A stretch of 64,000 nt of DNA from Wickerhamiella versatilis. Taxonomy: Eukaryota. Where the stretch lies: the NCBI GenBank assembly GCA_030867685.1, contig JAQOWU010000001.1, forward strand, positions 558,001 through 622,000. The letters run 5' to 3'. How positions within the stretch are numbered: the first letter of the stretch is position 1; each line of letters opens with the position of its first letter. The position numbers and the translations under genes are program-made. Positions 1 to 64,000 of this stretch are shown piece by piece. The notes beneath the pieces were generated by a model, which worked only from the letters and a program-made list of their open reading frames with translations, did no database searches and was not told the origin of the DNA.

Positions 1-196
1 CATCCTATGAATTATACGGCATTAAGTTCCATGCGCCTTAATCATGATCAGTGCGGTTGCTATGCATTGTAGGTAATACTAGTTAATATATTTACTCGGA
101 ACTATTCGCGACTCGGCAATCTGTTGTAGCTTTTCTAGTACTATCACCATATTCGCTGGCAGTTACCCATTACGTAATTACGTGAATTGCCTCTCG

Positions 197-1111
197 ATGT
201 CGCAGCAACAGCAGTTTCAAGACCTTGTCAAGCGTTTGCAGAGAATGGGACAGCAAGGGGCTCGAGGAGGTGGTGGCCGTGGACCTATGGGTGGACCTGG
301 TGCTTTCGCAGGCCTTGGTGGTATTATCCTTCTTGGTGGTGGTGCCTTACTGCTGAATTCGGCACTATTTAACGTGGAGGGTGGCCATCGTGCCATCATA
401 TACTCTCGGTTAGGCGGTATTCAATCACAGCTGTACAACGAGGGTACGCATTTTGCTATTCCATGGTTCCAGCGACCAATTATTTTCGACGTTCGCGCGA
501 AGCCCCGGAGTGTTGCCAGTCTCACTGGCACGAAGGATTTGCAAATGGTGAATATTACTTGTCGTGTCCTCTCGCGTCCGCGAGTGGAGTCGCTAGCGAC
601 TGTATTCAGGACATTGGGAGTCGACTACGATGAGCGTGTGCTCCCGTCGATTGTCAACGAGGTTTTGAAGTCTGTGGTGGCCCAGTTCAATGCCTCACAG
701 CTTATTACCCAACGTGAACGGGTATCAAGACTTGTTCGCGATTCGCTCGTGAAGCGAGCAGCCAAATTCAACATCCTGCTTGACGATGTATCTATTACCA
801 TGATGAGCTTTTCTCCGGAATTCACGGCTGCCGTAGAGGCAAAACAGATTGCCCAGCAGGATGCATTAAGAGCCGCATTTATTGTGGACCGTGCACGTCA
901 AGAGAAACAGAGCTTACTTGTGCGTGCTCAAGGTGATGCGCGCTCCGCTGAACTCATTGGAGAAGCTGTGAGGAAGAACACTGGCTATCTCGAGCTCAAA
1001 CGGATCGACACGGCTCGTGATATCTCGGGGCTTGTGGCAAAGTCAGGAAACCGTCTGCTTCTTGATAATAAGGACCTTCTCCTAAATCTGTCTGATGAAA
1101 TCACTAAATAA
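197..1111 (+). CDS. PHB2: Prohibitin 2 (SPFH/band 7)
   Basis: LFNVEGGHRAIIYSR, LTGTKDLQMVNITCRVLSRP and AVEAKQIAQQ prohibitin motifs; first ATG at 197 (the ORF track starts at a GTG). Confidence 0.95.
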   Translation: MSQQQQFQDLVKRLQRMGQQGARGGGGRGPMGGPGAFAGLGGIILLGGGALLLNSALFNVEGGHRAIIYSRLGGIQSQLYNEGTHFAIPWFQRPIIFDVRAKPRSVASLTGTKDLQMVNITCRVLSRPRVESLATVFRTLGVDYDERVLPSIVNEVLKSVVAQFNASQLITQRERVSRLVRDSLVKRAAKFNILLDDVSITMMSFSPEFTAAVEAKQIAQQDALRAAFIVDRARQEKQSLLVRAQGDARSAELIGEAVRKNTGYLELKRIDTARDISGLVAKSGNRLLLDNKDLLLNLSDEITK

Positions 1112-1217
1112 TTCCGAACATCTTTTAGAACAGCATTTCGTAGGAGTATATGTATATATTGGGTAAATCGGGTTCGGGTTATATTTATCAGCTTCCAACC
1201 TCCGCATTCCCGCCGGA

Positions 1218-2165
1218 ATGGAGTATCTTTCAGACGTGAAGGAGCTGACCCGCGACGTTTGGTCAACAGCCAAGCCGAGAGAAATTGATCCTAGTGACCT
1301 TAAAGGCCGTGTGTACATAGTCACTGGAGGTTCAAGCGGAATCGGCTTCGAAGCAGCACGGTATCTTATCCAAGCCGGTGCCAAGGTGTATATTACTGGA
1401 GGCACCCCAGCAAATATTACACGTGCTGTGGACGAGTTATCAAATGTGAAACAAGGCGAGGTCCATGTGCTACCACTCAACAATTTGGATTTGTCGTCCA
1501 TCAAACCTGCAGTGACCCAATTCCTCCAGCAGGAATCTCGTCTGGATGGGATCCTGCATAATGCAGGAATAAATTACCGCGGTCAAAATTACACGAAAGA
1601 TGGACTACTAGACATCATTCAAGTAAACGTAGTCGCACCATGGCTTTTGCAGAAATTGCTCGATTCGCTTCTCATTCAAACAGGATCCTCGAGAATTGTT
1701 TGGGTAACCAGTGCAATACACTTTTATAGTCCACCGTGCGGTGGCATTGATTGGGAGAATATGTCTAGTTTTGACTCCGGTGGCTATCTAGGAGCTGGCA
1801 ATGGCATGTACGGGCAGACGAAAGCTATGAACATCTATGAGGCAGTTCTTTGGGCAAAACATCACAAGGATACTGATGTTATATCTGTTAGCGCACATCC
1901 GGGAACGATAGTCTCTGATATCCGTCGGGTAAACAGGTGGCGTAAGTTTGTCATGGAGCTTTGGGCGCGGCCGACCACATATGGAGCGCTGGCTGAGCTA
2001 GATGTCCTACTGTCAAAAGATATTCGAGCCTCAGATAATGGTGCCTATTTTATCCCCTTTGCGCAACATGGACATGTCCGAAATGATGTGTGGGAAGCTG
2101 CAAACGGTCCTCGGGGGGACAAATTTCTTGGCTGGATCACAGAGATCACTGACAAGTATGTTTGA
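1218..2165 (+). CDS. Short-chain dehydrogenase, retinol-dehydrogenase/Env9-like
   Basis: VTGGSSGIG Rossmann motif, HNAG, YGQTK catalytic motif, HPG. Confidence 0.85.
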   Translation: MEYLSDVKELTRDVWSTAKPREIDPSDLKGRVYIVTGGSSGIGFEAARYLIQAGAKVYITGGTPANITRAVDELSNVKQGEVHVLPLNNLDLSSIKPAVTQFLQQESRLDGILHNAGINYRGQNYTKDGLLDIIQVNVVAPWLLQKLLDSLLIQTGSSRIVWVTSAIHFYSPPCGGIDWENMSSFDSGGYLGAGNGMYGQTKAMNIYEAVLWAKHHKDTDVISVSAHPGTIVSDIRRVNRWRKFVMELWARPTTYGALAELDVLLSKDIRASDNGAYFIPFAQHGHVRNDVWEAANGPRGDKFLGWITEITDKYV

Positions 2166-2199
2166 GTACGAGTTCCTGACTTTATATAATTATATATAT

Positions 2200-2733
2200 T
2201 TAAGTATTTTCTTTTCTTTTGGTGACCTGCCAGTTTATGACACGGGCAATGTTCACCTCCATCGTCGTAATGTTTTCTCTTAGGAACTCCAGGTCTTCCT
2301 GACATGATGTTAAGGACTTTTGGGCACCCTTAACCTTACTATCCAAGAGTTCCAATGCTTCATCAATAGGATATTCCAACATCACGTTGGCACCAAGCCA
2401 GAGAAACACCGTCTGCGTGGGAGGTACTTCTGCCTTAGCATAGACGGTGTCGTTGAGCTCGTAATACGTCTTGAATGGCTCTTGACGCTCCTTTAGAAAA
2501 TTTGTAGTTTCCAAGGATTTCTCGATGTCCGGCATCTTGTCTACGAGGCCTGCAATTCGGTTTTGAGTAGTCATTTCCATAAACTGGTATTTCTGCAACT
2601 GCTCCCGCAGCTCCGCTAGTAGTTTGGCCGCATCATCGGCATCAGATGCAAAGTCACCGACTTTGTCCAGAAAAGGTGCCTGAGGGATACCTCGCGGGTT
2701 CACTTTGGCTGGCGCTGGCAGCGGCTTAGGCAT
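2200..2733 (-). CDS. PAC10: Prefoldin subunit 3
   Basis: NPRGIPQAPF, YELNDTVYAKA, LWLGANVMLEY, LRENITTMEVNIARV. Confidence 0.95.
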   Translation of the reverse strand: MPKPLPAPAKVNPRGIPQAPFLDKVGDFASDADDAAKLLAELREQLQKYQFMEMTTQNRIAGLVDKMPDIEKSLETTNFLKERQEPFKTYYELNDTVYAKAEVPPTQTVFLWLGANVMLEYPIDEALELLDSKVKGAQKSLTSCQEDLEFLRENITTMEVNIARVINWQVTKRKENT

Positions 2734-3059
2734 GTCAGCAGAAGACAGATTGCCTGGTCTGCAATGAGAGCAACAAGCCCAACAAGTTAGAGGTTAATAT
2801 GATGTGAGAACTTTTTTTGGCATATTTTAATTAAATCGTATTAATTCTTAGGATTGAAGCCTGCATGGAAGGAACTGACAGTAAGGGTACCTTCAGCCAT
2901 AGATATTAAGCATAACTACTGGGAATAAGAGGAGAGCTAGGATTTATTGTATGAATTCAAAAATAATTTACTGAAAGTATACCCAATTTTCAGTGATTGA
3001 GGTAGGTCGGTTAGCGATCACTTTGCAAGATTCGGATGAGATAATGGCATTAGCTAAGC

Positions 3060-3070
3060 AGGGCTCAGGG
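3060..3070 (+). promoter_or_regulatory. Candidate ribosomal-protein promoter element AGGGCTCAGGG (RPL18)
   Basis: 73 bp upstream of the RPL18 ATG; an identical 11-mer lies 71 bp upstream of the RPS14 ATG. Confidence 0.6.
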
Positions 3071-3132
3071 CACACTTTCATAGATGCACTCTCAGAATAT
3101 CGAGTCGGACAGCTGGTAGAGCTACATACTTC

Positions 3133-3699
3133 ATGGCTGTCGACACTGGCCGCAAACCTCACAAGCGCAACAGCAACCGCACTGCGCCAAAGTCGGATAA
3201 TCCGTACTTGCGCCTGCTGGTTCAGTTGTACCGTTTCTTGGCTCGCCGCACGGACTCTGGTTTCAACAAGGTTGTGCTTAAGAGTCTGTTCCTCTCCAAG
3301 ACCAACCGCCCACCTGTTAGTCTGAGCCGTATCGCTCGTGCTCAGAAGCTTCAGGGTGCCGAGTCCAAGACCGTCGTTGTCGTTGGTACTGTCACTGATG
3401 ACAACCGTCTTTTCGAGGTCCCCAAGGTGACTGTTGCCGCTCTTCGCTTCACTGAGGGTGCCCGTGCTCGGATCCTCAAGGCTGGTGGTGAAATCATCAC
3501 CCTCGATCAGCTTGCTCGTAGAGCCCCTACTGGCCAGAACACCATTCTGCTGCGTGGCCCCCGTTCCCACCGTGAGGCGGTCCGTCACTTCGGCTTCGGC
3601 CCCCACAGCCACAAGGCCCCTCGCATTCTGTCTACGAACTCTAAGGGTAAGAAGGAGAACGCCCGCGGTCGCCGGAAGTCGCGTGCCTTCAAGGTGTAA
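3133..3699 (+). CDS. RPL18: 60S ribosomal protein eL18
   Basis: [22 protein letters not shown] ... [14 protein letters not shown]; strongly biased codon usage; no intron in the CDS. Confidence 0.97.
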
Positions 3700-3843
3700 G
3701 GCGGTTAGTACTAAAATATTTACTTCTGATTGTTTAATCGCTCTGACGATCCATAAAGTACAAATACTAAGTCGCAACTTAGAAAGATTCATCTACTATA
3801 TTAGATGGTACTAGAATTTGTCACTATGTACTGTTGTTCCGTT

Positions 3844-4848
3844 CTACAGATATGTTACTGTCAAACCCATTTTAGCTGCTTCTCGCAGAGCTGCCCAGAA
3901 CCAGGGGAAAACGCGGTTGCCAAAAGCAAGTAGAGTTTTTTTCGATTTAAAAGCCCCGATAGCCAGTATAACTGCAATAACTTCATAAATACCATACTTC
4001 CGGATGGCAGTAATCATCCAGTGCCTCCATAATTGTGTTAATGGAGTCCTTTGCCGAGTCATAGCAGATTCATCCTCACTTGATTGGGTTCCGGTGTTAC
4101 TTGATGATGATCTATTAGTTTTTGAAGAGGATGGTAACGAAGAATTGCGATTAGACTGGGACTGGGATTGGACCGTCGAGTTATGCGGTTGTTGCTGTTG
4201 CTGCTGTTGCTGCTGTTGCTGCTGTTGTTGCTGTTGCAATTGCTGAGACGCACTCATCGCTGCAATGACGCGGTTCTCATCCGCTATATGTGCTCGTTCC
4301 AGCATCAATTTGTATTTTTTGTGGGCCTTGGAAACCTCCTTCAGGACTTGCCGTCTTTGCGAATCGTCAAAGCAGGAAGCCGTCTTGGCAAGTTCCACAG
4401 CATAATCAAATGAGGAGTTTCCCAAAGCCTGTATTTCGACTATGTAGCTGCGAACAACTCGCTGTTTACCTTTTACATCTCCAATATGCGACAAAAAAGA
4501 CTCGACAGACCTCTCTGTTTCTTTAAATGGCGAGGAACACCTTCTTGCCACTAAATCAACGAAGTCTGCAACCACAGAACACGGGACATTCTCTATACCA
4601 TCGAAAGCTCTTGTTACATGTTTCCAAACTTCTTCCTTGGCCATATAAGCGCGAAGTTCTGCTGCACCATCCCAGTTGGCCGTAAATGCTCGGTCACAGA
4701 GGGCGGCCCAAAGAATCCATATCTGTGTGCGTAAAAGCGGATCCAAATCTTCTGCCACCAGTAGAGGCCCTAAAAGGGTTTGTGTGCCAGCAAAATCGCG
4801 CGTTACAAACCGCTTTGCAGCTAATGTATACTGAGCCTGGCCCCACAC
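3844..4848 (-). CDS. PEX26: Peroxin 26-like tail-anchored AAA-peroxin recruiter; start appears to be GTG
   Basis: N-terminal YxxAxxxFxTR..IW motif, poly-Q/Ser linker, C-terminal TM segment and a MGLTVTYL end resembling fungal Pex26 (recalled as GMGVKVSYI). Confidence 0.65.
   Translation of the reverse strand: MWGQAQYTLAAKRFVTRDFAGTQTLLGPLLVAEDLDPLLRTQIWILWAALCDRAFTANWDGAAELRAYMAKEEVWKHVTRAFDGIENVPCSVVADFVDLVARRCSSPFKETERSVESFLSHIGDVKGKQRVVRSYIVEIQALGNSSFDYAVELAKTASCFDDSQRRQVLKEVSKAHKKYKLMLERAHIADENRVIAAMSASQQLQQQQQQQQQQQQQQQQPHNSTVQSQSQSNRNSSLPSSSKTNRSSSSNTGTQSSEDESAMTRQRTPLTQLWRHWMITAIRKYGIYEVIAVILAIGAFKSKKTLLAFGNRVFPWFWAALREAAKMGLTVTYL
4189..4236 (-). repeat. CAG/CAA trinucleotide tract encoding about 16 Gln
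   Basis: ttg/ctg run on the + strand, inside the PEX26-like ORF. Confidence 0.9.
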
Positions 4849-4920
4849 TTTGCTTATATGATATCAGTCAAATATTGTATAGTATAGTAGTAATATGTCA
4901 TCTTCGTTTATAGTCTTTAT

Positions 4921-6036
4921 TTAATATGAATTAGGAATGGTATTCGGCGGAATAGGAACAATGTCATCCTGAGCACCATGTTTTGCTTGAGCAATTGCGC
5001 CGTAGTTTGTATCAAGAGAATATACCACGTATGCCGAACGCAAAAAGCTGTCACCTAGAATTACTGTGCCCTGAGACATTGTGGTGGGTAGGACGGACAG
5101 TTTATAACGGTTGGTGCTGTCGTCTTTTAAGAACACCTCAGAAGGTGGAACGTGAATCTCCTTATTGCCGAAGCTATAGGTTAAGCCTTGGCTGGGGAGC
5201 TGGTTCACCATCCAGTATCCTGTACCAACGTCGTACTGTGCACCATATGATCTCGCAATCTGTTGGAAGGTATTCATAGGAAGATAAGTTAAGCTAGTCC
5301 CGGAATCCAAAAGTCCATTGTGTCCATTGCCCATCACAGAGAAGTCAGCGCTGAAGGTGGAATTAGATGTAAATGGAAATGCACGCAGGTCACCGTCAAA
5401 TTTGCCCCTGTTGATTGCGCCAAACAGCAGTGTACCGGTTTTGGAGTCAACGTCATCAAGATACAGGGAATATGACTTACTCGGGATCACATGATTGTCA
5501 CTCAAACTCTGTGGGAGATTGGTGTAGTGTTGATGCATAGCTTCGTTACGGATCTGGCCCAGTCCCATTATTCCATAAGGAGCCTCACCATACCGGTTGG
5601 AAACGCCGAATTGTACTGGTACCTTGACTTCGGAGGAAAGAGTGACTATATCATGTACAAATTCACCATTGCTCGAGGATCCATCAACATACGAGATAAA
5701 GAAATTATTATTGACGTGTTGAGCAGTGGAGCTGGAATCCCGCGAATAATGTAAGGAAGCTTGAGTGACTCCTGGGCCGTACACCCATAAGTCTGATGAG
5801 CCAGTATCTACAATGCACTCCACCCGTTGAGCAGGAGTACCGACCTCGAACGATACTACATAGTCGTCAACCTGGTTCTGTAATGACTCGTCGAAAACAT
5901 TTCGCTTGGATAAAAAGGCAGAGGTCGAGGAATTGCGAGGGCGACGCTCGAAGGACATCGCATGATAACCTTTGTTTAAGCTTGTAGGTGCGGCTGTAGC
6001 GAGAGAGGTGGTTAGGAGGTAAAAGAATGTAATCAT
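4921..6036 (-). CDS. Secreted aspartic protease (A1, Sap/yapsin-like)
   Basis: Signal peptide from ATG 6036 (MITFFYLL), KR propeptide site, DTGSSDLWV and DSGTSLT catalytic motifs, ILGDSFLR; no GPI tail. Confidence 0.92.
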   Translation of the reverse strand: MITFFYLLTTSLATAAPTSLNKGYHAMSFERRPRNSSTSAFLSKRNVFDESLQNQVDDYVVSFEVGTPAQRVECIVDTGSSDLWVYGPGVTQASLHYSRDSSSTAQHVNNNFFISYVDGSSSNGEFVHDIVTLSSEVKVPVQFGVSNRYGEAPYGIMGLGQIRNEAMHQHYTNLPQSLSDNHVIPSKSYSLYLDDVDSKTGTLLFGAINRGKFDGDLRAFPFTSNSTFSADFSVMGNGHNGLLDSGTSLTYLPMNTFQQIARSYGAQYDVGTGYWMVNQLPSQGLTYSFGNKEIHVPPSEVFLKDDSTNRYKLSVLPTTMSQGTVILGDSFLRSAYVVYSLDTNYGAIAQAKHGAQDDIVPIPPNTIPNSY

Positions 6037-6654
6037 TGCAGGGAGGGATGCAAGTATAGACCTAGAAGCTAGTTTGCTTTTATATTCAGATGCAATGGTA
6101 GAGTTTAGTGTATCTACTACACGACATTCGGTCTCTAACGTGACATTAGGATTACTTGTATCAGATATAGTTTGTAAATGGAAGGCATCCAAACACTTTT
6201 GGGTAATGAAAATTGCTATATATACTCTTTTTCACCTACTATAAATCCATGATAAGTTTGTTTTTCTGAATATTGAGCCCATACGGACACATAGTGAAAT
6301 GTTTCAGAAAGATATAGGTGTGTCAGGGTTAGGGCCTCTTTTATCGACACACTTAGTGAGACCATGAAACGGTGCAATAGGCTTAATCTCGAAAAAACCT
6401 CAATCATGAGTTTTATTTTCATATTGTTTCATTTTCTAGATACTAATAATTTTATCTTGGTATGGGTTCTTTTCATTGTAACGGGTGTACGGGTCATCAT
6501 ATGTATATTCAGCATTATCTGCAGAGAGGGGAATAAGGAAATAAAGAAAAGACCACAATTAGATGTAATAGCCTGTCATACTGCATCTTAACGTCCGTGT
6601 AGACTTGGGCCTAGTGATTAAAAGCCAGTACTCTTCTCTGATGTATTAGTCATA

Positions 6655-6665
6655 AGGGCTCAGGG
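6655..6665 (+). promoter_or_regulatory. Candidate ribosomal-protein promoter element AGGGCTCAGGG (RPS14)
   Basis: Same 11-mer and nearly the same spacing as upstream of RPL18. Confidence 0.6.
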
Positions 6666-6725
6666 TCATGTAATTACGGCTCACACTCTCCTACCTCAGC
6701 TGGCCAACATTCGATTCAACCGGAT

Positions 6726-7145
6726 ATGTCCAACGTTACGCTTGGCCTCCAGTCGGAGGGCGAGCTGGTATTCGGCATTGCACGCATTTTTGCGTCGTAC
6801 AACGATACCTTCGTCCACGTTACGGATTTCACTGGACGGGAAACCGTTGCTCGTGTTACCGGTGGTATGAAGGTGAAGGCTGACCACGACGAGTCAAGCC
6901 CTTACGCTGCCATGCTTGCCGCACAGGATGTTGCTGCTCGTTGCAAGGAGGTTGGAATCAACGCCTTGCACTTCAAGATCCGTGCGAAGGGTGGTACCGC
7001 CTCGAAGACTCCTGGCCCTGGTGCCCAGGCCGCTCTGCGTGCTCTTGCTCGCTCTGGCCTCCGCATTGGCCGTATCGAGGATGTTACCCCGATCCCTAGT
7101 GACTCGACCCGAAAGAAGGGTGGCCGCCGCGGTCGTCGCCCTTAG
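6726..7145 (+). CDS. RPS14: 40S ribosomal protein uS11
   Basis: [47 protein letters not shown]. Confidence 0.97.
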
Positions 7146-7324
7146 ATATGTGCATTCACATCTATGTTGTGGCTGCTCTCTATATGTAGGCCTATGCAAA
7201 ATAATCTATTACGCTGATCATAAAAAGGTATATAGGAGCAAGAATTTGAGGAAAGACAATGCAGAGAGATTTCTTTTTACAATTTGTTTGTTAATAGTAA
7301 AAAAATAAAAAAAAGGTTGCCGAA

Positions 7325-7397
7325 AACCCCACACGGGACTCGAACCCGCAGTCTCCCGCTTAGGAGGCGGATGCCTTAACCATTTGGCCAATGGGGC
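7325..7397 (-). tRNA. tRNA-Arg(CCT)
   Basis: GCCCCAT/GTGGGGT acceptor stem, A box TGGCCAAATGG, anticodon arm TCCGC-CT CCT AA-GCGGG, GGTTCGAGTCC T-arm, downstream poly-T. Confidence 0.93.
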
Positions 7398-7426
7398 TTG
7401 GTCAGCGTAGTAGTAGAAAATTAAGG

Positions 7427-8890
7427 CTATATATAGAGACATGCTGTTACGAGGGACAGAGCTATCGCGATATATATCGGAACCATGTAGTTATCATACG
7501 TCCAGGAGGCATCTGAAGTATCAAAAGCTTCCTCGTCTGTATTGGCCTTAGACTTATCATTGTCGTCGCGTTGCTTCGGCTTCGCGGAGGATAGTGCCTT
7601 TGCGTGACGAGTCCAGGGTGAGGTAAAGTTAGCCACATAGCCAGGACGAGGACGGAGAGGCTCACTATACTTCACCGTTTTATTGGTAATTTCGAGGCCA
7701 TCAGGGCCAAATATTTTTCGTGTGGTCTCGGGCACTGCATAGTTTTCCAGGAGTTGGCCACGTTTTATACGGACACCATAGCGAATCATGTCAGTACCAA
7801 AGCTCTCCGGTATTTCGTGATTGCCAAAATGGTCGGTGCCAGTTTTACACAATGGCCTATTAGTTTGTTGTATTTTGTGGGGTGGTACCAAGTGTTTGCC
7901 CACGGCATCGGTATCTGAAGGAGTACCAGAAAGCATCTGCTTCAATGTATCAAAGTCTGGCCTTATTTTCACGTTCCCATTGTCGTCAACGTCGACAATA
8001 CCATAGTTATTAGCCTCCTGTGTGAACTCGTACACAAGCCCGCCACTAAACACATGGGTCATTCGCGGGCTGTACAGCGGCTCGATCTCCTCAAATAGTC
8101 GCGGCTGGACAAGGTTGCAGCCAAATTCAGAAAGGAATAAGGGCATAGTGAACTCCTCATGATCCCTCACCAGGACATCGTATCCACTGGTCTTGAAAGT
8201 TTGATGGCCACACCACTGATAGGAGTTAACACCATAGAAGTCCACAGCACTCTCATCATCACCACAGCTGAGGTAGTGCGCGAGGGGTATACGGTACTTT
8301 AGGTCGTCAGCAGCCGAGTAGCCGACCGGGATATAGCGAGGGGAATTGAAATAGATATAATCCTTAACATCGCGAGCAACTGCTCTCACATATATGGGAG
8401 AGACCGACGCACTGCGCTCGTCATTCACCACCTCGTTCCCGATGAAATATCCCATGGTGTTATTATAGCCGCTGAACTCCTCCACAACTTCAAATACATG
8501 CTGCAGGTAATTAGGATTGTAAGTCGTCCAGGGCTCATAGCGGTTGAGGCTCTCACCAGGTTGAGGAGAGTTCACATCCAGGATCACATAGATCCCGGCG
8601 TGAGCGAGTATGGTCATACACTGATCGTGATCGAGCGCTGGGTTTACCGAGTAAACGCGCACTGAATTCAATCCAAGAGATTGGAACAGGTATGCATCGC
8701 GTGCGCATGTATCAGCGTCTGATAACGGGTCCGCGCCGCCATGATATCCACTGGACCCGCCAGGCTGGTAGTCGACCCCTCTCACCAGGAAAGGATCACC
8801 AGTCGCACTGTCAAAGAAACGGTTTCCTTGGATTACTATGGGATTGATGGCCAGAACCGATGAAAATAATAATGCACTAACTGTTAGCAT
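7427..8890 (-). CDS. GH72 1,3-beta-glucanosyltransferase lacking the X8 domain (Gas4/5-type), hydrophobic C-terminus
   Basis: RGVDYQPGG, GNEV, YGVNSYQWCG, LSEFGCN, FSGGLVYEF. Confidence 0.93.
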   Translation of the reverse strand: MLTVSALLFSSVLAINPIVIQGNRFFDSATGDPFLVRGVDYQPGGSSGYHGGADPLSDADTCARDAYLFQSLGLNSVRVYSVNPALDHDQCMTILAHAGIYVILDVNSPQPGESLNRYEPWTTYNPNYLQHVFEVVEEFSGYNNTMGYFIGNEVVNDERSASVSPIYVRAVARDVKDYIYFNSPRYIPVGYSAADDLKYRIPLAHYLSCGDDESAVDFYGVNSYQWCGHQTFKTSGYDVLVRDHEEFTMPLFLSEFGCNLVQPRLFEEIEPLYSPRMTHVFSGGLVYEFTQEANNYGIVDVDDNGNVKIRPDFDTLKQMLSGTPSDTDAVGKHLVPPHKIQQTNRPLCKTGTDHFGNHEIPESFGTDMIRYGVRIKRGQLLENYAVPETTRKIFGPDGLEITNKTVKYSEPLRPRPGYVANFTSPWTRHAKALSSAKPKQRDDNDKSKANTDEEAFDTSDASWTYDNYMVPIYIAIALSLVTACLYI

Positions 8891-9083
8891 TCAAAGAGAA
8901 TTGTGGGCCGGGAAAAGGGTTGATTACACAGTTGTGGTTCCCAATGAAGAGGCTTGCAGTCGCATCGCAGAGAAAAAAACAATTATGGGTAGGGCTGTAA
9001 TCGAAGTGTTTCTATCGTTGATACCTAAAGTAGGAGGCTAGAATAAAATATTCATCTACTTGACTCGACTCAACTTGATGGGG

Positions 9084-10709
9084 CTAGACAGCACCATCGC
9101 CGGTGAAAACGCCCACTATCTTTCCAGTGAGCCTCTTTGCCGAGTTACTGATAGGAGATTTAGTTTCCACTGGATACTCCATCCGGCCTGTCTCGAGATC
9201 CACTTGACTCGCCGGTACCCACATAGGGCTTCGCCTTCTTATATAGAAATAAGCCCGCGCACCACAGTATATGATGACCAGCGCAACAAGTGATACAAAA
9301 TTAGCGAAGAAGTTCTTGGCCGAGGGCTTCTCTCCTAATGGGAATAGAGCAATGTAGAACTGAATGATCACAATTAGGATGCACCACGTGAGCCCGTATA
9401 AAGAGCCCCATATTCCGGACCACCCTCTCCAGGGAAGCTCAGAAAAGCTGCGACCCTGTGCCTTCCATGCTAATCTCATCCGAATATGACAGAAAAAAAT
9501 TGAGCTCCATACCCAGAGCGTGCACAGACTTGTTAGATTTGAGAACCAGCCAAACACATTTGCACCCGTCTCCGAGACGTTTAAATAGCTCAATCCGCCG
9601 CCAAAAACCAAAACAGCCAGGATTCCTGTCCATGGTCGGCCATGTTTATCAGTTTTATTGAGAATTTGCGGTGCGAGCCCCAGCTTTGCCAGTCCTATAA
9701 GCTGGCGGGAGCCACCGTATGCCTGTGCGCAGCCGGAAGATAGTGCGCTCAGTAGAATTATAGCATTCATACCATCACCAAGCCGCCGGATGTTAGACGG
9801 GCCGTCTTTAAATGCTATCACGAAAGGGGACGCGGAGCTACCGCTATCGCTGCCACCACCAAACAATTGTTTGTTATCGGGATCGACGGTTATAGTCACC
9901 ATTAGCGATCCGATGACGTAGAAGAGCCCGAGACGTAGGAAGGCAGAATTAACTGCCGGAGGCACTGAACGACGAGGATTTTTTACCTCTGCCGCTGCCA
10001 CCGCTATGAGCTCCGAGCCGGCAATGGCAAACACACAGGTGGAAAAGACGCTGAGGAGGCCTTTAAATCCATTAGGAAATGCGTTGAAGTTCCAGTAATG
10101 GAATCCGACATGGTTAGCCGCGGATACGTAGATGCAGCCCCCGATAACCACAAATATCCATAGCAGCTTCACACAACTCATTACTGATTCAGCCTCACCA
10201 AACACATTTGATGGACATGCATTGACAAAAACGATATATACCAGGAATATCGTGAGCCACGCCCCAGTGGGTACCTTATCAGTCCAGTAGCTAACCGCCG
10301 TGGTACAGCCCTGTAACTCATTTGCCAGGTTAATTGAGAAGGCGAAGAAGTAGCTGAACCCTAGGGTGACGGCGGCGGCAGGATCAAGGAACTTTTGGCA
10401 CCACTGCGGAAACGGCGATGGGACGGGGTAAAGTATGGATAATTCGCCAGCAGCCACGCATAAGAAGCATACTATTGAAGCAGCTATACAGTATCCGATG
10501 AAGATAGAAGCAGGACCTCCTGTGTGGAGCGATGTGCCGGAGCCGAGCCACAGACCCAATCCGATAGAATTTCCGACGCTAATCCACAGCAGGTGCCGAG
10601 TTTTCAAATTCCGCTTGAGACCTTGATCATTTTCAATAGTTCCTGCGTTAACATCTGGGTCAACCTCTTTTTCTTGGACGATTGCCACGTCCTTTTTTTC
10701 TGACCCCAT
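9084..10709 (-). CDS. Amino acid permease (APC/YAT family), copy 1
   Basis: LKRNLKTRHL, about 12 TM segments, GSELIAVAAAEVKNPR, SASPFVIA. Confidence 0.93.
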   Translation of the reverse strand: MGSEKKDVAIVQEKEVDPDVNAGTIENDQGLKRNLKTRHLLWISVGNSIGLGLWLGSGTSLHTGGPASIFIGYCIAASIVCFLCVAAGELSILYPVPSPFPQWCQKFLDPAAAVTLGFSYFFAFSINLANELQGCTTAVSYWTDKVPTGAWLTIFLVYIVFVNACPSNVFGEAESVMSCVKLLWIFVVIGGCIYVSAANHVGFHYWNFNAFPNGFKGLLSVFSTCVFAIAGSELIAVAAAEVKNPRRSVPPAVNSAFLRLGLFYVIGSLMVTITVDPDNKQLFGGGSDSGSSASPFVIAFKDGPSNIRRLGDGMNAIILLSALSSGCAQAYGGSRQLIGLAKLGLAPQILNKTDKHGRPWTGILAVLVFGGGLSYLNVSETGANVFGWFSNLTSLCTLWVWSSIFFCHIRMRLAWKAQGRSFSELPWRGWSGIWGSLYGLTWCILIVIIQFYIALFPLGEKPSAKNFFANFVSLVALVIIYCGARAYFYIRRRSPMWVPASQVDLETGRMEYPVETKSPISNSAKRLTGKIVGVFTGDGAV

Positions 10710-10909
10710 GGTGCAGATTGAAGCGAATGATAACTACCCTTGCCCATGCGGCTGATAACCGCGTCTTGTTTCACAGAAGGACCTTAAAGCTACCATCTTG
10801 GGATCAATGAAGACTCGAAGATGGATTATGGGGCTAAGCTCAGCCTAGCCGATAATATAGCACCAACTAGTTTGACGAAAATAGCACCGTTTATAAGGAG
10901 CCCAACGAA

Positions 10910-12520
10910 CTAGACTACGCTGTCCCCGCTAAAAAATCCAGCTAATTTACTGGCAAAAGTTTTTATCTTGTCATCATTTTTTGCTTCAAGATCTGGTGGA
11001 TACGCCATGCGACCTGTTTCGAGGTCTACTTTATCGGCCGGTACCCACATTGGGCTTCGAGTCCGCCAATAAAAGTAAATTCTCCCGAAACAATAAATAA
11101 ACACCAAGGCCACTATAGATACGAAGTTAGCAAAGAAATTTTTCGGCGACGGCTTGTCTCCTAGTGGGAATAGAGAAATGTAGAACTGAATGATTACGAT
11201 TAAAATGCACCAGGCAAGCCCATAGTAAGAGCCAAGAATCGTACCCCATCCCTTCCATGGAAGCTCCTTTAAGCTTCGACCCTGAGCCTTCCACGCGGAT
11301 CGCATACGGATGTGGCAAATAAAGATTGAACCCCAGACCCAGAGGGTACACAAGCTCGTCAAATTTGAGAACCAGGTGAACACATTAGCACCTGTCTCAG
11401 ACACATTAAGGTAGCTTAATCCGCCACCAAACACTATAATTGACAATATGCTTGCCCAAGGACGCCCTTGTTTGTCGGTCTTTGTAAATATTTTGGGCGC
11501 CAATCCTAGTTTGGCCATACCAATGAGCTGGCGAGAGCCTCCGTATGCCTGGGCACAAGCTGCAGACAATGCACTTATAAGTATGATAGCATTCATGGCG
11601 TCACCAAGTCGTTGGATATTCGGTTTGTCTTTGAACGCTATCACAAATGGAGAGGCATTATTACCGGTATCTATGGAGCCTCCAAACAATTGCTTGTTAT
11701 TTGGGTCAACCGATATCGTTATCATGAGAGATCCGATAATGTAGAAAAGTCCCAAGCGTAGAAACACTGAATTGACTGTAGGAGGCACTGACCGGCGAGG
11801 GTTCTTCACCTCTGCCGCTGAAATAGCTACGAACTCCGAACCAGCAATAGCAAATATACAGGTTGTAAATACACTCAGTAGGCCCTTGAATCCATTGGTA
11901 AAGGCATCAACATTCCAGTAGTGGAAGCCAATGTGGTTGCTAGCGGACACATAGATACATCCGCCAATCACCACAAAAATCCACATTAATTTCACAGCAC
12001 TCATTATAGACTCTACCTCACCGAATATATTGGAGGGAAATACAGAAATGATAACCACATACACTAGGAAGATGGTCAGCCATGCGCCTGTGGGCACTTT
12101 ATCTGTCCAGTAACTGACAGCCGTGGTACAGCCCTGAAGTTCGTTAGCTAATGTGATTGTGAAGGAGAAAAAATAACTGTACCCTAGGGTAGTCGCAGCA
12201 GCTGGGTCGAGGAACTTTACGCACCATTGAGGGAATGGAGATGGGACGGGATATAGAACTGCTAGTTCACCAGCGGCTAGACATAAGAAACACACAATAG
12301 AGGCAGCTATACAGTATCCAATAAATATCGCAGCGGGGCCACCATTGTGCAAAGAGCTACCTGCTCCAAGCCACAATCCCATTCCTACCGAGTTCCCTAC
12401 GCATATCCATAGAAGATGCCGAGTTTTCATATGGCGTTTTAGACCTTGGTCGTCTTCAACAATACCTGAATCGAAATCCTTTTCTTCGATAACTACCTGT
12501 TGTTTCTTGTCCGGTTCCAT
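10910..12520 (-). CDS. Amino acid permease (APC/YAT family), copy 2 (tandem paralog)
   Basis: Collinear with and highly similar to 9084-10709, e.g. shared LANELQGCTTAVSYWTDKVPTGAWLTIFLVY. Confidence 0.93.
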   Translation of the reverse strand: MEPDKKQQVVIEEKDFDSGIVEDDQGLKRHMKTRHLLWICVGNSVGMGLWLGAGSSLHNGGPAAIFIGYCIAASIVCFLCLAAGELAVLYPVPSPFPQWCVKFLDPAAATTLGYSYFFSFTITLANELQGCTTAVSYWTDKVPTGAWLTIFLVYVVIISVFPSNIFGEVESIMSAVKLMWIFVVIGGCIYVSASNHIGFHYWNVDAFTNGFKGLLSVFTTCIFAIAGSEFVAISAAEVKNPRRSVPPTVNSVFLRLGLFYIIGSLMITISVDPNNKQLFGGSIDTGNNASPFVIAFKDKPNIQRLGDAMNAIILISALSAACAQAYGGSRQLIGMAKLGLAPKIFTKTDKQGRPWASILSIIVFGGGLSYLNVSETGANVFTWFSNLTSLCTLWVWGSIFICHIRMRSAWKAQGRSLKELPWKGWGTILGSYYGLAWCILIVIIQFYISLFPLGDKPSPKNFFANFVSIVALVFIYCFGRIYFYWRTRSPMWVPADKVDLETGRMAYPPDLEAKNDDKIKTFASKLAGFFSGDSVV

Positions 12521-12530
12521 TGTTGCTACA

Positions 12531-12607
12531 GATAATTATCAAGGTTCCTTTTATGAGAGATAATCGCAACTAAACCTAGCCTTGGTTGATTAATGAGGAA
12601 AGATAAG
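12531..12607. promoter_or_regulatory. GATAA cluster (possible GATA/nitrogen-catabolite sites) upstream of permease 2
   Basis: GATAA at about 12531, 12559 and 12602; similar GATAA sites at about 10729, 10754 and 10851 upstream of permease 1. Confidence 0.4.
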
Positions 12608-12858
12608 CTAGGTTGCATCGGATTAATTTACCACGTAGTCTTAGAAATTCTGTGCCCAGCAATACAGGAAATTTTTATAGCAGGCGCTTTAAAAGTTCGC
12701 CACATTCATAGGCGATGATGATGCGACATCATCCATCACCCTGTTCAGATTTTGGTGCCGTACAATGACTAAAAATGGGCAAAGATAAGCCCTTAGAACC
12801 CGGTAATTTTTTACTTCGAGCCATCCCCCGTGTATTAGTTAATTTCTCCTTGTTAAAT

Positions 12859-14823
12859 ATGAATGCACCAATTCTTGGAAGCGCATGGTACCCGGAGCAA
12901 TGGCCAGAATCTGTATGGGAGAGCGACTTAAAGTGGATGCAGGAAGCCCATGTCAAAGTTTTACGAATTGGCGAATTTGCTTGGAGTTCTATGGAACCTA
13001 AGGAAGGAGAATATGATCTTGACTGGTTGGAAGCAGCGCTGGATGCCGCTGCTCGCTATGGCATGACAGTTGTTTTAGGGACACCAACACCAACTCCTCC
13101 TGTGTGGTTGACGACAAAGTATCCAGATACTTTAAATGTTAACGATCATGGGGTCAGAGCTGAGCATGGTAATCGTCAGCAATTTTCTTTCGCAAGTAGT
13201 CGCTATCGAGAGCTTGCCTATAAAATTGTGCAACAGCTGGCACGCCGGTTTGGCAATCATCCCGCAGTCATTGGTTGGCAAATAGATAACGAAATTTCCG
13301 ATATATCTTTTGATTCCGAGACAAAATCCCAATTCAGAGCTTGGCTGAAGTCACGATATGGCGCAATAGATATTCTGAATGACTGTTGGGCCAACAAGTA
13401 TTGGAGCATGACTTACGATAATTTTGAACAAATACCAGTTCATGAGAGTGATCAAAACCCTGCATTGCTTCTAGATTGGAAAAGATTTGTCACTTATACA
13501 TGGAAATCGTATCTCAATAATCAGATTAGTGCTATTCGGGAAAGTAGTGATCCCCGCCATTTTGTAACCACAAACACAATGGGTTGGTTTACTGGTTTCG
13601 ATGCCTATATTGTACACGAACCTCTTGATATCGCGGCGTGGGATAACTATGTCGAAAATGAAGCATATGACTGGATGGATACTGCCTGCCGCCATGACCT
13701 GACCCGAGGCTTTAAGAATAAAAACTTCTGGGTAATGGAAACTGCACCCGGTTTTGCCAATTGGAAGCCTACTAATGTTGCATTGCGTAAAGGTCTTATG
13801 AGAAACATGGCCTGGCAAGCTATCGCACATGGCTCAGACGCCGTTCTTTATTGGCAGATGCGCAGCGCACCAAATGGCCATGAAACGTACCATGCCACTC
13901 TTCTAGGTGCTGATGGAACCCCAGTTCCGGGTTACTATGAAATCCAGCAATTGGGCGCCGAATTTGGCAAAGCAAGTAGAGCATTAGATGGAACATTTCC
14001 GTGTGGCAAGGTGGCAGTTATACACGACTATGAAAGCCGATGGGCAATCAATTTCCAGAAACATGCTGAGAAATTTGATCCTTTTATTGAAATGAAAGCA
14101 TTTTATACTCCACTAAGATCACAGGCCCAAGCCGTGGATATCATTTCCCCAACCACCGACCTTGCCCCATACAAGCTTGTTGTTGCACCTGCACTGAACA
14201 TACTTTCTGATGAGGTAGCTAGCAAACTTGAAGCATATGTCATGAGTGGCGGGCACTTGGTTCTCGGTCCTCGAAGTGGAATGAAAAATGTTCATAACGG
14301 ACTGCAACCTGCGCGGCAGCCTGGTCCACTAGTTGGTTTGCTTGGTGGAAGAGTAGAGCAATTTTATGCCCTTAATACTGAAGTGCCAGTGAAGGGTGCC
14401 CTAGGGAGCGGCACGGCTAATATCTGGGCAGAGCTTCTGCGAGAATTATTGCCTGACACAAAGGCGGTGCTGCGCTATGGCATGTCAAATGGTTGGCTGG
14501 ATAATCAACCAGCGGTTCTGACAAGACAGGTTGGTAGGGGAAGAATTACTTACGTTGGAGCATGGCTCGATAATGACCTGCTAAGCAGTCTTGTGCGTAC
14601 TTGGCTGCATGATGCGGAAATACGACCATATATTCCACAAGTCCCTAAAGACGTCGAAATTTCTTGCCGTACAGATGGGATTCGCCATATTTTGATCCTT
14701 ATCAGCCACAGCTATGCAACCAGAAGGGTTTGCCTTCCCCAGCCAATGTATTCTATACTTACTGATGAAGAGGAGACCACTGAAATAGTACTGGAGCCAT
14801 TTGAGGTCTTCATCTTGGTGTGA
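12859..14823 (+). CDS. GH42 beta-galactosidase, bacterial type (probable HGT)
   Basis: AWYPEQWP, RIGEFAWSSMEP, WQIDNE (acid/base), FWVMET (nucleophile), AIAHGSDAVLYWQMR, trimerisation domain; probable start is ATG 12859 (an upstream in-frame ATG exists at 12775). Confidence 0.93.
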   Translation: MNAPILGSAWYPEQWPESVWESDLKWMQEAHVKVLRIGEFAWSSMEPKEGEYDLDWLEAALDAAARYGMTVVLGTPTPTPPVWLTTKYPDTLNVNDHGVRAEHGNRQQFSFASSRYRELAYKIVQQLARRFGNHPAVIGWQIDNEISDISFDSETKSQFRAWLKSRYGAIDILNDCWANKYWSMTYDNFEQIPVHESDQNPALLLDWKRFVTYTWKSYLNNQISAIRESSDPRHFVTTNTMGWFTGFDAYIVHEPLDIAAWDNYVENEAYDWMDTACRHDLTRGFKNKNFWVMETAPGFANWKPTNVALRKGLMRNMAWQAIAHGSDAVLYWQMRSAPNGHETYHATLLGADGTPVPGYYEIQQLGAEFGKASRALDGTFPCGKVAVIHDYESRWAINFQKHAEKFDPFIEMKAFYTPLRSQAQAVDIISPTTDLAPYKLVVAPALNILSDEVASKLEAYVMSGGHLVLGPRSGMKNVHNGLQPARQPGPLVGLLGGRVEQFYALNTEVPVKGALGSGTANIWAELLRELLPDTKAVLRYGMSNGWLDNQPAVLTRQVGRGRITYVGAWLDNDLLSSLVRTWLHDAEIRPYIPQVPKDVEISCRTDGIRHILILISHSYATRRVCLPQPMYSILTDEEETTEIVLEPFEVFILV

Positions 14824-14940
14824 TTGATATTACAGAGAATACGGATACCGCTGTTTTTACATTCTGCTTTGGGGTCCTCGAATCTCGAAATGTGTTTTGG
14901 TCACGTGGATGCTATCATGGAGCCATGCTAGCAACAAGTA

Positions 14941-15498
14941 CAGCTTAATTTGACATTATAAAATTAGGATTATTTGTGGTGATCTTAAGTCCAAACATTA
15001 AGAATGATAAGCTCCCTTGCCCAGATAGCTGATAACGGCGACCTGTTTCACAGAGGACCCTACTCCCAGACGAGATGTCTAGAGACTGGATATCTTGCAA
15101 TATGTTCCCATCAGTATTTATTTCCGTGATGAAGCCAGCCTTCTACCCACGACAACCACTTAACAATTGAAAATGGCGATCAATCGATCGATATGCTCTA
15201 TCTTCTTCCTTTTCCTCTCTTCCTAGCCTAATTGATGGTAACATAAGTCGAGTACAGAGCGTTTCAGGGGATTTGTGGCGCTACACATTCTCGTCACGGG
15301 GCTGTTATTGGCAGAGCCATGATTAAGCATGTATATAGGGACTGAAACCAACGGTGCTGCAATTATTAGGGTGCTAAGTCTAGAGGTAATGGCGTTTAAT
15401 GAAGTACATTTACAATAAAGAAGTAAGGAATTTTAGCAGAACTTTGAGAAGGATATGCAGCTTAATTTAACATTATAAAATTAGGATTACGTATGGTG
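14941..15498 (+). repeat. Imperfect 41-bp direct repeats at 14941-14981 and 15458-15498
   Basis: cagcttaatttgacattataaaattaggattatttgtggtg vs cagcttaatttaacattataaaattaggattacgtatggtg. Confidence 0.85.
15002..15062 (+). repeat. Diverged copy of the permease-1 upstream region (10725-10786)
   Basis: gaatgataa..cccttgccca....gctgataac.gcg...tgtttcacaga(a)ggacc.ta is shared by both sites. Confidence 0.8.
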
Positions 15499-15715
15499 TT
15501 CCACCGATCAAGTCTAATGTAGAGAAAAGCATCAAAAGCGAACACTCTAGAGTCCGCTACAGTTTTAGAGTATGCGGTGGTAATGGTTACACCACATGCT
15601 TATCGATCGGTGGGTCGGGTTAGGGTTGATAAATTGGCGGGACCACCGCGCGGTGTAGCACTTGGTGGGGCGGGGTGTGTATATAATAGGTCGCGTCCTG
15701 TCGCGACTTAGCAAC

Positions 15716-18700
15716 ATGTCTGACCCCAAGTATCGGCGTGACCTGTACAAGTGCCGGTCAGAGGATGACCATATTGAGAAAGAGGGCGACGAGTACGTGT
15801 GTGGATTTGAAGGATGTGGGAAGCGGTTCTCGTCAAAAAGCCTCAACATTGCGCGGCACCATGTGCTCAGTTCCCATATGGGGGGCACGAGGTACCAGTG
15901 CACACAGTGCGACAACTCGTATGCGACCCCCAGCGCTTTGGAGAAGCATATGAAGGGTGTCCACGACAACAATCGAATCATGTGCGACGAGTGCAACCGC
16001 AGCGTTGCGGACTTAGCCGAGTTGGAACGCCACAAAAAGCGTAACCACTCCGGACCAAGTGAGCCCAAGTACCGGCGGAAGGGCCACTACGGAACGCAGC
16101 CAGAGGATGATCGCATTGAAAAGTTGGAGACAGGGTGGTACAAGTGCCAGCAGTGTCCTCAAAGGTTTTCGCCGAAAGACCTCCATCATGCCCGGAAACA
16201 TGTAGTTCGCCATGGGCCTGGCGAGCCTCGGAACGTACAGGAGGAGGAGGTTGTCCCTCCACCGTCCGAACCGTCAGTCTGGAGAGGCGGACCTCTCTCC
16301 TCATCACGCAATACGAATTCCAGAAGATCCGCTGGTGGAGGAGCGGCACCTGGAACCAGTGCCCATCGGTTCAATTGGGCAGCTTGGTTAAATCGTGGTG
16401 GACCAGACGGACCAAGCCCAAGCGGAGCAGGAGTGCCAAGCCTAAGCGGACTAGGAATGCCAGGTGGACCAGTGTCAGGTGGACCAGTGTCAGGTGGACC
16501 AGTGTCAGGAGTAACAAGCGAACCGGGCGGACTAGGAATGTCAAGCCCAGGCGAACCAGGAATTTCAAGTGGACCGGTGACAGGAGTGCCAAGTCCAAGC
16601 AGACTAGAAATGTCAAGTGGATCAGTGTCAAGCGGTATAGGAATGTCAAGTGGACCAGGCGAACCAGGAGTGTCAAGCCCAAGCGGGCTAGTGTCAAGCG
16701 AACCGGGAAGCTCTAAACTACCCGAAACATTTGGTTTCTATTTAGAAGACCAACATCTTGCGTTCAAAGACTCCCAGTACCATTGCTCATTCGACAATTG
16801 CACGAGGAAGTTCTCGCTCGCTGCTCTGTCCAAGGCCCGGGAGCATGTCAAGAGCACGCACCTCATACATCGTACATTCCAATGCATCGAGTGTGACCAG
16901 TCTTTCGATGGTATCGGCAGCTTTGAGCGGCACATGACTACGGTGCATCTGGGAAAAAAGTTTGCCTGTACCCAGTGCGATAAGAAGTATGCCGACAAGG
17001 GCGGGCTCGACCGGCATGTCCGCCGTGATCATCTCGGGACTGAGGGGCGAAAGTACCAGCGCAAGGGCCCGTTCAAGACCCAGCCGGAGGACGCGTACCT
17101 TGAAAAGCCCGGAGAAAAGTACCTGTGCACCTACGACGGATGCACGCGCCAGTTCTCCAAAAAGGACCTGCACAAGGCCCGCAACCATGTGGAGTTTATC
17201 CATCTCGGTCGCGGGAAGTTCCAGTGTCCTGTGGATGGATGTGATAAGGAGTACGTTGATAAGGCTGGCCTTGACACGCATACAAAAGTTGTACACCAGC
17301 ATCGAGAGTTTCAGTGCAGCGAATGCGACAGAAAATTCGGATATCAAAGCTCACTGGACCACCATATCAAGCTGGACCATAAAGGAGAGTTTTTACAATG
17401 CACCGAGTGCCCTAATACTTACAGGACGGTTAGTGGGTTGCAGAAGCATATATTCTCTGCCCACACCGACCAGAAGGCACATTGCTCGCAGTGCCCGCAA
17501 GAGTTTGCGGATTTGGGCTCATTAGGTAGGCATTTTAAGATAGCCCATACCTCCGACAAGGTCTATGCGCAGTGCCAATGCGGTAGGGAGTTCCAGACGG
17601 TGAGGGACCTGAACAAGCATGTGGAGCGCAAGAAGGAGTCGGCGCCTGACCAAGAACATGGCCGTCTTAATTTGGAGGACCGCTTGAGCGTCAAGGCGGA
17701 GGCGTTCAGTTCGGAAACCAAGGTCATCACTGCCAAAGGCAATGCGAAGTATGTGTGGGAGCTAGCAGAAGGCGAGGCTATCCAGTGCGGCAAAGGGAAA
17801 ATCGGCCATGTGAAAGAGGTACGGGGCTATGAGGGGAAAGGATATAGCGTGCTGCAAGTCACTAACCATCTTCTTGAGCCCTTGCATCCAGTGGACCTCG
17901 AGCGGTCGGACAGCGAGCTCCAGCTGCTATTTGGCAAGGCCGGGTTTGAAGGGGTACTTGAGAAGCCAGAAAGTGTGGAGGAAGGCCAGTCGTGGGGCGC
18001 CATGCTGCAGGTCGCGCCGACGATGGGCCGGCCAACAAGTGGGTGGTTCCGGCAGTTGTGTGAGGATAACGGGTTTAGTGGTGACCAGGTGTATGACGCG
18101 GCGTGGATCCTAGGCCTGTGGATAGGTGATGGTGCGTGGGACCGTCTCGATATTTGTTGCAATGCAGTTGATACGCAGGAAATCGAGCGTATTGTGGAGG
18201 CCGGCAAACGGCTAGGCTTCAAACCGGTTCTCAGGGAAAAGATTGTCACGGATAACCCCAAGCGAGAAGAGCCCTATGTGTCTTGTGTAAATGTGGCGTT
18301 AACTACCGAGCCAGCATGTGCTCCGAACCCGATGTGGGATGTGATCATGCAGTCGGGGGCCTGTGGCATCACTGATGGTGACTGGAAAGTGTTCCCCTGG
18401 CAATTGATTTATGACGAGGTTGAAATTGTGACATGGGTTATGGCAGGATTGATTGATAGTGATGGATATGTACACGACTACAGTTGGTTGCAGGCGAGTA
18501 TCAAGACTATTTATCCCAAGTTACGCGACAACATTCTAGAGGCTGGCCGTCTGCTGGGATGGGGGTGGTCTACGTCGACAGTTCCAGAAGGCCGGAAGAT
18601 GATTTGGGGTAGGGAAGCTAATTGCAAGGAATCCTACACTGTCACTTTCACCGGCGACGACCTGTCGAAAACTCTGTCCAAGTGCAACAATGCTCACAAG

Positions 18701-19066
18701 ACGCGCGACCTGCGTCACGAGAAGTCTAGCCCGCGCAGAAAGTTCTTCATGATTTTGCCGCTCCTACGTTCCATAGTTGCATATGTGGTCGTGCTCGAGG
18801 ATGAGACTCACGTGATGCTCGAGAACGGGCTAGTCGTCCCAGTTGTGCACGACCCGGGAAAGGGGATACGTATCATAGAAGAAGATAGAGAGTACGAAAG
18901 AATGCTACTCGAGATCTATGGGCAGTGCGACGAGGAGGAGCGTACTGAGAGGAACGCCCAGCTGAGGCCGCTCAAACGTCAAGGAGTGGAGCGAACGGAA
19001 CGGGCCCTGAATGAGAGGCGAGAGATTGAGGCATCGCGGTCCGAGAATGGCAATCAATTTGCGTGA
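15716..19066 (+). CDS. C2H2 zinc-finger array fused to a VDE/HO-like Hint-LAGLIDADG endonuclease (splicing-deficient intein derivative)
   Basis: 12 complete plus 1 degenerate C2H2 fingers; AFSSETKVITAKG Hint-like start at 17702; ILGLWIGDG (about 18107-18133) and MAGLIDSDG (about 18440-18466); MLENGLVVPV intein-C-like end (about 18844). Confidence 0.9.
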   Translation: MSDPKYRRDLYKCRSEDDHIEKEGDEYVCGFEGCGKRFSSKSLNIARHHVLSSHMGGTRYQCTQCDNSYATPSALEKHMKGVHDNNRIMCDECNRSVADLAELERHKKRNHSGPSEPKYRRKGHYGTQPEDDRIEKLETGWYKCQQCPQRFSPKDLHHARKHVVRHGPGEPRNVQEEEVVPPPSEPSVWRGGPLSSSRNTNSRRSAGGGAAPGTSAHRFNWAAWLNRGGPDGPSPSGAGVPSLSGLGMPGGPVSGGPVSGGPVSGVTSEPGGLGMSSPGEPGISSGPVTGVPSPSRLEMSSGSVSSGIGMSSGPGEPGVSSPSGLVSSEPGSSKLPETFGFYLEDQHLAFKDSQYHCSFDNCTRKFSLAALSKAREHVKSTHLIHRTFQCIECDQSFDGIGSFERHMTTVHLGKKFACTQCDKKYADKGGLDRHVRRDHLGTEGRKYQRKGPFKTQPEDAYLEKPGEKYLCTYDGCTRQFSKKDLHKARNHVEFIHLGRGKFQCPVDGCDKEYVDKAGLDTHTKVVHQHREFQCSECDRKFGYQSSLDHHIKLDHKGEFLQCTECPNTYRTVSGLQKHIFSAHTDQKAHCSQCPQEFADLGSLGRHFKIAHTSDKVYAQCQCGREFQTVRDLNKHVERKKESAPDQEHGRLNLEDRLSVKAEAFSSETKVITAKGNAKYVWELAEGEAIQCGKGKIGHVKEVRGYEGKGYSVLQVTNHLLEPLHPVDLERSDSELQLLFGKAGFEGVLEKPESVEEGQSWGAMLQVAPTMGRPTSGWFRQLCEDNGFSGDQVYDAAWILGLWIGDGAWDRLDICCNAVDTQEIERIVEAGKRLGFKPVLREKIVTDNPKREEPYVSCVNVALTTEPACAPNPMWDVIMQSGACGITDGDWKVFPWQLIYDEVEIVTWVMAGLIDSDGYVHDYSWLQASIKTIYPKLRDNILEAGRLLGWGWSTSTVPEGRKMIWGREANCKESYTVTFTGDDLSKTLSKCNNAHKTRDLRHEKSSPRRKFFMILPLLRSIVAYVVVLEDETHVMLENGLVVPVVHDPGKGIRIIEEDREYERMLLEIYGQCDEEERTERNAQLRPLKRQGVERTERALNERREIEASRSENGNQFA
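16461..16509 (+). repeat. 15-bp tandem repeat x3 within a degenerate Gly/Pro/Ser minisatellite linker (about 16395-16715)
   Basis: caggtggaccagtgt x3 encoding GGPVS; recurring gtgtcaag, ggaccag and cgaaccagg units nearby. Confidence 0.85.
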
Positions 19067-19463
19067 CGGACGGAATAGAGCTTGGAAATAGGTAACTCCG
19101 CATTCTCTACCAGCTTGACCAAGAGAGGCGTGTAGAGTAGAGACCAGTGTCCAGCTGGGGTCTCTTCAACTTCAGGGAGTGGGGCAGGCGGAACGCACCC
19201 TAAACAGGGCTGCCACAGTCCTGATCAACCAGCATATCAATTTATCTTAGGTTTCTTTCTTTAAATTATCCCTTAGTAGTAATAGTTATATTGTGTTTCT
19301 AACATACATTTTATGTAACTGGCCTTTGTGGCCCAGTGGAAGGTGCCAATTTGTGGCCGTCTTGTGTAATAAACTTATGTAATACACATAATTGATTACA
19401 TTTGATCTGGTTCATGACTGGCTAATTCCGGATATTCTGAGTCAATGCTTAGTAATCGTCGAC

Positions 19464-19544
19464 GTCAAGGTGGCCGAGTGGTTAAGGCGCTAGCTTTAGG
19501 CGCTAGTATCTTCGGATTCGCGAGTTCGAATCTCGTCCTTGACA
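19464..19544 (+). tRNA. tRNA-Leu(TAG), intronless
   Basis: GTCAAGG/CCTTGAC acceptor stem, TGGCCGAGTGG, CTAGC-TT TAG GC-GCTAG, long variable arm, GTTCGAATC, poly-T downstream. Confidence 0.95.
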
Positions 19545-19820
19545 TTATTATTTTTTTCTCGAAATGTTCTTATTGTCCAAATTTAGAAAGCAAATTTAAA
19601 AAGCCTTACCAGTGCTGTGAATTGACTTTCGCACTGAACTTTGTAGCCATGGGCCAGGTCAAAGGCCAACTGGGCCTACTTCTATTTTTGGGTCAGCTGC
19701 ACGGTACAGTACAAAGACAATCAGACATATAAGGCTAGATGGAATATCAATTTACGAAGTGCTAGATAAATAAATAAATTACATGCCTCTGTGTCGTGCG
19801 GTGCTGCCACCAGCCAGCGC

Positions 19821-20752
19821 CTAGACATTTTCTGGCGGTGCCGCCATTTCGTAGTTTTCCGCGGCTGCCGAGTTCTCGGCGCAGAACCGCATTTGCAGGA
19901 CCATAAATGCGGCACCCACGAGGTCGCAGCTGATTGTGAAGGCCCCCGATATGATGAACGAACACTTTTGGATGTGCAGGTCCGAGGCAAGACAGAGCAT
20001 GCCATGGAGGACACATGCCACGGCAGTAACTATTCCCAGGGGCGAGGAGAGCCGGAGCTTGAGGTAGGCCGGGAACGTCAGGGTGGTGGCTACTAGCAAT
20101 GCCGATACCAGCAGCTGCGCGCGGTACACAGCTCATAGACTCACCGGCCAGGTGTCCATTTTAAACGGCAGAACAGGGACTAAGAATATGCAGGTCAGAA
20201 TAGTGCCGATAAGACGAGCAGGGCAAGGCATGGGGACTTCACAAACCTGTGTACGGTATCCTTCAAGGACCCAGAGGCGATGCCGACTAATAGCGAAAAG
20301 AGAAGAACAATAAAAGAAACCATAGATGAGCCCATGATTGGAAACACAACTATGTTGGAATTTGGGTTCTCAGAAACGAATTTCGTCACGTCATTACTGT
20401 CGGCTATATTCCTGTTTAGACACATCTTATTGAAGAAGTAGGCAATGGCCAGTAGCAGGGCATTGCATACCCATATTCCTGCAGCGCGATGCACGCCAAA
20501 GTAGTCCTTGGGCCTGTATATATGGTGGACTACCAGCGGGGGCAGCGATAAGATCAGGATAAACCACTTGAGCCTCAGGGCAAACTCTGCGGCTTCAGGG
20601 ATGACTGCAGAGCCGATGCCTACGATGGTCACATATAGCGGTTGGAAGAAAGAGGTAACGGTTGCCTTCTCAGCGTATGTGGGCCTGGGCTGTTCCCACC
20701 CATACACTAGACTTACTAACTTCAGATGCTTTGGGCTTCTGCTGCGTGCCAT
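19821..20752 (-). pseudogene. Disrupted multi-TM membrane protein gene (about 310 aa if repaired)
   Basis: Hydrophobic ORF from ATG 20752 continues after a frameshift near 20215 (LIGTILTCIFLVPVLPF...), then past an in-frame TGA at 20135-20133 into the 19821-20129 ORF. Confidence 0.55.
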
Positions 20753-21119
20753 CGCCCAGCTGTGCGGTGCAAGGCAATCATACCTGCTAGAATAAAAATA
20801 TCAACTCAAGATTGGTGGATACATAAATAAGTAAGTTATTCAGTGCGGTGCGGAACGACGGTTTGCGGCGAGTGGCGATAAGAGTACAATGGGCTACTTG
20901 ACGTTCATGGCGAGGCAGGGGGTCTGAGACTGACGAGGCATGCGGTCTGGCTTCAGAAGCCTTGCGCATACCCAAGGCATGCTTTACCAGGAATCTTAGG
21001 CTTCTATCCGTGGGGACCTCCCTGGTTGGCACGGGTCCATACGGGTCGGGATCATTACGATACAGGCATGCATGCATGCATGTACATATATTGTGGGGTT
21101 GTCACCTAACTAATTCGGA

Positions 21120-21908
21120 ATGACCGGTAGAGTTGAAAATAAGATTGCATTGGTTACTGGCGGGTCCAAGGGCCTTGGCAAGGCGGTGGCGGAGTTGTTG
21201 GCCGAGGAGGGTGCCACGGTGTACGTGACGGACGTTGACGAGACGGAAGGCGTCAGGACGGTGGACGCGATGGAGCAGCACGGCCGCGATGTGTACTTCC
21301 TCCGGCACAATACGGCGGATGAGGGCGATTGGAAGAGAGTTTTTGAGGAGATCCGGGACCGGTACGGCCGGCTCGACATCATGGTCAACAACGCGGGCAT
21401 CGGCGTTTTCCAGAGCGTCGAGTCGGCGAGCCTCGAGGATTGGCGTAAGCTGCTCAGTGTCAACCTCGACGGCGTGTTTCTCGGCACGCGCTATGCCATT
21501 GAGCTCATGAAGGCCCAGGGGAGGGGCGGCAGCATCATCAACCTGAGCTCGATCGAGGGTCTGGTGGGCGACCCGAACCTCGCCGCGTACTGCGCAAGCA
21601 AAGGAGGCGTGAGACTGTTCAGCAAGTCGGCTGCGCTGGACGTCGCCAAGCTCGGGATCCGGGTCAACACGGTTCACCCGGGCTATATCGAGACCCCGAT
21701 GGTTTTGAACGCATGCAAGGCACTTGAGCCACACTGCGAGGACGCGCGGCAGACCGAGGCGTACCAGAGGCTCGTCGGGCAGCACCCGGTGGGCCATCTC
21801 GGTGAGCCTGCTGATATTGCATATGGCGTGCTGTACCTGGCCTCTGACGAGTCGAAGTTTGTCACGGGCAGCGAGCTCGTCATCGATGGCGGCTACACGG
21901 CACAGTGA
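21120..21908 (+). CDS. Classical SDR, bacterial 3-beta-HSD/cyclopentanol-dehydrogenase-like (probable HGT)
   Basis: TGGSKGLG, NNAG, SSIEG, YCASK, IRVNTVHPG, VTGSELVIDGGYTAQ; visibly GC-rich third positions. Confidence 0.88.
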   Translation: MTGRVENKIALVTGGSKGLGKAVAELLAEEGATVYVTDVDETEGVRTVDAMEQHGRDVYFLRHNTADEGDWKRVFEEIRDRYGRLDIMVNNAGIGVFQSVESASLEDWRKLLSVNLDGVFLGTRYAIELMKAQGRGGSIINLSSIEGLVGDPNLAAYCASKGGVRLFSKSAALDVAKLGIRVNTVHPGYIETPMVLNACKALEPHCEDARQTEAYQRLVGQHPVGHLGEPADIAYGVLYLASDESKFVTGSELVIDGGYTAQ

Positions 21909-22017
21909 GACTAGTGCAGCGTACTGAAACTGCAACTTAAGTTAAGCAGCAATTCCAGCCACATGCTGAAGCGGCGAACTTTTCATATCGCAATAATAGG
22001 CTAACCTGAGTATTATA

Positions 22018-23460
22018 TTATACATTTAAGTCCGTCGCGGTAGGCCTGGAAATGGTAAATTCACCTTCTCCCGTGGAGGTAGGAAATAGTAGCGTATCAG
22101 TATCAAAAGTGTAAGATCCAGTGGCAGATGCGGTAAGGGACGAGAAGTACTTGGACCTCGCTGTGAACAACGAGGTGGCCACGGTGGTGCTGTAGCGCCA
22201 GTCGAGCTGCGTCGAGTTGTAGTGCGAGGCATGGGTCGCCGACGGAATGCTCTTGGAAATGGGTTCTATGGAAACTTCCGTGACGTTGTGCTTTGCGTAC
22301 GCCAAACCGACCTCCTTGCTCTCCAGGTCGAACACGGCATACAGCCTGCGCAGCGCATTGTCACCGAGAATGACCGATTCCAGCTCTCCCTCCTCAACCC
22401 CAAGCATACAGTACGTCACATCATCATCATAATCATCCTCATACTCCACCACAAAGTCCTCCAGGGGCACCTCGAAATTGAATCCGCTCACGTTGAATCC
22501 GATTGACCCCGATACGTTTGAGCACCCGTCGTACGACATCACGTACCCCTCAACTTCGGAGTCATATACGGCACCGAGCGTCTTGATAATGGGCTTGAGG
22601 AATTCAACGGGCAGAATAGTTAACGTCGTGCCACTGTCAAGCAGGAACGGCCAGCTAAGGTTGCTTATGATTTGCGAGTGGTTGTGGCCGTTTGAGAGGG
22701 AAATGCCGTTGACCATTACGGTGGTCCGGGTCGCCTCGCTGTCCATTACAGGGATGAACGGCAGCAGTGTGAGGTTGCCGTCGAACTTGGCGGTGTCCAC
22801 CGCACCGAACAGCAGCTGCCCGCTCGCGTAGTCGTCGTTCAGCCAGAGCGAGTACGCCACGCGATCAATCGCACCCGACTCCTTCAGCTGGTAAGGGATC
22901 GAGGTATACTCATAATCACCAATTTCTACTGTGGTTTCCAAAGACTCTAAACCAATGCCAAACACATTTATATCGATCTCTTCAGAGTCATTCACCACAC
23001 CGAAGCGGCTATTTTTCAGGGTGGCCCCGCCAATGGAAATGGTATCCTGACCAAAGTATCCCATAGCTTCGCCTTTGCCGTACACTATTTCGAACAGGCC
23101 CGTGGTGTTGGCCTTGAATGTCTTGGAATCATCAGGATCGAATATGCCGTAGCAGGTATCCTGGGTCTCTGGATCCTCCTCATCATTCGAGGTACAATCA
23201 TACTCCTCGCCCGAAAAAACCCACAGATCACTTGAGCCGGTGTCAATCAAAGCAGTTACATTTTGAGCTGGGGTACCGATCGACAGAACTGCCAGATAGG
23301 CCACCTGCTCCGCACTGTTGTAGGCGGTCAGGTTGACATCCTTAGTTTCCCGCTTGTTCAAGCCGGAGGAGTGTTGCCTGAGGGCCGAGCGGCTAAAAGG
23401 GATACTGACCTGGGCCGCCGCAAGGGACGCAAGTAGAGAGCAGAGGGGGAGCGATACCAT
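22018..23460 (-). CDS. Yapsin-like aspartic protease with Ser/Thr tail
   Basis: Signal peptide, KR, DTGSSDLWV, LLDSGTTLT, ILGDNALR; no clear hydrophobic GPI signal. Confidence 0.92.
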   Translation of the reverse strand: MVSLPLCSLLASLAAAQVSIPFSRSALRQHSSGLNKRETKDVNLTAYNSAEQVAYLAVLSIGTPAQNVTALIDTGSSDLWVFSGEEYDCTSNDEEDPETQDTCYGIFDPDDSKTFKANTTGLFEIVYGKGEAMGYFGQDTISIGGATLKNSRFGVVNDSEEIDINVFGIGLESLETTVEIGDYEYTSIPYQLKESGAIDRVAYSLWLNDDYASGQLLFGAVDTAKFDGNLTLLPFIPVMDSEATRTTVMVNGISLSNGHNHSQIISNLSWPFLLDSGTTLTILPVEFLKPIIKTLGAVYDSEVEGYVMSYDGCSNVSGSIGFNVSGFNFEVPLEDFVVEYEDDYDDDVTYCMLGVEEGELESVILGDNALRRLYAVFDLESKEVGLAYAKHNVTEVSIEPISKSIPSATHASHYNSTQLDWRYSTTVATSLFTARSKYFSSLTASATGSYTFDTDTLLFPTSTGEGEFTISRPTATDLNV

Positions 23461-24250
23461 TACCTAGGCAATCAACCAGGGTGCCCCATTTTTCTTTCTA
23501 TTTATATTCGTATATAACGGGTCGTGCCTTTGCTCCTGAGTAGTAATCGTGCATGCATGCATACATATGTACATATACTCACTTTCGAGCAGGGGATGGG
23601 CTGGCCAGTAGGGAGGTCTAAAGGCATCTAGCAAGCCATCGGAAGAATAGCCGGAATGGCTAAAAGCACCTATGTGAAAGATTTTAAATGAAAGGAGTCG
23701 ATTCATTAGCCGGAGCATCGATGCATGCCCCGGAAGCTCGTGTGTTCATGACAAAGTAAAGGGTAAGGTGCAGCTCAGATACTTTTTTACCAGATAATTC
23801 TTTACCGCTGCTAAGCAGATATTTCGAGTAACTTTTGAAGAGACTCTTCGGATCCTGAACTTGAATCTGATTCTAAGCTGGCTCGCTGGAATGCTGATGT
23901 ATCTGCCAAGATACATCCCTAACCCCATCAATTTATTTGATGATGCTATTTGGCCAGTCCCATGAGGTCCACCGAGAAAAGAGCCGAAGAAAATTCCGCG
24001 AGTAAGTACATATTACTTGACAGTGGGCTATCGAACTGCCCTGTACCGAGTATGAGGATTAGAACAGCCTGCCAAGACATTATTTGTCATGAATTGTATG
24101 CATTCGTTAATTAGATCCGTGTTTAGCTGCTGCTCGCTGTAATAGGGATAGGATATTATTATGACAAGATTTGTTCTCGTTAGCTAGAAACTGGTTGGAC
24201 AATTAAACAAAAGAAACTAATATTATTATTATCGATTGACATAGTTATCA

Positions 24251-26674
24251 CTAGAATAGCGCGACAAATGCCACGGCACCTAAGGTGTAAATCCCGAAAT
24301 GCTGTGGTTTAGCTGCCGCATTGTCAAATGGGATTGAGGACCTGCCAGATGCACCAGGCGAAGTGCTTTCTGGTTGAACAGCACCACCAGAAGCCTCGCT
24401 AGCCGTAGATACAACACCACCAGTGGCGCTTGAAACCTTGGCCCTAGGATTTTCACTCGAAGCCATAGGTGAGGGCTTTGTATACTCATTAGTGGCAGGA
24501 GACGAAAATGCTTCACTTGTGGCATCACAACTTGTAATCGTCAGCGTGGTAGGAGCCGTTACCGTATATGTAGATGAGCCGTGTGTGAATGTGGTCGGCG
24601 ACGGGCAATAAGTTGTATAGTAGGTAGTCTCTGCTGTTGTAGTCGCATACTCACTAGTGACAGAAGGTGAAAGAGCGTCACTTGTGGTATCACAACTTGT
24701 GATCGTCAGCGTGGTAGGAGCCGTTACCGTATATGTAGATGAGCCGTGTGTGAATGTGGTCGGCGACGGGCAATAAGTTGTATAGTAGGTAAACTCTGCT
24801 GTTGTGGTAGCATAAGAACCCGACACAACGGAGACGGAGCCCAGAGTGGTGCCACTGGAACTCGCCGATCTAGATGATACCAGCTTAGGAGGAACAGTGC
24901 TCGTACTATTCAAGCCAGAACTAGTGGGGGTAACACTGGAAATAGACATCGTGCCAGTGGATGACCTGGTGGAGATAGCAGAGCCTGTTGAGGATGACAC
25001 AATTGGAGTAGGAGATGAACTGTTAGAGATGGTCGACGACTCAGTCGAGGGAACAGAGACTGGCGATGATCGACTGGAATGGGCGGAATGTGTTCTACTA
25101 GAGATGGAGAGACTAGAAGATAGCGATGACACCGGGCTCGCAACGGACAGAGAAGAGCTGCTGGTATTCTTGCGTGGGACGGAAGAAGATGAAGTCATAG
25201 TCAAGGAAGCAGAAGACGATTTAGTGGAGGCCATCGAGGATGGCTTGATCGAAGCAGACGATGAGCTACTTGAAATGGTCGACGACGTAGTGGAAGGACC
25301 AGAAGAAGAGAAGTCAGTGGAGGCAGTAGGCACAGATGACGACGACTTGGTAGTGACAGAGGACGATTTATTAGATGATGTCGAGGATGGCTTAATCGAA
25401 GCAGACGATGAACTACTAGAAATGGTCGACGACGTAGTGGAAGGACCAGAAGAAGAGAAGTCAGTGGAGGCAGTAGGCACAGATGACGACGACTTGGTAG
25501 TGACAGAGGACGATTTACTAGATGATGTCGAGGATGGCTTGATCGAAGCAGACGATGAACTACTTGAAATGGTCGACGACGTAGTTGAGGGACCAGAAGA
25601 AGAGAAGTCAGTGGAGGCAGTAGGCACAGATGACGACGACTTGGTAGTGACAGAGGACGATTTATTAGATGATGTCGAGGATGGCTTAATCGAAGCAGAC
25701 GATGAACTACTAGAAATGGTCGACGACGTAGTGGAAGGACCAGAAGAAGAGAAGTCAGTGGAGGCAGTAGGCACAGATGACGACGACTTGGTAGAGGTGA
25801 CAGAGGACGATGTACTAGATGATGTCGAGGATGGCTTGGGCAAAGTTGAAGATGAACTACTAGAAATGGTCGACGACGTAGTAGATGAAGTGGAAGATAA
25901 ATCACTTGAACAGGTGGATGATATACTGGATGGAACAGACGACCATGTGCTTGTCCGAGAAGTGAGGCTCGCTTCAGAAGAGGTCATCGAAGTTGTAGAT
26001 GTCGAAGAAAATGTCGAGGACGATGAGCTACCATCGCATTTTACTGGCCAGCAATAACTAGACGCATCAGTCTGGGAGTTTCCATTGTTATCAACATTGT
26101 TGCAACCAGTTATGTAGTCGTAGGACTTGGCGTATTTCCACGAGTTACATTGGCTAGCTGCTGAGTTTGCAGTAAGTGAACACCAATCAAACTGAATCTG
26201 GAAATTTGGCATGCAAGCTGTGCTTCCACTAACATCCGCATTTATTTCTACTGATGCATGCCACTTCTTGGGGTTATCGATGATGTGAACATCTTCATTC
26301 AGTGAATAAAGAACAACTGTACTGTCTTGAGAGGACTGCAGTCCAATGATCTTCAACTCATCCAAAGCAGAAATATCCATATTGTCGTCCGCTTCAAACG
26401 ATATGGTCACGTTATAAGTGCTGCCACTAACAGGCGTAACTTCTGTAATGGAGATAGAGGCATTTGGCATGTTAGCCTGGCTCGCGTGAAAGCCAAAATT
26501 ATAATTTGGACATTTTTCATATATAGAGCAGCTATCACTGCGAGTTTCCAACGGCTTAGCCTCGTTAAAAAGCAACTCATCTGCTACTCTGACATTGGTG
26601 TGGGTGTCTGCACCAGCAGACACAGCATGGATGGTTGCTAAGAGACTGATGAATACCTCACGAAGTTTGATCAT
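24251..26674 (-). CDS. Flo11-type GPI-anchored adhesin
   Basis: Signal peptide, N-terminal Flo11-like domain (YNVTISF, LDELKIIGL, CMPNFQIQFDW), Ser/Thr repeats, YTTYCP repeats, hydrophobic GPI tail. Confidence 0.85.
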   Translation of the reverse strand: MIKLREVFISLLATIHAVSAGADTHTNVRVADELLFNEAKPLETRSDSCSIYEKCPNYNFGFHASQANMPNASISITEVTPVSGSTYNVTISFEADDNMDISALDELKIIGLQSSQDSTVVLYSLNEDVHIIDNPKKWHASVEINADVSGSTACMPNFQIQFDWCSLTANSAASQCNSWKYAKSYDYITGCNNVDNNGNSQTDASSYCWPVKCDGSSSSSTFSSTSTTSMTSSEASLTSRTSTWSSVPSSISSTCSSDLSSTSSTTSSTISSSSSSTLPKPSSTSSSTSSSVTSTKSSSSVPTASTDFSSSGPSTTSSTISSSSSSASIKPSSTSSNKSSSVTTKSSSSVPTASTDFSSSGPSTTSSTISSSSSSASIKPSSTSSSKSSSVTTKSSSSVPTASTDFSSSGPSTTSSTISSSSSSASIKPSSTSSNKSSSVTTKSSSSVPTASTDFSSSGPSTTSSTISSSSSSASIKPSSMASTKSSSASLTMTSSSSVPRKNTSSSSLSVASPVSSLSSSLSISSRTHSAHSSRSSPVSVPSTESSTISNSSSPTPIVSSSTGSAISTRSSTGTMSISSVTPTSSGLNSTSTVPPKLVSSRSASSSGTTLGSVSVVSGSYATTTAEFTYYTTYCPSPTTFTHGSSTYTVTAPTTLTITSCDTTSDALSPSVTSEYATTTAETTYYTTYCPSPTTFTHGSSTYTVTAPTTLTITSCDATSEAFSSPATNEYTKPSPMASSENPRAKVSSATGGVVSTASEASGGAVQPESTSPGASGRSSIPFDNAAAKPQHFGIYTLGAVAFVALF
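24525..24815 (-). repeat. Two copies (165-bp spacing) of the YTTYCPSPTTFTHGSSTYTVTAPTTLTITSC cell-wall repeat
   Basis: Near-identical DNA copies. Confidence 0.9.
25233..25885 (-). repeat. 147-bp (49-aa) coding tandem repeat, about 4.5 copies
   Basis: Anchor agaagaagagaagtcagtgg at 25301, 25448, 25595 and 25742. Confidence 0.93.
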
Positions 26675-29600
26675 AATATCAGACTGCTTGGCAAAAAAGA
26701 AGAAATGGCTTAGTGGATATATATATGCCAGAGAATTCCACCCAAGATTATGATGCCTATCTCACAGAGTAGTGATGTAAGCCGATCTGCAGTCGATGAG
26801 AATCGATATAAGAATTAAAAAATACTGCAAGCCATTGATTTTTCCATTTTAAAATCCATACCTCTCTTCGGAGACCATCTAGCGCCCGTGAGCTTCCCTT
26901 TAGCTAGAAAAAAAAGAGGCGGGTTAGGTGTAGATTTATAGGGCCAGGGATATGTACGACCGCAAGTGCAGTTTAAAAGACGAAATTGTGGTCAAAGCAT
27001 ATAGGTCGTCGTAAAGCCTCAAGATCCTCTATAGCATATTTCAAATTCGAGATATTTAATGGTTATACGGCTCTGAATCCCGTTTCATCGTTGACCAACG
27101 TTATCATGTAATATACTGTAACCGGGGTATCTAAAAGCTGCTCACAATGCAATTAACCCTTAACCTAATATTAAGATTAGGAATACTAACCTGCAAACAA
27201 ACACTTAGCCACCGGTAGATTTTAGTCAGAGACAGCATAGTTTTTTTTTCTTTTCGTAACAAGGAAAATCATCTACTTCACTACCTGTGACTGGTAGTGG
27301 TGATTCGAATATATACCCCATGTCTGCTTCTCAGTGCTGTTAAATTTAGAAGCTGCTCGGCTAGTTGTGTATCTCTGTAGGTCGAGGACAACCTAGGCAT
27401 GTGAAGAGTTGGTGCCGTTACCGATTTTTCAACCTTAAATATGCAACGTGCGGAACTCGTCTAGTTATGATGTTTTCTTGAAATTGGCATGCAGTAACCT
27501 TCGACCATGCCAGTGAGACGCCTCAAAACCAAATTCAGGATTGAGAATGGTAAATTAACATCTTTCTTACTATGATTCCCCCAATAAATGTTAATGGGGA
27601 CCGCAGATATGTGCCGTGCGAGAAAATAACGCCCATGCAAGCACATTAGTACGTGTCCCATACTATAATTATCTGAACAAACTAAGACAAGATAGTTGAG
27701 ATAAATCAACTTGAACTATAGAGCAAGAGATTAAGTACATGGAGCGAACTCTTCCCGATAATAGAGCAGCTCACTAAAACAGTTGGTTAGTTATCATATA
27801 TACAAAGACACAAATATGGGTAGCTACAAGACTTGAAATAATGGTATAGTAATAATCTTAAAATGCTTTTTTGTGTGTTTCACCCACTCTCCTCCACCAG
27901 TTCTTCTTTATAGAAGGGTGAACTGGACGACGTTGTCCATATGCGGAATGCGCACCTGGGCAGGGGTAACGGCATATTGCAATCAACTACCTCCTTACCC
28001 TACAATGAAGACTAATCCGTATACCAGACACCAGGAATACATTCTTAGTTAACCTCAGAGTCCTCTCGACTAAGGAAATCTCAATCTGGCTACTTATCAG
28101 AAGGTTCAAAGTCTGAAACGCTACGCTACAAAGCGACCTCATGGAATAATCGCATGGCCATATGTGCAAATACTCAAGCTTGATGGGATTTCAGCGCATC
28201 AATAACAGGAGCATTAATGCCTTGACTAGGTCGATTCTTGATACCCTGGGGGGCAAGCGTCTTGAGGACATGGAATGATCCAAGAGTGATTTATCCAGGA
28301 TTGCACTTTCTCGACTCCCGGTACCCTATTGGTTCTTTGTTGCATTCTTGTATGTATTTACTAGCGTAATAACTTTGGCTACGATGAGAACTCCAATTCT
28401 ACATCACTCTAAAGTGCTAGTCACACTATTCAAATTAATTCACACGAGCATAATGTAATCTATATACATCACTTTGTATAAGTTACGTAAAACCTGAATG
28501 CATGATGGTCCAAATGTCATCTGTCCAGTGATGGTTAGCTTATAATCTTAATACTCCCTCGCAGAATCTCAAAACGGTACTTTGAGATCTATGCATTCGC
28601 ATATTTGGATCTAGGATAATCCAACGAGATGGAATATATCTAGCGGTTTGGCCTGTACCAATCCCGATTCCAAGTGGATAGGAACTAGATAGCCACCCAA
28701 TTACTCGGAATCATATGGTTTCAACAACAGAAAAGGAACGGTTATTTAAAAATGTTGAAAAGGAGCCATTTTATGGATTATGGGTTATACAACACAGGTG
28801 GTCTGATTTTACTAAATAAAAAAGGACTATACTGGAACTCGGCTGAAATCAATGATCTAGATTTTATTTTAATTGGTCTCGAATAATGTCTGTACGGCCG
28901 TCTTGCGATTACCCGGTGTGTTACGAACATACTACCAAGCTGTAGTGGCTATACTAGTGCCTAGTAATTCTTTTTCTCAAAGTTTGTTTTATGAATGAAG
29001 GTTCTAGGCAAATCTGGATAATTTACGTTTACCAGGGTGATAACGATAAGGTCGCCAGCTTGCATCGTGTAGATAAATGACTTCGCTTCAAGCCACACTT
29101 GTTCGCTCAACTACAGGTGAATATTATGGTAATAGGAAATAATTCGGAATTGAGAGTTCCATCAACCAGTCTCAGGTAGGAAAAATGAAACCCTTGCGCC
29201 TTGCAAATTATGTGGTGATCGACTCTGGCACGTGCATGAAGGGGATCTTGATTTAAGGCAGAAATTGAGGGAATATTTCCGGTTTGTAGCATATAGTGTC
29301 AGCCCTCCTGAGACTGATGGTAATTATTTGAGATACAAGGAAATCCACTAGACTAGTCTGTAATTTTACTTTAGCCCTCGATAATGGTCACTATCGCTTA
29401 TTCACCGCGAATATGATCAATGGTAACCCACCCAAAGTGGAGAGACTTTCGAGGAATATACGATGAGAGACTAATATAACCTACCTTCAAGATCTGAAAT
29501 GGCAGCGGATAGTTAGTAGTTTACTGGTCCCTATATGTCAATAAAACTCTATTACCTAACTCTATAGTAATAGTAAGGTTGCTTTTCAATCTCGTCGGAT

Positions 29601-29771
29601 AATAATACTAGCTGATCTAATGGCTAAATAGACGTACATTCCCCTACTAAACCAATTCCTCTCTCTTTTTTTCTTATTTTGGGTTGACAATAGATGCACC
29701 ATAGTAATTTATGTCACATATAACCACTAAATTAAACACGATGTCCCATTGTGGTAAAAAAGTTTGTCAGC

Positions 29772-31325
29772 ATGACATCTAGCCCGAAACTGGGTCAGCC
29801 TCGGTATGAATTATTGGTGGAAGAGGCGAATACAAACAAGAGGAAGGAGGCTAGAACAGTCAAAATATTCGTGGCAATCTTGTCGCTGATATGTGCTCTC
29901 GTAGTGGGTATTCTCATATACGCAAACTCCACTGGAGGCGATAGTCGAGAAGCAAGCGCCGCTGCCCGCACAGGCTCGACATTCGAAAGTGGCTTTAATA
30001 TTAAACAGAATTGGGGATCTTACAGCCCTTATTTTGACAGTGGTGTTCCATTTGACGGAGTGTCAAAGTCCGCCCTGGAAGGCGAGTATACTCTACCCAC
30101 TGGGTGCACGTATCGTCAAGTGCACCTTCTGCACCGACATGGCGACCGCTATCCAGCCCCTGGAACCTATGAGCACATGGTTGATGTTGCCAACAAACTG
30201 GCAAGTATGTCACAGCCGGCACGCGGAGATCTCAGTTGGCTTAACGACTGGGAGTACACCTTGGGCATTGATGACCTTGTGTCAACTGGTGTGGCCTCTC
30301 TGTTCAGCTCGGGCGCTAAATTCTGGGGAACCCATGGGCGGTTCTTGTATGGGCACACCAACCAGACTTCATGGAATCCTCGACATAATGTGTATCCTAA
30401 TGGCACCTCCCGTCCCACTCCCTATGTACGAGCTGCAGGCCAGCAGCGGGTTGTGGACTCGGCTGTAGCATGGGCCGCAGGATTCTTTGGGGAATATGGC
30501 CGGCCACCTATAGGTGGTAATATCAATAAACAGTATAATCTCGGTATCATCCCTGAAGAAGAGGGTCAAAATAATACCTTGGCCGGTTATTTCAACTGTC
30601 CAAACTCCGAGACAAAATCCATCGGATCAAAGCTTAAAAAAGAATTTATTGATATTTACCTTGCGGATGCCACGGTTCGACTTCAGAGGGCCCTACCCGG
30701 AATTGCCAACCTTACCACAAAGGATGCCCTCGCAATTCAAGATTTGTGCGTATTTGAAACAGCTGCTTACGGCCAATCTGCATTCTGCAATCTGTTCACA
30801 GAGCTGGAATGGCGCGGGTTCGAGTACCACATTGATCTTAAGTTTTGGGGCGATAGTGCGTGGGGCAATCCGGCGGGTCCCGCGACTGGTCTGGGATGGA
30901 TAGCTGAACTATATGGACGGTTAACCTCCCAGAAACCGAGGGGGTTCGGTGTCAACGAGACGCTGCCGTTCATACCCGACCAGCCGTTGCATGCAGACTT
31001 CACACACGATAGTGTGATAGCCAGTGTCCTAAGCGCATTTCGCTTCCAGTGGACGATCGCAGAACTTCCCTCCACGAAGATCAAGGTGCCTCGCCAGTTC
31101 ATTGTATCTCGGCTCACGCCATTTGCGGCGAAACTTGTTGTGGAGATACTGAGTTGTAAGGATGGCGAGCGTGTAAGGATGAAGCTGAATGATCGGGTTC
31201 TGCCTTTGGGAGACCTTCATTATTGCCCAGTTTCTGACGATGGTATTTGTCCTCTGAAGGATTTCACGCGAAGTCTGAAGCACATTTTGCAGTCATCTGA
31301 CTACGATGCGCTGTGCTACCGATGA
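29772..31325 (+). CDS. Histidine acid phosphatase/phytase with N-terminal membrane anchor
   Basis: RHGDRYP and DFTHD motifs; TM segment IFVAILSLICALVVGILIYA; first ATG at 29772. Confidence 0.92.
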   Translation: MTSSPKLGQPRYELLVEEANTNKRKEARTVKIFVAILSLICALVVGILIYANSTGGDSREASAAARTGSTFESGFNIKQNWGSYSPYFDSGVPFDGVSKSALEGEYTLPTGCTYRQVHLLHRHGDRYPAPGTYEHMVDVANKLASMSQPARGDLSWLNDWEYTLGIDDLVSTGVASLFSSGAKFWGTHGRFLYGHTNQTSWNPRHNVYPNGTSRPTPYVRAAGQQRVVDSAVAWAAGFFGEYGRPPIGGNINKQYNLGIIPEEEGQNNTLAGYFNCPNSETKSIGSKLKKEFIDIYLADATVRLQRALPGIANLTTKDALAIQDLCVFETAAYGQSAFCNLFTELEWRGFEYHIDLKFWGDSAWGNPAGPATGLGWIAELYGRLTSQKPRGFGVNETLPFIPDQPLHADFTHDSVIASVLSAFRFQWTIAELPSTKIKVPRQFIVSRLTPFAAKLVVEILSCKDGERVRMKLNDRVLPLGDLHYCPVSDDGICPLKDFTRSLKHILQSSDYDALCYR

Positions 31326-31391
31326 ATGAGGTATTAAATATATAATGTCTAGTGCTATATATATAGAAATATAAGGTCGAGAGTATGTCGA

Positions 31392-32447
31392 TTATGCAGC
31401 TTGTAACTCGTTGAGAATTTCCGTCTGTTCTTTGGATAAAACACGCCTTGGCGTATGCTTTGGCCGAGGTGGAGCGTCAGGTGTTGCAATATTCGGGTTT
31501 AGTGACTCAAGCGACGTATATTGCGGTGCGAGTAGAGGTTGATCCTCACTTGAAATGGATGCAGTGGTTTTTTGAGCTTCAGCCTCAAGTCGAGAGGAGA
31601 GCAGGAAAACACCCGCAAGTAGAGTGGCGGTGCCGAGTATAGCCCAGAATACCTGCTTTTTCGTGAACATCGCGTCAGCGCCGTAGAACGCGAGACAGTT
31701 CAGCATGGACACCACATTGTACAAACAGAAAACAAGGGGGTATAGAATCGAAGTCGACAAGTAGTGTAAAGCGTTATTCAAAAGGTAAAGCTGAGTTACG
31801 GCAAACACAAGGAACAGGAGTATAACCATCCAAAGCCGGAACATTGCCAACTCCTCCATAACCCGGTGATGTAAAACAGCGGAGGCGGCACCGTCACCCA
31901 ATATTTTAGCAAATAGTAGCGAATGGGCACTAAGTATTCCAGAAACCATGCCGAAAAGCATACCTCGGAGCCGTGACGTGGACGCAAACCTTACTCGTGA
32001 GAGCAGACCTGCTGCTGCTACAAGCGAAATAAACATCCAAGTTCGAAATCCATTGCTATGAAATTGGGAGAAAAGTTCTTTAAATGACCTTTCTGGGTCT
32101 GAAGAGGATCCTAAGCCAGCAATTGCAGCTGCCCCACAGGCAACCAGGGCTGTGCCCCAAGCCGAACGTGGAGTAAAGGACTCTCCCAGAATGACAGAAG
32201 CCCAAACCGTGTTGAATACCAGACCAACAGCCTGAAGGGGACATAGCACCACAAGCGGTAGAACGATTGTTTGAAAGCCGCTGCCGAATAAGTTGGCAAG
32301 AATGAACAGCGTCAGTCCCAGCCGCCACACAGACTGGTTCTGGGGGCTACTTGAGAGATTGCAGTGTGCATGGCGCTGAAGTGTTAGCCCCAAACTTTGA
32401 ATAGAGCTCGAAAACACTGACAGTATACACGCCTCGAAGATATTCAT
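31392..32447 (-). CDS. NIPA-family Mg2+ transporter-like protein
   Basis: QSLGLTLQR, LPLVVLCPLQAVGLVFN, GILSAHSLLFAK, TSILYPLVFCLYN; first ATG at 32447. Confidence 0.8.
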   Translation of the reverse strand: MNIFEACILSVFSSSIQSLGLTLQRHAHCNLSSSPQNQSVWRLGLTLFILANLFGSGFQTIVLPLVVLCPLQAVGLVFNTVWASVILGESFTPRSAWGTALVACGAAAIAGLGSSSDPERSFKELFSQFHSNGFRTWMFISLVAAAGLLSRVRFASTSRLRGMLFGMVSGILSAHSLLFAKILGDGAASAVLHHRVMEELAMFRLWMVILLFLVFAVTQLYLLNNALHYLSTSILYPLVFCLYNVVSMLNCLAFYGADAMFTKKQVFWAILGTATLLAGVFLLSSRLEAEAQKTTASISSEDQPLLAPQYTSLESLNPNIATPDAPPRPKHTPRRVLSKEQTEILNELQAA

Positions 32448-32503
32448 GGCGCGGTTGCCTGTCAATACGTTGAGCACTGAGTAAGCCTATCCGCTTTTGG
32501 TAA

Positions 32504-33313
32504 ATGAATGCCATCAGAACACTTCCTCGGCCTATTCCACCAACAAATGGGGTTTTTGCTCGAGGAAAGGCATTAGTGGGCTTTTATAAGGCTGGAATAG
32601 TAAACGCATGGCGAAACCGTCGTGTTTCTGCTGCCATCCGTAAGAAGTATCAGGTGGCCAATTCCTATGCATTTGCCAGTGCTATTGAGGAATGTGACCA
32701 TCTACGGGCAATTGAAGAAAAGCATACTGGTAATGAGAATAAAAAAGCGGCATTGGCATTGCCTATTCGCGAGGAGTTTTTAACTGTTATGCGCAATGAG
32801 AAGGACTTCTACAAGGTTCCTGGGTTCGCCCTGGTTTTTGCGGTTTGCTTTGAATGCACGCCCTTAGTTCTTATGATGTGGCCATCTCTGGCGCCATCAA
32901 CTTGTTACAGTGTAAAATATCTCGCGAAAATTAACCAACGGTATGATCGCGAGCGCACAGAGCTTGCCCGACAGAATATATCTGACTTCACCACTGTATA
33001 TATGATGCCTCGAAAGGGTCTCGAGGCTTTTTATAAATGTGTTCTTAATGGCTCGGCGATCAGCGCACGTATGGCACCCCTAGCCTACTTACGACAAAAA
33101 GTAGCTCGCCACGTCGCAATGGTGCGTGCAGACGATTGTCTTCTTAGGCGGGGCCAAGTCTCAGACCTTATTCCTGAAGAGCTTAGCCGAGCATGTATTG
33201 CTCGTGGTCTTCCCTCCAACGGGTCGTCTGAGTTACTGGAACGATGGCTTGTAGAATTCGTCGAACCAAGAGATGCTGGTTTTTGGACCCATGCGGCTCA
33301 TTGGGAACCTTAG
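32504..33313 (+). CDS. LETM1-domain mitochondrial protein (Pnt1-like)
   Basis: FYKAGI, KVPGFALVFAVCFECTP, PSTC, DDCLL...EELSRACIARGL. Confidence 0.7.
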   Translation: MNAIRTLPRPIPPTNGVFARGKALVGFYKAGIVNAWRNRRVSAAIRKKYQVANSYAFASAIEECDHLRAIEEKHTGNENKKAALALPIREEFLTVMRNEKDFYKVPGFALVFAVCFECTPLVLMMWPSLAPSTCYSVKYLAKINQRYDRERTELARQNISDFTTVYMMPRKGLEAFYKCVLNGSAISARMAPLAYLRQKVARHVAMVRADDCLLRRGQVSDLIPEELSRACIARGLPSNGSSELLERWLVEFVEPRDAGFWTHAAHWEP

Positions 33314-33409
33314 TACAATACAATACAATGCAGAACATAATAATACCTACCTTAATATAGCATAGCATAATATAGCAAATTTAGGAGCACTTTAGCTTTT
33401 TTTTTCTAC

Positions 33410-35152
33410 CTACTCTTCCTTCTTTTCAACATTTCCAGTCACCTCGTAGTGGTCCTTCTGCAAGTGGACGTAGTTTACAGGAACCAGGCTTGGCCAATTT
33501 ACGAATTGCAGACCATGCTGCACCATCCACGTAAAAGAACGCGCTGCAGCTACCAAAAAGAATAAGGATACGAAGAAATTAAAAACCTTACCGTGATTTG
33601 GAGATGGCCACAATATCGAAAGGAATCCAACAAGAGCTGATCCACAAAATATATAAGGCACAGACTGCGTAGCGAGAGGTCTTCGGTCAATGAAAGGGCT
33701 CATCACATCCCCTAGCGGATCGTGCTCTCCCAAGAACAAGCTGAATCCATCCTGGCGAGGACCATCCCTGAAATTGTTCAAGACGTATCGCACAGCTGAA
33801 TTCCAGCCATCCTGCAAAGCACCAGCCCGAGTACGAGTACCTGTTCGAGTGAAATCTGTTTTGAGAGCCCCGGTCCCAGAGTATGCCACGGATACGCTGT
33901 CGGCATTGTCGGCCCAGATATTACGGAATAAGCGCATGAAATCTTTGTTGGACGCAACTTCCGAGCCCCGACCAGGCAGAAAAACGCTGGCATCTTCCAG
34001 TTGCCTTTCAAGGCACGCTAGGGCAACACATGATTGTACAACATTCGTGCGGTCAAGACAGTCCATGCAATTAGTGCGCACGGTACCATCTTGCACCTTA
34101 ACAACAGTCTTTCGGTCAGTTTCAAACCAACCGACTTTGTCAAGACCACGGCGGCGTAGTTCGTCAAGGAGAATAGAGACCCTATCCCAGCGCATTTTTG
34201 AGCATTCGCGATGGAAATCGAAATAGATATATTGCAGATTCGGATCCTCAAGAGCCGTGACTACTTGCTCGTAGACCTCCTTCACAGGGCGCTCGTAACC
34301 CGACTGATTCACAAGATTCACAAGGAACTGTGGTGCTCCGTATATAGCCTCCTGCTCTTGAAAATGTTTTCTTGCAGCATCAATACTCTGGGCATACCCA
34401 CTTACTCTGAGCGAAGGAGTATATTTCAGCTGGTTGACCTGTCCCCAGACTGCGGGTACAGATCCCCTAGTCTGTACAAAAGAGTAGCGCTTGCCCTTAA
34501 CAACTAGAATTTGCTCGGTCTCATTGAAGTTAGCGACATGACCACTCTCGTCAATGCCACGACGGAAGAAACGAGTGCCAGCCCTATAACGTGAACGCCT
34601 AGAGATAATCCCAAACTCCACTGGAACACCATTAAGGGACGTCTTCGCCACGCTATAAAGACCGAATATTAGTGGCAGTACAAATCTGTGCGCATCGGGT
34701 CCTAGGGAAAGAATATCCAGAGAGACATACTTGTTCCAGAAAAAGCGATCGTCAGCTACATCAGCAACATAACGGAATGGTTTGGCACGCTGTAAAGAGT
34801 TTGTAAGGTCCCAGGTATCGCTGAAGTACAGAGGTGCCTTCCGGAGATGGGCACGCAGCAAACCCAGATATTCCATATCCACAGAGTCAAACACGATTTG
34901 ATACGGAATTATCTCCGTACGTGTGACCTTGTTCACGCTGTGACCATCCAAATCACCAATTGTTTCTGTTTGGATTGCAAGTATAAGATATTTAGTGGCC
35001 TGGAGCTGGATGGTGCCAATACAACCAGCAATGTCGCGACCTGTGGGAGGTACCTCTTTCACGACGCTCATTATACCCTGCTGGCGATCTATACGCAGGC
35101 CCTGGCCACCCTCCTCCAAAATAAAGTACCCGTCAGTTTCAATAAAGCGCAT
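33410..35152 (-). CDS. SAC1: Phosphoinositide phosphatase
   Basis: SRRSRYRAGTRFFRRG, RTNCMDCLDRTNVVQ (CX5R), ALKTDFTRTG, two C-terminal TM segments. Confidence 0.96.
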   Translation of the reverse strand: MRFIETDGYFILEEGGQGLRIDRQQGIMSVVKEVPPTGRDIAGCIGTIQLQATKYLILAIQTETIGDLDGHSVNKVTRTEIIPYQIVFDSVDMEYLGLLRAHLRKAPLYFSDTWDLTNSLQRAKPFRYVADVADDRFFWNKYVSLDILSLGPDAHRFVLPLIFGLYSVAKTSLNGVPVEFGIISRRSRYRAGTRFFRRGIDESGHVANFNETEQILVVKGKRYSFVQTRGSVPAVWGQVNQLKYTPSLRVSGYAQSIDAARKHFQEQEAIYGAPQFLVNLVNQSGYERPVKEVYEQVVTALEDPNLQYIYFDFHRECSKMRWDRVSILLDELRRRGLDKVGWFETDRKTVVKVQDGTVRTNCMDCLDRTNVVQSCVALACLERQLEDASVFLPGRGSEVASNKDFMRLFRNIWADNADSVSVAYSGTGALKTDFTRTGTRTRAGALQDGWNSAVRYVLNNFRDGPRQDGFSLFLGEHDPLGDVMSPFIDRRPLATQSVPYIFCGSALVGFLSILWPSPNHGKVFNFFVSLFFLVAAARSFTWMVQHGLQFVNWPSLVPVNYVHLQKDHYEVTGNVEKKEE

Positions 35153-35190
35153 CAGCTTTGCTGACTTATTCGATACCGGCTGGCCCTCTT

Positions 35191-35445
35191 ATGAAACACA
35201 AACTAAAAATCGACATCCCGCTATTGACTGAGAATCAGGCGAGAGTAGTCTATACATCACTGAGCCCCGATCCAGAATTGCGTCCCCACGAGTTTTCAAA
35301 GAACCTGCGAACAGAGGGTAAGAACGTTATTGCTGAATTTGGCGGCACTACAGAGCGGACTCTGCGGGTCGGAGTAAATAGTTTTATGGATTCACTACTG
35401 CTCGCATTGGAATGCATTGACGAGCTTTCTCCTGTTGAAGATTAG
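35191..35445 (+). CDS. PCC1: KEOPS/EKC subunit
   Basis: LSPDPELRP ... RTLRVGVNSFMDSL; ATG at 35191. Confidence 0.85.
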   Translation: MKHKLKIDIPLLTENQARVVYTSLSPDPELRPHEFSKNLRTEGKNVIAEFGGTTERTLRVGVNSFMDSLLLALECIDELSPVED

Positions 35446-35481
35446 TATGTCTATATCCTTAACAATTTTGTTTTAACTACA

Positions 35482-36837
35482 TCACGCGGTTACATTGAGC
35501 ATTAGGACGATTCTTTCCTCATCAGGCTCAGCCTCGATGATGGGAGGAGGACCTACTGGTCGCACCATACCTGTGGATCCGGCACGAATGGCTATGGCAC
35601 TCACTTGATTCAAACCTGGTGAAAGGTGGAGTTCAAAATCTTCGTGCAGACCCTGACGAGTCTGCACTGGTTGTAGCTTATGGCCATTCAGGATTACTGA
35701 CAAGCTATAAGGAACAAATCGTAACTCATCGTTGAGAAAGACAGATAATGATAATATCTGTTGAAAACTAGGCAGGGTGGCCGCAAAAGTTGTGAAAGCG
35801 TCGCGAGGAGCAGGTATCCGAATCTGCGTCATGTCTGACTTCGTGGGTGGAGTCGCACAAGTGATCAGCTGGATCATGGCGTTCTGAAGCGTTTGGCCTT
35901 CAGGCCGCTTCACGAATTCATCGAATACGTGTGCAGGTTGCTGCGGCATGGTTTGTTGGTATGAAATCCGTTGATCCTCAAGTTCGGGATCAGGTGGAAG
36001 ATCATCTACCTCCTCCTCTTCATCTGCAGAATCTGCTTTAAAATCCTCGTCATCCTCATCCTCATATCTTTGTTCAATTACCATCTCATCCTCATCCTCT
36101 GAATCACTTTCGTCCTCGGACCCTGGCGAAGGATTCGCAACCCAGACCTTCACCTTGGGGGCACTATGCCGCGCTATTTTGTTGTTTAGCTGCTTCTCAA
36201 GTGAATGAGCGTCATTATAGATCAGGGAGCCTTCCTGATTGTATGTCATAGCATTCTTGAAAATTAGGTCCACTATTTCCCGGAATTCATCCCAATCAGG
36301 ACAAGGACGTTGCTTCAATTGCTCTTGTACTTTGTGAAAACTTGTGGGATGCTTTACGACGTCACGGTACGTGGGATACTCTTTAGGGTCAGGCTCATCC
36401 ATGAAGGCATCACTGAAACGACGGCCTTTGTATTTATAACCAATAAGCTCTCGTATTATTTGCTCCTGCTCCCTATGACGCGTGATCTCACTAAATCCCC
36501 GGCCTAGTTGTTGCAGTATGTAGTCGAGAATCTCCACCGCGTCATCAACTACAGCAGTATCATCACCATTGTACTGACGGGCATTGTCAAGCATCAGCTC
36601 AAAATCTGCAACAAAGTCATCATCGTTAGTATATGCACCGACTCGAGCTCGATGACCTATCTCTGCGAGCGAGATGGGAACTTCGATGATATCCCTATAG
36701 TCGGGATACATATCCGCCGGTGGGATTTCTGTAAACAAGTCCACAATGTTACGTCCTTCAACTCGATGCTCGAATAAGCCATCCAACACATTGTTGTACC
36801 TGTCTCCGCTGCGTCGTGAACCACGACGTTTCAACAT
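35482..36837 (-). CDS. RSC4: Tandem-bromodomain RSC subunit
   Basis: Two bromodomains (YPDYRDIIEVPISL..NARQYN; YPTYRDVVKHP..NAMTYNQEGS), acidic linker, LSPGLN C-terminal domain. Confidence 0.75.
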   Translation of the reverse strand: MLKRRGSRRSGDRYNNVLDGLFEHRVEGRNIVDLFTEIPPADMYPDYRDIIEVPISLAEIGHRARVGAYTNDDDFVADFELMLDNARQYNGDDTAVVDDAVEILDYILQQLGRGFSEITRHREQEQIIRELIGYKYKGRRFSDAFMDEPDPKEYPTYRDVVKHPTSFHKVQEQLKQRPCPDWDEFREIVDLIFKNAMTYNQEGSLIYNDAHSLEKQLNNKIARHSAPKVKVWVANPSPGSEDESDSEDEDEMVIEQRYEDEDDEDFKADSADEEEEVDDLPPDPELEDQRISYQQTMPQQPAHVFDEFVKRPEGQTLQNAMIQLITCATPPTKSDMTQIRIPAPRDAFTTFAATLPSFQQILSLSVFLNDELRFVPYSLSVILNGHKLQPVQTRQGLHEDFELHLSPGLNQVSAIAIRAGSTGMVRPVGPPPIIEAEPDEERIVLMLNVTA

Positions 36838-36945
36838 CCCAGGACAATAACCTGCTAACCTAAGCTAGGCGTACCTACCTTCAACTTGAACATAACCACC
36901 TTGTCGTACTTGGCGATGGCTAAATACAATGATTTATATACGAAA

Positions 36946-38967
36946 CTAAGATAACAGTGGTATAATAGCGTGGGAAAGCTCCACAAAGCGCTGCTCACCG
37001 GGTTGGGCAATAAATCCCTTGAGTGACTTCAGGCCAGAGATCTCAGAAGACATGCGGTGAGCTCGCACTCCAACTGCAAGTGCTAGTCTATATTTTGCTT
37101 CTGGATCAGAAACCAGTCGAGAAAGCCACTGCATAGTTTGAACCAATGAGCCTCCAAAGTTTTTGACCGTTAGGTTCAGAAGCAGGGAGGCAGCAGCTAT
37201 TTGAAAAGCAGGTGTTACCTTAGAAAAGGCTTCGATCATTTTCAGCGCCTGCGACAATGCGCTTACCTGCTTTACTGCGTCATCTGATCTAGCCGTAAGA
37301 TTCGTCAGGCCTCGCACCGCCAGCAGTGCATGCTTAGGAACCTCAGGTTCGAGACAAGAGAGAAGCTGGGGGAGAATGCTTGGCAGGGGAATAGTGGCAG
37401 CATCAGCAATTGACACCCGCAAAGCATCCAGAGCTGCTAGCTTGTGATCCGGCGACCAATCCTGTACCGCCTGTAGCGCGATGCGCATAAGCTCTGACGC
37501 ACTTGCCGGTAAAGCGCTCAGAAGACCGTCAATAGATTCAGGCTTTCCTTCTGCTGCAGCCGCTTTGGCAAATGCTTGAGCCATTGCGGGCTGGAAACTT
37601 TTTAGGTAGACGGGGTCGTTGTATCTCAAGGCCCCTTCTGCTGGTTTGACATTCTTGCTACTAGGAGCCTGTCTTTTGTCGTCGAACTTGGTGGCCTCGG
37701 TATTTTTGATTAGAAACTGTACCACTTGTTCTACATAGCTCTGTGGCAGCTGGTTCGTGGCCACAAAGTTTTCTGCAACAATATAGACATTGTCAGAATT
37801 GTTGAAGGGAAGCTTAAGAGGTGGCGCACCTTCCTCTATATCCACATCAAATACATAGTCATATTCACGGCCTTGGTAGCTGGCCTTTGCGCCATCACTT
37901 GTCCCATGACCCACGACGTCTCCGATTTTTATCCATCTTCCAACGGAATACTGATACGCAGTTGTAGCACCACTCTCCTTTACCACAGCCACTTGGCCCT
38001 CTTTGCCAGCCTTCTTGAGGACTGAAATATCGCTGAGAGACTCTTCAGAGATCTCCTGATCCTTGCCAATCGCGGATGCGGCCAATGACTCTTCAAACTC
38101 CCGTTGTTCAGCCTCCGGCAACCATTTTTTCTCGTTATACGAGAAAATGCGGGCCTTATTGTCGGAGCTGCCAATAACAACGTCCCCATCCTCAGTGACG
38201 TCAACACACCACTGTGAAACACTTGGCAGCGTAATGACTTGTTGCGGAGCTCCCCGCCAGATTCTAACCGTGCGATCCTCACCACCAGATACCAGAAAAC
38301 CTCCTGCAGATGCTACACTATAGACGAAACTGGTGTGTCCTGTAAGGTTGGACAGAGGGAGTGCCCCCTGAAGATTCCAAAGCTTCACTGTCGAATCATT
38401 AGAACATGATGCAAATCCCTCCGGAATTGCACAGAGCCCTCTGACGGCATCAGAATGACCACTGAATTCCTTAAGGAGCTTTCCTGTGGTGGCGTCCCAC
38501 AGCTTGATCATCTTATCCGCACCCGCCGTCAAAACTCTGGTTGGGCTTAAAGCAAGCACACCCCACACCGCCTGGGTATGTCCTCGAAGAACAATACTTT
38601 CTGTAGGACTGTGCCAGACCCGCGCTGTGGTGTCCCAGGACCCACTGACCAACAAGCCATGGGAGTAATTCAGACTGCAGACATTGGACTCGTGGCCCAG
38701 ATAATACTCTTGCTGGCTTGGATTGGTGACATCAACGGAGCAGATTAGAGCATCCTGGCTGCCTATAAATACCCGGCCTGTGGAGAAATCGACTGCCAAA
38801 GAGTTCAGGAACCCAGCGCTTTCGTAAATGATATATGGAGCACCACCCTCAGGCCAATAGCGAGCTGTACCATCGCGGGATGCTGTCACAACACCTCCAG
38901 GAGCAAAGCGAACTGCTTTGACGTCACCCTCGTGGCCCACCAACGTGCTAGCCAGTTTCAGAGGCAT
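36946..38967 (-). CDS. DOA1: WD40-PFU-PUL ubiquitin homeostasis protein
   Basis: GH...WD repeats; EYDYVFDVDIEEGAPPLKLPFN PFU motif. Confidence 0.95.
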   Translation of the reverse strand: MPLKLASTLVGHEGDVKAVRFAPGGVVTASRDGTARYWPEGGAPYIIYESAGFLNSLAVDFSTGRVFIGSQDALICSVDVTNPSQQEYYLGHESNVCSLNYSHGLLVSGSWDTTARVWHSPTESIVLRGHTQAVWGVLALSPTRVLTAGADKMIKLWDATTGKLLKEFSGHSDAVRGLCAIPEGFASCSNDSTVKLWNLQGALPLSNLTGHTSFVYSVASAGGFLVSGGEDRTVRIWRGAPQQVITLPSVSQWCVDVTEDGDVVIGSSDNKARIFSYNEKKWLPEAEQREFEESLAASAIGKDQEISEESLSDISVLKKAGKEGQVAVVKESGATTAYQYSVGRWIKIGDVVGHGTSDGAKASYQGREYDYVFDVDIEEGAPPLKLPFNNSDNVYIVAENFVATNQLPQSYVEQVVQFLIKNTEATKFDDKRQAPSSKNVKPAEGALRYNDPVYLKSFQPAMAQAFAKAAAAEGKPESIDGLLSALPASASELMRIALQAVQDWSPDHKLAALDALRVSIADAATIPLPSILPQLLSCLEPEVPKHALLAVRGLTNLTARSDDAVKQVSALSQALKMIEAFSKVTPAFQIAAASLLLNLTVKNFGGSLVQTMQWLSRLVSDPEAKYRLALAVGVRAHRMSSEISGLKSLKGFIAQPGEQRFVELSHAIIPLLS

Positions 38968-39317
38968 GTCAGTAAGTGCTTACGCGGGAGGTATCTAATT
39001 AATGATCCCGGGTTACTTTAGCTCATTAAGACGACATATAGTACCTAGTAAAAAGATTATCAAGAGAATAACAATCTGGAATAAGATTTTAAAAAATAGA
39101 CCTATATTATATAGTGAATATCAAAAGGCATTCGAGGCAGTGGCAAAAATCCCCGTACCACGGCAAGGTAACACAATCCTGGTTTTTTTTTACAAAAAGA
39201 GCGCTCTTTGAAGAGAAAAGAAAACAGAAGAATCATTATTATACATTCATACCCTCAATTACTTCCAATCTAGTGAAAACTTCACATTTTTCGAGAGTCA
39301 AAGAGCTAACATAACGT

Positions 39318-40094
39318 TCACTCGATCATAACATCTGTCTCCGCAGGCTGTGCTGTACTATTTTCATTTTGGGGCGCACTCTCGGCAGCGGGCGCTTCTG
39401 CTGCTGGCGCTGGCGCTGCTACTGGCGCTGGTGCCTCTGCAGGTGCAGGTGCAGGTGCAGATGCAGTCTCAGGAGCTGGTTCTGTCGAGGCAGGTGCCGG
39501 CTCGGGCTCGTCGACGCCCATGTAGGCATCAAGTTCCGCGTCAAGATCAGCTGAGCTCTTGTCACCACGGTGTGGGGGCTTTGACGCACCACCACGTCCT
39601 CGGCGTGATGATCGCCCCGACCGACGGCTTTCACCAACCAACCGGTCCTTCAGAGGTGCTCGAACACCAGTATCACCAGCATGCTCGACCTGCTTAAGTG
39701 TAATAACGCGGCCTACCGCTCTGCGCTGATTGTATCGCTGAACAGCCACCTTTGCATCAGCGGCATAGTCATAAACGACCCACGCCAAGCCCGTGCGGTC
39801 CCCATCATCACCGCGGTCTATAACAACCCGAACAACAGGACCTGCCTCGCGAAAAAGGTTGCGGATATCTTCTTCCGAAATGTCTGGATGTAAGTTTCTA
39901 ATGAATACAGCCTTCAACGCTCCTGACGATCCACCGCCGCCTGGAGCAGCGCCGCCGCGACGCTTGCCTCGTCCGCCGCGACCACGTCGGCCACTTTTGC
40001 TCACACCACCAGTACTTTCAGCACTAGGTCCCGGAGCAGTCCCATTTGATGCTCCAACGCGACCGGCTATAATGTCGTCGAGTGACTTATCCAT
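39318..40094 (-). CDS. RRM mRNA export adaptor (Aly/REF-like)
   Basis: MDKSLDDII N-box, RGG, RRM, SADLDAELDAYM C-box, Ala/Pro/Glu tail. Confidence 0.8.
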   Translation of the reverse strand: MDKSLDDIIAGRVGASNGTAPGPSAESTGGVSKSGRRGRGGRGKRRGGAAPGGGGSSGALKAVFIRNLHPDISEEDIRNLFREAGPVVRVVIDRGDDGDRTGLAWVVYDYAADAKVAVQRYNQRRAVGRVITLKQVEHAGDTGVRAPLKDRLVGESRRSGRSSRRGRGGASKPPHRGDKSSADLDAELDAYMGVDEPEPAPASTEPAPETASAPAPAPAEAPAPVAAPAPAAEAPAAESAPQNENSTAQPAETDVMIE

Positions 40095-40346
40095 ACCGTG
40101 GAGAGATCGTAGAACAGATTAGTAATCCAACTCTGAGATAGCTACTGGCAACCGTCGTTGTCCCACTAAACCACCAGCATCTGGCGATGCAATGATCATC
40201 AGGATTTTCCCACGGGATACATGGATAATAATATATTTTTTTGTTTCTCCCTTGACATAATGGGGCAGTTTTATAACAGGTATCGAATTGGAAATGGAAT
40301 TGAATGCTAAAATACTATTTACCACAGATGGGCTGGAAGGATTGAT

Positions 40347-40901
40347 TCATGATGCTTTCCTGGAGCTTGTGAATCGCTTATCTACGGCGGCCATAAGATC
40401 CTTTCGAAAACCAAGGAAGCTTATAACCTCCAGAAACGCAAAATACGGCGCAAGCACCAAGGCCTGTTGGAGATTAGAGAAGAGCGCAGGTGCACGTTTT
40501 TCAAATATGCCATGTCCTGTAAATTGGGCTATCCAGCCAATGCCCCAGACTGCCCAAGAAATGAGGTGGGCTGATTGAGGAGCCACTGCATTCAGCTGGC
40601 TAAATTTGATTGTTAGAGCAAACACTATGGTGCCCACCATGAACCCACACGAAGTGTCGAGGACAGTATAGTAGATCCAATAATAGAAGCCCACTATAAT
40701 GGAAAAATTCATAAACGGTTCTGCCTCTGGATTTACCCCAATCTCCTTCGATATGGATCCAGGCAGTGCCAGTCTCGTGAGGTTGAATAGGGACGTCACC
40801 AATATCAAAGGTATGCAGACAACGTGGATCATAACATTTACAGGCTGACGGTGGTACCGTCTGTAAAAGACCAGCTCATCTACTAAACCACGAGAAAACA
40901 T
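40347..40901 (-). CDS. MPO1: 2-hydroxy fatty acid dioxygenase Mpo1 (DUF962)
   Basis: FYRRYHRQPVNVMIHVVCIP, WIAQFTGHGIFEKRAPAL; ATG at 40901. Confidence 0.9.
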   Translation of the reverse strand: MFSRGLVDELVFYRRYHRQPVNVMIHVVCIPLILVTSLFNLTRLALPGSISKEIGVNPEAEPFMNFSIIVGFYYWIYYTVLDTSCGFMVGTIVFALTIKFSQLNAVAPQSAHLISWAVWGIGWIAQFTGHGIFEKRAPALFSNLQQALVLAPYFAFLEVISFLGFRKDLMAAVDKRFTSSRKAS

Positions 40902-41183
40902 CCAGCTTGTTACGAAACTAGACGTATATGACAATGCAGGCGGAGGTGGAAAAACGAGAGACCGACAGAGGAGTATGTAATCGGTGCATAAGGATGCTAA
41001 TCTGGTGGATACAACAACTACAGGTCGCCAGGCCCAGATATCCCCGAATTATATTCTCTTTTCATTGTCCAGAACTCTATCCAGCCCACAATATGATTCT
41101 AAGGGGACTATCTACATTAATGTAAGCTTTTTAACTAAATGCTATTCTTATTATTATTCACCCACACCTACCCCGCATCTACC

Positions 41184-42044
41184 ATGGTCAACACACTAAG
41201 TGCTAAATATATTCAAGAATCCATTTGGAAGCCAGGCATATTCGACGGCAAGGTTGTATTCATAACTGGAGGCGCAGGATCAATATGCCGGGTCCAAGCC
41301 GAAGCACTGGTGCTGCTTGGGGCCAATGCGGTGATTCTGGGCAGATCTCAGGAAAAAACAGCGAAAGCGGCCGCGGAAATTGCGGAATTGAGGCCCGGTG
41401 CTAAGGTTCTGGGTCTCGGTGGAGTTGATGTCCGTGAAGTCAAGCACCTTGAAAACGCGGTCGAAAAAACCCTTAAGGAACTTGGGCGGATTGACATAGT
41501 CATTGGTGGGGCGGCAGGAAACTTCTTAGCGCCATTTTCATCGTTAAGTGCGCGAGGATTTAAGACTGTTATAGACATCGACCTCATCGGATCGTACAAT
41601 ACGGCGAAGGCCACGGCAAAAGCCCTGCATCAGAGCAAAGGCACGCTTATTTTTGTTTCTGCCACATTGCAATACAAGGGACTACCATTACAGATCCATG
41701 CCTCGGCAGCAAAGGCTGGTGTGGACTCCCTGATAAAGTCGCTGGCAGTGGAGCTGGGCCCCGCTGGAATTCGCGTTTGCGGCATTGCACCAGGCCCTAT
41801 TGGAGGTACTGAGGGAATGGAACGTCTCCTACCCAAGGAAATGGTAGAAAAGTCAAAGGAATTGATACCTTTGGGCCATTGGGGAACCACAGTGAACATT
41901 GCCGACTGCACAGTATTTCTAGCTAGTCCATCAGCCAACTTCATCACCGGCACTATTTTTGTTGTGGATGGCGGGCAATGGCACATTAGCGGCCCAGAGA
42001 TGGCATCCTACCCGGAAATAGTGGCTTCTAACTCCAAGCTGTGA
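41184..42044 (+). CDS. SPS19: Peroxisomal 2,4-dienoyl-CoA reductase
   Basis: TGGAGSICRVQAEAL, GAAGNFLA, IAPGPIGGTEG; C-terminal SKL; ATG at 41184. Confidence 0.93.
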   Translation: MVNTLSAKYIQESIWKPGIFDGKVVFITGGAGSICRVQAEALVLLGANAVILGRSQEKTAKAAAEIAELRPGAKVLGLGGVDVREVKHLENAVEKTLKELGRIDIVIGGAAGNFLAPFSSLSARGFKTVIDIDLIGSYNTAKATAKALHQSKGTLIFVSATLQYKGLPLQIHASAAKAGVDSLIKSLAVELGPAGIRVCGIAPGPIGGTEGMERLLPKEMVEKSKELIPLGHWGTTVNIADCTVFLASPSANFITGTIFVVDGGQWHISGPEMASYPEIVASNSKL

Positions 42045-42171
42045 AGTTGACAACCCGGTGTGCCAGAAAGTTATAATAAGGCCCCGTCCAGGTCCTAGGG
42101 ATAGATCCTATTTTAACTAAACAACGATATAAGCTCTCAATTCTTTATTACTATGGTAATGACCAGACTTT

Positions 42172-43377
42172 TTAGAGACTGGAGTGACCGAGGATACGCT
42201 TGACGATAAGAGCTGAAGCACCACCACCACCATTGCAGATAGCCGCGAGGCCGTATGAGCCATTCTCCTGAGCCAGAACTGACAGAAGAGTGGTGACGAT
42301 ACGTGCGCCAGAACAGCCAAGGGGGTGGCCAAGAGCCACAGCACCACCATAGGGATTAACTCGGGCTGGGTCGAGCTGCATGGCAGCTGTGTTGCAAAGG
42401 CCCACGACCGAGAAAGCTTCATTGAATTCAAAGAAGTCGATATCGCTCTTGGTGAGACCCGCACGCTTGAGTGCCTTCTCAGCTGCGAGGGCAGGTGACT
42501 GAGGGAACTTGATAGGTGCCTGAGCAGCATCAGCAAATGAGACGATCTGTGCCAACGGGTTGACTCCAGAGAGCTGCTTCAGCTTCCTACCGCTAACCAG
42601 GATAACGGCAGCACCACCGTCGTTAATGGGCGACGAGTTTGGCGCAGTCAAGGAGCCATCCTTCTTAAACACGGTGCGCGCACTGCGCAAACGGTTTTCA
42701 TCAAGACGGGCAGGCTCCTCGTCACGGTCCACAGTGGTTGGGGGACCACGGCGGTTAGGTACCTCAACCGGTGCGATTTCGGTAAATTTGCCTGCCTCGG
42801 CGGCGCGTTGGGCACGGTGGTACGACTCCACGGCAAATGCATCCTGCTGTTCACGCGTGAAACCGTGCTCTGCTGCGGTATCCTCACCAGCTAACCCCAT
42901 AGCCTCATGACTGTATGCATCCTGAAGACCATCTTTTTCGAGGCCATCGACGATGGATGACCCACCAAATTTACATCCTGAGCGTAAACTAGGTACATAG
43001 TGTGGCACATTTGACATAGACTCGGCACCACCGGCAACAACTACATCAGCACCACCGGTCATTATAACCTGCGAGCCCAACATTATCGCCTTCATACCTG
43101 ACGCGCAAACCTTGTTGACAGTGGTTGCAATTACATGTTCAGACAGACCGGCCTTAAGTGCTACCTGACGCGCTGGAGCTTGGCCAACGTTTGCACCGTA
43201 CACATTTCCAAAAATTATCTCCTCCACCTCGGACGGTTGGATGCCTGAGCGGCTGATGGCGGCTTTCACAGCATGGGCACCCAAATCAACATAGTTCTGG
43301 GATGACAGCTGCCCAAGCAAGCTACCAATAGGTGTACGAGCAGTTCCAACAATATAAACGGCGTTGTCTGTAACCAT
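42172..43377 (-). CDS. ERG10: Acetyl-CoA C-acetyltransferase (thiolase II)
   Basis: NKVCASGMKA, NEAF, GHPLGCSG, ICNGGGG. Confidence 0.92.
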   Translation of the reverse strand: MVTDNAVYIVGTARTPIGSLLGQLSSQNYVDLGAHAVKAAISRSGIQPSEVEEIIFGNVYGANVGQAPARQVALKAGLSEHVIATTVNKVCASGMKAIMLGSQVIMTGGADVVVAGGAESMSNVPHYVPSLRSGCKFGGSSIVDGLEKDGLQDAYSHEAMGLAGEDTAAEHGFTREQQDAFAVESYHRAQRAAEAGKFTEIAPVEVPNRRGPPTTVDRDEEPARLDENRLRSARTVFKKDGSLTAPNSSPINDGGAAVILVSGRKLKQLSGVNPLAQIVSFADAAQAPIKFPQSPALAAEKALKRAGLTKSDIDFFEFNEAFSVVGLCNTAAMQLDPARVNPYGGAVALGHPLGCSGARIVTTLLSVLAQENGSYGLAAICNGGGGASALIVKRILGHSSL

Positions 43378-43548
43378 GATCGAGTGAGAACGAGTGGTTC
43401 GAGTGGCTTGAGTAAGCGAGTGATGAGGAGAAGGTCCCCTATAATCGTCATCCCCACCAGAGGAGTTGTTCCACAGTGTTTCATTTTCTTTTACATACCC
43501 GTATGTCTTTGTAAAGTCTTTAGATGCTAATTAGTTGCGATATGTACA

Positions 43549-44163
43549 TCAACCCTTAAGAGGATTCGGTTCTATTTTGGTAGGGGCTTTCGTGCTTGGT
43601 TGAGTTTCGGGGATTGGAACAATCTTTGAAGGATCACTATAGAACTCTTTCTTCATTAATTCAACCTCCTCTCGAAACTTCTGAGTGGAGGGTTCGTCGC
43701 GACAAATTTTCAATACATTCTTCTCTGTTGTACCATCAAGTCGAATCCCCAACTGCTCATGTCGAGCAACTACCCGCGCAGTTATGGCACGCCGCATGTC
43801 GCGTTTTCCTCCAATAAGCTCAAGGATGGACTGCGGTGCGTTATCTCCAAGACGAGGTTCCAGTTTCAGAACACGGGTATAGCCTCCATTATAACCCATG
43901 TAACGGCCTCGTATTTGATCAAAAAGTTTGGGAAGTAGCATATCGGGTTTATATATCTCATGTTTGAACTTTTCACGAGCCTCAGGAATAAGAGGAACCG
44001 ACGCCTTTTTCGCCTTGGTTATCAGTCGCTCGACAGCTGTCTGGGCCTCCTTGGCCTTTGCATGCGTGGTTACAATAGATTCATGCTCAAGAAGGTTGGT
44101 AACAAGGTTCCTTAGAAGACTAGCCCGGTGTTTAACAGTACGATTCAGTCTTCGATGCACCAT
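43549..44163 (-). CDS. MRPL8: Mitochondrial ribosomal protein bL17m
   Basis: HRASLLRNLVTNLLEHESIVTTHAKAKE, GGYTRVLKLEPRLGDNAP. Confidence 0.93.
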   Translation of the reverse strand: MVHRRLNRTVKHRASLLRNLVTNLLEHESIVTTHAKAKEAQTAVERLITKAKKASVPLIPEAREKFKHEIYKPDMLLPKLFDQIRGRYMGYNGGYTRVLKLEPRLGDNAPQSILELIGGKRDMRRAITARVVARHEQLGIRLDGTTEKNVLKICRDEPSTQKFREEVELMKKEFYSDPSKIVPIPETQPSTKAPTKIEPNPLKG

Positions 44164-44697
44164 TGTCCACTTACTAATATATTATTTCGGGGTTCTCATT
44201 AAGTGCACCAGAAAAATCATCAGGCATGAATGACAGTGAACTCTAGTTTAGGCTGTTTCTGGAAGAATATTTTGGAGGAATAAAGAAATCGAGATAGAGA
44301 GAAAAAAACAACTACCAGCAAGCGTCATTTTCTGTGGCAAGCGGGTTAATCATTGGAAGAAGGAAACCAGCTGAACTGGATCGTTCACCACTTAATATAT
44401 AGAATTTAAGATCTCCATTTTTTGTTTTCATTTCACTGGACTTTCACAGGATAGAGGGCCAAAGTCCCCACCACGCATCTGTAAACTCAAATGACTCGTA
44501 TCTTATCTAATGGGTTATCTTGCATTGTCCAACCAGTCTCAGGCAGTGAAAAGGACTTTTACATCCGGCAAATCAGATCCTATTTTACATCTTTCTCTAT
44601 TGCTAACCTAATTACCAAAATTTGGCTCCTTCCAAAAATGGTATTTCGGCATACAAGTGATTTGCCCTCTGTAGTGGGTCCTGACTAACCCACATAC

Positions 44698-45897
44698 ATG
44701 CGGGTGTCTAGTGGTCCCCCTTCGCCTCCAAAGAGCGCGCCGAAGCCTGTGTCACCGCGTTTAACGGAAAAAGCAGTCAATGATACAAATGGTGGTGATG
44801 TAGGGGTATCGCAATCTGTGCCTGGTCATCCACTGCCCTCTGCGGGCGGCACGCCTGGAGCCACCCCACCCCCGGGTGAACAACCGCCGCTCTCTCCTGG
44901 GCGGCATTCAAAAGCGACACAGGATTCTGGCCGTGTCCGTAGAGCGACATCGCCAGTCTCCCCTACCAATGAGAAAGTTGTCCCTGCCTTTAGCTCGTCT
45001 GGCGCAGACTGGCAACAAGTAAAATTGCCGCAGTCACAGCATCCTCAACTTGTACAGGAGATACATGGGCAAGCACAGCGCGTAATTCCGTTTCAGCAAC
45101 CGCAAATGGTCTGGACATTGGGGCCCAATGGTCAGGGCATGCCACATCACCCAGGCACACTCATCCCAGTAACTGCCCCTAATGGACAAACGTTTTATAC
45201 GCTTCAACCTCTCGTAATAGCATCGAATCATCAACCGCATCAGCCGCATCAGCCGCACCAACCACTTTTACAGAAGATCCCCCAAGGGACGGTCCCAATG
45301 CATACCCATACCCTCGGACCACACAGCCAGACAGGTTTTGTACCGGTGTATGCCCAGCCTGGGGCGATGTCTTTTGCCGGCCAACCTAAAAACGCTGGCA
45401 ATTTAAACGTACTCGCACAAACAAGTGAGCATGAGCTACGTGAACATCTGGCCACACAGCGAGCACAGCTGGCACTGGAGAGACGCTTAGCTGCCCGAAT
45501 GCCAGAGTCAACCATGAAGGAACTCAATGGATCAACCGGAATTCCACGTCGTTTGGCATCAAAAGAGATTGAAGAGGAATATGCCCGTCAACGTCGCGAA
45601 TTCCATGACGCACTAGAGAAACTGAATGTTGCACCGTATCAACGAAAAGATGGACGCTGGGTATGTTCCCTATGTCCAGATGGGGCACAAACATACCAAT
45701 ATTTTAAGCACTTGCTACGTCATAGCGCAAATCATTTGAAGGAGAAACCGTTTAAATGCCCGTTTTGCGAGCATCGATTCAGACGGAGTGACACGGCAAG
45801 ACGACATCAAAGCACATGCGAAAAGTTGGCCCGCTCCGTCACAATGACATCACCTACACTGCCGAGAAATGAACAAAGCCCCATGCCCTCCCAATAA
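44698..45897 (+). CDS. C2H2 zinc-finger transcription factor
   Basis: Pro/Gln-rich N-terminus; CSLC..HSANH, EKPFK linker, CPFCEHRFRRSDTARRHQSTC. Confidence 0.85.
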   Translation: MRVSSGPPSPPKSAPKPVSPRLTEKAVNDTNGGDVGVSQSVPGHPLPSAGGTPGATPPPGEQPPLSPGRHSKATQDSGRVRRATSPVSPTNEKVVPAFSSSGADWQQVKLPQSQHPQLVQEIHGQAQRVIPFQQPQMVWTLGPNGQGMPHHPGTLIPVTAPNGQTFYTLQPLVIASNHQPHQPHQPHQPLLQKIPQGTVPMHTHTLGPHSQTGFVPVYAQPGAMSFAGQPKNAGNLNVLAQTSEHELREHLATQRAQLALERRLAARMPESTMKELNGSTGIPRRLASKEIEEEYARQRREFHDALEKLNVAPYQRKDGRWVCSLCPDGAQTYQYFKHLLRHSANHLKEKPFKCPFCEHRFRRSDTARRHQSTCEKLARSVTMTSPTLPRNEQSPMPSQ

Positions 45898-46180
45898 CAT
45901 TAATCGAATAAAGTTTATCATAATACCTAAACACACTTTCTACCTAAGAATGCTTTGGAAATTTATTTCTGTGAGCCTATAATGTCAATTTATAAGAAAT
46001 TGGTATGTCGCATTACCAGTTCTTAGCGCATTATAAAAATAAGTATTAGTTACTATTCTCAAAAGAGCCTTCATACATAAGAAATTTAGAGTTAAAGGCA
46101 AAAAATATAATAATGCAAAATTGAGAGATCTATATTCTTTCGTAAAAGAATAATAAAGGCACAAATACTCTTAGAGTCCG

Positions 46181-47407
46181 CTACTTCTTGCCAAAAAAAG
46201 ATAGTAATGTCTTCTGCTGCTTAGGAGCAGCCTTCTGCTTTTTAGTCTTTTCTGGCTGTGGCCTAGGCTGCGGCTTCTTTTCAGATCCAATTTCTGCTTT
46301 CTTGGATTCACCCGTTTGGTCAATATCCATTGCTTGAGCCTCACTAGCTTTAGATTCTCCTTCTTCTTCTTCTTCTGCTAGTGCTGGTGCTGTTCCAGCT
46401 TCTGCTCCATTATTACCAGAATCTATCGGTTCGTCAACCCAGCGCTCCTCTTCGACATCATATCCTTCACTATCCTGATACTTCACAACCTTCTTTACCT
46501 TGCGGAACTTTGCTTGTGGCTCTGATGACGTTCTCTCCTTGGAATTTTGATTTTCCCCAACTGGTTGATCAAGCACCATCGGCTCATTGTTCGTTGAAAC
46601 ATTTTCTGCTGCACTATCAGCTGGCTCTTCTCCAAGCTCTCCGAGCAAGTTTTCCGTCTCACCGTCAGAGTCATGTTCCTGGCCATCTTCAGGCCCGTCA
46701 TTATTTAACTCGTCATCTACAAAAAGAGTATCTGGCTTTGGCTCTTCACGTGTTTTGGCGGAAGTTTTCTCTTGAGATTTTCTTCCATTATCTTGATTGA
46801 GACCAATAGGATTTTTGTTCTGTTCGAACGTCTTCGACTCTTTTGAAGGCCACGATCGATTCTTGACGTCCTTTTTTCCAGATATATCCTTTTTTTCTGA
46901 ATTCTGTTGGGTACTCTTCGGTTTCGAGCTGGCCATTTTAGAACCTACTGGTTGATCGCCACCGTTTTTACTCGTCAAATTCTGTCCTGACTCTTTCTTC
47001 CCAACTGGATCGCTTTCGCACCAATTTGATGGCAATTCAGGATTAATTAGCCAACCGAGTTTTGCGAGGTCCTCCTGCGGCCTTGTGCGCCCTTCATCTG
47101 ATACTCGTGCAAGAGAGTCTAAGAAGACAGTAGGAGCTGATGCGTCTGAAGGAGACACACAGGCCACATGCCAGTCTTCAACATCGCTGGATCTCATAAT
47201 ACTCTCTAATTGGCTGTCATCGCAGTAAACAAGACCAGTTTTTTTCAGGAGAACCACCGCTGCCGTGAGCCTGGAGCTATTATCATTATAATAAGCTTTC
47301 AGTGCCTCCTGTGCCTTTGATAAAGGGACATTGTGTACGAAGCTCAGCTCCATAGGCGAGACAGCACGTTTAGCCCCGAACAAAGCGTCCTGCAGCCAAT
47401 CTTCCAT
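46181..47407 (-). CDS. POL32: DNA polymerase delta subunit 3 (Cdc27/Pol32)
   Basis: Winged-helix-like N-terminus, DSEGY motif, terminal PIP box QKTLLSFF. Confidence 0.8.
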   Translation of the reverse strand: MEDWLQDALFGAKRAVSPMELSFVHNVPLSKAQEALKAYYNDNSSRLTAAVVLLKKTGLVYCDDSQLESIMRSSDVEDWHVACVSPSDASAPTVFLDSLARVSDEGRTRPQEDLAKLGWLINPELPSNWCESDPVGKKESGQNLTSKNGGDQPVGSKMASSKPKSTQQNSEKKDISGKKDVKNRSWPSKESKTFEQNKNPIGLNQDNGRKSQEKTSAKTREEPKPDTLFVDDELNNDGPEDGQEHDSDGETENLLGELGEEPADSAAENVSTNNEPMVLDQPVGENQNSKERTSSEPQAKFRKVKKVVKYQDSEGYDVEEERWVDEPIDSGNNGAEAGTAPALAEEEEEGESKASEAQAMDIDQTGESKKAEIGSEKKPQPRPQPEKTKKQKAAPKQQKTLLSFFGKK

Positions 47408-48314
47408 ATAATTCACGCGACTGTTAGTCAGCGTAATTAATCGAGACAACAAGTGTTATACACCGACTTGCTTAATGCTGATAAAGTACACATATATAAT
47501 AAATGCCTATAGTGTGGTAGATAGAGCCTAAAGAAGTGACTCGTTTGGACCAAATTGTCTGACTAGCTATTTCAAGCATATCATTAAGTGATGATATGAT
47601 CATCATGTCATGATTACACTTCGACGGACTACAATTTGCAAAAAGTTGGCTTTTAATCATGCACCCAAACACCTCTTAAGTGTTCTTCAAATAAATACAA
47701 CATTGACAACAACTGGTTTTATACCTGAGTCTCTCTCAGCGATCGCGCTGCCCTAGCCAAAGCACTTTTCTTGTGAATCCAACCTTGTCTTGTCTTACTA
47801 CACCTTGATATTCAAGGAGCTAGATTTAATTGTATTTGGTATGCCCTATGTGGCACTAAGAAATTATTCGAGACAGTGCTGAGGGTGCCATAGATGATTG
47901 ACGCACCAGCATTTCTTTGTACTAATACGAATACCACTTCATGAGAAAAGTAGCACCTTAACATACGCTGTACTACTACAACAAGCTAGAAGTAGATTGT
48001 TTCCTATAATTTCGTGGAAAACTTGATAATATTGTACTTGTCTTAATACCCTAGCCCAGTCATATTTTATACCCTAACCCATAACTCGAAGTGAACCACT
48101 ACATGCGGTTTAAAGAGCGACATTTTTGGAATACGTAGGTGCTGCTGAAACTCTCGGCGTTGTGCGTGGCGGCGAGAAATTGGACCTGAATCTTGTTGGG
48201 ACATCACTTGTCATCTTTGTCAGCGCCGGTGCTGAGTATTTCAATAATTTAAGTTTTTGAAATTATTTTTGTTTTCTGTTTGTTCGTAAAATTAATCTTT
48301 AAATATGGTGGTAA

Positions 48315-51300
48315 TTAGTTGAAAGAGTGAGACCACTCCTCCAGATTATCTATTGATTGTAAGTCTAATGAAAAGGCTTGTTCAGCCACTCTGCGCACAA
48401 ACTCATCCGTGCTGGCTAGTGGAGCCTCATATACTGCAGTTAAGAGCATTTTTAGCGGGTCATTACCCTTGGCAAGACTTAAGGCAAAGGTCAAGTCAGC
48501 ATCTGAGTATTCATACCCTTCGGAATTGAGCTTTGCATGAAGCCAGCAAACCCTCGCAGCCAGCTCTTCTGGGTAACTCTTGGAGACTGCCTGCACAGCG
48601 GCTTCAAGCTGTGCTGCGAATCCCTCAGGCTTTTCGCAAACTAGTGGCCTACCCCATGAAATATCTGGACTGTGTGTTATCAACAGCGTATGCTTTCCAG
48701 TCTGCGGAGGTCTCCATTCCTCGGGAGCCAATTCAATATTTTGAATTACTAGCCATCCGGCGGTAGATGTTTCAGTGGCAAGCACAGCTTCCTTGACACC
48801 CAAAGAAATTGTCTTGCAGCTATCTTGCGGTAATAGTTGTTCAATTCTTATGGTGGGGTCACCACCTAGTGCCAAAAATGTGGCAATCGGTTCACTGGGC
48901 AGAATTTCGCTCCATTGCATTATAGGTGCCGTTACAGGGACCTGAAGATCATTTGCAAACTGATTTCGATCTTTCCGTCTAATCCCTGGAGCAGCAGCAG
49001 ACCAGACCATCTGCTTCACAGGCATATCCAAACCAAAACAAGACCAGAAGAAGTTCAGGCTGAAATGATAGAAGGGGTTTACAGATCCCAACCGCTTCAG
49101 ACATATCCACACGCGAGCTGCTTCATCAGCCTCTACCTTTAATTCACGCGATACATCGTCCAGTTCCTTTAATGCCTCCAATGCAGACGTTCTTGTAGAA
49201 TCTACCGTAGTCGCTTCTTCCTTCAGCGTCTTCAGGCTTTCGAGTACTGTGGGGTCATCGATCACACTTTGCGTGCCATTTAGAGCACTCAATAATTCTT
49301 CCTCTAGTCTTTGAAGACGAGAATCCGCCGAAGATTGCAATAACCTCAGTTCAGTCTTGCGCTTAGCAAGATCTGGGCGTTTTTGCAATAGTAGTCTAGC
49401 CAAAGCAAGTTCTGAAAGGGCACTTTCTGTGACAGAGTAATCCACTATCGTAGCATTTTCAATTTTAGTTGTGGGATTTGAAGTGTATAACCGGAGTTCA
49501 AAGCCCTCGCTAACATCGCACTCACCAATACGTGGTAAATCCACGGTAAGTCTATAACCCTTGTAGCTGAAGTCTCGCGTCAAAATAGGTATGAGGGATG
49601 GATCAATTTCTGATTGAACAAGTGACACAACAATACGATGGCCAAATCTGAGAGCATGCTCGACATATCGAGAGAGTTGAGGGTCATCCGAGCTAAGCAT
49701 TTCCTCATATGGATGAGCCTTTTCAGGATCTACGCGAAGCACCACACGATCCGATAGAGCCTCAATTGCTGCGTTGTCATCAGAATACTCTAAAAATGCT
49801 GCTGGGTCAAATGTATTATCAATGCCACACAACTCACACCAGCTTTGAAGTCTGATACGACGCGCATGAGGGTCTAAAGCACCACAGTAAGCTACAAATG
49901 CTGCAGCTACGAGGCACTGAGGGCCTAGCAAGTTTCTTCTTGATGTAAATTCACGAGCATTATCACCCCATCTACGCTGCTCATCAGAGAAATTGGCAAG
50001 TAATTCTTCAGACGACTGCACACTGCGACGTACAATAGCCATTTCTTTCTTCAAAGATTCACACTCACTAATGACTGCGGCATATTGTCTTTGGCGCTCA
50101 ACAAGCTGCTCACTGAGTTCATCCAACATCTCTGTGATAGCTTTTTGCTGAGCCGTTCGTTCAGCGAGTTGCTGTGAAAGCTCCTGTACTTCTCTCTCAA
50201 GAGGTGCTACTCTCTTTCGAGCTGCAGCTACCGCAAGTTGCGCTTTAACCCATTGTAATAAAGGACCGCATGCTTTAGACGCTCTATCAACACGTTCAAC
50301 AGTCAGGTCCCCAATAAGTGCAAGAACCCGAGAAGAATCCGATGTTGCATGATCAAATTGGACTATACGTGGAATGAATGCATCCGACCTTACAATAGAA
50401 AGAATTTCTCTCCAATTTCGACCTTGTATCGTAAAACCCAATAATTCACACACGGCCTCCAACGTACACTTTACTGGCTCAGGAGGGTTTTGAAGTGCAC
50501 GAAGTTCATTGAGTTGGGACTTCTTGATGTCTTGAACCCCTCTAGAAGCCTGCTGGACTAATGGTAAAGCTTCTGTCAAGTCGACACGAACAGCTTGTTC
50601 CCGATCAGCGACCTCCTGTCTTTGCTTAATTATAGCTGCTTGTATCTCAACACCTGCAGCCTTCTTGCGTTCTGCCTCTGTCTGTCCAGAAATTAGATCT
50701 TGAAGTACTTGCTGGGACTCAGCTTCTTTTGCTTCTAGTTGAGAAGTCTGCCCTTCAAGCTCACGCCGTCGCTTCTTGATGTCAAGAACAGTGACTTTAA
50801 GCTTATCACCACCACCTAGAAGATGGCGTTGACGATCCTCCAAGAGTTGCATCTTTCCACGGTAAATTTCGAAAAACTGGTGGCACAGTTCAATAAATGC
50901 CAAAGGTGATTCTTCCGGAGGATGGATAGCAACAAATATATCAGACTGGCGGAAATCTGTTCGCGAAGTCCAATTGGAGGCCACTTGCTTTAACGTTTCG
51001 TCACTCCATTCCATCCAATTTAGAACGCAGCGATTTATCAGTGCTCCTGAAACATAGTCAATCGACCTGCACGAAAATACTACATGCAGATTGTTCACTA
51101 TTTGCCGTGTGAGCCACTTCCACATGTCTTCATGAGGGCTTAAGCGAGCAAGGGCTGCTCTTTCTTCAGGATGATCGAAAAGACCTGGCACTTCACCATT
51201 TGCCAATAAAGTATTCATTCGTTCCACAAACGCTGTATGTAGGAGTGTGGATTCGTCCATTATTAGACAAACCGGTTGCCGCAATGCAACTTTTATAGCC

Positions 51301-54300
51301 TGTCTCAAATCAGTATCAAAGTCATCTAGGCCATAGCCTTTCCACGTGCGAACTTGTCTTACAGAAACACCATTCAGCCAGCAAACAAAGCGCACAGTGC
51401 TCTTTTTGCCCGCACCTGGCGGACCAACAAGCATCAAATGTCCTTGTGGCTGTCTTAGAACTCTGTCGACTCTGAGCGCATGTTCTGTAAACGCGTCATT
51501 TGGAGCTAATAAGGAGCCGCCTTCTTCGGCAAACAATCTCAATCTCTGATTCATAAACTTTCTCAGCTCAACTGTAGTCGTTGCTACCGGTCTCTTCGCA
51601 ATCCAGTTGCAAAATACTGGGATCTCCGACGGCAAAGCCGAGAGAGTCCATTCTTTGGAAACTAGTTCCAAAGTCCAATTCTTACTCTCGCTAGACCTGA
51701 GTCTGTCAGAAAATAGACGAAGGGCCTCATAAGCCCAAATATCGCCCAAAGGTGTTTGAGGGCTTAATACCAAATGTTCATATAGTCCGCGACACCACCT
51801 TGTTAACTCACGAGGACTATATATCTCACGCTGAAAATGCTGTTTGGATCTCTCATATACCTTAACCATGGCTGCTGCTACAGTTGAAGCCAACGACTCG
51901 TTTCCAGACAGATGAAGTATACCTGACAATATAGGTGTATATATGGTAACAAGAGTTTCAGGTGATGGAAGTTCAACATATATTACAGCAAAGTGGCGAA
52001 GTAGGCGTACATTCATAGGATGACGTCCCTCCAATGATGGATTCAAAGCAGCAACTAATTGGACATTTCTTACTTCCACGAAACGACCTTTTCTTAGAAA
52101 GCCACCTTGTTCAATTAAACTCCTCAAAATAGCAATTGCACCTGAGTCCTCCGACACCAAATTAAGTTCATCAACAAAAAGAACACTCTCTTGAGGCGCT
52201 TCTAATATGTCAGGCTGGACATACCTACAATGCATTTCAAGGGCAGCAATAACTAACTCTTGAGTGGCTGTCTGAGAAAAATTCAGAGAAATCACGCCAA
52301 GTGCGCTTCTTCGCAATGCTGCTAGTAGTGTCATTGTCTTACCAGCACCTGGTGGTCCAGCAAGAAGAAGAGGCCTACCAGTCCTAAGCATGTCATGTAG
52401 CAATTTCTCATGTACCTCTGTTACAGGCGTGGGTACTACCAAATCCGAACGGACTACTGCAGAGGCATCTAAATTGACGGGTTCAACAGCTGGAAGCTCT
52501 AAGCTTCGTCCAAAAAGTCTTTCACTAAGCGAAACTCGATCTTGGAAGGGAGAATCTCCCGCTAGAGCCCAAATCGCAGCATCAGGACTACCTGCCTCGG
52601 TATATGCTTCAAAAGACGCTTTGCAGCGAGCCTCTGAAAATGGAAGAGCATGCTCCAATTGTAGTGCTTCATCAATCCAGTCTCTATTGAAACCCGTAGA
52701 GCGTTCTGGAAACCATATCATACCACATCTACTAACTGTTGCTGGTGTAGCGCTTTGCAATCCTTCAGTTTCTATTACAATACGAACGTTCGGCGGAAGC
52801 ATTACTCTTTCGCCAGTTGGTAGAGATAGGAAACGATTGTCATCCAAAACTGAGTTCAAGATCTCAGCCCAACTAGGTTCAACCACACCATCAAAAACCA
52901 GAAATTGCAAGCCCTCTAATGTGGAACATTTACGAAGCAAAAGTGGGACAAGACCATCAGTCCACTCTCGTGTTGTTGCATCCAGTCTACCATACAATTC
53001 CGCCTTGGACAAAGTTTGAGGATCTATGCGGTGAATAGAAGCTTTGCGCAAAGATGCCACAGTTCTTATGGCAGCCGACTTCCCTGCAGCAGGAGGGCCA
53101 ACAATCATTACACCGGAAAATAAATCAATGAATCTTGAAAACTGTCCAGCCTTATCCAGCCATTCAGGACCTGAAAGCCCTTCTGCAGCTGCTAGGCTCA
53201 TCAAATTAGTATCATTGGCAATATCGATCGAACCCCAATGTTGACTCAATTCTTCCAGAAATAAGTTTATATCACTTCCAACTAACCGTGGTTCGATAAC
53301 AAACCGGCACGCTTGTCCCACTAACACATCCTCATTATCATGGTTGAAGTCTCGACGCAGAATTCCGCATACTCGAAGCACACCCTTCAAGGCACGTAGT
53401 CCCCAGTCGTAATGGTCGTGATGAGACAATTCGCGTGACAGTTTTTCGACAAAATTCACTAGTTTCAGAGATAAGTCCGATTTGAACCCTAAGGTGAGAA
53501 GTAGAACCTCAACAATACGCCTACTATCAGGTTTTGCCATGGCAAAGGTTCGGAAAAGACCACTCAAATTAGCCGGTAACTCATGACGTCCCTTATAACC
53601 TGGATTCATGGTCACAAACAGAGGGAGCGTGGATCTAGCGGCTATCTCAGTAGCAACTGCACTAAGAACACGAGGTTCGAGCCGGTTAAACTCGTCAAAG
53701 CAGCCCCAACTATTTGTCTTAGCCACACCTTCAAGTAACCTGACTAGTGCATTGAAATCAAAAGATTCATCACAGCAAAAAACTGCTACACGGCGTCCCA
53801 GGGCTCTACCCAATGCCTTCACTGATTCTGTCTTTCCGGTACCTGCAGGACCTTTGGGTGCGACTCCCAAACCACGTTTTAACGCTTGCATGGCCGTTAA
53901 GTAGAAGCGGTCTGTAAGTGGAGTATCAACTAAGGGTTCTGGTGTACCCCACCATTCCCAACCGTACTCAAACTCAACTCCTAGATGGCTGACGACAAGT
54001 TGGTCATTGATGAAAGAATAAGAGAACTCGGAATCATGTGATATTTCGTTAATTAAAACCTCCACACGTCTTCTTTCTAGAAAAGAAAGTTCTTTCAATG
54101 CTAGCATAGTTAGTCGCTCCATTACTTTCGTCCTCAGCGGACCAGCCGGAGACCGTGCCCTAATACTCACCACCATCGCTTGCAAGGGGCGGCCTACAGG
54201 ATACAGTGGAAACTCCTCGTCAAAGTGGTCATAAGCATCACGAATTTCTCGTTTTAGTGCCTGTTCAATCTCAGTTTCCACAGAACATAAAGTGGCTATT

Positions 54301-57300
54301 GGATTGTTGAAAGGAAGATCGTTGTTGAATGTAAGAAGCTCTCCTTCGGTGGATCGTACCCCTTTTACCATATTTTCAACAATTTCGAGAGAATTGACTC
54401 CCCCGAATACAGCATCCAGTGGAGGGAGGCTACCTCCGAGGGCTGCCAAAAGATCTTCATCACCCAGGAAGTACAAGCGAGGGAATGCTTGTCTTTGTTC
54501 CTCCAAGAAGTGACTCAAAGACCTGTAGACGTCTTGAAGAACCGTACTGATATTGCTGAGTTTCTTTGAAAGCTGAGGCTCGGAGGCCAGTGTCAATGGA
54601 GGATGGACACTTAGCTCAAAAATGTGTTCGGTATCACCAGAAATAGCCCTAAAACGTGCGGATTCTGCTGGTAAAATGGCACAGAGCTCATCAGAGTCAA
54701 AAATGGCAGCCAGACCTACCCATGCGGATTGAACCTCTCCCCAAACTTCGAAAACTTGCCTGAGATTAATTAGTCTTTGATCCCATTCATTGACCTCCGC
54801 AGCAACTGCATCAAAATGCGGAGATCGTCGCATGGCTTTTAACGCAGCACGATGCTCCTCTACAGTGGTAAATAGTTGAGGTAAATTACAGATTAGCCAA
54901 GTTTTTCGATGAGCCAACCGTTCGAGAGTACCTGAACGCCAATAGTCATCGATTTTAGCAATGTAGCTTCTCAAAGATGCTTCTCCTTCTGCTTGCTTCA
55001 CTAGCTTCTCCAAGCGGTTTTTCTCGAAATTCCAGGCATCAGCCACCGTTTTAGGCTCTGCCAAGCCCATCTCCGCAAAGTGCTTGGGCAAAAGCGCCTG
55101 AGATTTCAGGAGGGTGATGAGTGCAAAATTATCCTGGCAATGAATAACTTTTTCCTTCAATTCTTTTACAGCACGGTGACTAGCCAGCTTCGGTGCCAAT
55201 CCAGATATGTCACGAGTCAAAGAGTAAAGATCCCTTCTCAACTTCGTAGGTTCTACTTCTGCCCATGCGGTCTCATTGAGGGTTTGATAACGTTGCCAAA
55301 GCGGTTGCCAGTTGGTCCATAGTGATTCCAGTGATGACAATCGAGGTGATGGCACCTCAAGACCGAGCCAAGTTGCAACAATTCTTAGGGAATTCGTCTC
55401 CATAAGAGACTGTAGGAGTTCCACTAAGCGTGGCAATTCATTAGTTCCGGCAAAAGGCCATTCTCGTTCTATATTATTCACTTCATTGGTGTATGATCGG
55501 ATTGCTGATTGCAATAATCGGTAAATTTGGGGTCTTTCGCTCTCAAGCCTCTTAACAGTAGCACCGCGTGAATTGATGAAACGTCGATGATTTTCGATAA
55601 GTCTTGGAGCAATTAACGGAACTGCAGTGCAGTACACTTCAATTTGTGGATCAAGCTTCAAGATATCAAGTACTTTTGCGATAGAATGAATAGATGACCA
55701 ATCTACATTTGAAAGCGCTAGAATCCCATCTCCTAATACCTCAAGCATTTCTTGTGCTTGCTGCATTCCATTTTCAGAGACGAATCGACTAATATCAGCT
55801 CTCCATAGGTCGCACCGCGCAGCCACAGAGGGTTGAACGATAGTTGCATCAATAACTAACGTATCCGTAACAAATTTCACTGGAGGAGGCTGCTGAAGCT
55901 GTTGACGCAGATTTAAAGCAGCATCCAAAGGTAACTTTGGTGGAGGACTTGCCATAACGCGGCGATACCCTTGCCATTCTTCTACAAACTTTGTAGCCTC
56001 ATTAATCCACTCAATAACCTTCTTTAGGCATCCTGCAAAGGCAAAGACTACCGAGGAATCAACGTCTTCATCAAATGGAACCATTGATGAGAGTTCTTGG
56101 ATCCACTCACTCCGTGATGATGCCAAAGATGGATCTAATTGGCCTAATGATAGTAGGGTGTGGTGCTTTCGGGTTGGCAACCATGACTGAAGTTTCTTTA
56201 CTGCTTCAACAGCAAGTCTATCTCTAATATCAGCTTGAACCCTTCCAACATACAGCTCATAATTTGACCATCCGACTGCATGAGTGGCTACCTCCAATGC
56301 TTGTGAAGGCGGCGCATTTCGAACCCTTCCATCGAGCTCTTCAGCACTACGATTACGATATATGAGCTTCGAGGTATAATCAGAAAGTTCTATGACCCAA
56401 GCCTCTAAGTCACCAACGGATTCCCATTCAATTGAAAAGCCAGCTTCCAACAAATGCAAACAGGAATTCATCACATCGTAGCTTAACAAACCTGCCCTTC
56501 CTTTGAGCCTCATTGACTGGATAGTAAGTAATGCATCCTGAATTTGCGTGATCACAGGTGGTGCCCACTCCATACTTCGTACAATTTGAGCAGTTGTCGC
56601 GGGCACGTGTTCTCCTAGCGCCCTCAGTGCCCTTAAATCAGATGGAAGTTTCACAATTTTATCAGGACAGTTGAGCAGGATTTTTCCTTGCTTTACAATT
56701 AGGACAGGACCTTTCAAAGGTACAGCAGATTCAGCCCATTCCTCAATGAGTCGTGTAGTTGAGAGTTGTTTCTGAAGGCTTTCTGATGTCTCCACAAGAG
56801 TTTGAGCGGCTGCAAACTGGGTCCAATCCCTTCCTAAGATATCTTCCAGTTTCGAAAGAAGGTAAGCTAATCTTTGGCTAATTTGTTTCGCCCATACAAC
56901 GCCTGATACACCATGTGCATCAGAAATATCTCTGGCCACTCTAATTTGCAACGACTGGACATCTCTTTGAACCTCTCTTACTAAATGGTTCTCATACTCT
57001 GCTACAGCGGCCCTAACTGCAGGACGGGATAAGACAGTTCGGTGTTTTCGAAAAACCTCAAAAATATCGGTCGTATTGTCCAATTCAGCCTTTAGCTCCA
57101 ATGCAAATTTCCGCTCAGCTTGCTCAGCTTTCAGTTGATAAGATTGTTCTAGCGGCGTCCACTCCGGGGAATTTGAAAGTGGGTCCACCTTAGTCAAAAG
57201 GTCCCACGCGTGCGACAATTCCGGGGAAGGCACTGCCGTGATTAATGAATCGTGTTGATCACGCAGTCGCACTAAATAGGCTACACCAGCATGAATCTCA

Positions 57301-58346
57301 CGAAATGCTGGCTCTATTCTTACCGGGACGTATCTTTCCGACCTCCTCCGCATAACATCCCGGGCCATGCTTGAAAAATCTCTTGAATGCCCTTCCCAAT
57401 TGGTTTGCAGATCTTCAACAGTTTCCCATATATTACGCAAGGTTTCTGGTGGGCAAGTGAGCAGCTCATAGCCCCGCAAGTATTTCAAAAGAGATTCGCA
57501 TGCTACCCTACCGATCGCCCCCACAAGTTCGATGGCACGTACAACGGGATATCCACTAGGTCTAAGTCTGCGATGAAGATGATCAAAAACGGTATCCAAA
57601 GCCTCAATAAGCTCGGCCGGTGTTGATGCCGAAGAAACAAACTCCAATCCTAGATCACGTAGCAGGCTGAGATAGCCCACAACCTTTTGTTGCGATTGAG
57701 CTATCCCCGAATCAGTCCGTAGATGTATGTATCGCTTATACTTTTCCAACTCCGCGAGTACCTGCTCGACCTCAGGAGAATTCATCTGGGATACAGCCTG
57801 GTCTAGAGCCGCAGACACCGCCACCCACCACCCGAGTTCGTCTGCGGGATTTCGGATCTCGGGTGAATCTACTGAAGCCAGAGTCTGAAGTTGTTTCTTC
57901 CATGTCTGTGCTACAGCCTGTAATTCGTTTAAACGATTTGAATCACCGTCCGTGGGTAGAATTCCTTCCTTAACGGACAAAAAAACCGCTGGTATATCCG
58001 TATGCTTCATGAGCGCCTGCAATGCAAGTTCGAGTTCTGCAAGCTTAGTCCGTGCCAGTTGAATATTTTGACCCTTGTGTACCGTGGAAAGACAAAATTG
58101 CTGTAACACAAAATGCACTATAGACCACAATCCTGACCATCCCTCTGCTGGCAGTTGTACTATGCCAACGTGGGGCGGACTATGTAAAAATGCGACCACA
58201 TCTGGTGAAGGCGGTGGTGCCTGTGAATACAGTTGACCGTCGTGGAGGAAAATAACGCTGGGTTCAGTTGAATTTGCAAAACTCCACCATTTCTCATTGG
58301 TCGGTACCTCGAAATAGTTGGCCACGGCGTCCAGAGACGCGTGCAT
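48315..58346 (-). CDS. DYN1: Cytoplasmic dynein heavy chain (shortened, 3343 aa)
   Basis: FPRLYFLGDEDLL, GPAGTGKTESVKALG, WGCFDEFNRL, HYDWGLRALK, P-loops of AAA2-4, stalk RASKACGPL. Confidence 0.96.
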   Translation of the reverse strand: MHASLDAVANYFEVPTNEKWWSFANSTEPSVIFLHDGQLYSQAPPPSPDVVAFLHSPPHVGIVQLPAEGWSGLWSIVHFVLQQFCLSTVHKGQNIQLARTKLAELELALQALMKHTDIPAVFLSVKEGILPTDGDSNRLNELQAVAQTWKKQLQTLASVDSPEIRNPADELGWWVAVSAALDQAVSQMNSPEVEQVLAELEKYKRYIHLRTDSGIAQSQQKVVGYLSLLRDLGLEFVSSASTPAELIEALDTVFDHLHRRLRPSGYPVVRAIELVGAIGRVACESLLKYLRGYELLTCPPETLRNIWETVEDLQTNWEGHSRDFSSMARDVMRRRSERYVPVRIEPAFREIHAGVAYLVRLRDQHDSLITAVPSPELSHAWDLLTKVDPLSNSPEWTPLEQSYQLKAEQAERKFALELKAELDNTTDIFEVFRKHRTVLSRPAVRAAVAEYENHLVREVQRDVQSLQIRVARDISDAHGVSGVVWAKQISQRLAYLLSKLEDILGRDWTQFAAAQTLVETSESLQKQLSTTRLIEEWAESAVPLKGPVLIVKQGKILLNCPDKIVKLPSDLRALRALGEHVPATTAQIVRSMEWAPPVITQIQDALLTIQSMRLKGRAGLLSYDVMNSCLHLLEAGFSIEWESVGDLEAWVIELSDYTSKLIYRNRSAEELDGRVRNAPPSQALEVATHAVGWSNYELYVGRVQADIRDRLAVEAVKKLQSWLPTRKHHTLLSLGQLDPSLASSRSEWIQELSSMVPFDEDVDSSVVFAFAGCLKKVIEWINEATKFVEEWQGYRRVMASPPPKLPLDAALNLRQQLQQPPPVKFVTDTLVIDATIVQPSVAARCDLWRADISRFVSENGMQQAQEMLEVLGDGILALSNVDWSSIHSIAKVLDILKLDPQIEVYCTAVPLIAPRLIENHRRFINSRGATVKRLESERPQIYRLLQSAIRSYTNEVNNIEREWPFAGTNELPRLVELLQSLMETNSLRIVATWLGLEVPSPRLSSLESLWTNWQPLWQRYQTLNETAWAEVEPTKLRRDLYSLTRDISGLAPKLASHRAVKELKEKVIHCQDNFALITLLKSQALLPKHFAEMGLAEPKTVADAWNFEKNRLEKLVKQAEGEASLRSYIAKIDDYWRSGTLERLAHRKTWLICNLPQLFTTVEEHRAALKAMRRSPHFDAVAAEVNEWDQRLINLRQVFEVWGEVQSAWVGLAAIFDSDELCAILPAESARFRAISGDTEHIFELSVHPPLTLASEPQLSKKLSNISTVLQDVYRSLSHFLEEQRQAFPRLYFLGDEDLLAALGGSLPPLDAVFGGVNSLEIVENMVKGVRSTEGELLTFNNDLPFNNPIATLCSVETEIEQALKREIRDAYDHFDEEFPLYPVGRPLQAMVVSIRARSPAGPLRTKVMERLTMLALKELSFLERRRVEVLINEISHDSEFSYSFINDQLVVSHLGVEFEYGWEWWGTPEPLVDTPLTDRFYLTAMQALKRGLGVAPKGPAGTGKTESVKALGRALGRRVAVFCCDESFDFNALVRLLEGVAKTNSWGCFDEFNRLEPRVLSAVATEIAARSTLPLFVTMNPGYKGRHELPANLSGLFRTFAMAKPDSRRIVEVLLLTLGFKSDLSLKLVNFVEKLSRELSHHDHYDWGLRALKGVLRVCGILRRDFNHDNEDVLVGQACRFVIEPRLVGSDINLFLEELSQHWGSIDIANDTNLMSLAAAEGLSGPEWLDKAGQFSRFIDLFSGVMIVGPPAAGKSAAIRTVASLRKASIHRIDPQTLSKAELYGRLDATTREWTDGLVPLLLRKCSTLEGLQFLVFDGVVEPSWAEILNSVLDDNRFLSLPTGERVMLPPNVRIVIETEGLQSATPATVSRCGMIWFPERSTGFNRDWIDEALQLEHALPFSEARCKASFEAYTEAGSPDAAIWALAGDSPFQDRVSLSERLFGRSLELPAVEPVNLDASAVVRSDLVVPTPVTEVHEKLLHDMLRTGRPLLLAGPPGAGKTMTLLAALRRSALGVISLNFSQTATQELVIAALEMHCRYVQPDILEAPQESVLFVDELNLVSEDSGAIAILRSLIEQGGFLRKGRFVEVRNVQLVAALNPSLEGRHPMNVRLLRHFAVIYVELPSPETLVTIYTPILSGILHLSGNESLASTVAAAMVKVYERSKQHFQREIYSPRELTRWCRGLYEHLVLSPQTPLGDIWAYEALRLFSDRLRSSESKNWTLELVSKEWTLSALPSEIPVFCNWIAKRPVATTTVELRKFMNQRLRLFAEEGGSLLAPNDAFTEHALRVDRVLRQPQGHLMLVGPPGAGKKSTVRFVCWLNGVSVRQVRTWKGYGLDDFDTDLRQAIKVALRQPVCLIMDESTLLHTAFVERMNTLLANGEVPGLFDHPEERAALARLSPHEDMWKWLTRQIVNNLHVVFSCRSIDYVSGALINRCVLNWMEWSDETLKQVASNWTSRTDFRQSDIFVAIHPPEESPLAFIELCHQFFEIYRGKMQLLEDRQRHLLGGGDKLKVTVLDIKKRRRELEGQTSQLEAKEAESQQVLQDLISGQTEAERKKAAGVEIQAAIIKQRQEVADREQAVRVDLTEALPLVQQASRGVQDIKKSQLNELRALQNPPEPVKCTLEAVCELLGFTIQGRNWREILSIVRSDAFIPRIVQFDHATSDSSRVLALIGDLTVERVDRASKACGPLLQWVKAQLAVAAARKRVAPLEREVQELSQQLAERTAQQKAITEMLDELSEQLVERQRQYAAVISECESLKKEMAIVRRSVQSSEELLANFSDEQRRWGDNAREFTSRRNLLGPQCLVAAAFVAYCGALDPHARRIRLQSWCELCGIDNTFDPAAFLEYSDDNAAIEALSDRVVLRVDPEKAHPYEEMLSSDDPQLSRYVEHALRFGHRIVVSLVQSEIDPSLIPILTRDFSYKGYRLTVDLPRIGECDVSEGFELRLYTSNPTTKIENATIVDYSVTESALSELALARLLLQKRPDLAKRKTELRLLQSSADSRLQRLEEELLSALNGTQSVIDDPTVLESLKTLKEEATTVDSTRTSALEALKELDDVSRELKVEADEAARVWICLKRLGSVNPFYHFSLNFFWSCFGLDMPVKQMVWSAAAPGIRRKDRNQFANDLQVPVTAPIMQWSEILPSEPIATFLALGGDPTIRIEQLLPQDSCKTISLGVKEAVLATETSTAGWLVIQNIELAPEEWRPPQTGKHTLLITHSPDISWGRPLVCEKPEGFAAQLEAAVQAVSKSYPEELAARVCWLHAKLNSEGYEYSDADLTFALSLAKGNDPLKMLLTAVYEAPLASTDEFVRRVAEQAFSLDLQSIDNLEEWSHSFN

Positions 58347-58710
58347 TAACCAGATGAACGTTAGTCAGTGTTTATTTTCTGTTTCGACTAGAACGCGTTT
58401 ATACGCTTCTATATGAAAATAAGAGACTTCTTTTCGGTAAATATCTTTTATTTGAGGCTACTATCTGTACATACAGGTCCTAGAACGTTATGACTTCAAT
58501 TATTGGTTCGGCATGTCAGCGCAGCTGATCTATACTATCAACCCTTAATACTTAACACTTAACAAGTAAGTATTCGGAGACACCCGATTGTGGCCCTGTT
58601 AGCGTTAACAAGCAAGAGTTCCCGATTGAGATTGTTACCCAACAAGGCAGGTACAATAGTTCCACCAATATAAAGATTAAACAAGCACAGCATGGAGAGT
58701 ACTCAACATC

Positions 58711-59034
58711 ATGGTTTCGCTGTTAGCCATAGTAGCCTCTATTGCGCTTACCATTGCACAAACTGTTGCAGACTCTGAGAGTAAAGGCCAAGGTCGAGAA
58801 GATTATGAGTACATCTACTCACCCGACCCATATTTCATGATGCGGGTTGCCGCCATGGCTGAGGCCAAAGGGCTCCCCCCTCCTATGATGATACCCATGG
58901 AGGGCCCACCACAATCAGCAGAACGTCATACCGATACAACTCAATTTCCAGAACCACGAGACGAGCAATATCGAGGTGAAGTGACTACTGGCCCTGGTAA
59001 TCAAGGACAACAATTGTACTACGATGAAGAATAA
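58711..59034 (+). CDS. Small putative secreted protein, function unknown
   Basis: TATAAA upstream, good start context, signal-peptide-like N-terminus. Confidence 0.6.
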   Translation: MVSLLAIVASIALTIAQTVADSESKGQGREDYEYIYSPDPYFMMRVAAMAEAKGLPPPMMIPMEGPPQSAERHTDTTQFPEPRDEQYRGEVTTGPGNQGQQLYYDEE

Positions 59035-59178
59035 CCGTGTATATAGCCTATAGCAGTACGTATAACGGGGCGCTTAACCCCGCCCTCATAAAATACGATA
59101 AAAGGAAGTTTCCTTCGACAGGTAAAAGGAGTCTTGACATTGACACAAAAGCATCAAGCACGTCACTATCATAGAACT

Positions 59179-59361
59179 CTACGAAGCGTGCTTGCCCATC
59201 AAGGCGCGGCTAAGTCCATAGAGGGGGACGGCAACACAAGTGTAGGTGAACAGTGCGTAGAAGCCGTAGACGGCGAACTTCGAACGAGGTCCACGCAACC
59301 ACAATGCAACATTGGGTTTTGACTGGTACAGCCTCTGGTATTCAAGGATCTTGTTCTGCAT
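59179..59361 (-). CDS. COX7: Cytochrome c oxidase subunit VII
   Basis: MQNKILEYQRLYQ..LWLRGPRS plus one TM segment, 60 aa. Confidence 0.8.
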   Translation of the reverse strand: MQNKILEYQRLYQSKPNVALWLRGPRSKFAVYGFYALFTYTCVAVPLYGLSRALMGKHAS

Positions 59362-59882
59362 CTGCTACTGGACGATGGAGAAAACTAAAGCTGAATGCTG
59401 ATTCGCGTAATACGAATTCCCAACACACCCTTACCCTCAGTGGTGCACGTGACACGGGACCGTTCAGTTTAATGATAGTATTACCGCTGGTTTACGCAAC
59501 AAGAAATTGGCATCGTCCCAAATGAGCACGCTATAAACTATAAGAACCACATTTAGGAAGGTTTCTAGCATCTCAAAATCAGCTATGTTGTTTTTTTGTT
59601 CTTATTCTGGAACACTATGAAAATCCCGGGGTATCCCTCTAAGTGCAACGTCACCACCGGCATCTAATGGGAAGAAGCTCGAGCAAAGGCAAACAAAATG
59701 ATCAGCGCCTGCAAGCTAGCTACCAGGAGAAGCTGGCATCCGCCAGGTCTGATGAGTCAGATAGTCATAATGGACCTTTTATGGTTTTAACTCCTTCATT
59801 TTTAATCTCCCCGAAAAGGGACCTGTGAGGGGTTCGAGAGGATCTTCCTATGGCTGTTAGGAAAGGTAAGTTTTTATTCCAG

Positions 59883-59957
59883 GTGGAATGATGGCATTTG
59901 ATTAGTCTTTAAGACATATACACATGGTTCCAAACTTCGCCTTTAGTCGCTGACCAC
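59883..59957 (+). ncRNA. Candidate box C/D snoRNA inside a spliceosomal intron (59866-59979)
   Basis: GTGG/CCAC terminal stem, C-like ATGATGG, D box CTGA, GATTAGTCTTT antisense to the conserved LSU rRNA sequence AAAGACUAAUC; flanked by GTAAGT, ACTAAC and TTTAG. Confidence 0.7.
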
Positions 59958-60135
59958 AGTGAATACAACTAACCTTTAGTGTCATTTTTTCTATGCTTCT
60001 GGCGAGGCCTCATGCCGCCTCAGAACATCTGTAGGTAGATAGAAAATTTCGTTTTATCCAACTATGATTATTTCTTTTCTTTAGCAATTTCAAAAATAAA
60101 TACAATTAATATACAGGAAAAATCTAAGACGTTGG

Positions 60136-63100
60136 CTACTGCCAGCCTAAGCTGTTTTCAGTCATCATGGGCTGGCTGATTGAAACTGCCCTATGGCGGC
60201 CAGCTGAAGGCAAAATTGAAGAAACCGACACGGCAGGTTCAATTTCATCATGATACGACGGAGCCCGGGGGGAATCACCGAGGGCCACTGGTTTCGAACG
60301 ATTCCGCTTTTTAATGGCCATAGATGCCAAAAACAGCAATCCTCCGAGTACACCAGCTCCAGCAACAGTACCAACAGCTATGCCAGCCGTCGACCCTGAA
60401 GCACGAGAGGTCTTCGTATCTGGTTGAGATTTCTGGTCTAGTGATCCGGGTGCACCAACTATACCTCTACCACCCTGGGAGTCTCCTCCGCTACCATGAT
60501 GACCTCCGCTAGATCCCTGTGGAGTATTAGCTGACGGCTGGTTGGACTGCTGGGAGTAAACAGAATCAACCGAGACTGTCGTATTAATGAGACTGCATAG
60601 TGCCCTAACAGAGGCATCAGGGTGCTGGTATAATTTAGAAGAGCGATCCTGTACCTGCTGAGCCAGCGCAGTCACCTGTTCCGAAGGGATATATAGATGA
60701 GCTAAGGTCATGAGCCAGTCAAGGTTTGGGTCCTGATACGAAACAAGCTCATCCATCTGTATTTTACTCGTATCAATCCCTAAGCCATTAGCGATACCCT
60801 TAGGCAAGTAATCAAAAATCTGTGCTGCCGCCACTGGATGGTATACAACAAAGGGATAGTTAAGACTATATTGGAACCCGATCTGAACTTCCTTCTCCGA
60901 GCGACCAATAGACGGCGCCGTAGGTGGCGCAATCACACCCGGGAGGTCGGGCGAAGAGGTACTCTTGGTAGGTTCGTAAGACTGAGAATCTGATTCTGGC
61001 GTTTCAGTACTGCCTGCCTGTGAGGCAGTTAGCAGGCCAGTGGGGAGCCAATTAGTTGTATCCGGTGACTGACTAGCGGGAGAGATCTGTGTATGCCCAA
61101 CTCCTTGTGTAGATTCTTGTCCACCAGGCGGGCTTGTCAAAGATACTTGTGTTCCGGGTGAGTTCTCCGTCAATAGACTCGACGGAGTCTCCGCAGTATA
61201 TATTGAGCTATGCGTTATTGTAGGCCTGGAAGCATCCGTACCCGCAGTCACCGCAGTTGCCGCAGTGACTGAGGACGGTTCGGTGGGTGTGGTCCAGATG
61301 ACCGCCGGTGTCGTTTGAGGTGTCAACGTCCGAGACTTCGGGGAGGCCTTCAATGAAGTTTGATAGGCAGAGTCTTGACCCGCAATAGAAGAACCCGCCA
61401 CAGGGACAGAGCCAGAGACGGACGCAGACGCGGCAGAAGGGGCCGAAGGGGCAGCAGAAGCTATGCCACTGCCGCGTGTGAATGCCGGCACGCTTGACGC
61501 ATCAACAGAGCCAAAACGCAAACTTGACTGACCACTATTAGAGATTATTACCCCGCTATCCGCCGGAGCACTCGAAGTTGAAATAGACACTGATGGTTGA
61601 TACTCAGGCGAACTATAACCCTGCGAGACCCTTGCTTGTGAGTACTTTGGCTGTGGCGAATGCGAGTGGGTATATTGAGTGAACGCTGGGACACTAGAAG
61701 TCCTTTCGGGCGGTAAATTACTAGGACCATACGAAGAATGCTGCAATGTTAGTGCCGTATAGACAGGAGCCGAACTGGATCTGGTTTTGCGTGTCCTCAC
61801 TGAAGTCAACGAGCCATCATTATTCCCAACTGAATACTGTGTATAGACGGCAGCACTAGATGTTCGGGGGAACCCTTTAGTATTAGGCCCTGAGACTCCC
61901 AAAGAGGTATAGACAGAAGCTCTCGATGTAGCTCTACTAGGCGGAGGCACAACATTATTCGGTCTAGTTGTTGGTGTAACTGTACCGGGTAATGGGCTTG
62001 TCGGTTCGACAGTTGCATCGGTTGAGGAACTGGGAAGGACTGTAGGTTCATCATTCAAAGAACTTGTACCCTCTCCAATATTAGTCGACTCCGCGGTACC
62101 TTGCTCACTAGGTGTTAAATCTGGAGTGCTTTCAGCAGAACTGGGGGTCGGATTACTAGCTGTAACACCTAGCGGGCTTTGAGATAAGTCCGTGGCTGTA
62201 TCACTAGAGGTGGGTACAACTCCCAAGGTACTTTGAGGTATATTTGTGGCTTGATCATCAGATGATACAGCCGTGGCTTCACTGTTAGAGTCAACCTCCG
62301 TGCTATCACTCGAGCTTGCCAAAATGCTTGTTGCTGTTCCATCAGAATGACCCAAGCTTTCAGTGGTCGCAGTCGGGATGGAAGCTGGAGTGGAGGAGAA
62401 CACCGTGGCATCAGCACTGTTGGGAAATGCTGTCGCATCACCTGTACTGGAGGATATGACGGTGGGCTGTCCAACCGCACTTACTTCGGGTTTGCTTTGC
62501 AGCAAGGAAGAGCTGGATTCCGTTGCGATCTGCCCTCCTAATTGGATATCACTGCTTGCGGTCAAACTTGACGGCCCCACAGCGGTCGCATCTGAATTTG
62601 TCGAGACGGGACCCGATGTTGCTTGCGTTAACGTTGGAGATGCCATCGCACCGTTATTAGTACCATCAACTGTAGAACCTGCTACTGTTGATAAATAAGA
62701 GCTCGGGTCATTCTCGGTTGCTGCGCTTTCCGAGCCCTGATCAGGCGAGATTTGTATCTGCGATGACGGCGATGCTAGGGGGGATCCACCGGTGAACAAC
62801 GAGGATGTACCCTGCGTCCCTGCTACTGGAATCACTGATGCCGAATCAGATCCTTGGGTAGCCGCTGGTTGCACCGAGGAGGTAGAGTCCTCTGCTAAGG
62901 TCCACACCAGAACTGGGAAGGAAACATCTGACGATGAGCTTGTGGAAAGCGGCATCACCGTCCCAGTATCCGGAGCCGATGTCATTGACCACGTGGTTCG
63001 GACATCTAACGAACTTGTGGATGGCCCTTCATTAATGGATGCTGTATCACTGGGTTCACTTTGTGGATACCAACCTGCAGAGGACGTGGCCAACACACCA

Positions 63101-63456
63101 CCATCTGTTTGGACCCGAGAGGAGTCCCAAGTATCTGAACTAGGAGCCAAAGTGCTCTGAGCAGCCAAAGAAGTCAGCTGCCAGGCAGAGGAAGAGTAGA
63201 GTTGATATTCGGAAGTTGGTGACGTTACTAGGGGCACCTGCGAGGACATGGACGAAGAGGACTCCTGCGTGGGTATTGTAGTCTGAATCGTGGGCGCCTG
63301 CGTCCAGTCGACCGAGGAGGTGTTTGCTCTCTGGTATTGGTTTCCACCCTGTCCTGCATTTGCGTGTCCTACGCCAGCCGCCATATTCCATGGTCTGTCA
63401 CGTTTTTTTACTGCATCTGCTCCGCCGAGCGCAAGCAGGAGCAGAAAAGAGTGCAT
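60136..63456 (-). CDS. Signalling mucin Msb2/Hkr1-like
   Basis: Signal peptide, long Ser/Thr region, QIGFQYSLNYPFVV..AAQIFDYLP domain, TM segment, ISQPMMTENSLGW tail; ATG at 63456. Confidence 0.88.
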   Translation of the reverse strand: MHSFLLLLALGGADAVKKRDRPWNMAAGVGHANAGQGGNQYQRANTSSVDWTQAPTIQTTIPTQESSSSMSSQVPLVTSPTSEYQLYSSSAWQLTSLAAQSTLAPSSDTWDSSRVQTDGGVLATSSAGWYPQSEPSDTASINEGPSTSSLDVRTTWSMTSAPDTGTVMPLSTSSSSDVSFPVLVWTLAEDSTSSVQPAATQGSDSASVIPVAGTQGTSSLFTGGSPLASPSSQIQISPDQGSESAATENDPSSYLSTVAGSTVDGTNNGAMASPTLTQATSGPVSTNSDATAVGPSSLTASSDIQLGGQIATESSSSLLQSKPEVSAVGQPTVISSSTGDATAFPNSADATVFSSTPASIPTATTESLGHSDGTATSILASSSDSTEVDSNSEATAVSSDDQATNIPQSTLGVVPTSSDTATDLSQSPLGVTASNPTPSSAESTPDLTPSEQGTAESTNIGEGTSSLNDEPTVLPSSSTDATVEPTSPLPGTVTPTTRPNNVVPPPSRATSRASVYTSLGVSGPNTKGFPRTSSAAVYTQYSVGNNDGSLTSVRTRKTRSSSAPVYTALTLQHSSYGPSNLPPERTSSVPAFTQYTHSHSPQPKYSQARVSQGYSSPEYQPSVSISTSSAPADSGVIISNSGQSSLRFGSVDASSVPAFTRGSGIASAAPSAPSAASASVSGSVPVAGSSIAGQDSAYQTSLKASPKSRTLTPQTTPAVIWTTPTEPSSVTAATAVTAGTDASRPTITHSSIYTAETPSSLLTENSPGTQVSLTSPPGGQESTQGVGHTQISPASQSPDTTNWLPTGLLTASQAGSTETPESDSQSYEPTKSTSSPDLPGVIAPPTAPSIGRSEKEVQIGFQYSLNYPFVVYHPVAAAQIFDYLPKGIANGLGIDTSKIQMDELVSYQDPNLDWLMTLAHLYIPSEQVTALAQQVQDRSSKLYQHPDASVRALCSLINTTVSVDSVYSQQSNQPSANTPQGSSGGHHGSGGDSQGGRGIVGAPGSLDQKSQPDTKTSRASGSTAGIAVGTVAGAGVLGGLLFLASMAIKKRNRSKPVALGDSPRAPSYHDEIEPAVSVSSILPSAGRHRAVSISQPMMTENSLGWQ

Positions 63457-63472
63457 GCAAGTTAGAAACAAT

Positions 63473-63533
63473 CTGGAATGGGTTAGTACTGACTTCGGAA
63501 ATTACCATTGTTTTAGCCTGCTAAGGTTCATAC
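63473..63533 (-). other. Probable 5'UTR intron of the mucin gene
   Basis: TACTAAC (63488-63482) then CAG ending at 63473; donor GTATGA at 63533 or GTAAGT at 63771. Confidence 0.5.
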
Positions 63534-64000
63534 CTAGTAAGTGAGCCCGAAAGAAGGTACAGGACCGAACTTCCTATTAGGGAAAAAATCACTTCACTAG
63601 CCTTGAACCACCAGTTTGAATGTCGAGCGAGTTCACGTTGCCCTCTAGTTGTGGGAAGACCAGACACCCAAATACCGGCATAGCCCCCCTTAATTAAAGC
63701 CAACGCTCCCTGCGCCCTATATCTCTTGTTTGGAAACAGCGGGTGGCTGCAATCCCATCATCATTACTTACCTGTACCACTCTCAAATAAAAAGAGATGA
63801 ATCAAGGGTCGTACCTCGAAAAATGTTGATTTTTGTGAAGTGCGAACGCGGTTAGGTTTTATCTCATTAGTTCCAATTCACCTCAGACACGCATGGATGT
63901 CCCTAACCGCATACCACGAGGAACCCGACGTTTGGGCACAAATACCTTAAAACATGCATGCATACCCACCAAATCATACTAGTGATTCGATTAGTGACTA

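Follow-up and report, generated by a model that had tools for sequence, protein, structure and literature searches.

A C2H2 zinc-finger array joined to an intein-derived LAGLIDADG module: a candidate finger-addressed nuclease of HO and WHO kind in a yeast genome

Within the 64,000-nucleotide stretch of yeast DNA analysed here (the window), one open reading frame joins an N-terminal array of C2H2 zinc fingers to a nuclease module derived from an intein of the VDE/PI-SceI type. We use the name ZFHE for the 1116-aa protein that it encodes, and the copy in the window is P0001. The combination of an N-terminal C2H2 array with a non-splicing intein nuclease is new relative to the literature searched, and is kin to the known HO and WHO kind. 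On balance, we read ZFHE, present once in the window, as a transcribed, resident, finger-addressed site-specific nuclease, parallel to HO and WHO and probably active. Catalytic activity is the likelier part of this reading, judged from sequence; we lean only hesitantly towards a resident or domesticated gene, rather than an actively homing one. An earlier note on this DNA had given the reading frame exactly the coordinates found here, and the frame is intact.

15716..19066, + strand: whole open reading frame of ZFHE, 1116 aa plus stop (ORF listing)
15680..15686, + strand: TATATAA, a TATA-like box 30 nt 5' of the ATG (sequence itself)
14941..15501, + strand: region in which a 44-nt direct repeat occurs twice and synteny breaks near 15002 (repeat search, relatives' contigs)

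The gene lies between a GH42 beta-galactosidase gene upstream and a tRNA-Leu(tag) gene downstream, in agreement with the suggestion that its flanks are not VMA1, and Pfam identified no VMA1 or other conserved host domain within the reading frame. The two copies of the direct repeat (14941-14984 and 15458-15501) are 89% alike. An in-frame GTG at 15677 overlaps the TATA-like box and matches a 13-residue N-terminal extension of the related proteins P0002 and P0027, which we read as a prokaryote-style gene-call artefact. When the 64-kb window was searched by tblastn with the ZFHE protein, no further copy and no pseudogene turned up, nor do duplicated pieces of adjacent genes flank ZFHE there.

Several observations show that this is almost certainly a real fused gene. 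The four independent relatives P0002-P0005 and the near-identical P0027 all carry fingers and nuclease in one reading frame, which argues against an assembly chimera, and the contig of a relative spans 16526-21500 continuously, with 37 differences and with downstream synteny kept. RNA-seq from a close relative (runs X24 and X21) gave reads at low depth in all 13 of the bins from 15636 to 19106 and in neither of the two bins from 14835 to 15368. These reads cover the whole reading frame and reveal no splice joint in it. None of the findings that the earlier note had listed as refuting its reading was obtained. The block common with a relative runs from 15002 to beyond 21500; to the left of 15002, which is 714 nt 5' of the ATG, the contigs of two relatives continue into unlike sequence.

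The C-terminal part of the protein is organized as follows.

17702..17875, + strand: N-terminal Hint half, aa 663-720, with a QVTxH motif at 714-718 (HMMER, VIA-align)
17876..18067, + strand: variable region between the N-terminal Hint half and the endonuclease domain, aa 721-784 (pLDDT)
18068..18715, + strand: LAGLIDADG endonuclease domain, aa 785-1000 (Hom_end, PI-SceI alignment)
18098..18133, + strand: LAGLIDADG motif 1, AAWILGLWIGDG, aa 795-806 (PI-SceI alignment)
18440..18466, + strand: LAGLIDADG motif 2, MAGLIDSDG, aa 909-917 (PI-SceI alignment)
18716..18853, + strand: C-terminal Hint half, aa 1001-1046, ending VVPVVHD and then Pro (alignment to 9cop_A, VIA-align)
18854..19063, + strand: charged tail, aa 1047-1116, predicted helical (sequence, model)

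The proposal that a block from nt 17702 to about nt 18844 is collinear with VDE holds: nt 17702 corresponds to Ala663 (intein residue 1) and nt 18844 falls at aa 1043. Confidence in the predicted structure is moderate (pLDDT averages 62.7, and 158 of the 462 residues score under 50). VIA-align superposes model residues 9-389 (aa 663-1043) on PI-SceI residues 1-454, with Z 26.8, rmsd 5.1, and 315 aligned residues, 28% of them identical. Foldseek places PI-SceI chains in all of its ten top ranks (E 1.2e-22 to 4e-18), and HMMER matches PI-SceI chains at E 1e-22, in an alignment that contains all the VDE-like motifs quoted in the earlier note together with their VDE counterparts. Among Pfam profiles, Hom_end (PF05204) is significant at aa 894-999 (59.4 bits against a cutoff of 21.1, E 4.4e-16) and is also matched in P0003, P0004, and P0005; LAGLIDADG_3 falls under its cutoff in ZFHE (15.8 against 22.5). 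Hom_end_hint, which the earlier note had also named for a profile scan, has no match in ZFHE, so the evidence for the Hint halves is structural, seen by comparing the predicted structure with whole PI-SceI. Furthermore, Prp8 mini-inteins match that structure over model residues 9-389 (Z 9.2-9.3), while I-DmoI and I-Tsp061I match the endonuclease domain (model residues 133-353, Z 15-17). As modelled, the module is a Hint fold split by an endonuclease domain. The variable region is poorly predicted (pLDDT below 50 for model residues 54-119) and holds longer insertions in the short forms of the family, P0004 and P0005.

Invariance was assessed across five members, P0001-P0005, whose overall identity is 29-92%. 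Residues A663, F664, Q714, V715, T716, and H718 of the N-terminal Hint half are constant in all five. In motif 1, Asp805 aligns with PI-SceI Asp218, and D794-G806 is constant bar position 803; in motif 2, Asp916 aligns with PI-SceI Asp326, and A910-G917 is constant in every member. Both Asp and both Lys equivalents (D805, D916, K891, and K995) are retained throughout, as had been supposed from the window copy, and so is T931, the counterpart of PI-SceI Thr341. The counterpart of PI-SceI Asp229 is Asn816 in the long forms and Asp in the short forms. We take the PI-SceI counterparts of Asp805, Asp916, Lys891, and Lys995 to have catalytic roles.

The residues needed for splicing present a different picture. 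Intein position 1 is Ala663 in all five members, and not a Cys, Ser, or Thr nucleophile; HMMER pairs A663 with Cys1 of the VMA1 intein in a weak stretch, and VIA-align places model residue 9 on PI-SceI residue 1. At the other end, VVPVVHD-Pro aligns with VVVHN-Cys of VDE, so that the C-terminus of the intein reads His-Asp-Pro in P0001 and P0003 and His-Ser-Pro in P0002; P0004 and P0005 have no His-Asn there and do not keep the His-Asp pair either. To judge by these residues, the module no longer splices. A splicing-competent intein in a zinc-finger host would free a VDE-like nuclease and a ligated finger protein. The module does cover the full length of an intein, beginning at position 1 and including the C-terminal strands, with other protein sequence on both sides. 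Set against this are the constant Ala at position 1, a C-terminus that lacks His-Asn and is followed at +1 by Pro or a Thr/Asp-context in place of Cys, Ser, or Thr, and a search among shorter proteins for an intein-less finger homologue, in which all 18 matches were generic C2H2 arrays of 20-34% identity. Splicing is therefore very improbable. The charged tail beyond the module has no finger and a single Cys.

The N-terminal part of the protein comprises two blocks of fingers separated by a linker.

15716..16219, + strand: finger block A, aa 1-168, four fingers F1-F4 (Pfam, regular expression)
16220..16747, + strand: low-complexity Gly/Pro/Ser/Val linker, aa 169-344 (repeat families D1-D3 and D5)
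16748..17665, + strand: finger block B, aa 345-650, fingers F5-F13 (Pfam, family alignment)
17573..17659, + strand: F13, an atypical CxC...H...H finger directly before the Hint domain (family alignment)

A count of 12-13 fingers had been given, and it is borne out by 12 regular C2H2 fingers found by regular expression (aa 29-54, 62-83, 90-111, 144-166, 357-382, 390-411, 418-439, 471-496, 504-529, 534-555, 562-583, and 590-611) plus one atypical CxC finger. These are tandem C-x2-4-C-x12-H-x3-5-H units, as in polydactyl C2H2 proteins, and Pfam scores them at 97.7 bits for zf-C2H2 (cutoff 25.2) and 100.9 bits for zf-C2H2_4. F1 and F4 are long-spacer fingers, each with a PKY..QPED..IEK-type motif ahead of it. 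Block A shares 99% of its residues with P0002 and 72% with P0003; in the family alignment it is missing from the short forms P0004 and P0005, whose fingers align with the C-terminal part of block B. The linker is made of imperfect 15-nt-based repeats and differs in length among strains; its identity, with indels, is 65% to P0002 and 24% to P0003, the contigs of relatives omit 243 nt and 111 nt within it, and RNA reads there "go back 51". In F13 (C620-x-C622...H635...H648), the Cys and His residues are constant in all five members, together with Q619, G623, E625, F626, and K639. Base-specific reading by the array is uncertain, because residues +2 and +3 of many finger helices are Gly, Ala, or Ser, and the inter-finger linkers, 6-8 residues long, include none of the TGEKP type.

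An array of this kind could also belong to a DNA-binding regulator in which the nuclease is dead or irrelevant, with the fingers as the main worker and the LAGLIDADG/Hint part limited to binding DNA or acting as a scaffold, much like bacterial WhiA. WhiA chains are indeed among the structural matches (Z 12.4-13.5), and the available part of PMC7282813 gives precedent for the recruitment of LAGLIDADG folds as transcription factors. A thirteen-finger array is typical for a regulator, ZNF568, TFIIIA, and CTCF are the PDB entries that match the fingers best, and expression in the relative's RNA-seq, although low, looks constitutive. We nevertheless consider such a regulator unlikely: the counterparts of both Asp, both Lys, and Thr341 stay constant in five of five members, down to about 30% identity, which is not expected if the protein merely binds DNA.

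Comparison of P0001 with its close relative P0002 highlights two patches of fast divergence.

16901..16963, + strand: patch 1, aa 396-416, the F6 recognition helix and the following linker (comparison with P0002)
18464..18652, + strand: patch 2, aa 917-979, in LAGLIDADG subdomain 2, at its predicted beta-strands (comparison with P0002)

Both patches were delimited post hoc, after the data were seen, and the p values are to be read with this in mind: patch 1 has 10 differences in 21 residues, compared with 62 in 919 for the remainder of the protein outside the low-complexity linker (Fisher p 6.7e-7), and patch 2 has 20 in 63, compared with 52 in 877 (Fisher p 3.8e-9). The strands of patch 2 are model residues 263-325, and the depth of a relative's contig falls to 0.79 in the bin 18306-18572. 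The N-terminal Hint half is 100% identical between the two proteins. Clustered substitutions and the synteny break fit a selfish or conflict-driven element as well as a domesticated one.

The family is very small. Four relatives of ZFHE (P0002-P0005) were found among 5.8 billion protein clusters, all with N-terminal fingers and nuclease, and the family is absent from the named proteomes of the collection searched. Its members form their own clade (support 100/98) within the fungal VDE/HO/WHO group (support 100/99). Placement relative to HO plus WHO and to the VMA1 inteins is unsupported (70/20), and AU tests reject neither ZFHE with HO/WHO (p 0.41) nor ZFHE with VMA1 inteins (p 0.17); an origin of the fusion separate from that of HO/WHO, as the earlier note proposed, is not evident from this tree. 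Outside the family, the best match comes from Tetrapisispora (Henningerozyma) blattae, an HO-like protein of 583 aa (E 2.1e-22), and WHO-related matches include P0013 from Torulaspora globosa (E 1.3e-6) and P0017 from Lachancea nothofagi (E 3.6e-5). C-terminal identities of ZFHE to its relatives are 90%, 67%, and 33-35%, and Sac1 identities among relatives are 99%, 78%, and ~52%. That the two series run parallel is suggestive only, as sequence identities from two record sets that are not linked to the same genomes.

These data bear on the view that ZFHE is an active selfish element, WHO-like and of a new organization. Its nuclease would cut alleles or sites that lack ZFHE or are unlike it, repair would copy the gene or a linked resistant segment, and the fingers and nuclease sheet would be in an arms race with the target. 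The nearest relatives are homing elements (VMA1 inteins and WHO), the differences between P0001 and P0002 gather in F6 and the strands of subdomain 2 and spare block A and the N-terminal Hint half, two relatives have flanking sequence that switches at about 15002, and the family is very small and absent from the named proteomes searched. An arms race between WHO nucleases and the FBA1 site is reported in the accessible portion of a preprint (10.64898/2026.08.13.744650). Against active homing, the window holds a single copy, with neither pseudogenes nor a duplicated neighbour-gene fragment, and the common block from 15002 to beyond 21500 leaves no compact element boundary visible. In all five members the protein is intact and its active-site residues are conserved, no empty-site allele was seen in two contig runs (X15 and X20), and the ZFHE and Sac1 identities, from unlinked record sets, are consistent with deep divergence of the members. 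Active homing thus seems to us a rather doubtful explanation.

The preferred reading, a resident finger-addressed nuclease, suggests the following mechanism. The monomeric LAGLIDADG domain would cut both strands of a single long asymmetric site, through Asp805 and Asp916 with Lys891 and Lys995, and the fingers, perhaps with the Hint remnant, would add affinity and place the enzyme beside the cut site. The gene may descend from a C2H2 gene in which a VDE-like intein was fixed close to the 3' end and later lost its splicing residues, in which case the 70-aa charged tail could be the leftover C-extein. By now the gene would be resident in a small clade of yeasts and passed on vertically, like HO, rather than a currently homing element, and its putative DNA-contacting surfaces would change fast between close relatives. 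A bolder idea, which we put forward tentatively, is that in ZFHE, within a lineage distant from the Saccharomycetaceae, a VDE-type intein was domesticated a second time, independently, as an active zinc-finger-guided nuclease, which makes a programmed break at one host locus or polices selfish DNA, with F6 and the second nuclease half retuned between sibling lineages as the target changes. A programmed break would serve mating-type switching or another rearrangement.

If the bolder idea is true, ZFHE is nature's own version of the megaTAL or zinc-finger-nuclease design. The gene also points to a possible programmed-break nuclease in a yeast clade where literature searches gave none. More generally, it provides a new test case for the domestication of homing nucleases. 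It would mean that zinc fingers have become, or stayed, joined to decaying intein nucleases more widely than had been assumed. An active protein would be a natural precedent for array-addressed meganucleases, and its allelic variants may show how specificity gets retuned.

The literature searches found no described family with this architecture, as the earlier note had surmised, and HO and WHO are described as the only known intein/LAGLIDADG-zinc-finger fusions in the accessible parts of PMC7282813 and the preprint 10.64898/2026.08.13.744650. ZFHE differs from both in its reverse domain order, another finger type, a much longer array, and a distant host lineage; the claim of opposite order and classical C2H2 type agrees with Pfam and the regular expression. 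Like HO, the nuclease of mating-type switching in the Saccharomycetaceae, it is a free-standing nuclear gene without exteins, it joins a non-splicing VDE-type Hint and LAGLIDADG module to a zinc-binding DNA-recognition domain, and it belongs to the same fungal Hom_end nuclease clade (support 100/99). HO carries its zinc finger, which is CxxC (Ash1/GATA-like) in type and has 3-5 CxxC motifs, at the C-terminal end, according to the available text of PMC7282813, whereas ZFHE has an N-terminal set of 12-13 classical C2H2 fingers interrupted by a linker of 176 aa. The yeast host is also far from the Saccharomycetaceae, the nearest named Sac1 being 51% identical (Wickerhamiella, Trichomonascus).

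With WHO, ZFHE shares a non-splicing intein-derived LAGLIDADG nuclease with a zinc finger, and a nuclease that diversifies fast. WHO genes are homing elements of Torulaspora and Lachancea downstream of FBA1. The same portion of PMC7282813 describes them in clusters with pseudogenes beside FBA1 and a duplicated FBA1 3' fragment. In contrast, ZFHE is a lone gene between the GH42 gene and tRNA-Leu, with no flanking gene fragment, and the position and type of its zinc fingers are unlike those of WHO. On a family profile of 261 positions, WHO rows match just to 180-212; ZFHE, the VMA1-intein rows (P0009, P0010, and P0159), and the T. blattae protein match to at least 256, and have therefore kept the C-terminal Hint strands.

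VDE/PI-SceI shares with ZFHE its whole-length fold, both LAGLIDADG motifs, and the counterparts of D218, D326, K301, K403, and T341. It differs in that the ZFHE module is not inserted in VMA1, has Cys1 changed to Ala, Asn454 to Asp, and the +1 Cys to Pro, and is accompanied by a finger array that VDE is without. Between the N-terminal Hint half and the nuclease domain, where the DNA-recognition region of PI-SceI lies, ZFHE is divergent and its structure prediction has low confidence. Among engineered systems, megaTALs carry a DNA-binding array ahead of a LAGLIDADG meganuclease, at the N-terminus, and cleavage increases through such "addressing", as reported in the accessible part of PMC3936731. 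ZFHE has the same order, with a modular array connected through a linker to the N-terminal side of a monomeric LAGLIDADG meganuclease, and addressing may operate here too. Unlike engineered megaTALs and zinc-finger nucleases, ZFHE is natural, and it uses C2H2 fingers in place of TALE repeats and an intein remnant in place of FokI or I-AniI.

ZFHE, a zinc-finger array joined to an intein-type nuclease, is a real, intact and transcribed fusion gene. Its component parts are arranged as follows.

Parts of the ZFHE gene
15680-15686, + strand: TATATAA box, read from sequence
15716-19066, + strand: ZFHE, a single ORF of 1116 aa
aa 1-168, + strand: finger block A, four fingers
aa 169-344, + strand: repetitive linker, Gly/Pro/Ser/Val-rich, with repeat families D1-D3 and D5
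aa 345-650, + strand: finger block B, nine fingers
aa 663-1046, + strand: VDE-like module, intein-type
aa 1047-1116, + strand: charged tail, predicted helical

The 12-13 C2H2 fingers counted in the earlier note are made up of 12 recognized by a regular expression and a 13th of the CxC type (aa 620-648), whose Cys and His are invariant across the family; the Pfam zf-C2H2 score is 97.7 bits (cutoff 25.2). Fingers F1, F4, F5, and F8 share a 14-residue spacer with a conserved ‘AR.HV...H’ at the end. A QPED..(I/L)EK motif precedes F4 and F8, with more degenerate ED..(I/L) versions at F1 and F5, and the array looks, from its sequence, like one built of duplicated three-finger units. Across ZFHE and its two long relatives, helix positions -1, 2, 3, and 6 are the same in 5 of 13 fingers (F2, F7, F8, F12, F13), while one position differs in five fingers and at least two differ in three. 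Among shorter proteins, free-standing relatives of the array were sought and 18 matches obtained, all of them generic C2H2 arrays (insects, TFIIIA and similar) with 20-34% identity; no intein-less host gene for the fingers was found in this set.

The nuclease module is recognized in Pfam by Hom_end (59.4 bits, cutoff 21.1); LAGLIDADG_3 falls below its cutoff (15.8 against 22.5 bits) and Hom_end_hint gives no match in ZFHE. The top five HMMER matches in PDB sequences are PI-SceI/VMA1 entries (E 1e-22 to 5.1e-22), aligning aa 795-1041 (up to 1069) with PI-SceI 208-451. A structure model of aa 655-1116, with a 15-row alignment as input, has a mean pLDDT of 62.7 and a pTM of 0.54; confidence is good in the nuclease core, and pLDDT is below 50 in 158 of the 462 residues. 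The ten best-ranked Foldseek chains are all PI-SceI (E 1.2e-22 to 4e-18), and VIA-align places model residues 9-389 on PI-SceI 1-454 (Z 26.8, rmsd 5.1, 315 aligned residues), a span that takes in both Hint halves and the nuclease. Against the same model, Prp8 inteins (Hint-only) reach Z 9.2-9.3. Since these spans match PI-SceI 1-454, the VDE block of about 380 aa proposed from the sequence, from nt 17702 (Ala663) to about 18844, proved exact. In the ESM Atlas, aa 655-1116 matched LAGLIDADG-type clusters alone, of viral, archaeal, and bacterial origin, with scores of 0.87-0.93.

Within this complete VDE-type fold the splicing residues have been lost. Intein position 1 is Ala in all five family members, and the ‘VVHN/C’ of VDE has become ‘VVHD/P’, which is not kept in the short forms; on these grounds a splicing-competent intein is very improbable and was rejected. 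The nuclease residues have had a different fate, as the HMMER alignment to PI-SceI indicates.

ZFHE residues and their PI-SceI equivalents
Asp805: D218, invariant in family
Asp916: D326, invariant in family
Lys891: K301, invariant in family
Lys995: K403, invariant in family
Thr931: T341, invariant in family
Asn816: D229, Asn in long forms and Asp in short forms

The PI-SceI counterparts have catalytic roles. Residues aligning with those of the PI-SceI nuclease are thus conserved in the family, and both Asp and both Lys equivalents are retained, as first suspected. We infer that ZFHE is probably an active monomeric meganuclease; that it instead acts as a regulator independent of its nuclease is improbable.

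A word-indexed search of 5.8 billion clusters with aa 655-1116, in which 7997 candidates were scored, recovered four proteins.

Relatives of ZFHE
P0002: 90% identity, 1096 aa
P0003: 67% identity, 1142 aa
P0004: 35% identity, 784 aa (short form)
P0005: 33% identity, 779 aa (short form)

In each of the four, the fingers stand at the N-terminus and the nuclease comes after them; the short forms have some five fingers, corresponding in the alignment to the end of block B. None of nine ZFHE cluster members has an NCBI or UniRef record or name. The exact ZFHE protein is absent from the 5.8-billion-cluster collection; a near-identical record, P0027, differs by one residue and a GTG-start extension, which we take to be a gene-call artefact. 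Exhaustive phmmer searching of 1.84 billion representatives gave 23 matches at E ≤ 1e-3, seven of them at ≤ 1e-10 and two at ≤ 1e-30. Next after the family comes an HO-like protein of T. blattae. VMA1 inteins were also recovered, those of Linderina and Coemansia among them; T. globosa and L. nothofagi contributed WHO proteins, and the other matches are a VDE-type intein within an Ariadne/IBR protein and helicase, DnaB, and terminase inteins. A scan of JGI metagenomes with the family alignment produced 164 pattern matches, one of which passed tblastn, and no family member; that one candidate, L001, was rejected because it matches at just 26%, in the finger region (residues 34-635). ZFHE forms a small family of its own.

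Two of the intein findings stand apart from this family. P0014 (972 aa, ENA record) carries a VDE-type intein, matched by both Hom_end_hint and Hom_end, within an Ariadne/IBR-type RING-between-RING E3 ligase, which is not a usual host for inteins of this type. VDE-type VMA1 inteins also occur outside budding yeasts, in Kickxellomycotina (Linderina macrospora and Coemansia spp.; NCBI records P0009, P0010, and P0159), and cluster with other VMA1 inteins in the tree.

The tree was built on the nuclease region of 21 of the 39 relevant proteins. It omits cluster mates P0027, P0028, and P0030-P0035, fragment P0029, the weak or partial matches P0015, P0016, P0019, P0021, P0022, and P0025, and P0010, whose longer cluster mate P0159 stands in for it. 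ZFHE is monophyletic (support 100/98), its long forms being sister to its short forms, and ZFHE, VMA1 inteins, the Ariadne intein, HO-like, and WHO proteins split from four helicase-type inteins (100/99). Branching order among the fungal groups is not supported (70/20), and AU tests reject neither ZFHE with HO/WHO (p 0.41) nor ZFHE with VMA1 inteins (p 0.17), so the independence of the fusion rests on architecture rather than on the tree. ZFHE fingers are of another type, they lie at the opposite end, and the C-terminal Hint strands are kept, whereas the match of WHO rows to the family profile stops at positions 180-212 of 261. HO and WHO are described in PMC7282813 as being without intein motif G. 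The earlier proposal of a domain order opposite to that of HO/WHO, with a classical C2H2 array, agrees with the N-terminal position and C2H2 type of the fingers.

The stretch 14900-19700 is present in 20 of 24 listed runs from 12 studies, comprising metagenomes of food, food fermentation, and sediment as well as isolates of an organism coded A; four runs were mapped onto window positions 13500-21500. A contig of organism A (run X15) covers 16526-21500 with 37 differences, so the junction of block B and nuclease is contiguous with the downstream flank. Together with fingers and nuclease joined in 4/4 relatives, this rules out an assembly chimera and upholds the claim of a fusion in one ORF. Evidence for expression comes from the raw reads of RNA runs X24 and X21 alone, mostly 95-99% alike to the window, which makes organism A a close relative but another strain. 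RNA reads occur in 13/13 bins over the ORF, at depths (both read orientations summed) of about 1-6x in X24 and 1-13x in X21; adjoining genes reach 20-800x. In the same runs two intergenic bins (14835-15368) have zero RNA reads, and no splice joint was found within the ORF. We interpret these reads as weak transcription spanning the full ORF, which does not by itself prove a single mRNA. Separately, some 115 polyA RNA-seq reads from a relative align to just the 42 nt at 19315-19356; a template-switch-oligo-like stretch flanks the match on one side and unrelated sequence flanks it on the other. The probable explanation is a short segment shared with a transcript that originates elsewhere.

By Pfam scans, the genes around ZFHE are of kinds ordinary for a budding yeast, including yapsin-like proteases, GH72/Gas, two amino-acid permeases, Flo11, acid phosphatase, Sac1, Rsc4, Doa1, thiolase, and dynein, and long intron-free ORFs densely fill the window. 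Because the best named Sac1 matches are just 48-51% identical (Wickerhamiella, Trichomonascus, Starmerella), the host is, on sequence grounds, a budding yeast distant from Saccharomycetaceae. Sac1 in other relatives has 99%, 78%, and about 52% identity; ZFHE identities (90%, 67%, 33-35%) rank the same, which is at most suggestive, the record sets being unlinked. Pfam scans of 27 nearby ORFs, 26 with 200 aa or more plus a 184-aa ORF at 20195-20752, revealed no MAT-type domain. At E ≤ 1e-5, Pfam gives no family for five ORFs of 265-1105 aa, located at 2968-4644 (-), 44698-47407, and 60136-63456 (-). Cell-surface and transport families cluster around the locus beside housekeeping genes, all on the - strand (9084-12520, 4921-6036, 22018-23460, 24251-26674): two tandem amino-acid permeases, two yapsin-like aspartyl proteases, and one Flo11-domain adhesin. 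Adjoining ZFHE upstream is a GH42 beta-galactosidase (12775-14823, +; Glyco_hydro_42 E 2.4e-117 plus a trimerisation domain); as GH42 is a mainly prokaryotic family, the gene may have been horizontally acquired.

We tentatively favour ZFHE as a resident, domesticated gene, at somewhat under even odds, because its five members are intact (5/5), it is present as one copy without debris within the window, and its downstream flank is syntenic. No WHO-like flanking repeats surround ZFHE; the sole repeat is a 44-nt direct repeat in the promoter region (14941-14984 and 15458-15501; 89% alike, 517 nt apart), found nowhere else in the window with 0 chance matches expected, which could be a regulatory element or a rearrangement scar. 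Active homing is unlikely, and a selfish or arms-race reading is kept alive by two observations, a break in upstream synteny and patchy divergence. In organism A a second X15 contig covers 15002-16408 followed by about 11.6 kb unlike the window, and the sole GH42 match (82% alike) is on a separate 35.7-kb contig; the break in synteny thus lies 714 nt ahead of the ZFHE ATG. Organism B (run X20), also a close relative, has the same loose end at 15002 and its sole GH42 match likewise on another contig, and a structural rearrangement ends at this distance from the start codon. Left of 15002 the X15 and X20 contigs have common sequence unlike the window. Strains differ in linker length, with 243 nt and 111 nt passed over in contigs and a 51-nt step back in RNA reads, and coding repeats at 16404-16700, 15-nt-based with GPVSG-like units, are strain-variable in copy number. 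Divergence between ZFHE and P0002 is uneven.

Identity of ZFHE (P0001) and P0002 by region
Finger block A: 99%
N-terminal Hint half: 100%
Finger block B: 92%
Nuclease domain: 85%

Of the 72 substitutions that lie outside the linker, aa 396-416 (the helix of finger F6) has 10 (Fisher p 6.7e-7) and aa 917-979 (predicted beta-strands past LAGLIDADG motif 2) has 20 (p 3.8e-9). Both p-values exaggerate the strength of the clustering, because the patches were defined after viewing the alignment. By analogy with other LAGLIDADG enzymes, we take the latter strands to be the DNA-contacting sheet. In organism B, contig depth falls to 0.79 over bin 18306-18572, consistent with a patch that is under 80% alike.

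As to origin, a VDE-like intein fixed near the 3' end of a C2H2 gene would have given rise to ZFHE. This mirrors the model for HO/WHO outlined in PMC7282813, with the intein inserting close to the 5' end of a zinc-finger gene. The fingers may give the nuclease affinity or an address, as in engineered megaTALs, where an array likewise stands at the N-terminus of a LAGLIDADG enzyme (PMC3936731). The full-text literature searched contained no description of a C2H2-LAGLIDADG or C2H2-intein protein, in keeping with the earlier note, which knew of no described family with this architecture. A preprint of August 2026 (10.64898/2026.08.13.744650) limits LAGLIDADG-plus-zinc-finger organisation to WHO and HO. 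ZFHE repeats the HO/WHO theme, which is already known, but in reversed order, with another and much longer finger array and in a distant host; that order, array, and host are what is new.

Follow-up and report, generated by a model that had tools for sequence, protein, structure and literature searches.

In Wickerhamiella versatilis, an intact open reading frame places 12 C2H2 zinc fingers and one atypical finger upstream of a domain derived from an intein of the PI-SceI/VDE type. The reading that we favor, with a probability of roughly 55%, is that of a permanently fused chimera of 12-13 C2H2 fingers and a VDE-type LAGLIDADG endonuclease, in which the Hint domain would serve as a scaffold lacking a PI-SceI-type recognition region. 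The protein would be an active, rare-cutting DNA endonuclease, either a selfish homing element or a domesticated nuclease. Its LAGLIDADG saddle would recognise the core site and cut it, and the adjoining finger array would read the flanking DNA, contributing the extra specificity and binding energy for which PI-SceI relies on its recognition region. It probably originated by entry of a VDE-like intein near the 3' end of a zinc-finger gene, followed by loss of splicing, which would independently repeat what has been put forward for the origin of HO and WHO.

The gene, its zinc fingers and its relatives

The gene (15716..19066; coordinates are those of the window, the whole 64,000-nucleotide stretch analysed, and all features of the gene are on the forward strand) has its ATG at 15716 and comprises 1116 uninterrupted codons plus a stop. 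The encoded protein consists of a C2H2 array, then a vestigial Hint/LAGLIDADG domain, and then a helical tail. Pfam recognised in it zf-C2H2 (E 1.9e-28) and Hom_end (PF05204; E 4.4e-16, 59.4 bits vs. a cutoff of 21.1); Hom_end_hint was not detected by Pfam, and NCBIfam yielded no match. By tblastn the gene is present in a single copy in the 64-kb window, where no WHO-style duplicated host-gene fragments were found near it. A match to an SDR C-terminus at 19935-20072 on the reverse strand (48 aa, 31% identity, E 0.029) was taken as chance, and not as a host-gene duplicate.

The regular expression C-x(1-5)-C-x(8-16)-H-x(3-6)-H matched 12 C2H2 units (C-x2-4-C-x12-H-x3-5-H type) in the window protein. 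Fingers 1-4 (aa 29-166; 15800..16213), also found as Pfam zf-C2H2, are separated from fingers 5-12 (aa 357-611; 16784..17548), of which 8-12 form a contiguous array, by a Gly/Pro/Ser-rich low-complexity linker (aa 167-356; 16214..16783). This linker, evident from the translation, contains DNA tandem repeats (TRF arrays at 16412-16509 and repeat families D1-D3), and its length differs between the window protein and its relatives P0002 and P0003. The last, atypical finger, of the form CxC...H (aa 620-639; 17573..17632), was recognised from the family alignment and a model and lies 23 aa ahead of the Hint start; residues Q619, C620, C622, G623, E625, F626, H635, and K639 are invariant in all five family members. 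The second of two AlphaFold models, which includes fingers 8-13, predicts the atypical finger as strand-strand-helix and the confidently modelled fingers as beta-beta-alpha units; part of the array has pLDDT <50, and with a pTM of 0.43 the finger-nuclease arrangement carries no confidence.

Four relatives (P0002-P0005), all with N-terminal C2H2 fingers, were found among ~15 billion proteins. Together with the window protein they form a clade of their own (support 100/99), beside the VMA1 inteins and the HO+WHO clade (89/94). The family lies outside HO+WHO, the branching order not being resolved by the tree, and the whole VDE-like group (family, VMA1 inteins, HO+WHO) is split with support 100/100 from an outgroup of 4 inteins whose host proteins are helicase-type (DEAD/ResIII, DnaB) or unassigned. 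Among proteins of 30-622 aa, no finger-less or split nuclease forms were found at E <= 0.001 with a word index that is insensitive in this search, since the 583-aa HO-like P0006 was missed too.

The intein-derived domain and the loss of splicing

The domain (aa 663-1043; 17702-18844) begins with AFSSETKV and ends with LENGLVVPV, and its homology to PI-SceI is far above chance. A phmmer search against the PDB matched 5 distinct PI-SceI/VMA1 sequences (E 7e-24 to 2e-22), and a 4-sequence family profile matched PI-SceI/VDE at E 3e-33. When an AlphaFold model was compared with Foldseek, the 10 best matches were all PI-SceI chains (E 1.5e-23 to 1.5e-19), with whole-model TM values against PI-SceI of 0.52-0.62. 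The ESM Atlas returned nothing more specific than generic LAGLIDADG/intein clusters from phages and archaea, with scores of 0.84-0.90. PI-SceI (VDE, the VMA1 intein endonuclease of Saccharomyces cerevisiae) is the closest match in both sequence and fold, and shares with the window protein a two-motif LAGLIDADG core, flanking Hint strands, a block A region in which QxTxH has the same offset, and block F/G-like strands.

Profile, alignments and models delimit an N-terminal Hint vestige (aa 663-768; 17702..18019), in which residues 1-68 of the family profile align with VDE 1-68 (12.3 bits) and the QxTxH anchor occupies residues 52-56, as in 13 of 13 sequences compared. It is followed by a linker helix and the LAGLIDADG core (aa 769-1007; 18020..18736), which align to PI-SceI 208-410; pLDDT in the core is mainly 75-96, with brief dips to 57-65. 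The C-terminal Hint strands, block F/G-like (aa 1008-1043; 18737..18844), align to PI-SceI ~411-453, and both AlphaFold models predict strands flanking the core on both sides, as in a Hint fold. A 73-aa C-terminal tail at the 'C-extein' position (18845..19063) starts with VHDP and is predicted to form long charged helices; a comparable, weakly conserved tail is present in all five members.

According to the description of intein classes in PMC4031507, class 1 splicing requires Cys, Ser or Thr at position 1, a TxxH motif, and a terminal His-Asn, whose Asn may be replaced by Gln, Asp or Glu, with Cys, Ser or Thr as the +1 residue. In the family studied here, the Cys1 position is occupied by Ala in five of five members, A663 and F664 being invariant, and the VMA1 and RBR inteins have Cys there in the same alignment. 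No window-protein residues align with the CNAxHxLVLRT of block B, where alignments with VDE and HO leave a gap, and the family profile covers only VDE 1-68 and 209-453. At the C-terminal end, HMMER alignments pair LENGLVVP with LANQVVVH, placing Pro at the His position; when this register is extended by two residues by hand, both the Asn position and +1 are occupied by Val. Members of the window clade have Val or Pro as the +1 residue, and P0004 and P0005 have Ala; none of the five members shows a nucleophile there in either register. Block F (RSIVAYVVVLEDETHVMLENGLVV) also contains no Cys, which is absent from this block in the whole family. The window protein therefore has none of the features of a class 1 intein (position-1 nucleophile, block B Thr-x-x-His, C-terminal His-Asn and +1 nucleophile), and differs from PI-SceI in lacking Cys1, block B, His-Asn, and the +1 Cys. 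The original prediction, made from this DNA, that Cys1 was replaced by Ala, that a clear TxxH block B was missing, and that the terminal His-Asn had been substituted, is borne out on all three points, the last in the HMMER register.

Inteins starting with Ala do exist, and cyclisation is possible when an intein ends in Asp, Glu or Gln; class 2 needs Cys+1, the block B Thr and His and an Asp at F:4, and class 3 needs Cys+1 and a Cys at F:4, in the scheme given in PMC4031507. In the window clade a VVHDP sequence, three residues past the domain end, is paired by MAFFT with the VHNC of VMA1 inteins, and may be a vestigial His-Asn-Cys turned His-Asp-Pro. Together with these precedents, the pairing could be taken to indicate residual autoprocessing, either by self-cleavage, e.g., Asp cyclisation between VVHD and P, or by class 2/3 or BIL-like splicing freeing the nuclease or the tail. 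Such processing is, however, highly improbable: Cys+1, the block B Thr and His, the Asp F:4 of class 2 and the Cys F:4 of class 3 are all missing, His-Asp-Pro is not present in P0004 or P0005, and the last modelled strand stops ahead of it. Class 2, class 3 or BIL-type processing was rejected, as the required splicing residues are missing.

Loss of the splicing chemistry in all five members is well supported by these residue comparisons. Because the splicing nucleophiles at positions 1 and +1, the block B His, the terminal Asn, and the block F Cys are missing throughout the family, the nuclease almost certainly remains covalently joined to the fingers, in agreement with what had been proposed.

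The nuclease core and the shortened recognition interval

LAGLIDADG motif 1 (AAWILGLWIGDG; nt 18098-18133) and motif 2 (AGLIDSDG; nt 18443-18466) are invariant in the five members, including WIGDG and LIDSDG, and the D218 and D326 equivalents (PI-SceI numbering) are Asp, each of the two motifs thus carrying a catalytic acidic residue as in VDE-type enzymes; the two LAGLIDADG aspartates are aa 805 and 916. The equivalents of K301, T341, and K403 are likewise identical in all five, at identities as low as 29-33% over the full length and 33-35% over the domain; these three residues and D229 presumably have catalytic roles in PI-SceI. The nuclease part is also more conserved than the finger part (91% vs. 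86% to P0002, 70% vs. 55% to P0003). With the two motifs and the aligned Lys, Thr and Lys all conserved, the protein has probably kept its nuclease activity. The D229 equivalent is Asp in P0004 and P0005, Asn or His in WHO-like proteins, and Asn in the window clade; in its Asn form it counts against an active nuclease.

This Asn would fit a nuclease-dead protein, in which the LAGLIDADG/Hint part had been co-opted, as in WhiA, to give a zinc-finger transcription factor an additional module for DNA binding or protein interaction. Twelve C2H2 fingers are typical of transcription factors, WhiA complexes turn up among the distant Foldseek matches (E ~1e-4), and bacterial WhiA is given as a precedent for a co-opted LAGLIDADG domain in the Discussion of PMC7282813. 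We nevertheless consider the loss of nuclease function unlikely, given that such diverged members all share the two catalytic Asp and the aligned Lys, Thr and Lys and that the nuclease is the best-conserved portion of the protein. LAGLIDADG domains, once co-opted, usually lose their catalytic residues.

The same conservation bears on a further possibility, namely that a zinc-finger host gene acquired an intein that went to fixation and ceased to splice, the host protein surviving and the nuclease drifting as a decaying relic without a function of its own. The domain is indeed flanked by an 'N-extein' and a 'C-extein' within a larger protein, its Hint part is degenerate to the point of escaping the Pfam Hom_end_hint model, and the length of the N-terminal Hint part differs from clade to clade. 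A useless, unspliced 380-aa insert would, however, be expected to decay or disappear, and here the reading frame is intact and the LAGLIDADG motifs have stayed unchanged over deep divergence. A search with aa 1-660 against proteins of 363-1155 aa returned, among the 8000 best candidates scored, only P0002, P0003, and generic animal C2H2 proteins; an intein-free finger protein was not found, within the limits set by the word index and by the content of the database. A drifting relic is hence rather improbable, and the fused, active endonuclease remains the preferred reading.

In PI-SceI, the DNA-recognition region forms an accessory lobe, inserted after block B and ahead of the return strands of the Hint domain, as described in PMC8966425. 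The interval corresponding to block B and this region measures 77 aa in the window protein vs. 145-160 aa in 8 relatives (VDE, HO-like, WHO-like and RBR-intein sequences), and is thus 68-83 aa shorter; it is acidic, with a net charge of -9, and the two AlphaFold models predict it as a loop with pLDDT <50 plus one strand. From residue 1 to LAGLIDADG motif 1 there are 133 aa in the window protein, P0002 and P0003, 169 aa in P0004, 176 aa in P0005, and 201-216 aa in the 8 relatives. The estimate of about 106 aa for the N-terminal Hint part up to LQVAP proved correct, LQVAP being domain residues 102-106. The accompanying claim that the DNA-recognition region had been deleted stands as regards the shortening; deletion proper is read from alignment, lengths and predicted secondary structure, by which the window protein has no PI-SceI-type recognition region.

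The fingers may plausibly have taken over targeting from the lost specificity module. The fused-endonuclease reading has a precedent in HO, where residues required for cleavage are found in the zinc finger as well as in the nuclease domain (PMC7282813). Two points count against the fingers as a replacement. Fingers and recognition region are not mutually exclusive, since HO keeps a full-length N-part (211 aa in the HO-like P0006) yet needs its fingers. The second point is provided by the sister clade P0004 + P0005, where the interval is also shortened, to 113-120 aa, with only 4 fingers.

Comparison with known systems

Besides lacking the splicing residues, the window domain differs from PI-SceI in its shorter and acidic recognition interval and in its location, not in VMA1 but in a zinc-finger protein, from which it is predicted not to be excised. 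With HO and WHO of the Saccharomycetaceae it has in common a non-splicing, intein-derived LAGLIDADG nuclease joined to zinc fingers. The fingers of HO and WHO are, however, C-terminal and of the GATA/Ash1-like CxxC type in the account of PMC7282813, whereas those of the window protein are N-terminal, classical C2H2 fingers. HO-like and WHO-like proteins have N-parts of 201-211 aa and no exteins, in contrast to the 73-aa C-terminal tail found here. The finger type and position, this tail and the placement outside the HO+WHO clade set the protein apart from the HO/WHO family. HO and WHO are called the sole known intein-zinc-finger fusions in PMC7282813 (2020); the present family is therefore a third, apparently independent, intein-zinc-finger lineage.

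No description of a C2H2 + VDE-like protein was found in the literature searched, and the gene appears not to have been described before; it also appears to be a natural counterpart of engineered zinc-finger meganucleases. The protein shares its design logic, a nuclease coupled to a modular array that binds DNA, with zinc-finger nucleases (ZFNs) and TALE-meganuclease fusions (megaTALs). These are artificial proteins made to extend or redirect specificity, and ZFNs rely on the non-specific FokI domain. More tentatively, at somewhat less than even odds, the family may be an independently formed, third budding-yeast lineage of intein-derived nucleases guided by zinc fingers, and the first to combine a classical C2H2 array with a LAGLIDADG domain, in which fingers replace the recognition lobe and both flanks of the invaded gene have been kept, i.e., a natural zinc-finger meganuclease.

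A second, independent fusion, bearing another finger type at the opposite end and a decayed recognition region, would show that the route by which zinc-finger genes acquire intein nucleases is evolutionarily repeatable, and the proposed origin of HO would become directly testable on a protein still bearing both 'exteins'. The protein would also offer a natural scaffold for learning how C2H2 modules retarget a meganuclease. In a yeast outside Saccharomyces, its cut site, once found, could expose a programmed DNA break or a homing element that is new.

A probable zinc-finger nuclease gene and its surroundings

The window protein is encoded by a single intact ORF (15662-19066, forward strand), whose probable ATG at 15716 gives a product of 1116 aa. 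Pfam recognizes in it many C2H2 fingers and the PF05204 Hom_end family (E 4.4e-16), and did not detect PF05203 Hom_end_hint. By regular expression, 12 classical C2H2 fingers lie in two blocks (aa 29-166 and 357-611), separated by a Gly/Pro/Ser low-complexity linker that is encoded by DNA tandem repeats. They are followed by an atypical CxC...H finger (aa 620-639), invariant across the family, by 23 aa and then by the Hint start of the PI-SceI/VDE-like domain (aa 663-1043, nt 17702-18844), after which comes a 73-aa tail with predicted long helices. A leader, PKYRR..G...TQPED..IEK, occurs three times, at aa 3-28, 118-143, and 445-470 (about 15722-15799, 16067-16144, and 17048-17125), each copy sitting before an unusual long-spaced finger (C-x4-C ... 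H-x5-6-H); a fourth, diverged copy precedes finger 5, no Pfam family covers the leader in this protein, and a related one is found in the relatives P0004 and P0005.

The window resembles a gene-dense budding-yeast chromosome, with genes elsewhere for Flo11, RSC4-like and DOA1-like proteins, a GH72 glucanosyltransferase (presumably Gas1-type), aspartyl proteases, and a dynein heavy chain. The Flo11-domain adhesin gene (24251-26674, reverse strand) has internal tandem repeats of ~147 bp at 25210-25885 with 90-94% identity, and two tandem amino-acid permease genes (9084-10709 and 10910-12520, both reverse) encode proteins 75% identical. Directly upstream of the nuclease gene and in the same orientation is a GH42 beta-galactosidase (PF02449, E 2.4e-117; 12775-14823, forward) with no NCBIfam match; the GH42 family is mostly prokaryotic. 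Between the two genes, a 44-nt direct repeat (14941-14984 and 15458-15501, 89% identical, 517 bp apart) has a 32-nt core occurring at just these two sites in the window, against 0 expected by chance, and could be a promoter element or an insertion remnant. A tRNA-Leu(UAG) lies 398 bp past the stop codon (19464-19544, forward) and a tRNA-Arg(CCU) farther upstream (7324-7398, reverse). The short-chain dehydrogenase (SDR) gene at 21120-21908 (forward), in the GC-richest 2-kb bin of the window (0.55), matches the bacterial NCBIfam model of NADP-dependent (R)-specific alcohol dehydrogenase with 329 bits (E 1.6e-98), below the model cutoff of 400 bits, and may be a yeast gene of bacterial type. A 48-aa weak match to the C-terminus of this SDR (31% identity, E 0.029; 19935-20072, reverse) is probably due to chance, and is mentioned here since WHO elements leave behind 3' pieces of the host gene.

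Kinship with PI-SceI and the family of relatives

The 381-aa domain matches five distinct PI-SceI/VMA1 chains in the PDB (E 7e-24 to 2e-22), with residues 133-378 aligned to VDE 208-455 and the N-terminal 93 aa giving a weak alignment of 2-3 bits. A four-sequence family profile (A3) lifts the VDE match to E 3e-33, pairing profile residues 1-68 with VDE 1-68 (12.3 bits) and residues 170-424 with VDE 209-453; VDE 69-208 has no aligned counterpart in this profile. When an AlphaFold model of aa 633-1116 (16-row alignment, mean pLDDT 70.5) was compared with the PDB by Foldseek, every one of the ten best matches was a PI-SceI chain (E 1.5e-23 to 1.5e-19, TM 0.52-0.62), with archaeal VMA inteins and free LAGLIDADG enzymes far below them.

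Searching 5.8 billion clusters by word index, over a length range of 623-1985 aa, yielded four relatives (P0002 to P0005), all with N-terminal C2H2 fingers followed by Hom_end; finger number is 12 in P0002 and P0003 and four in P0004 and P0005. Within the limits of the index, two further searches found neither a shorter finger-less form of the nuclease nor a finger paralogue without the intein. HMMER, run in full over 1.84 billion representatives, gave 23 proteins at E <= 0.001. The family was represented among them by P0002 and P0005 only; next in rank came an HO-like protein (E 1.5e-22) together with VMA1 inteins and WHO-like proteins. The nuclease and C-Hint region (275 columns) served for a maximum-likelihood tree of 20 of 26 sequences; P0014, P0016, P0017, P0021, P0024, and P0026 were left out because they are fragmentary, repetitive or carry several inteins. 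The five family members form a single clade (support 100/99), as do the HO-like with the WHO-like proteins (89/94) and the VMA1 inteins (92/94). All of these, plus an RBR intein, are separated from an outgroup of four inteins in helicase-type or unassigned hosts (100/100), and the tree does not resolve the order among the three clades and the RBR intein. The RBR intein, which groups with the yeast VDE/HO lineages, is VDE-like, starts with CFAKGT and ends with VHNC; its host, P0015 (972 aa), is an RBR E3 ligase of the IBR/Ariadne type, a gene not known to have been described as an intein host.

Loss of splicing residues and apparent loss of the recognition region

The observations behind the original prediction, that the splicing machinery had degenerated and the DNA-recognition region was apparently deleted, are confirmed. 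Cys1 is replaced by Ala in all five family members, and no block B could be aligned in the window protein. The HMMER register sets LENGLVVP against LANQVVVH, with Pro at the His position; extended by hand, it places Val at the Asn position and at +1. Just beyond aa 1043, the window clade (the window protein, P0002, and P0003) has VVHDP, not conserved in P0004 and P0005, which MAFFT aligns with VHNC of the VMA1 inteins and which may be a vestigial His-Asn-Cys. According to a review (PMC4031507), class 1 inteins require Cys, Ser or Thr at positions 1 and +1; class 2 Ala1 inteins require Cys+1, Asp F:4, and both Thr and His in block B; for class 3 inteins the requirement is Cys F:4 and Cys+1; and the terminal Asn is replaceable by Asp, Glu or Gln. 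In the window protein none of the splicing nucleophiles, block B or a block F Cys is present, so splicing is excluded on chemical grounds and the protein is not a functional intein. C-terminal cleavage at Asp-Pro, in the window clade only, is a remote prospect; the sequence argues strongly that the nuclease stays joined to the fingers.

PMC8966425 describes the recognition region of PI-SceI as an accessory domain that is inserted in the Hint domain and has been shown to take part in DNA interaction. A QxTxH anchor lies at residues 52-56 from the start of block A in all 13 sequences compared. The stretch between this anchor and LAGLIDADG motif 1 measures 77 aa in the window protein, P0002, and P0003; P0004 has 113 aa, P0005 has 120 aa, and eight VDE-like, HO-like, WHO-like, and RBR-intein proteins have 145-160 aa. 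The 77-aa interval of the window protein contains 14 acidic and five basic residues, and in both AlphaFold models it shows one strand and a pLDDT mostly below 50.

State of the nuclease and its possible targeting

AAWILGLWxGDG and AGLIDSDG are invariant in the five members, with identities to the window protein across the two clades of 29-33% full-length and 33-35% over the domain. The columns of PI-SceI D218, K301, D326, T341, and K403, which, like D229, we take to have catalytic roles, hold the same residue in all five. At the D229 column the window clade carries Asn, as do two of the six remaining rows; P0004 and P0005 carry Asp, and the five WHO-like proteins Asn or His. The nuclease part is 91% and 70% identical to P0002 and P0003, versus 86% and 55% for the finger part. 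Judged from these residues, the LAGLIDADG active site looks intact.

By sequence and model, the window protein appears to be a chimera in which fingers and nuclease are covalently joined, the active site looks intact, and the recognition lobe is missing. The LAGLIDADG saddle would cut a core site, and the array beside it, made up of fingers 8-12 and the atypical finger conserved in the family, would read flanking DNA. The original interpretation is partly supported: the excluded splicing, the strongly indicated covalent tie, and the shortened recognition region are well backed, and the fingers may have taken over targeting. Three observations speak against a simple "replacement": the HO-like protein retains a 211-aa N-part and also has fingers, the region is shortened in the four-finger sister clade too, and the finger-nuclease geometry is not reliable in AlphaFold (pTM 0.43).

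The fingers of HO and WHO are characterized, in the sections of Coughlan et al. (PMC7282813) that treat them, as C-terminal, Ash1-like CxxC repeats, exteins being absent, and a 2026 preprint (10.64898/2026.08.13.744650) restates in its corresponding part that this organisation is unseen in other LAGLIDADG endonucleases. No description of a protein joining C2H2 fingers to a VDE-like domain was found in the literature searched. The window protein is built on the plan of HO and WHO but has another type of finger, at the opposite end, keeps its tail, and belongs to a separate clade; it falls outside HO/WHO membership. It is of real interest to those who study homing endonucleases and how HO arose.
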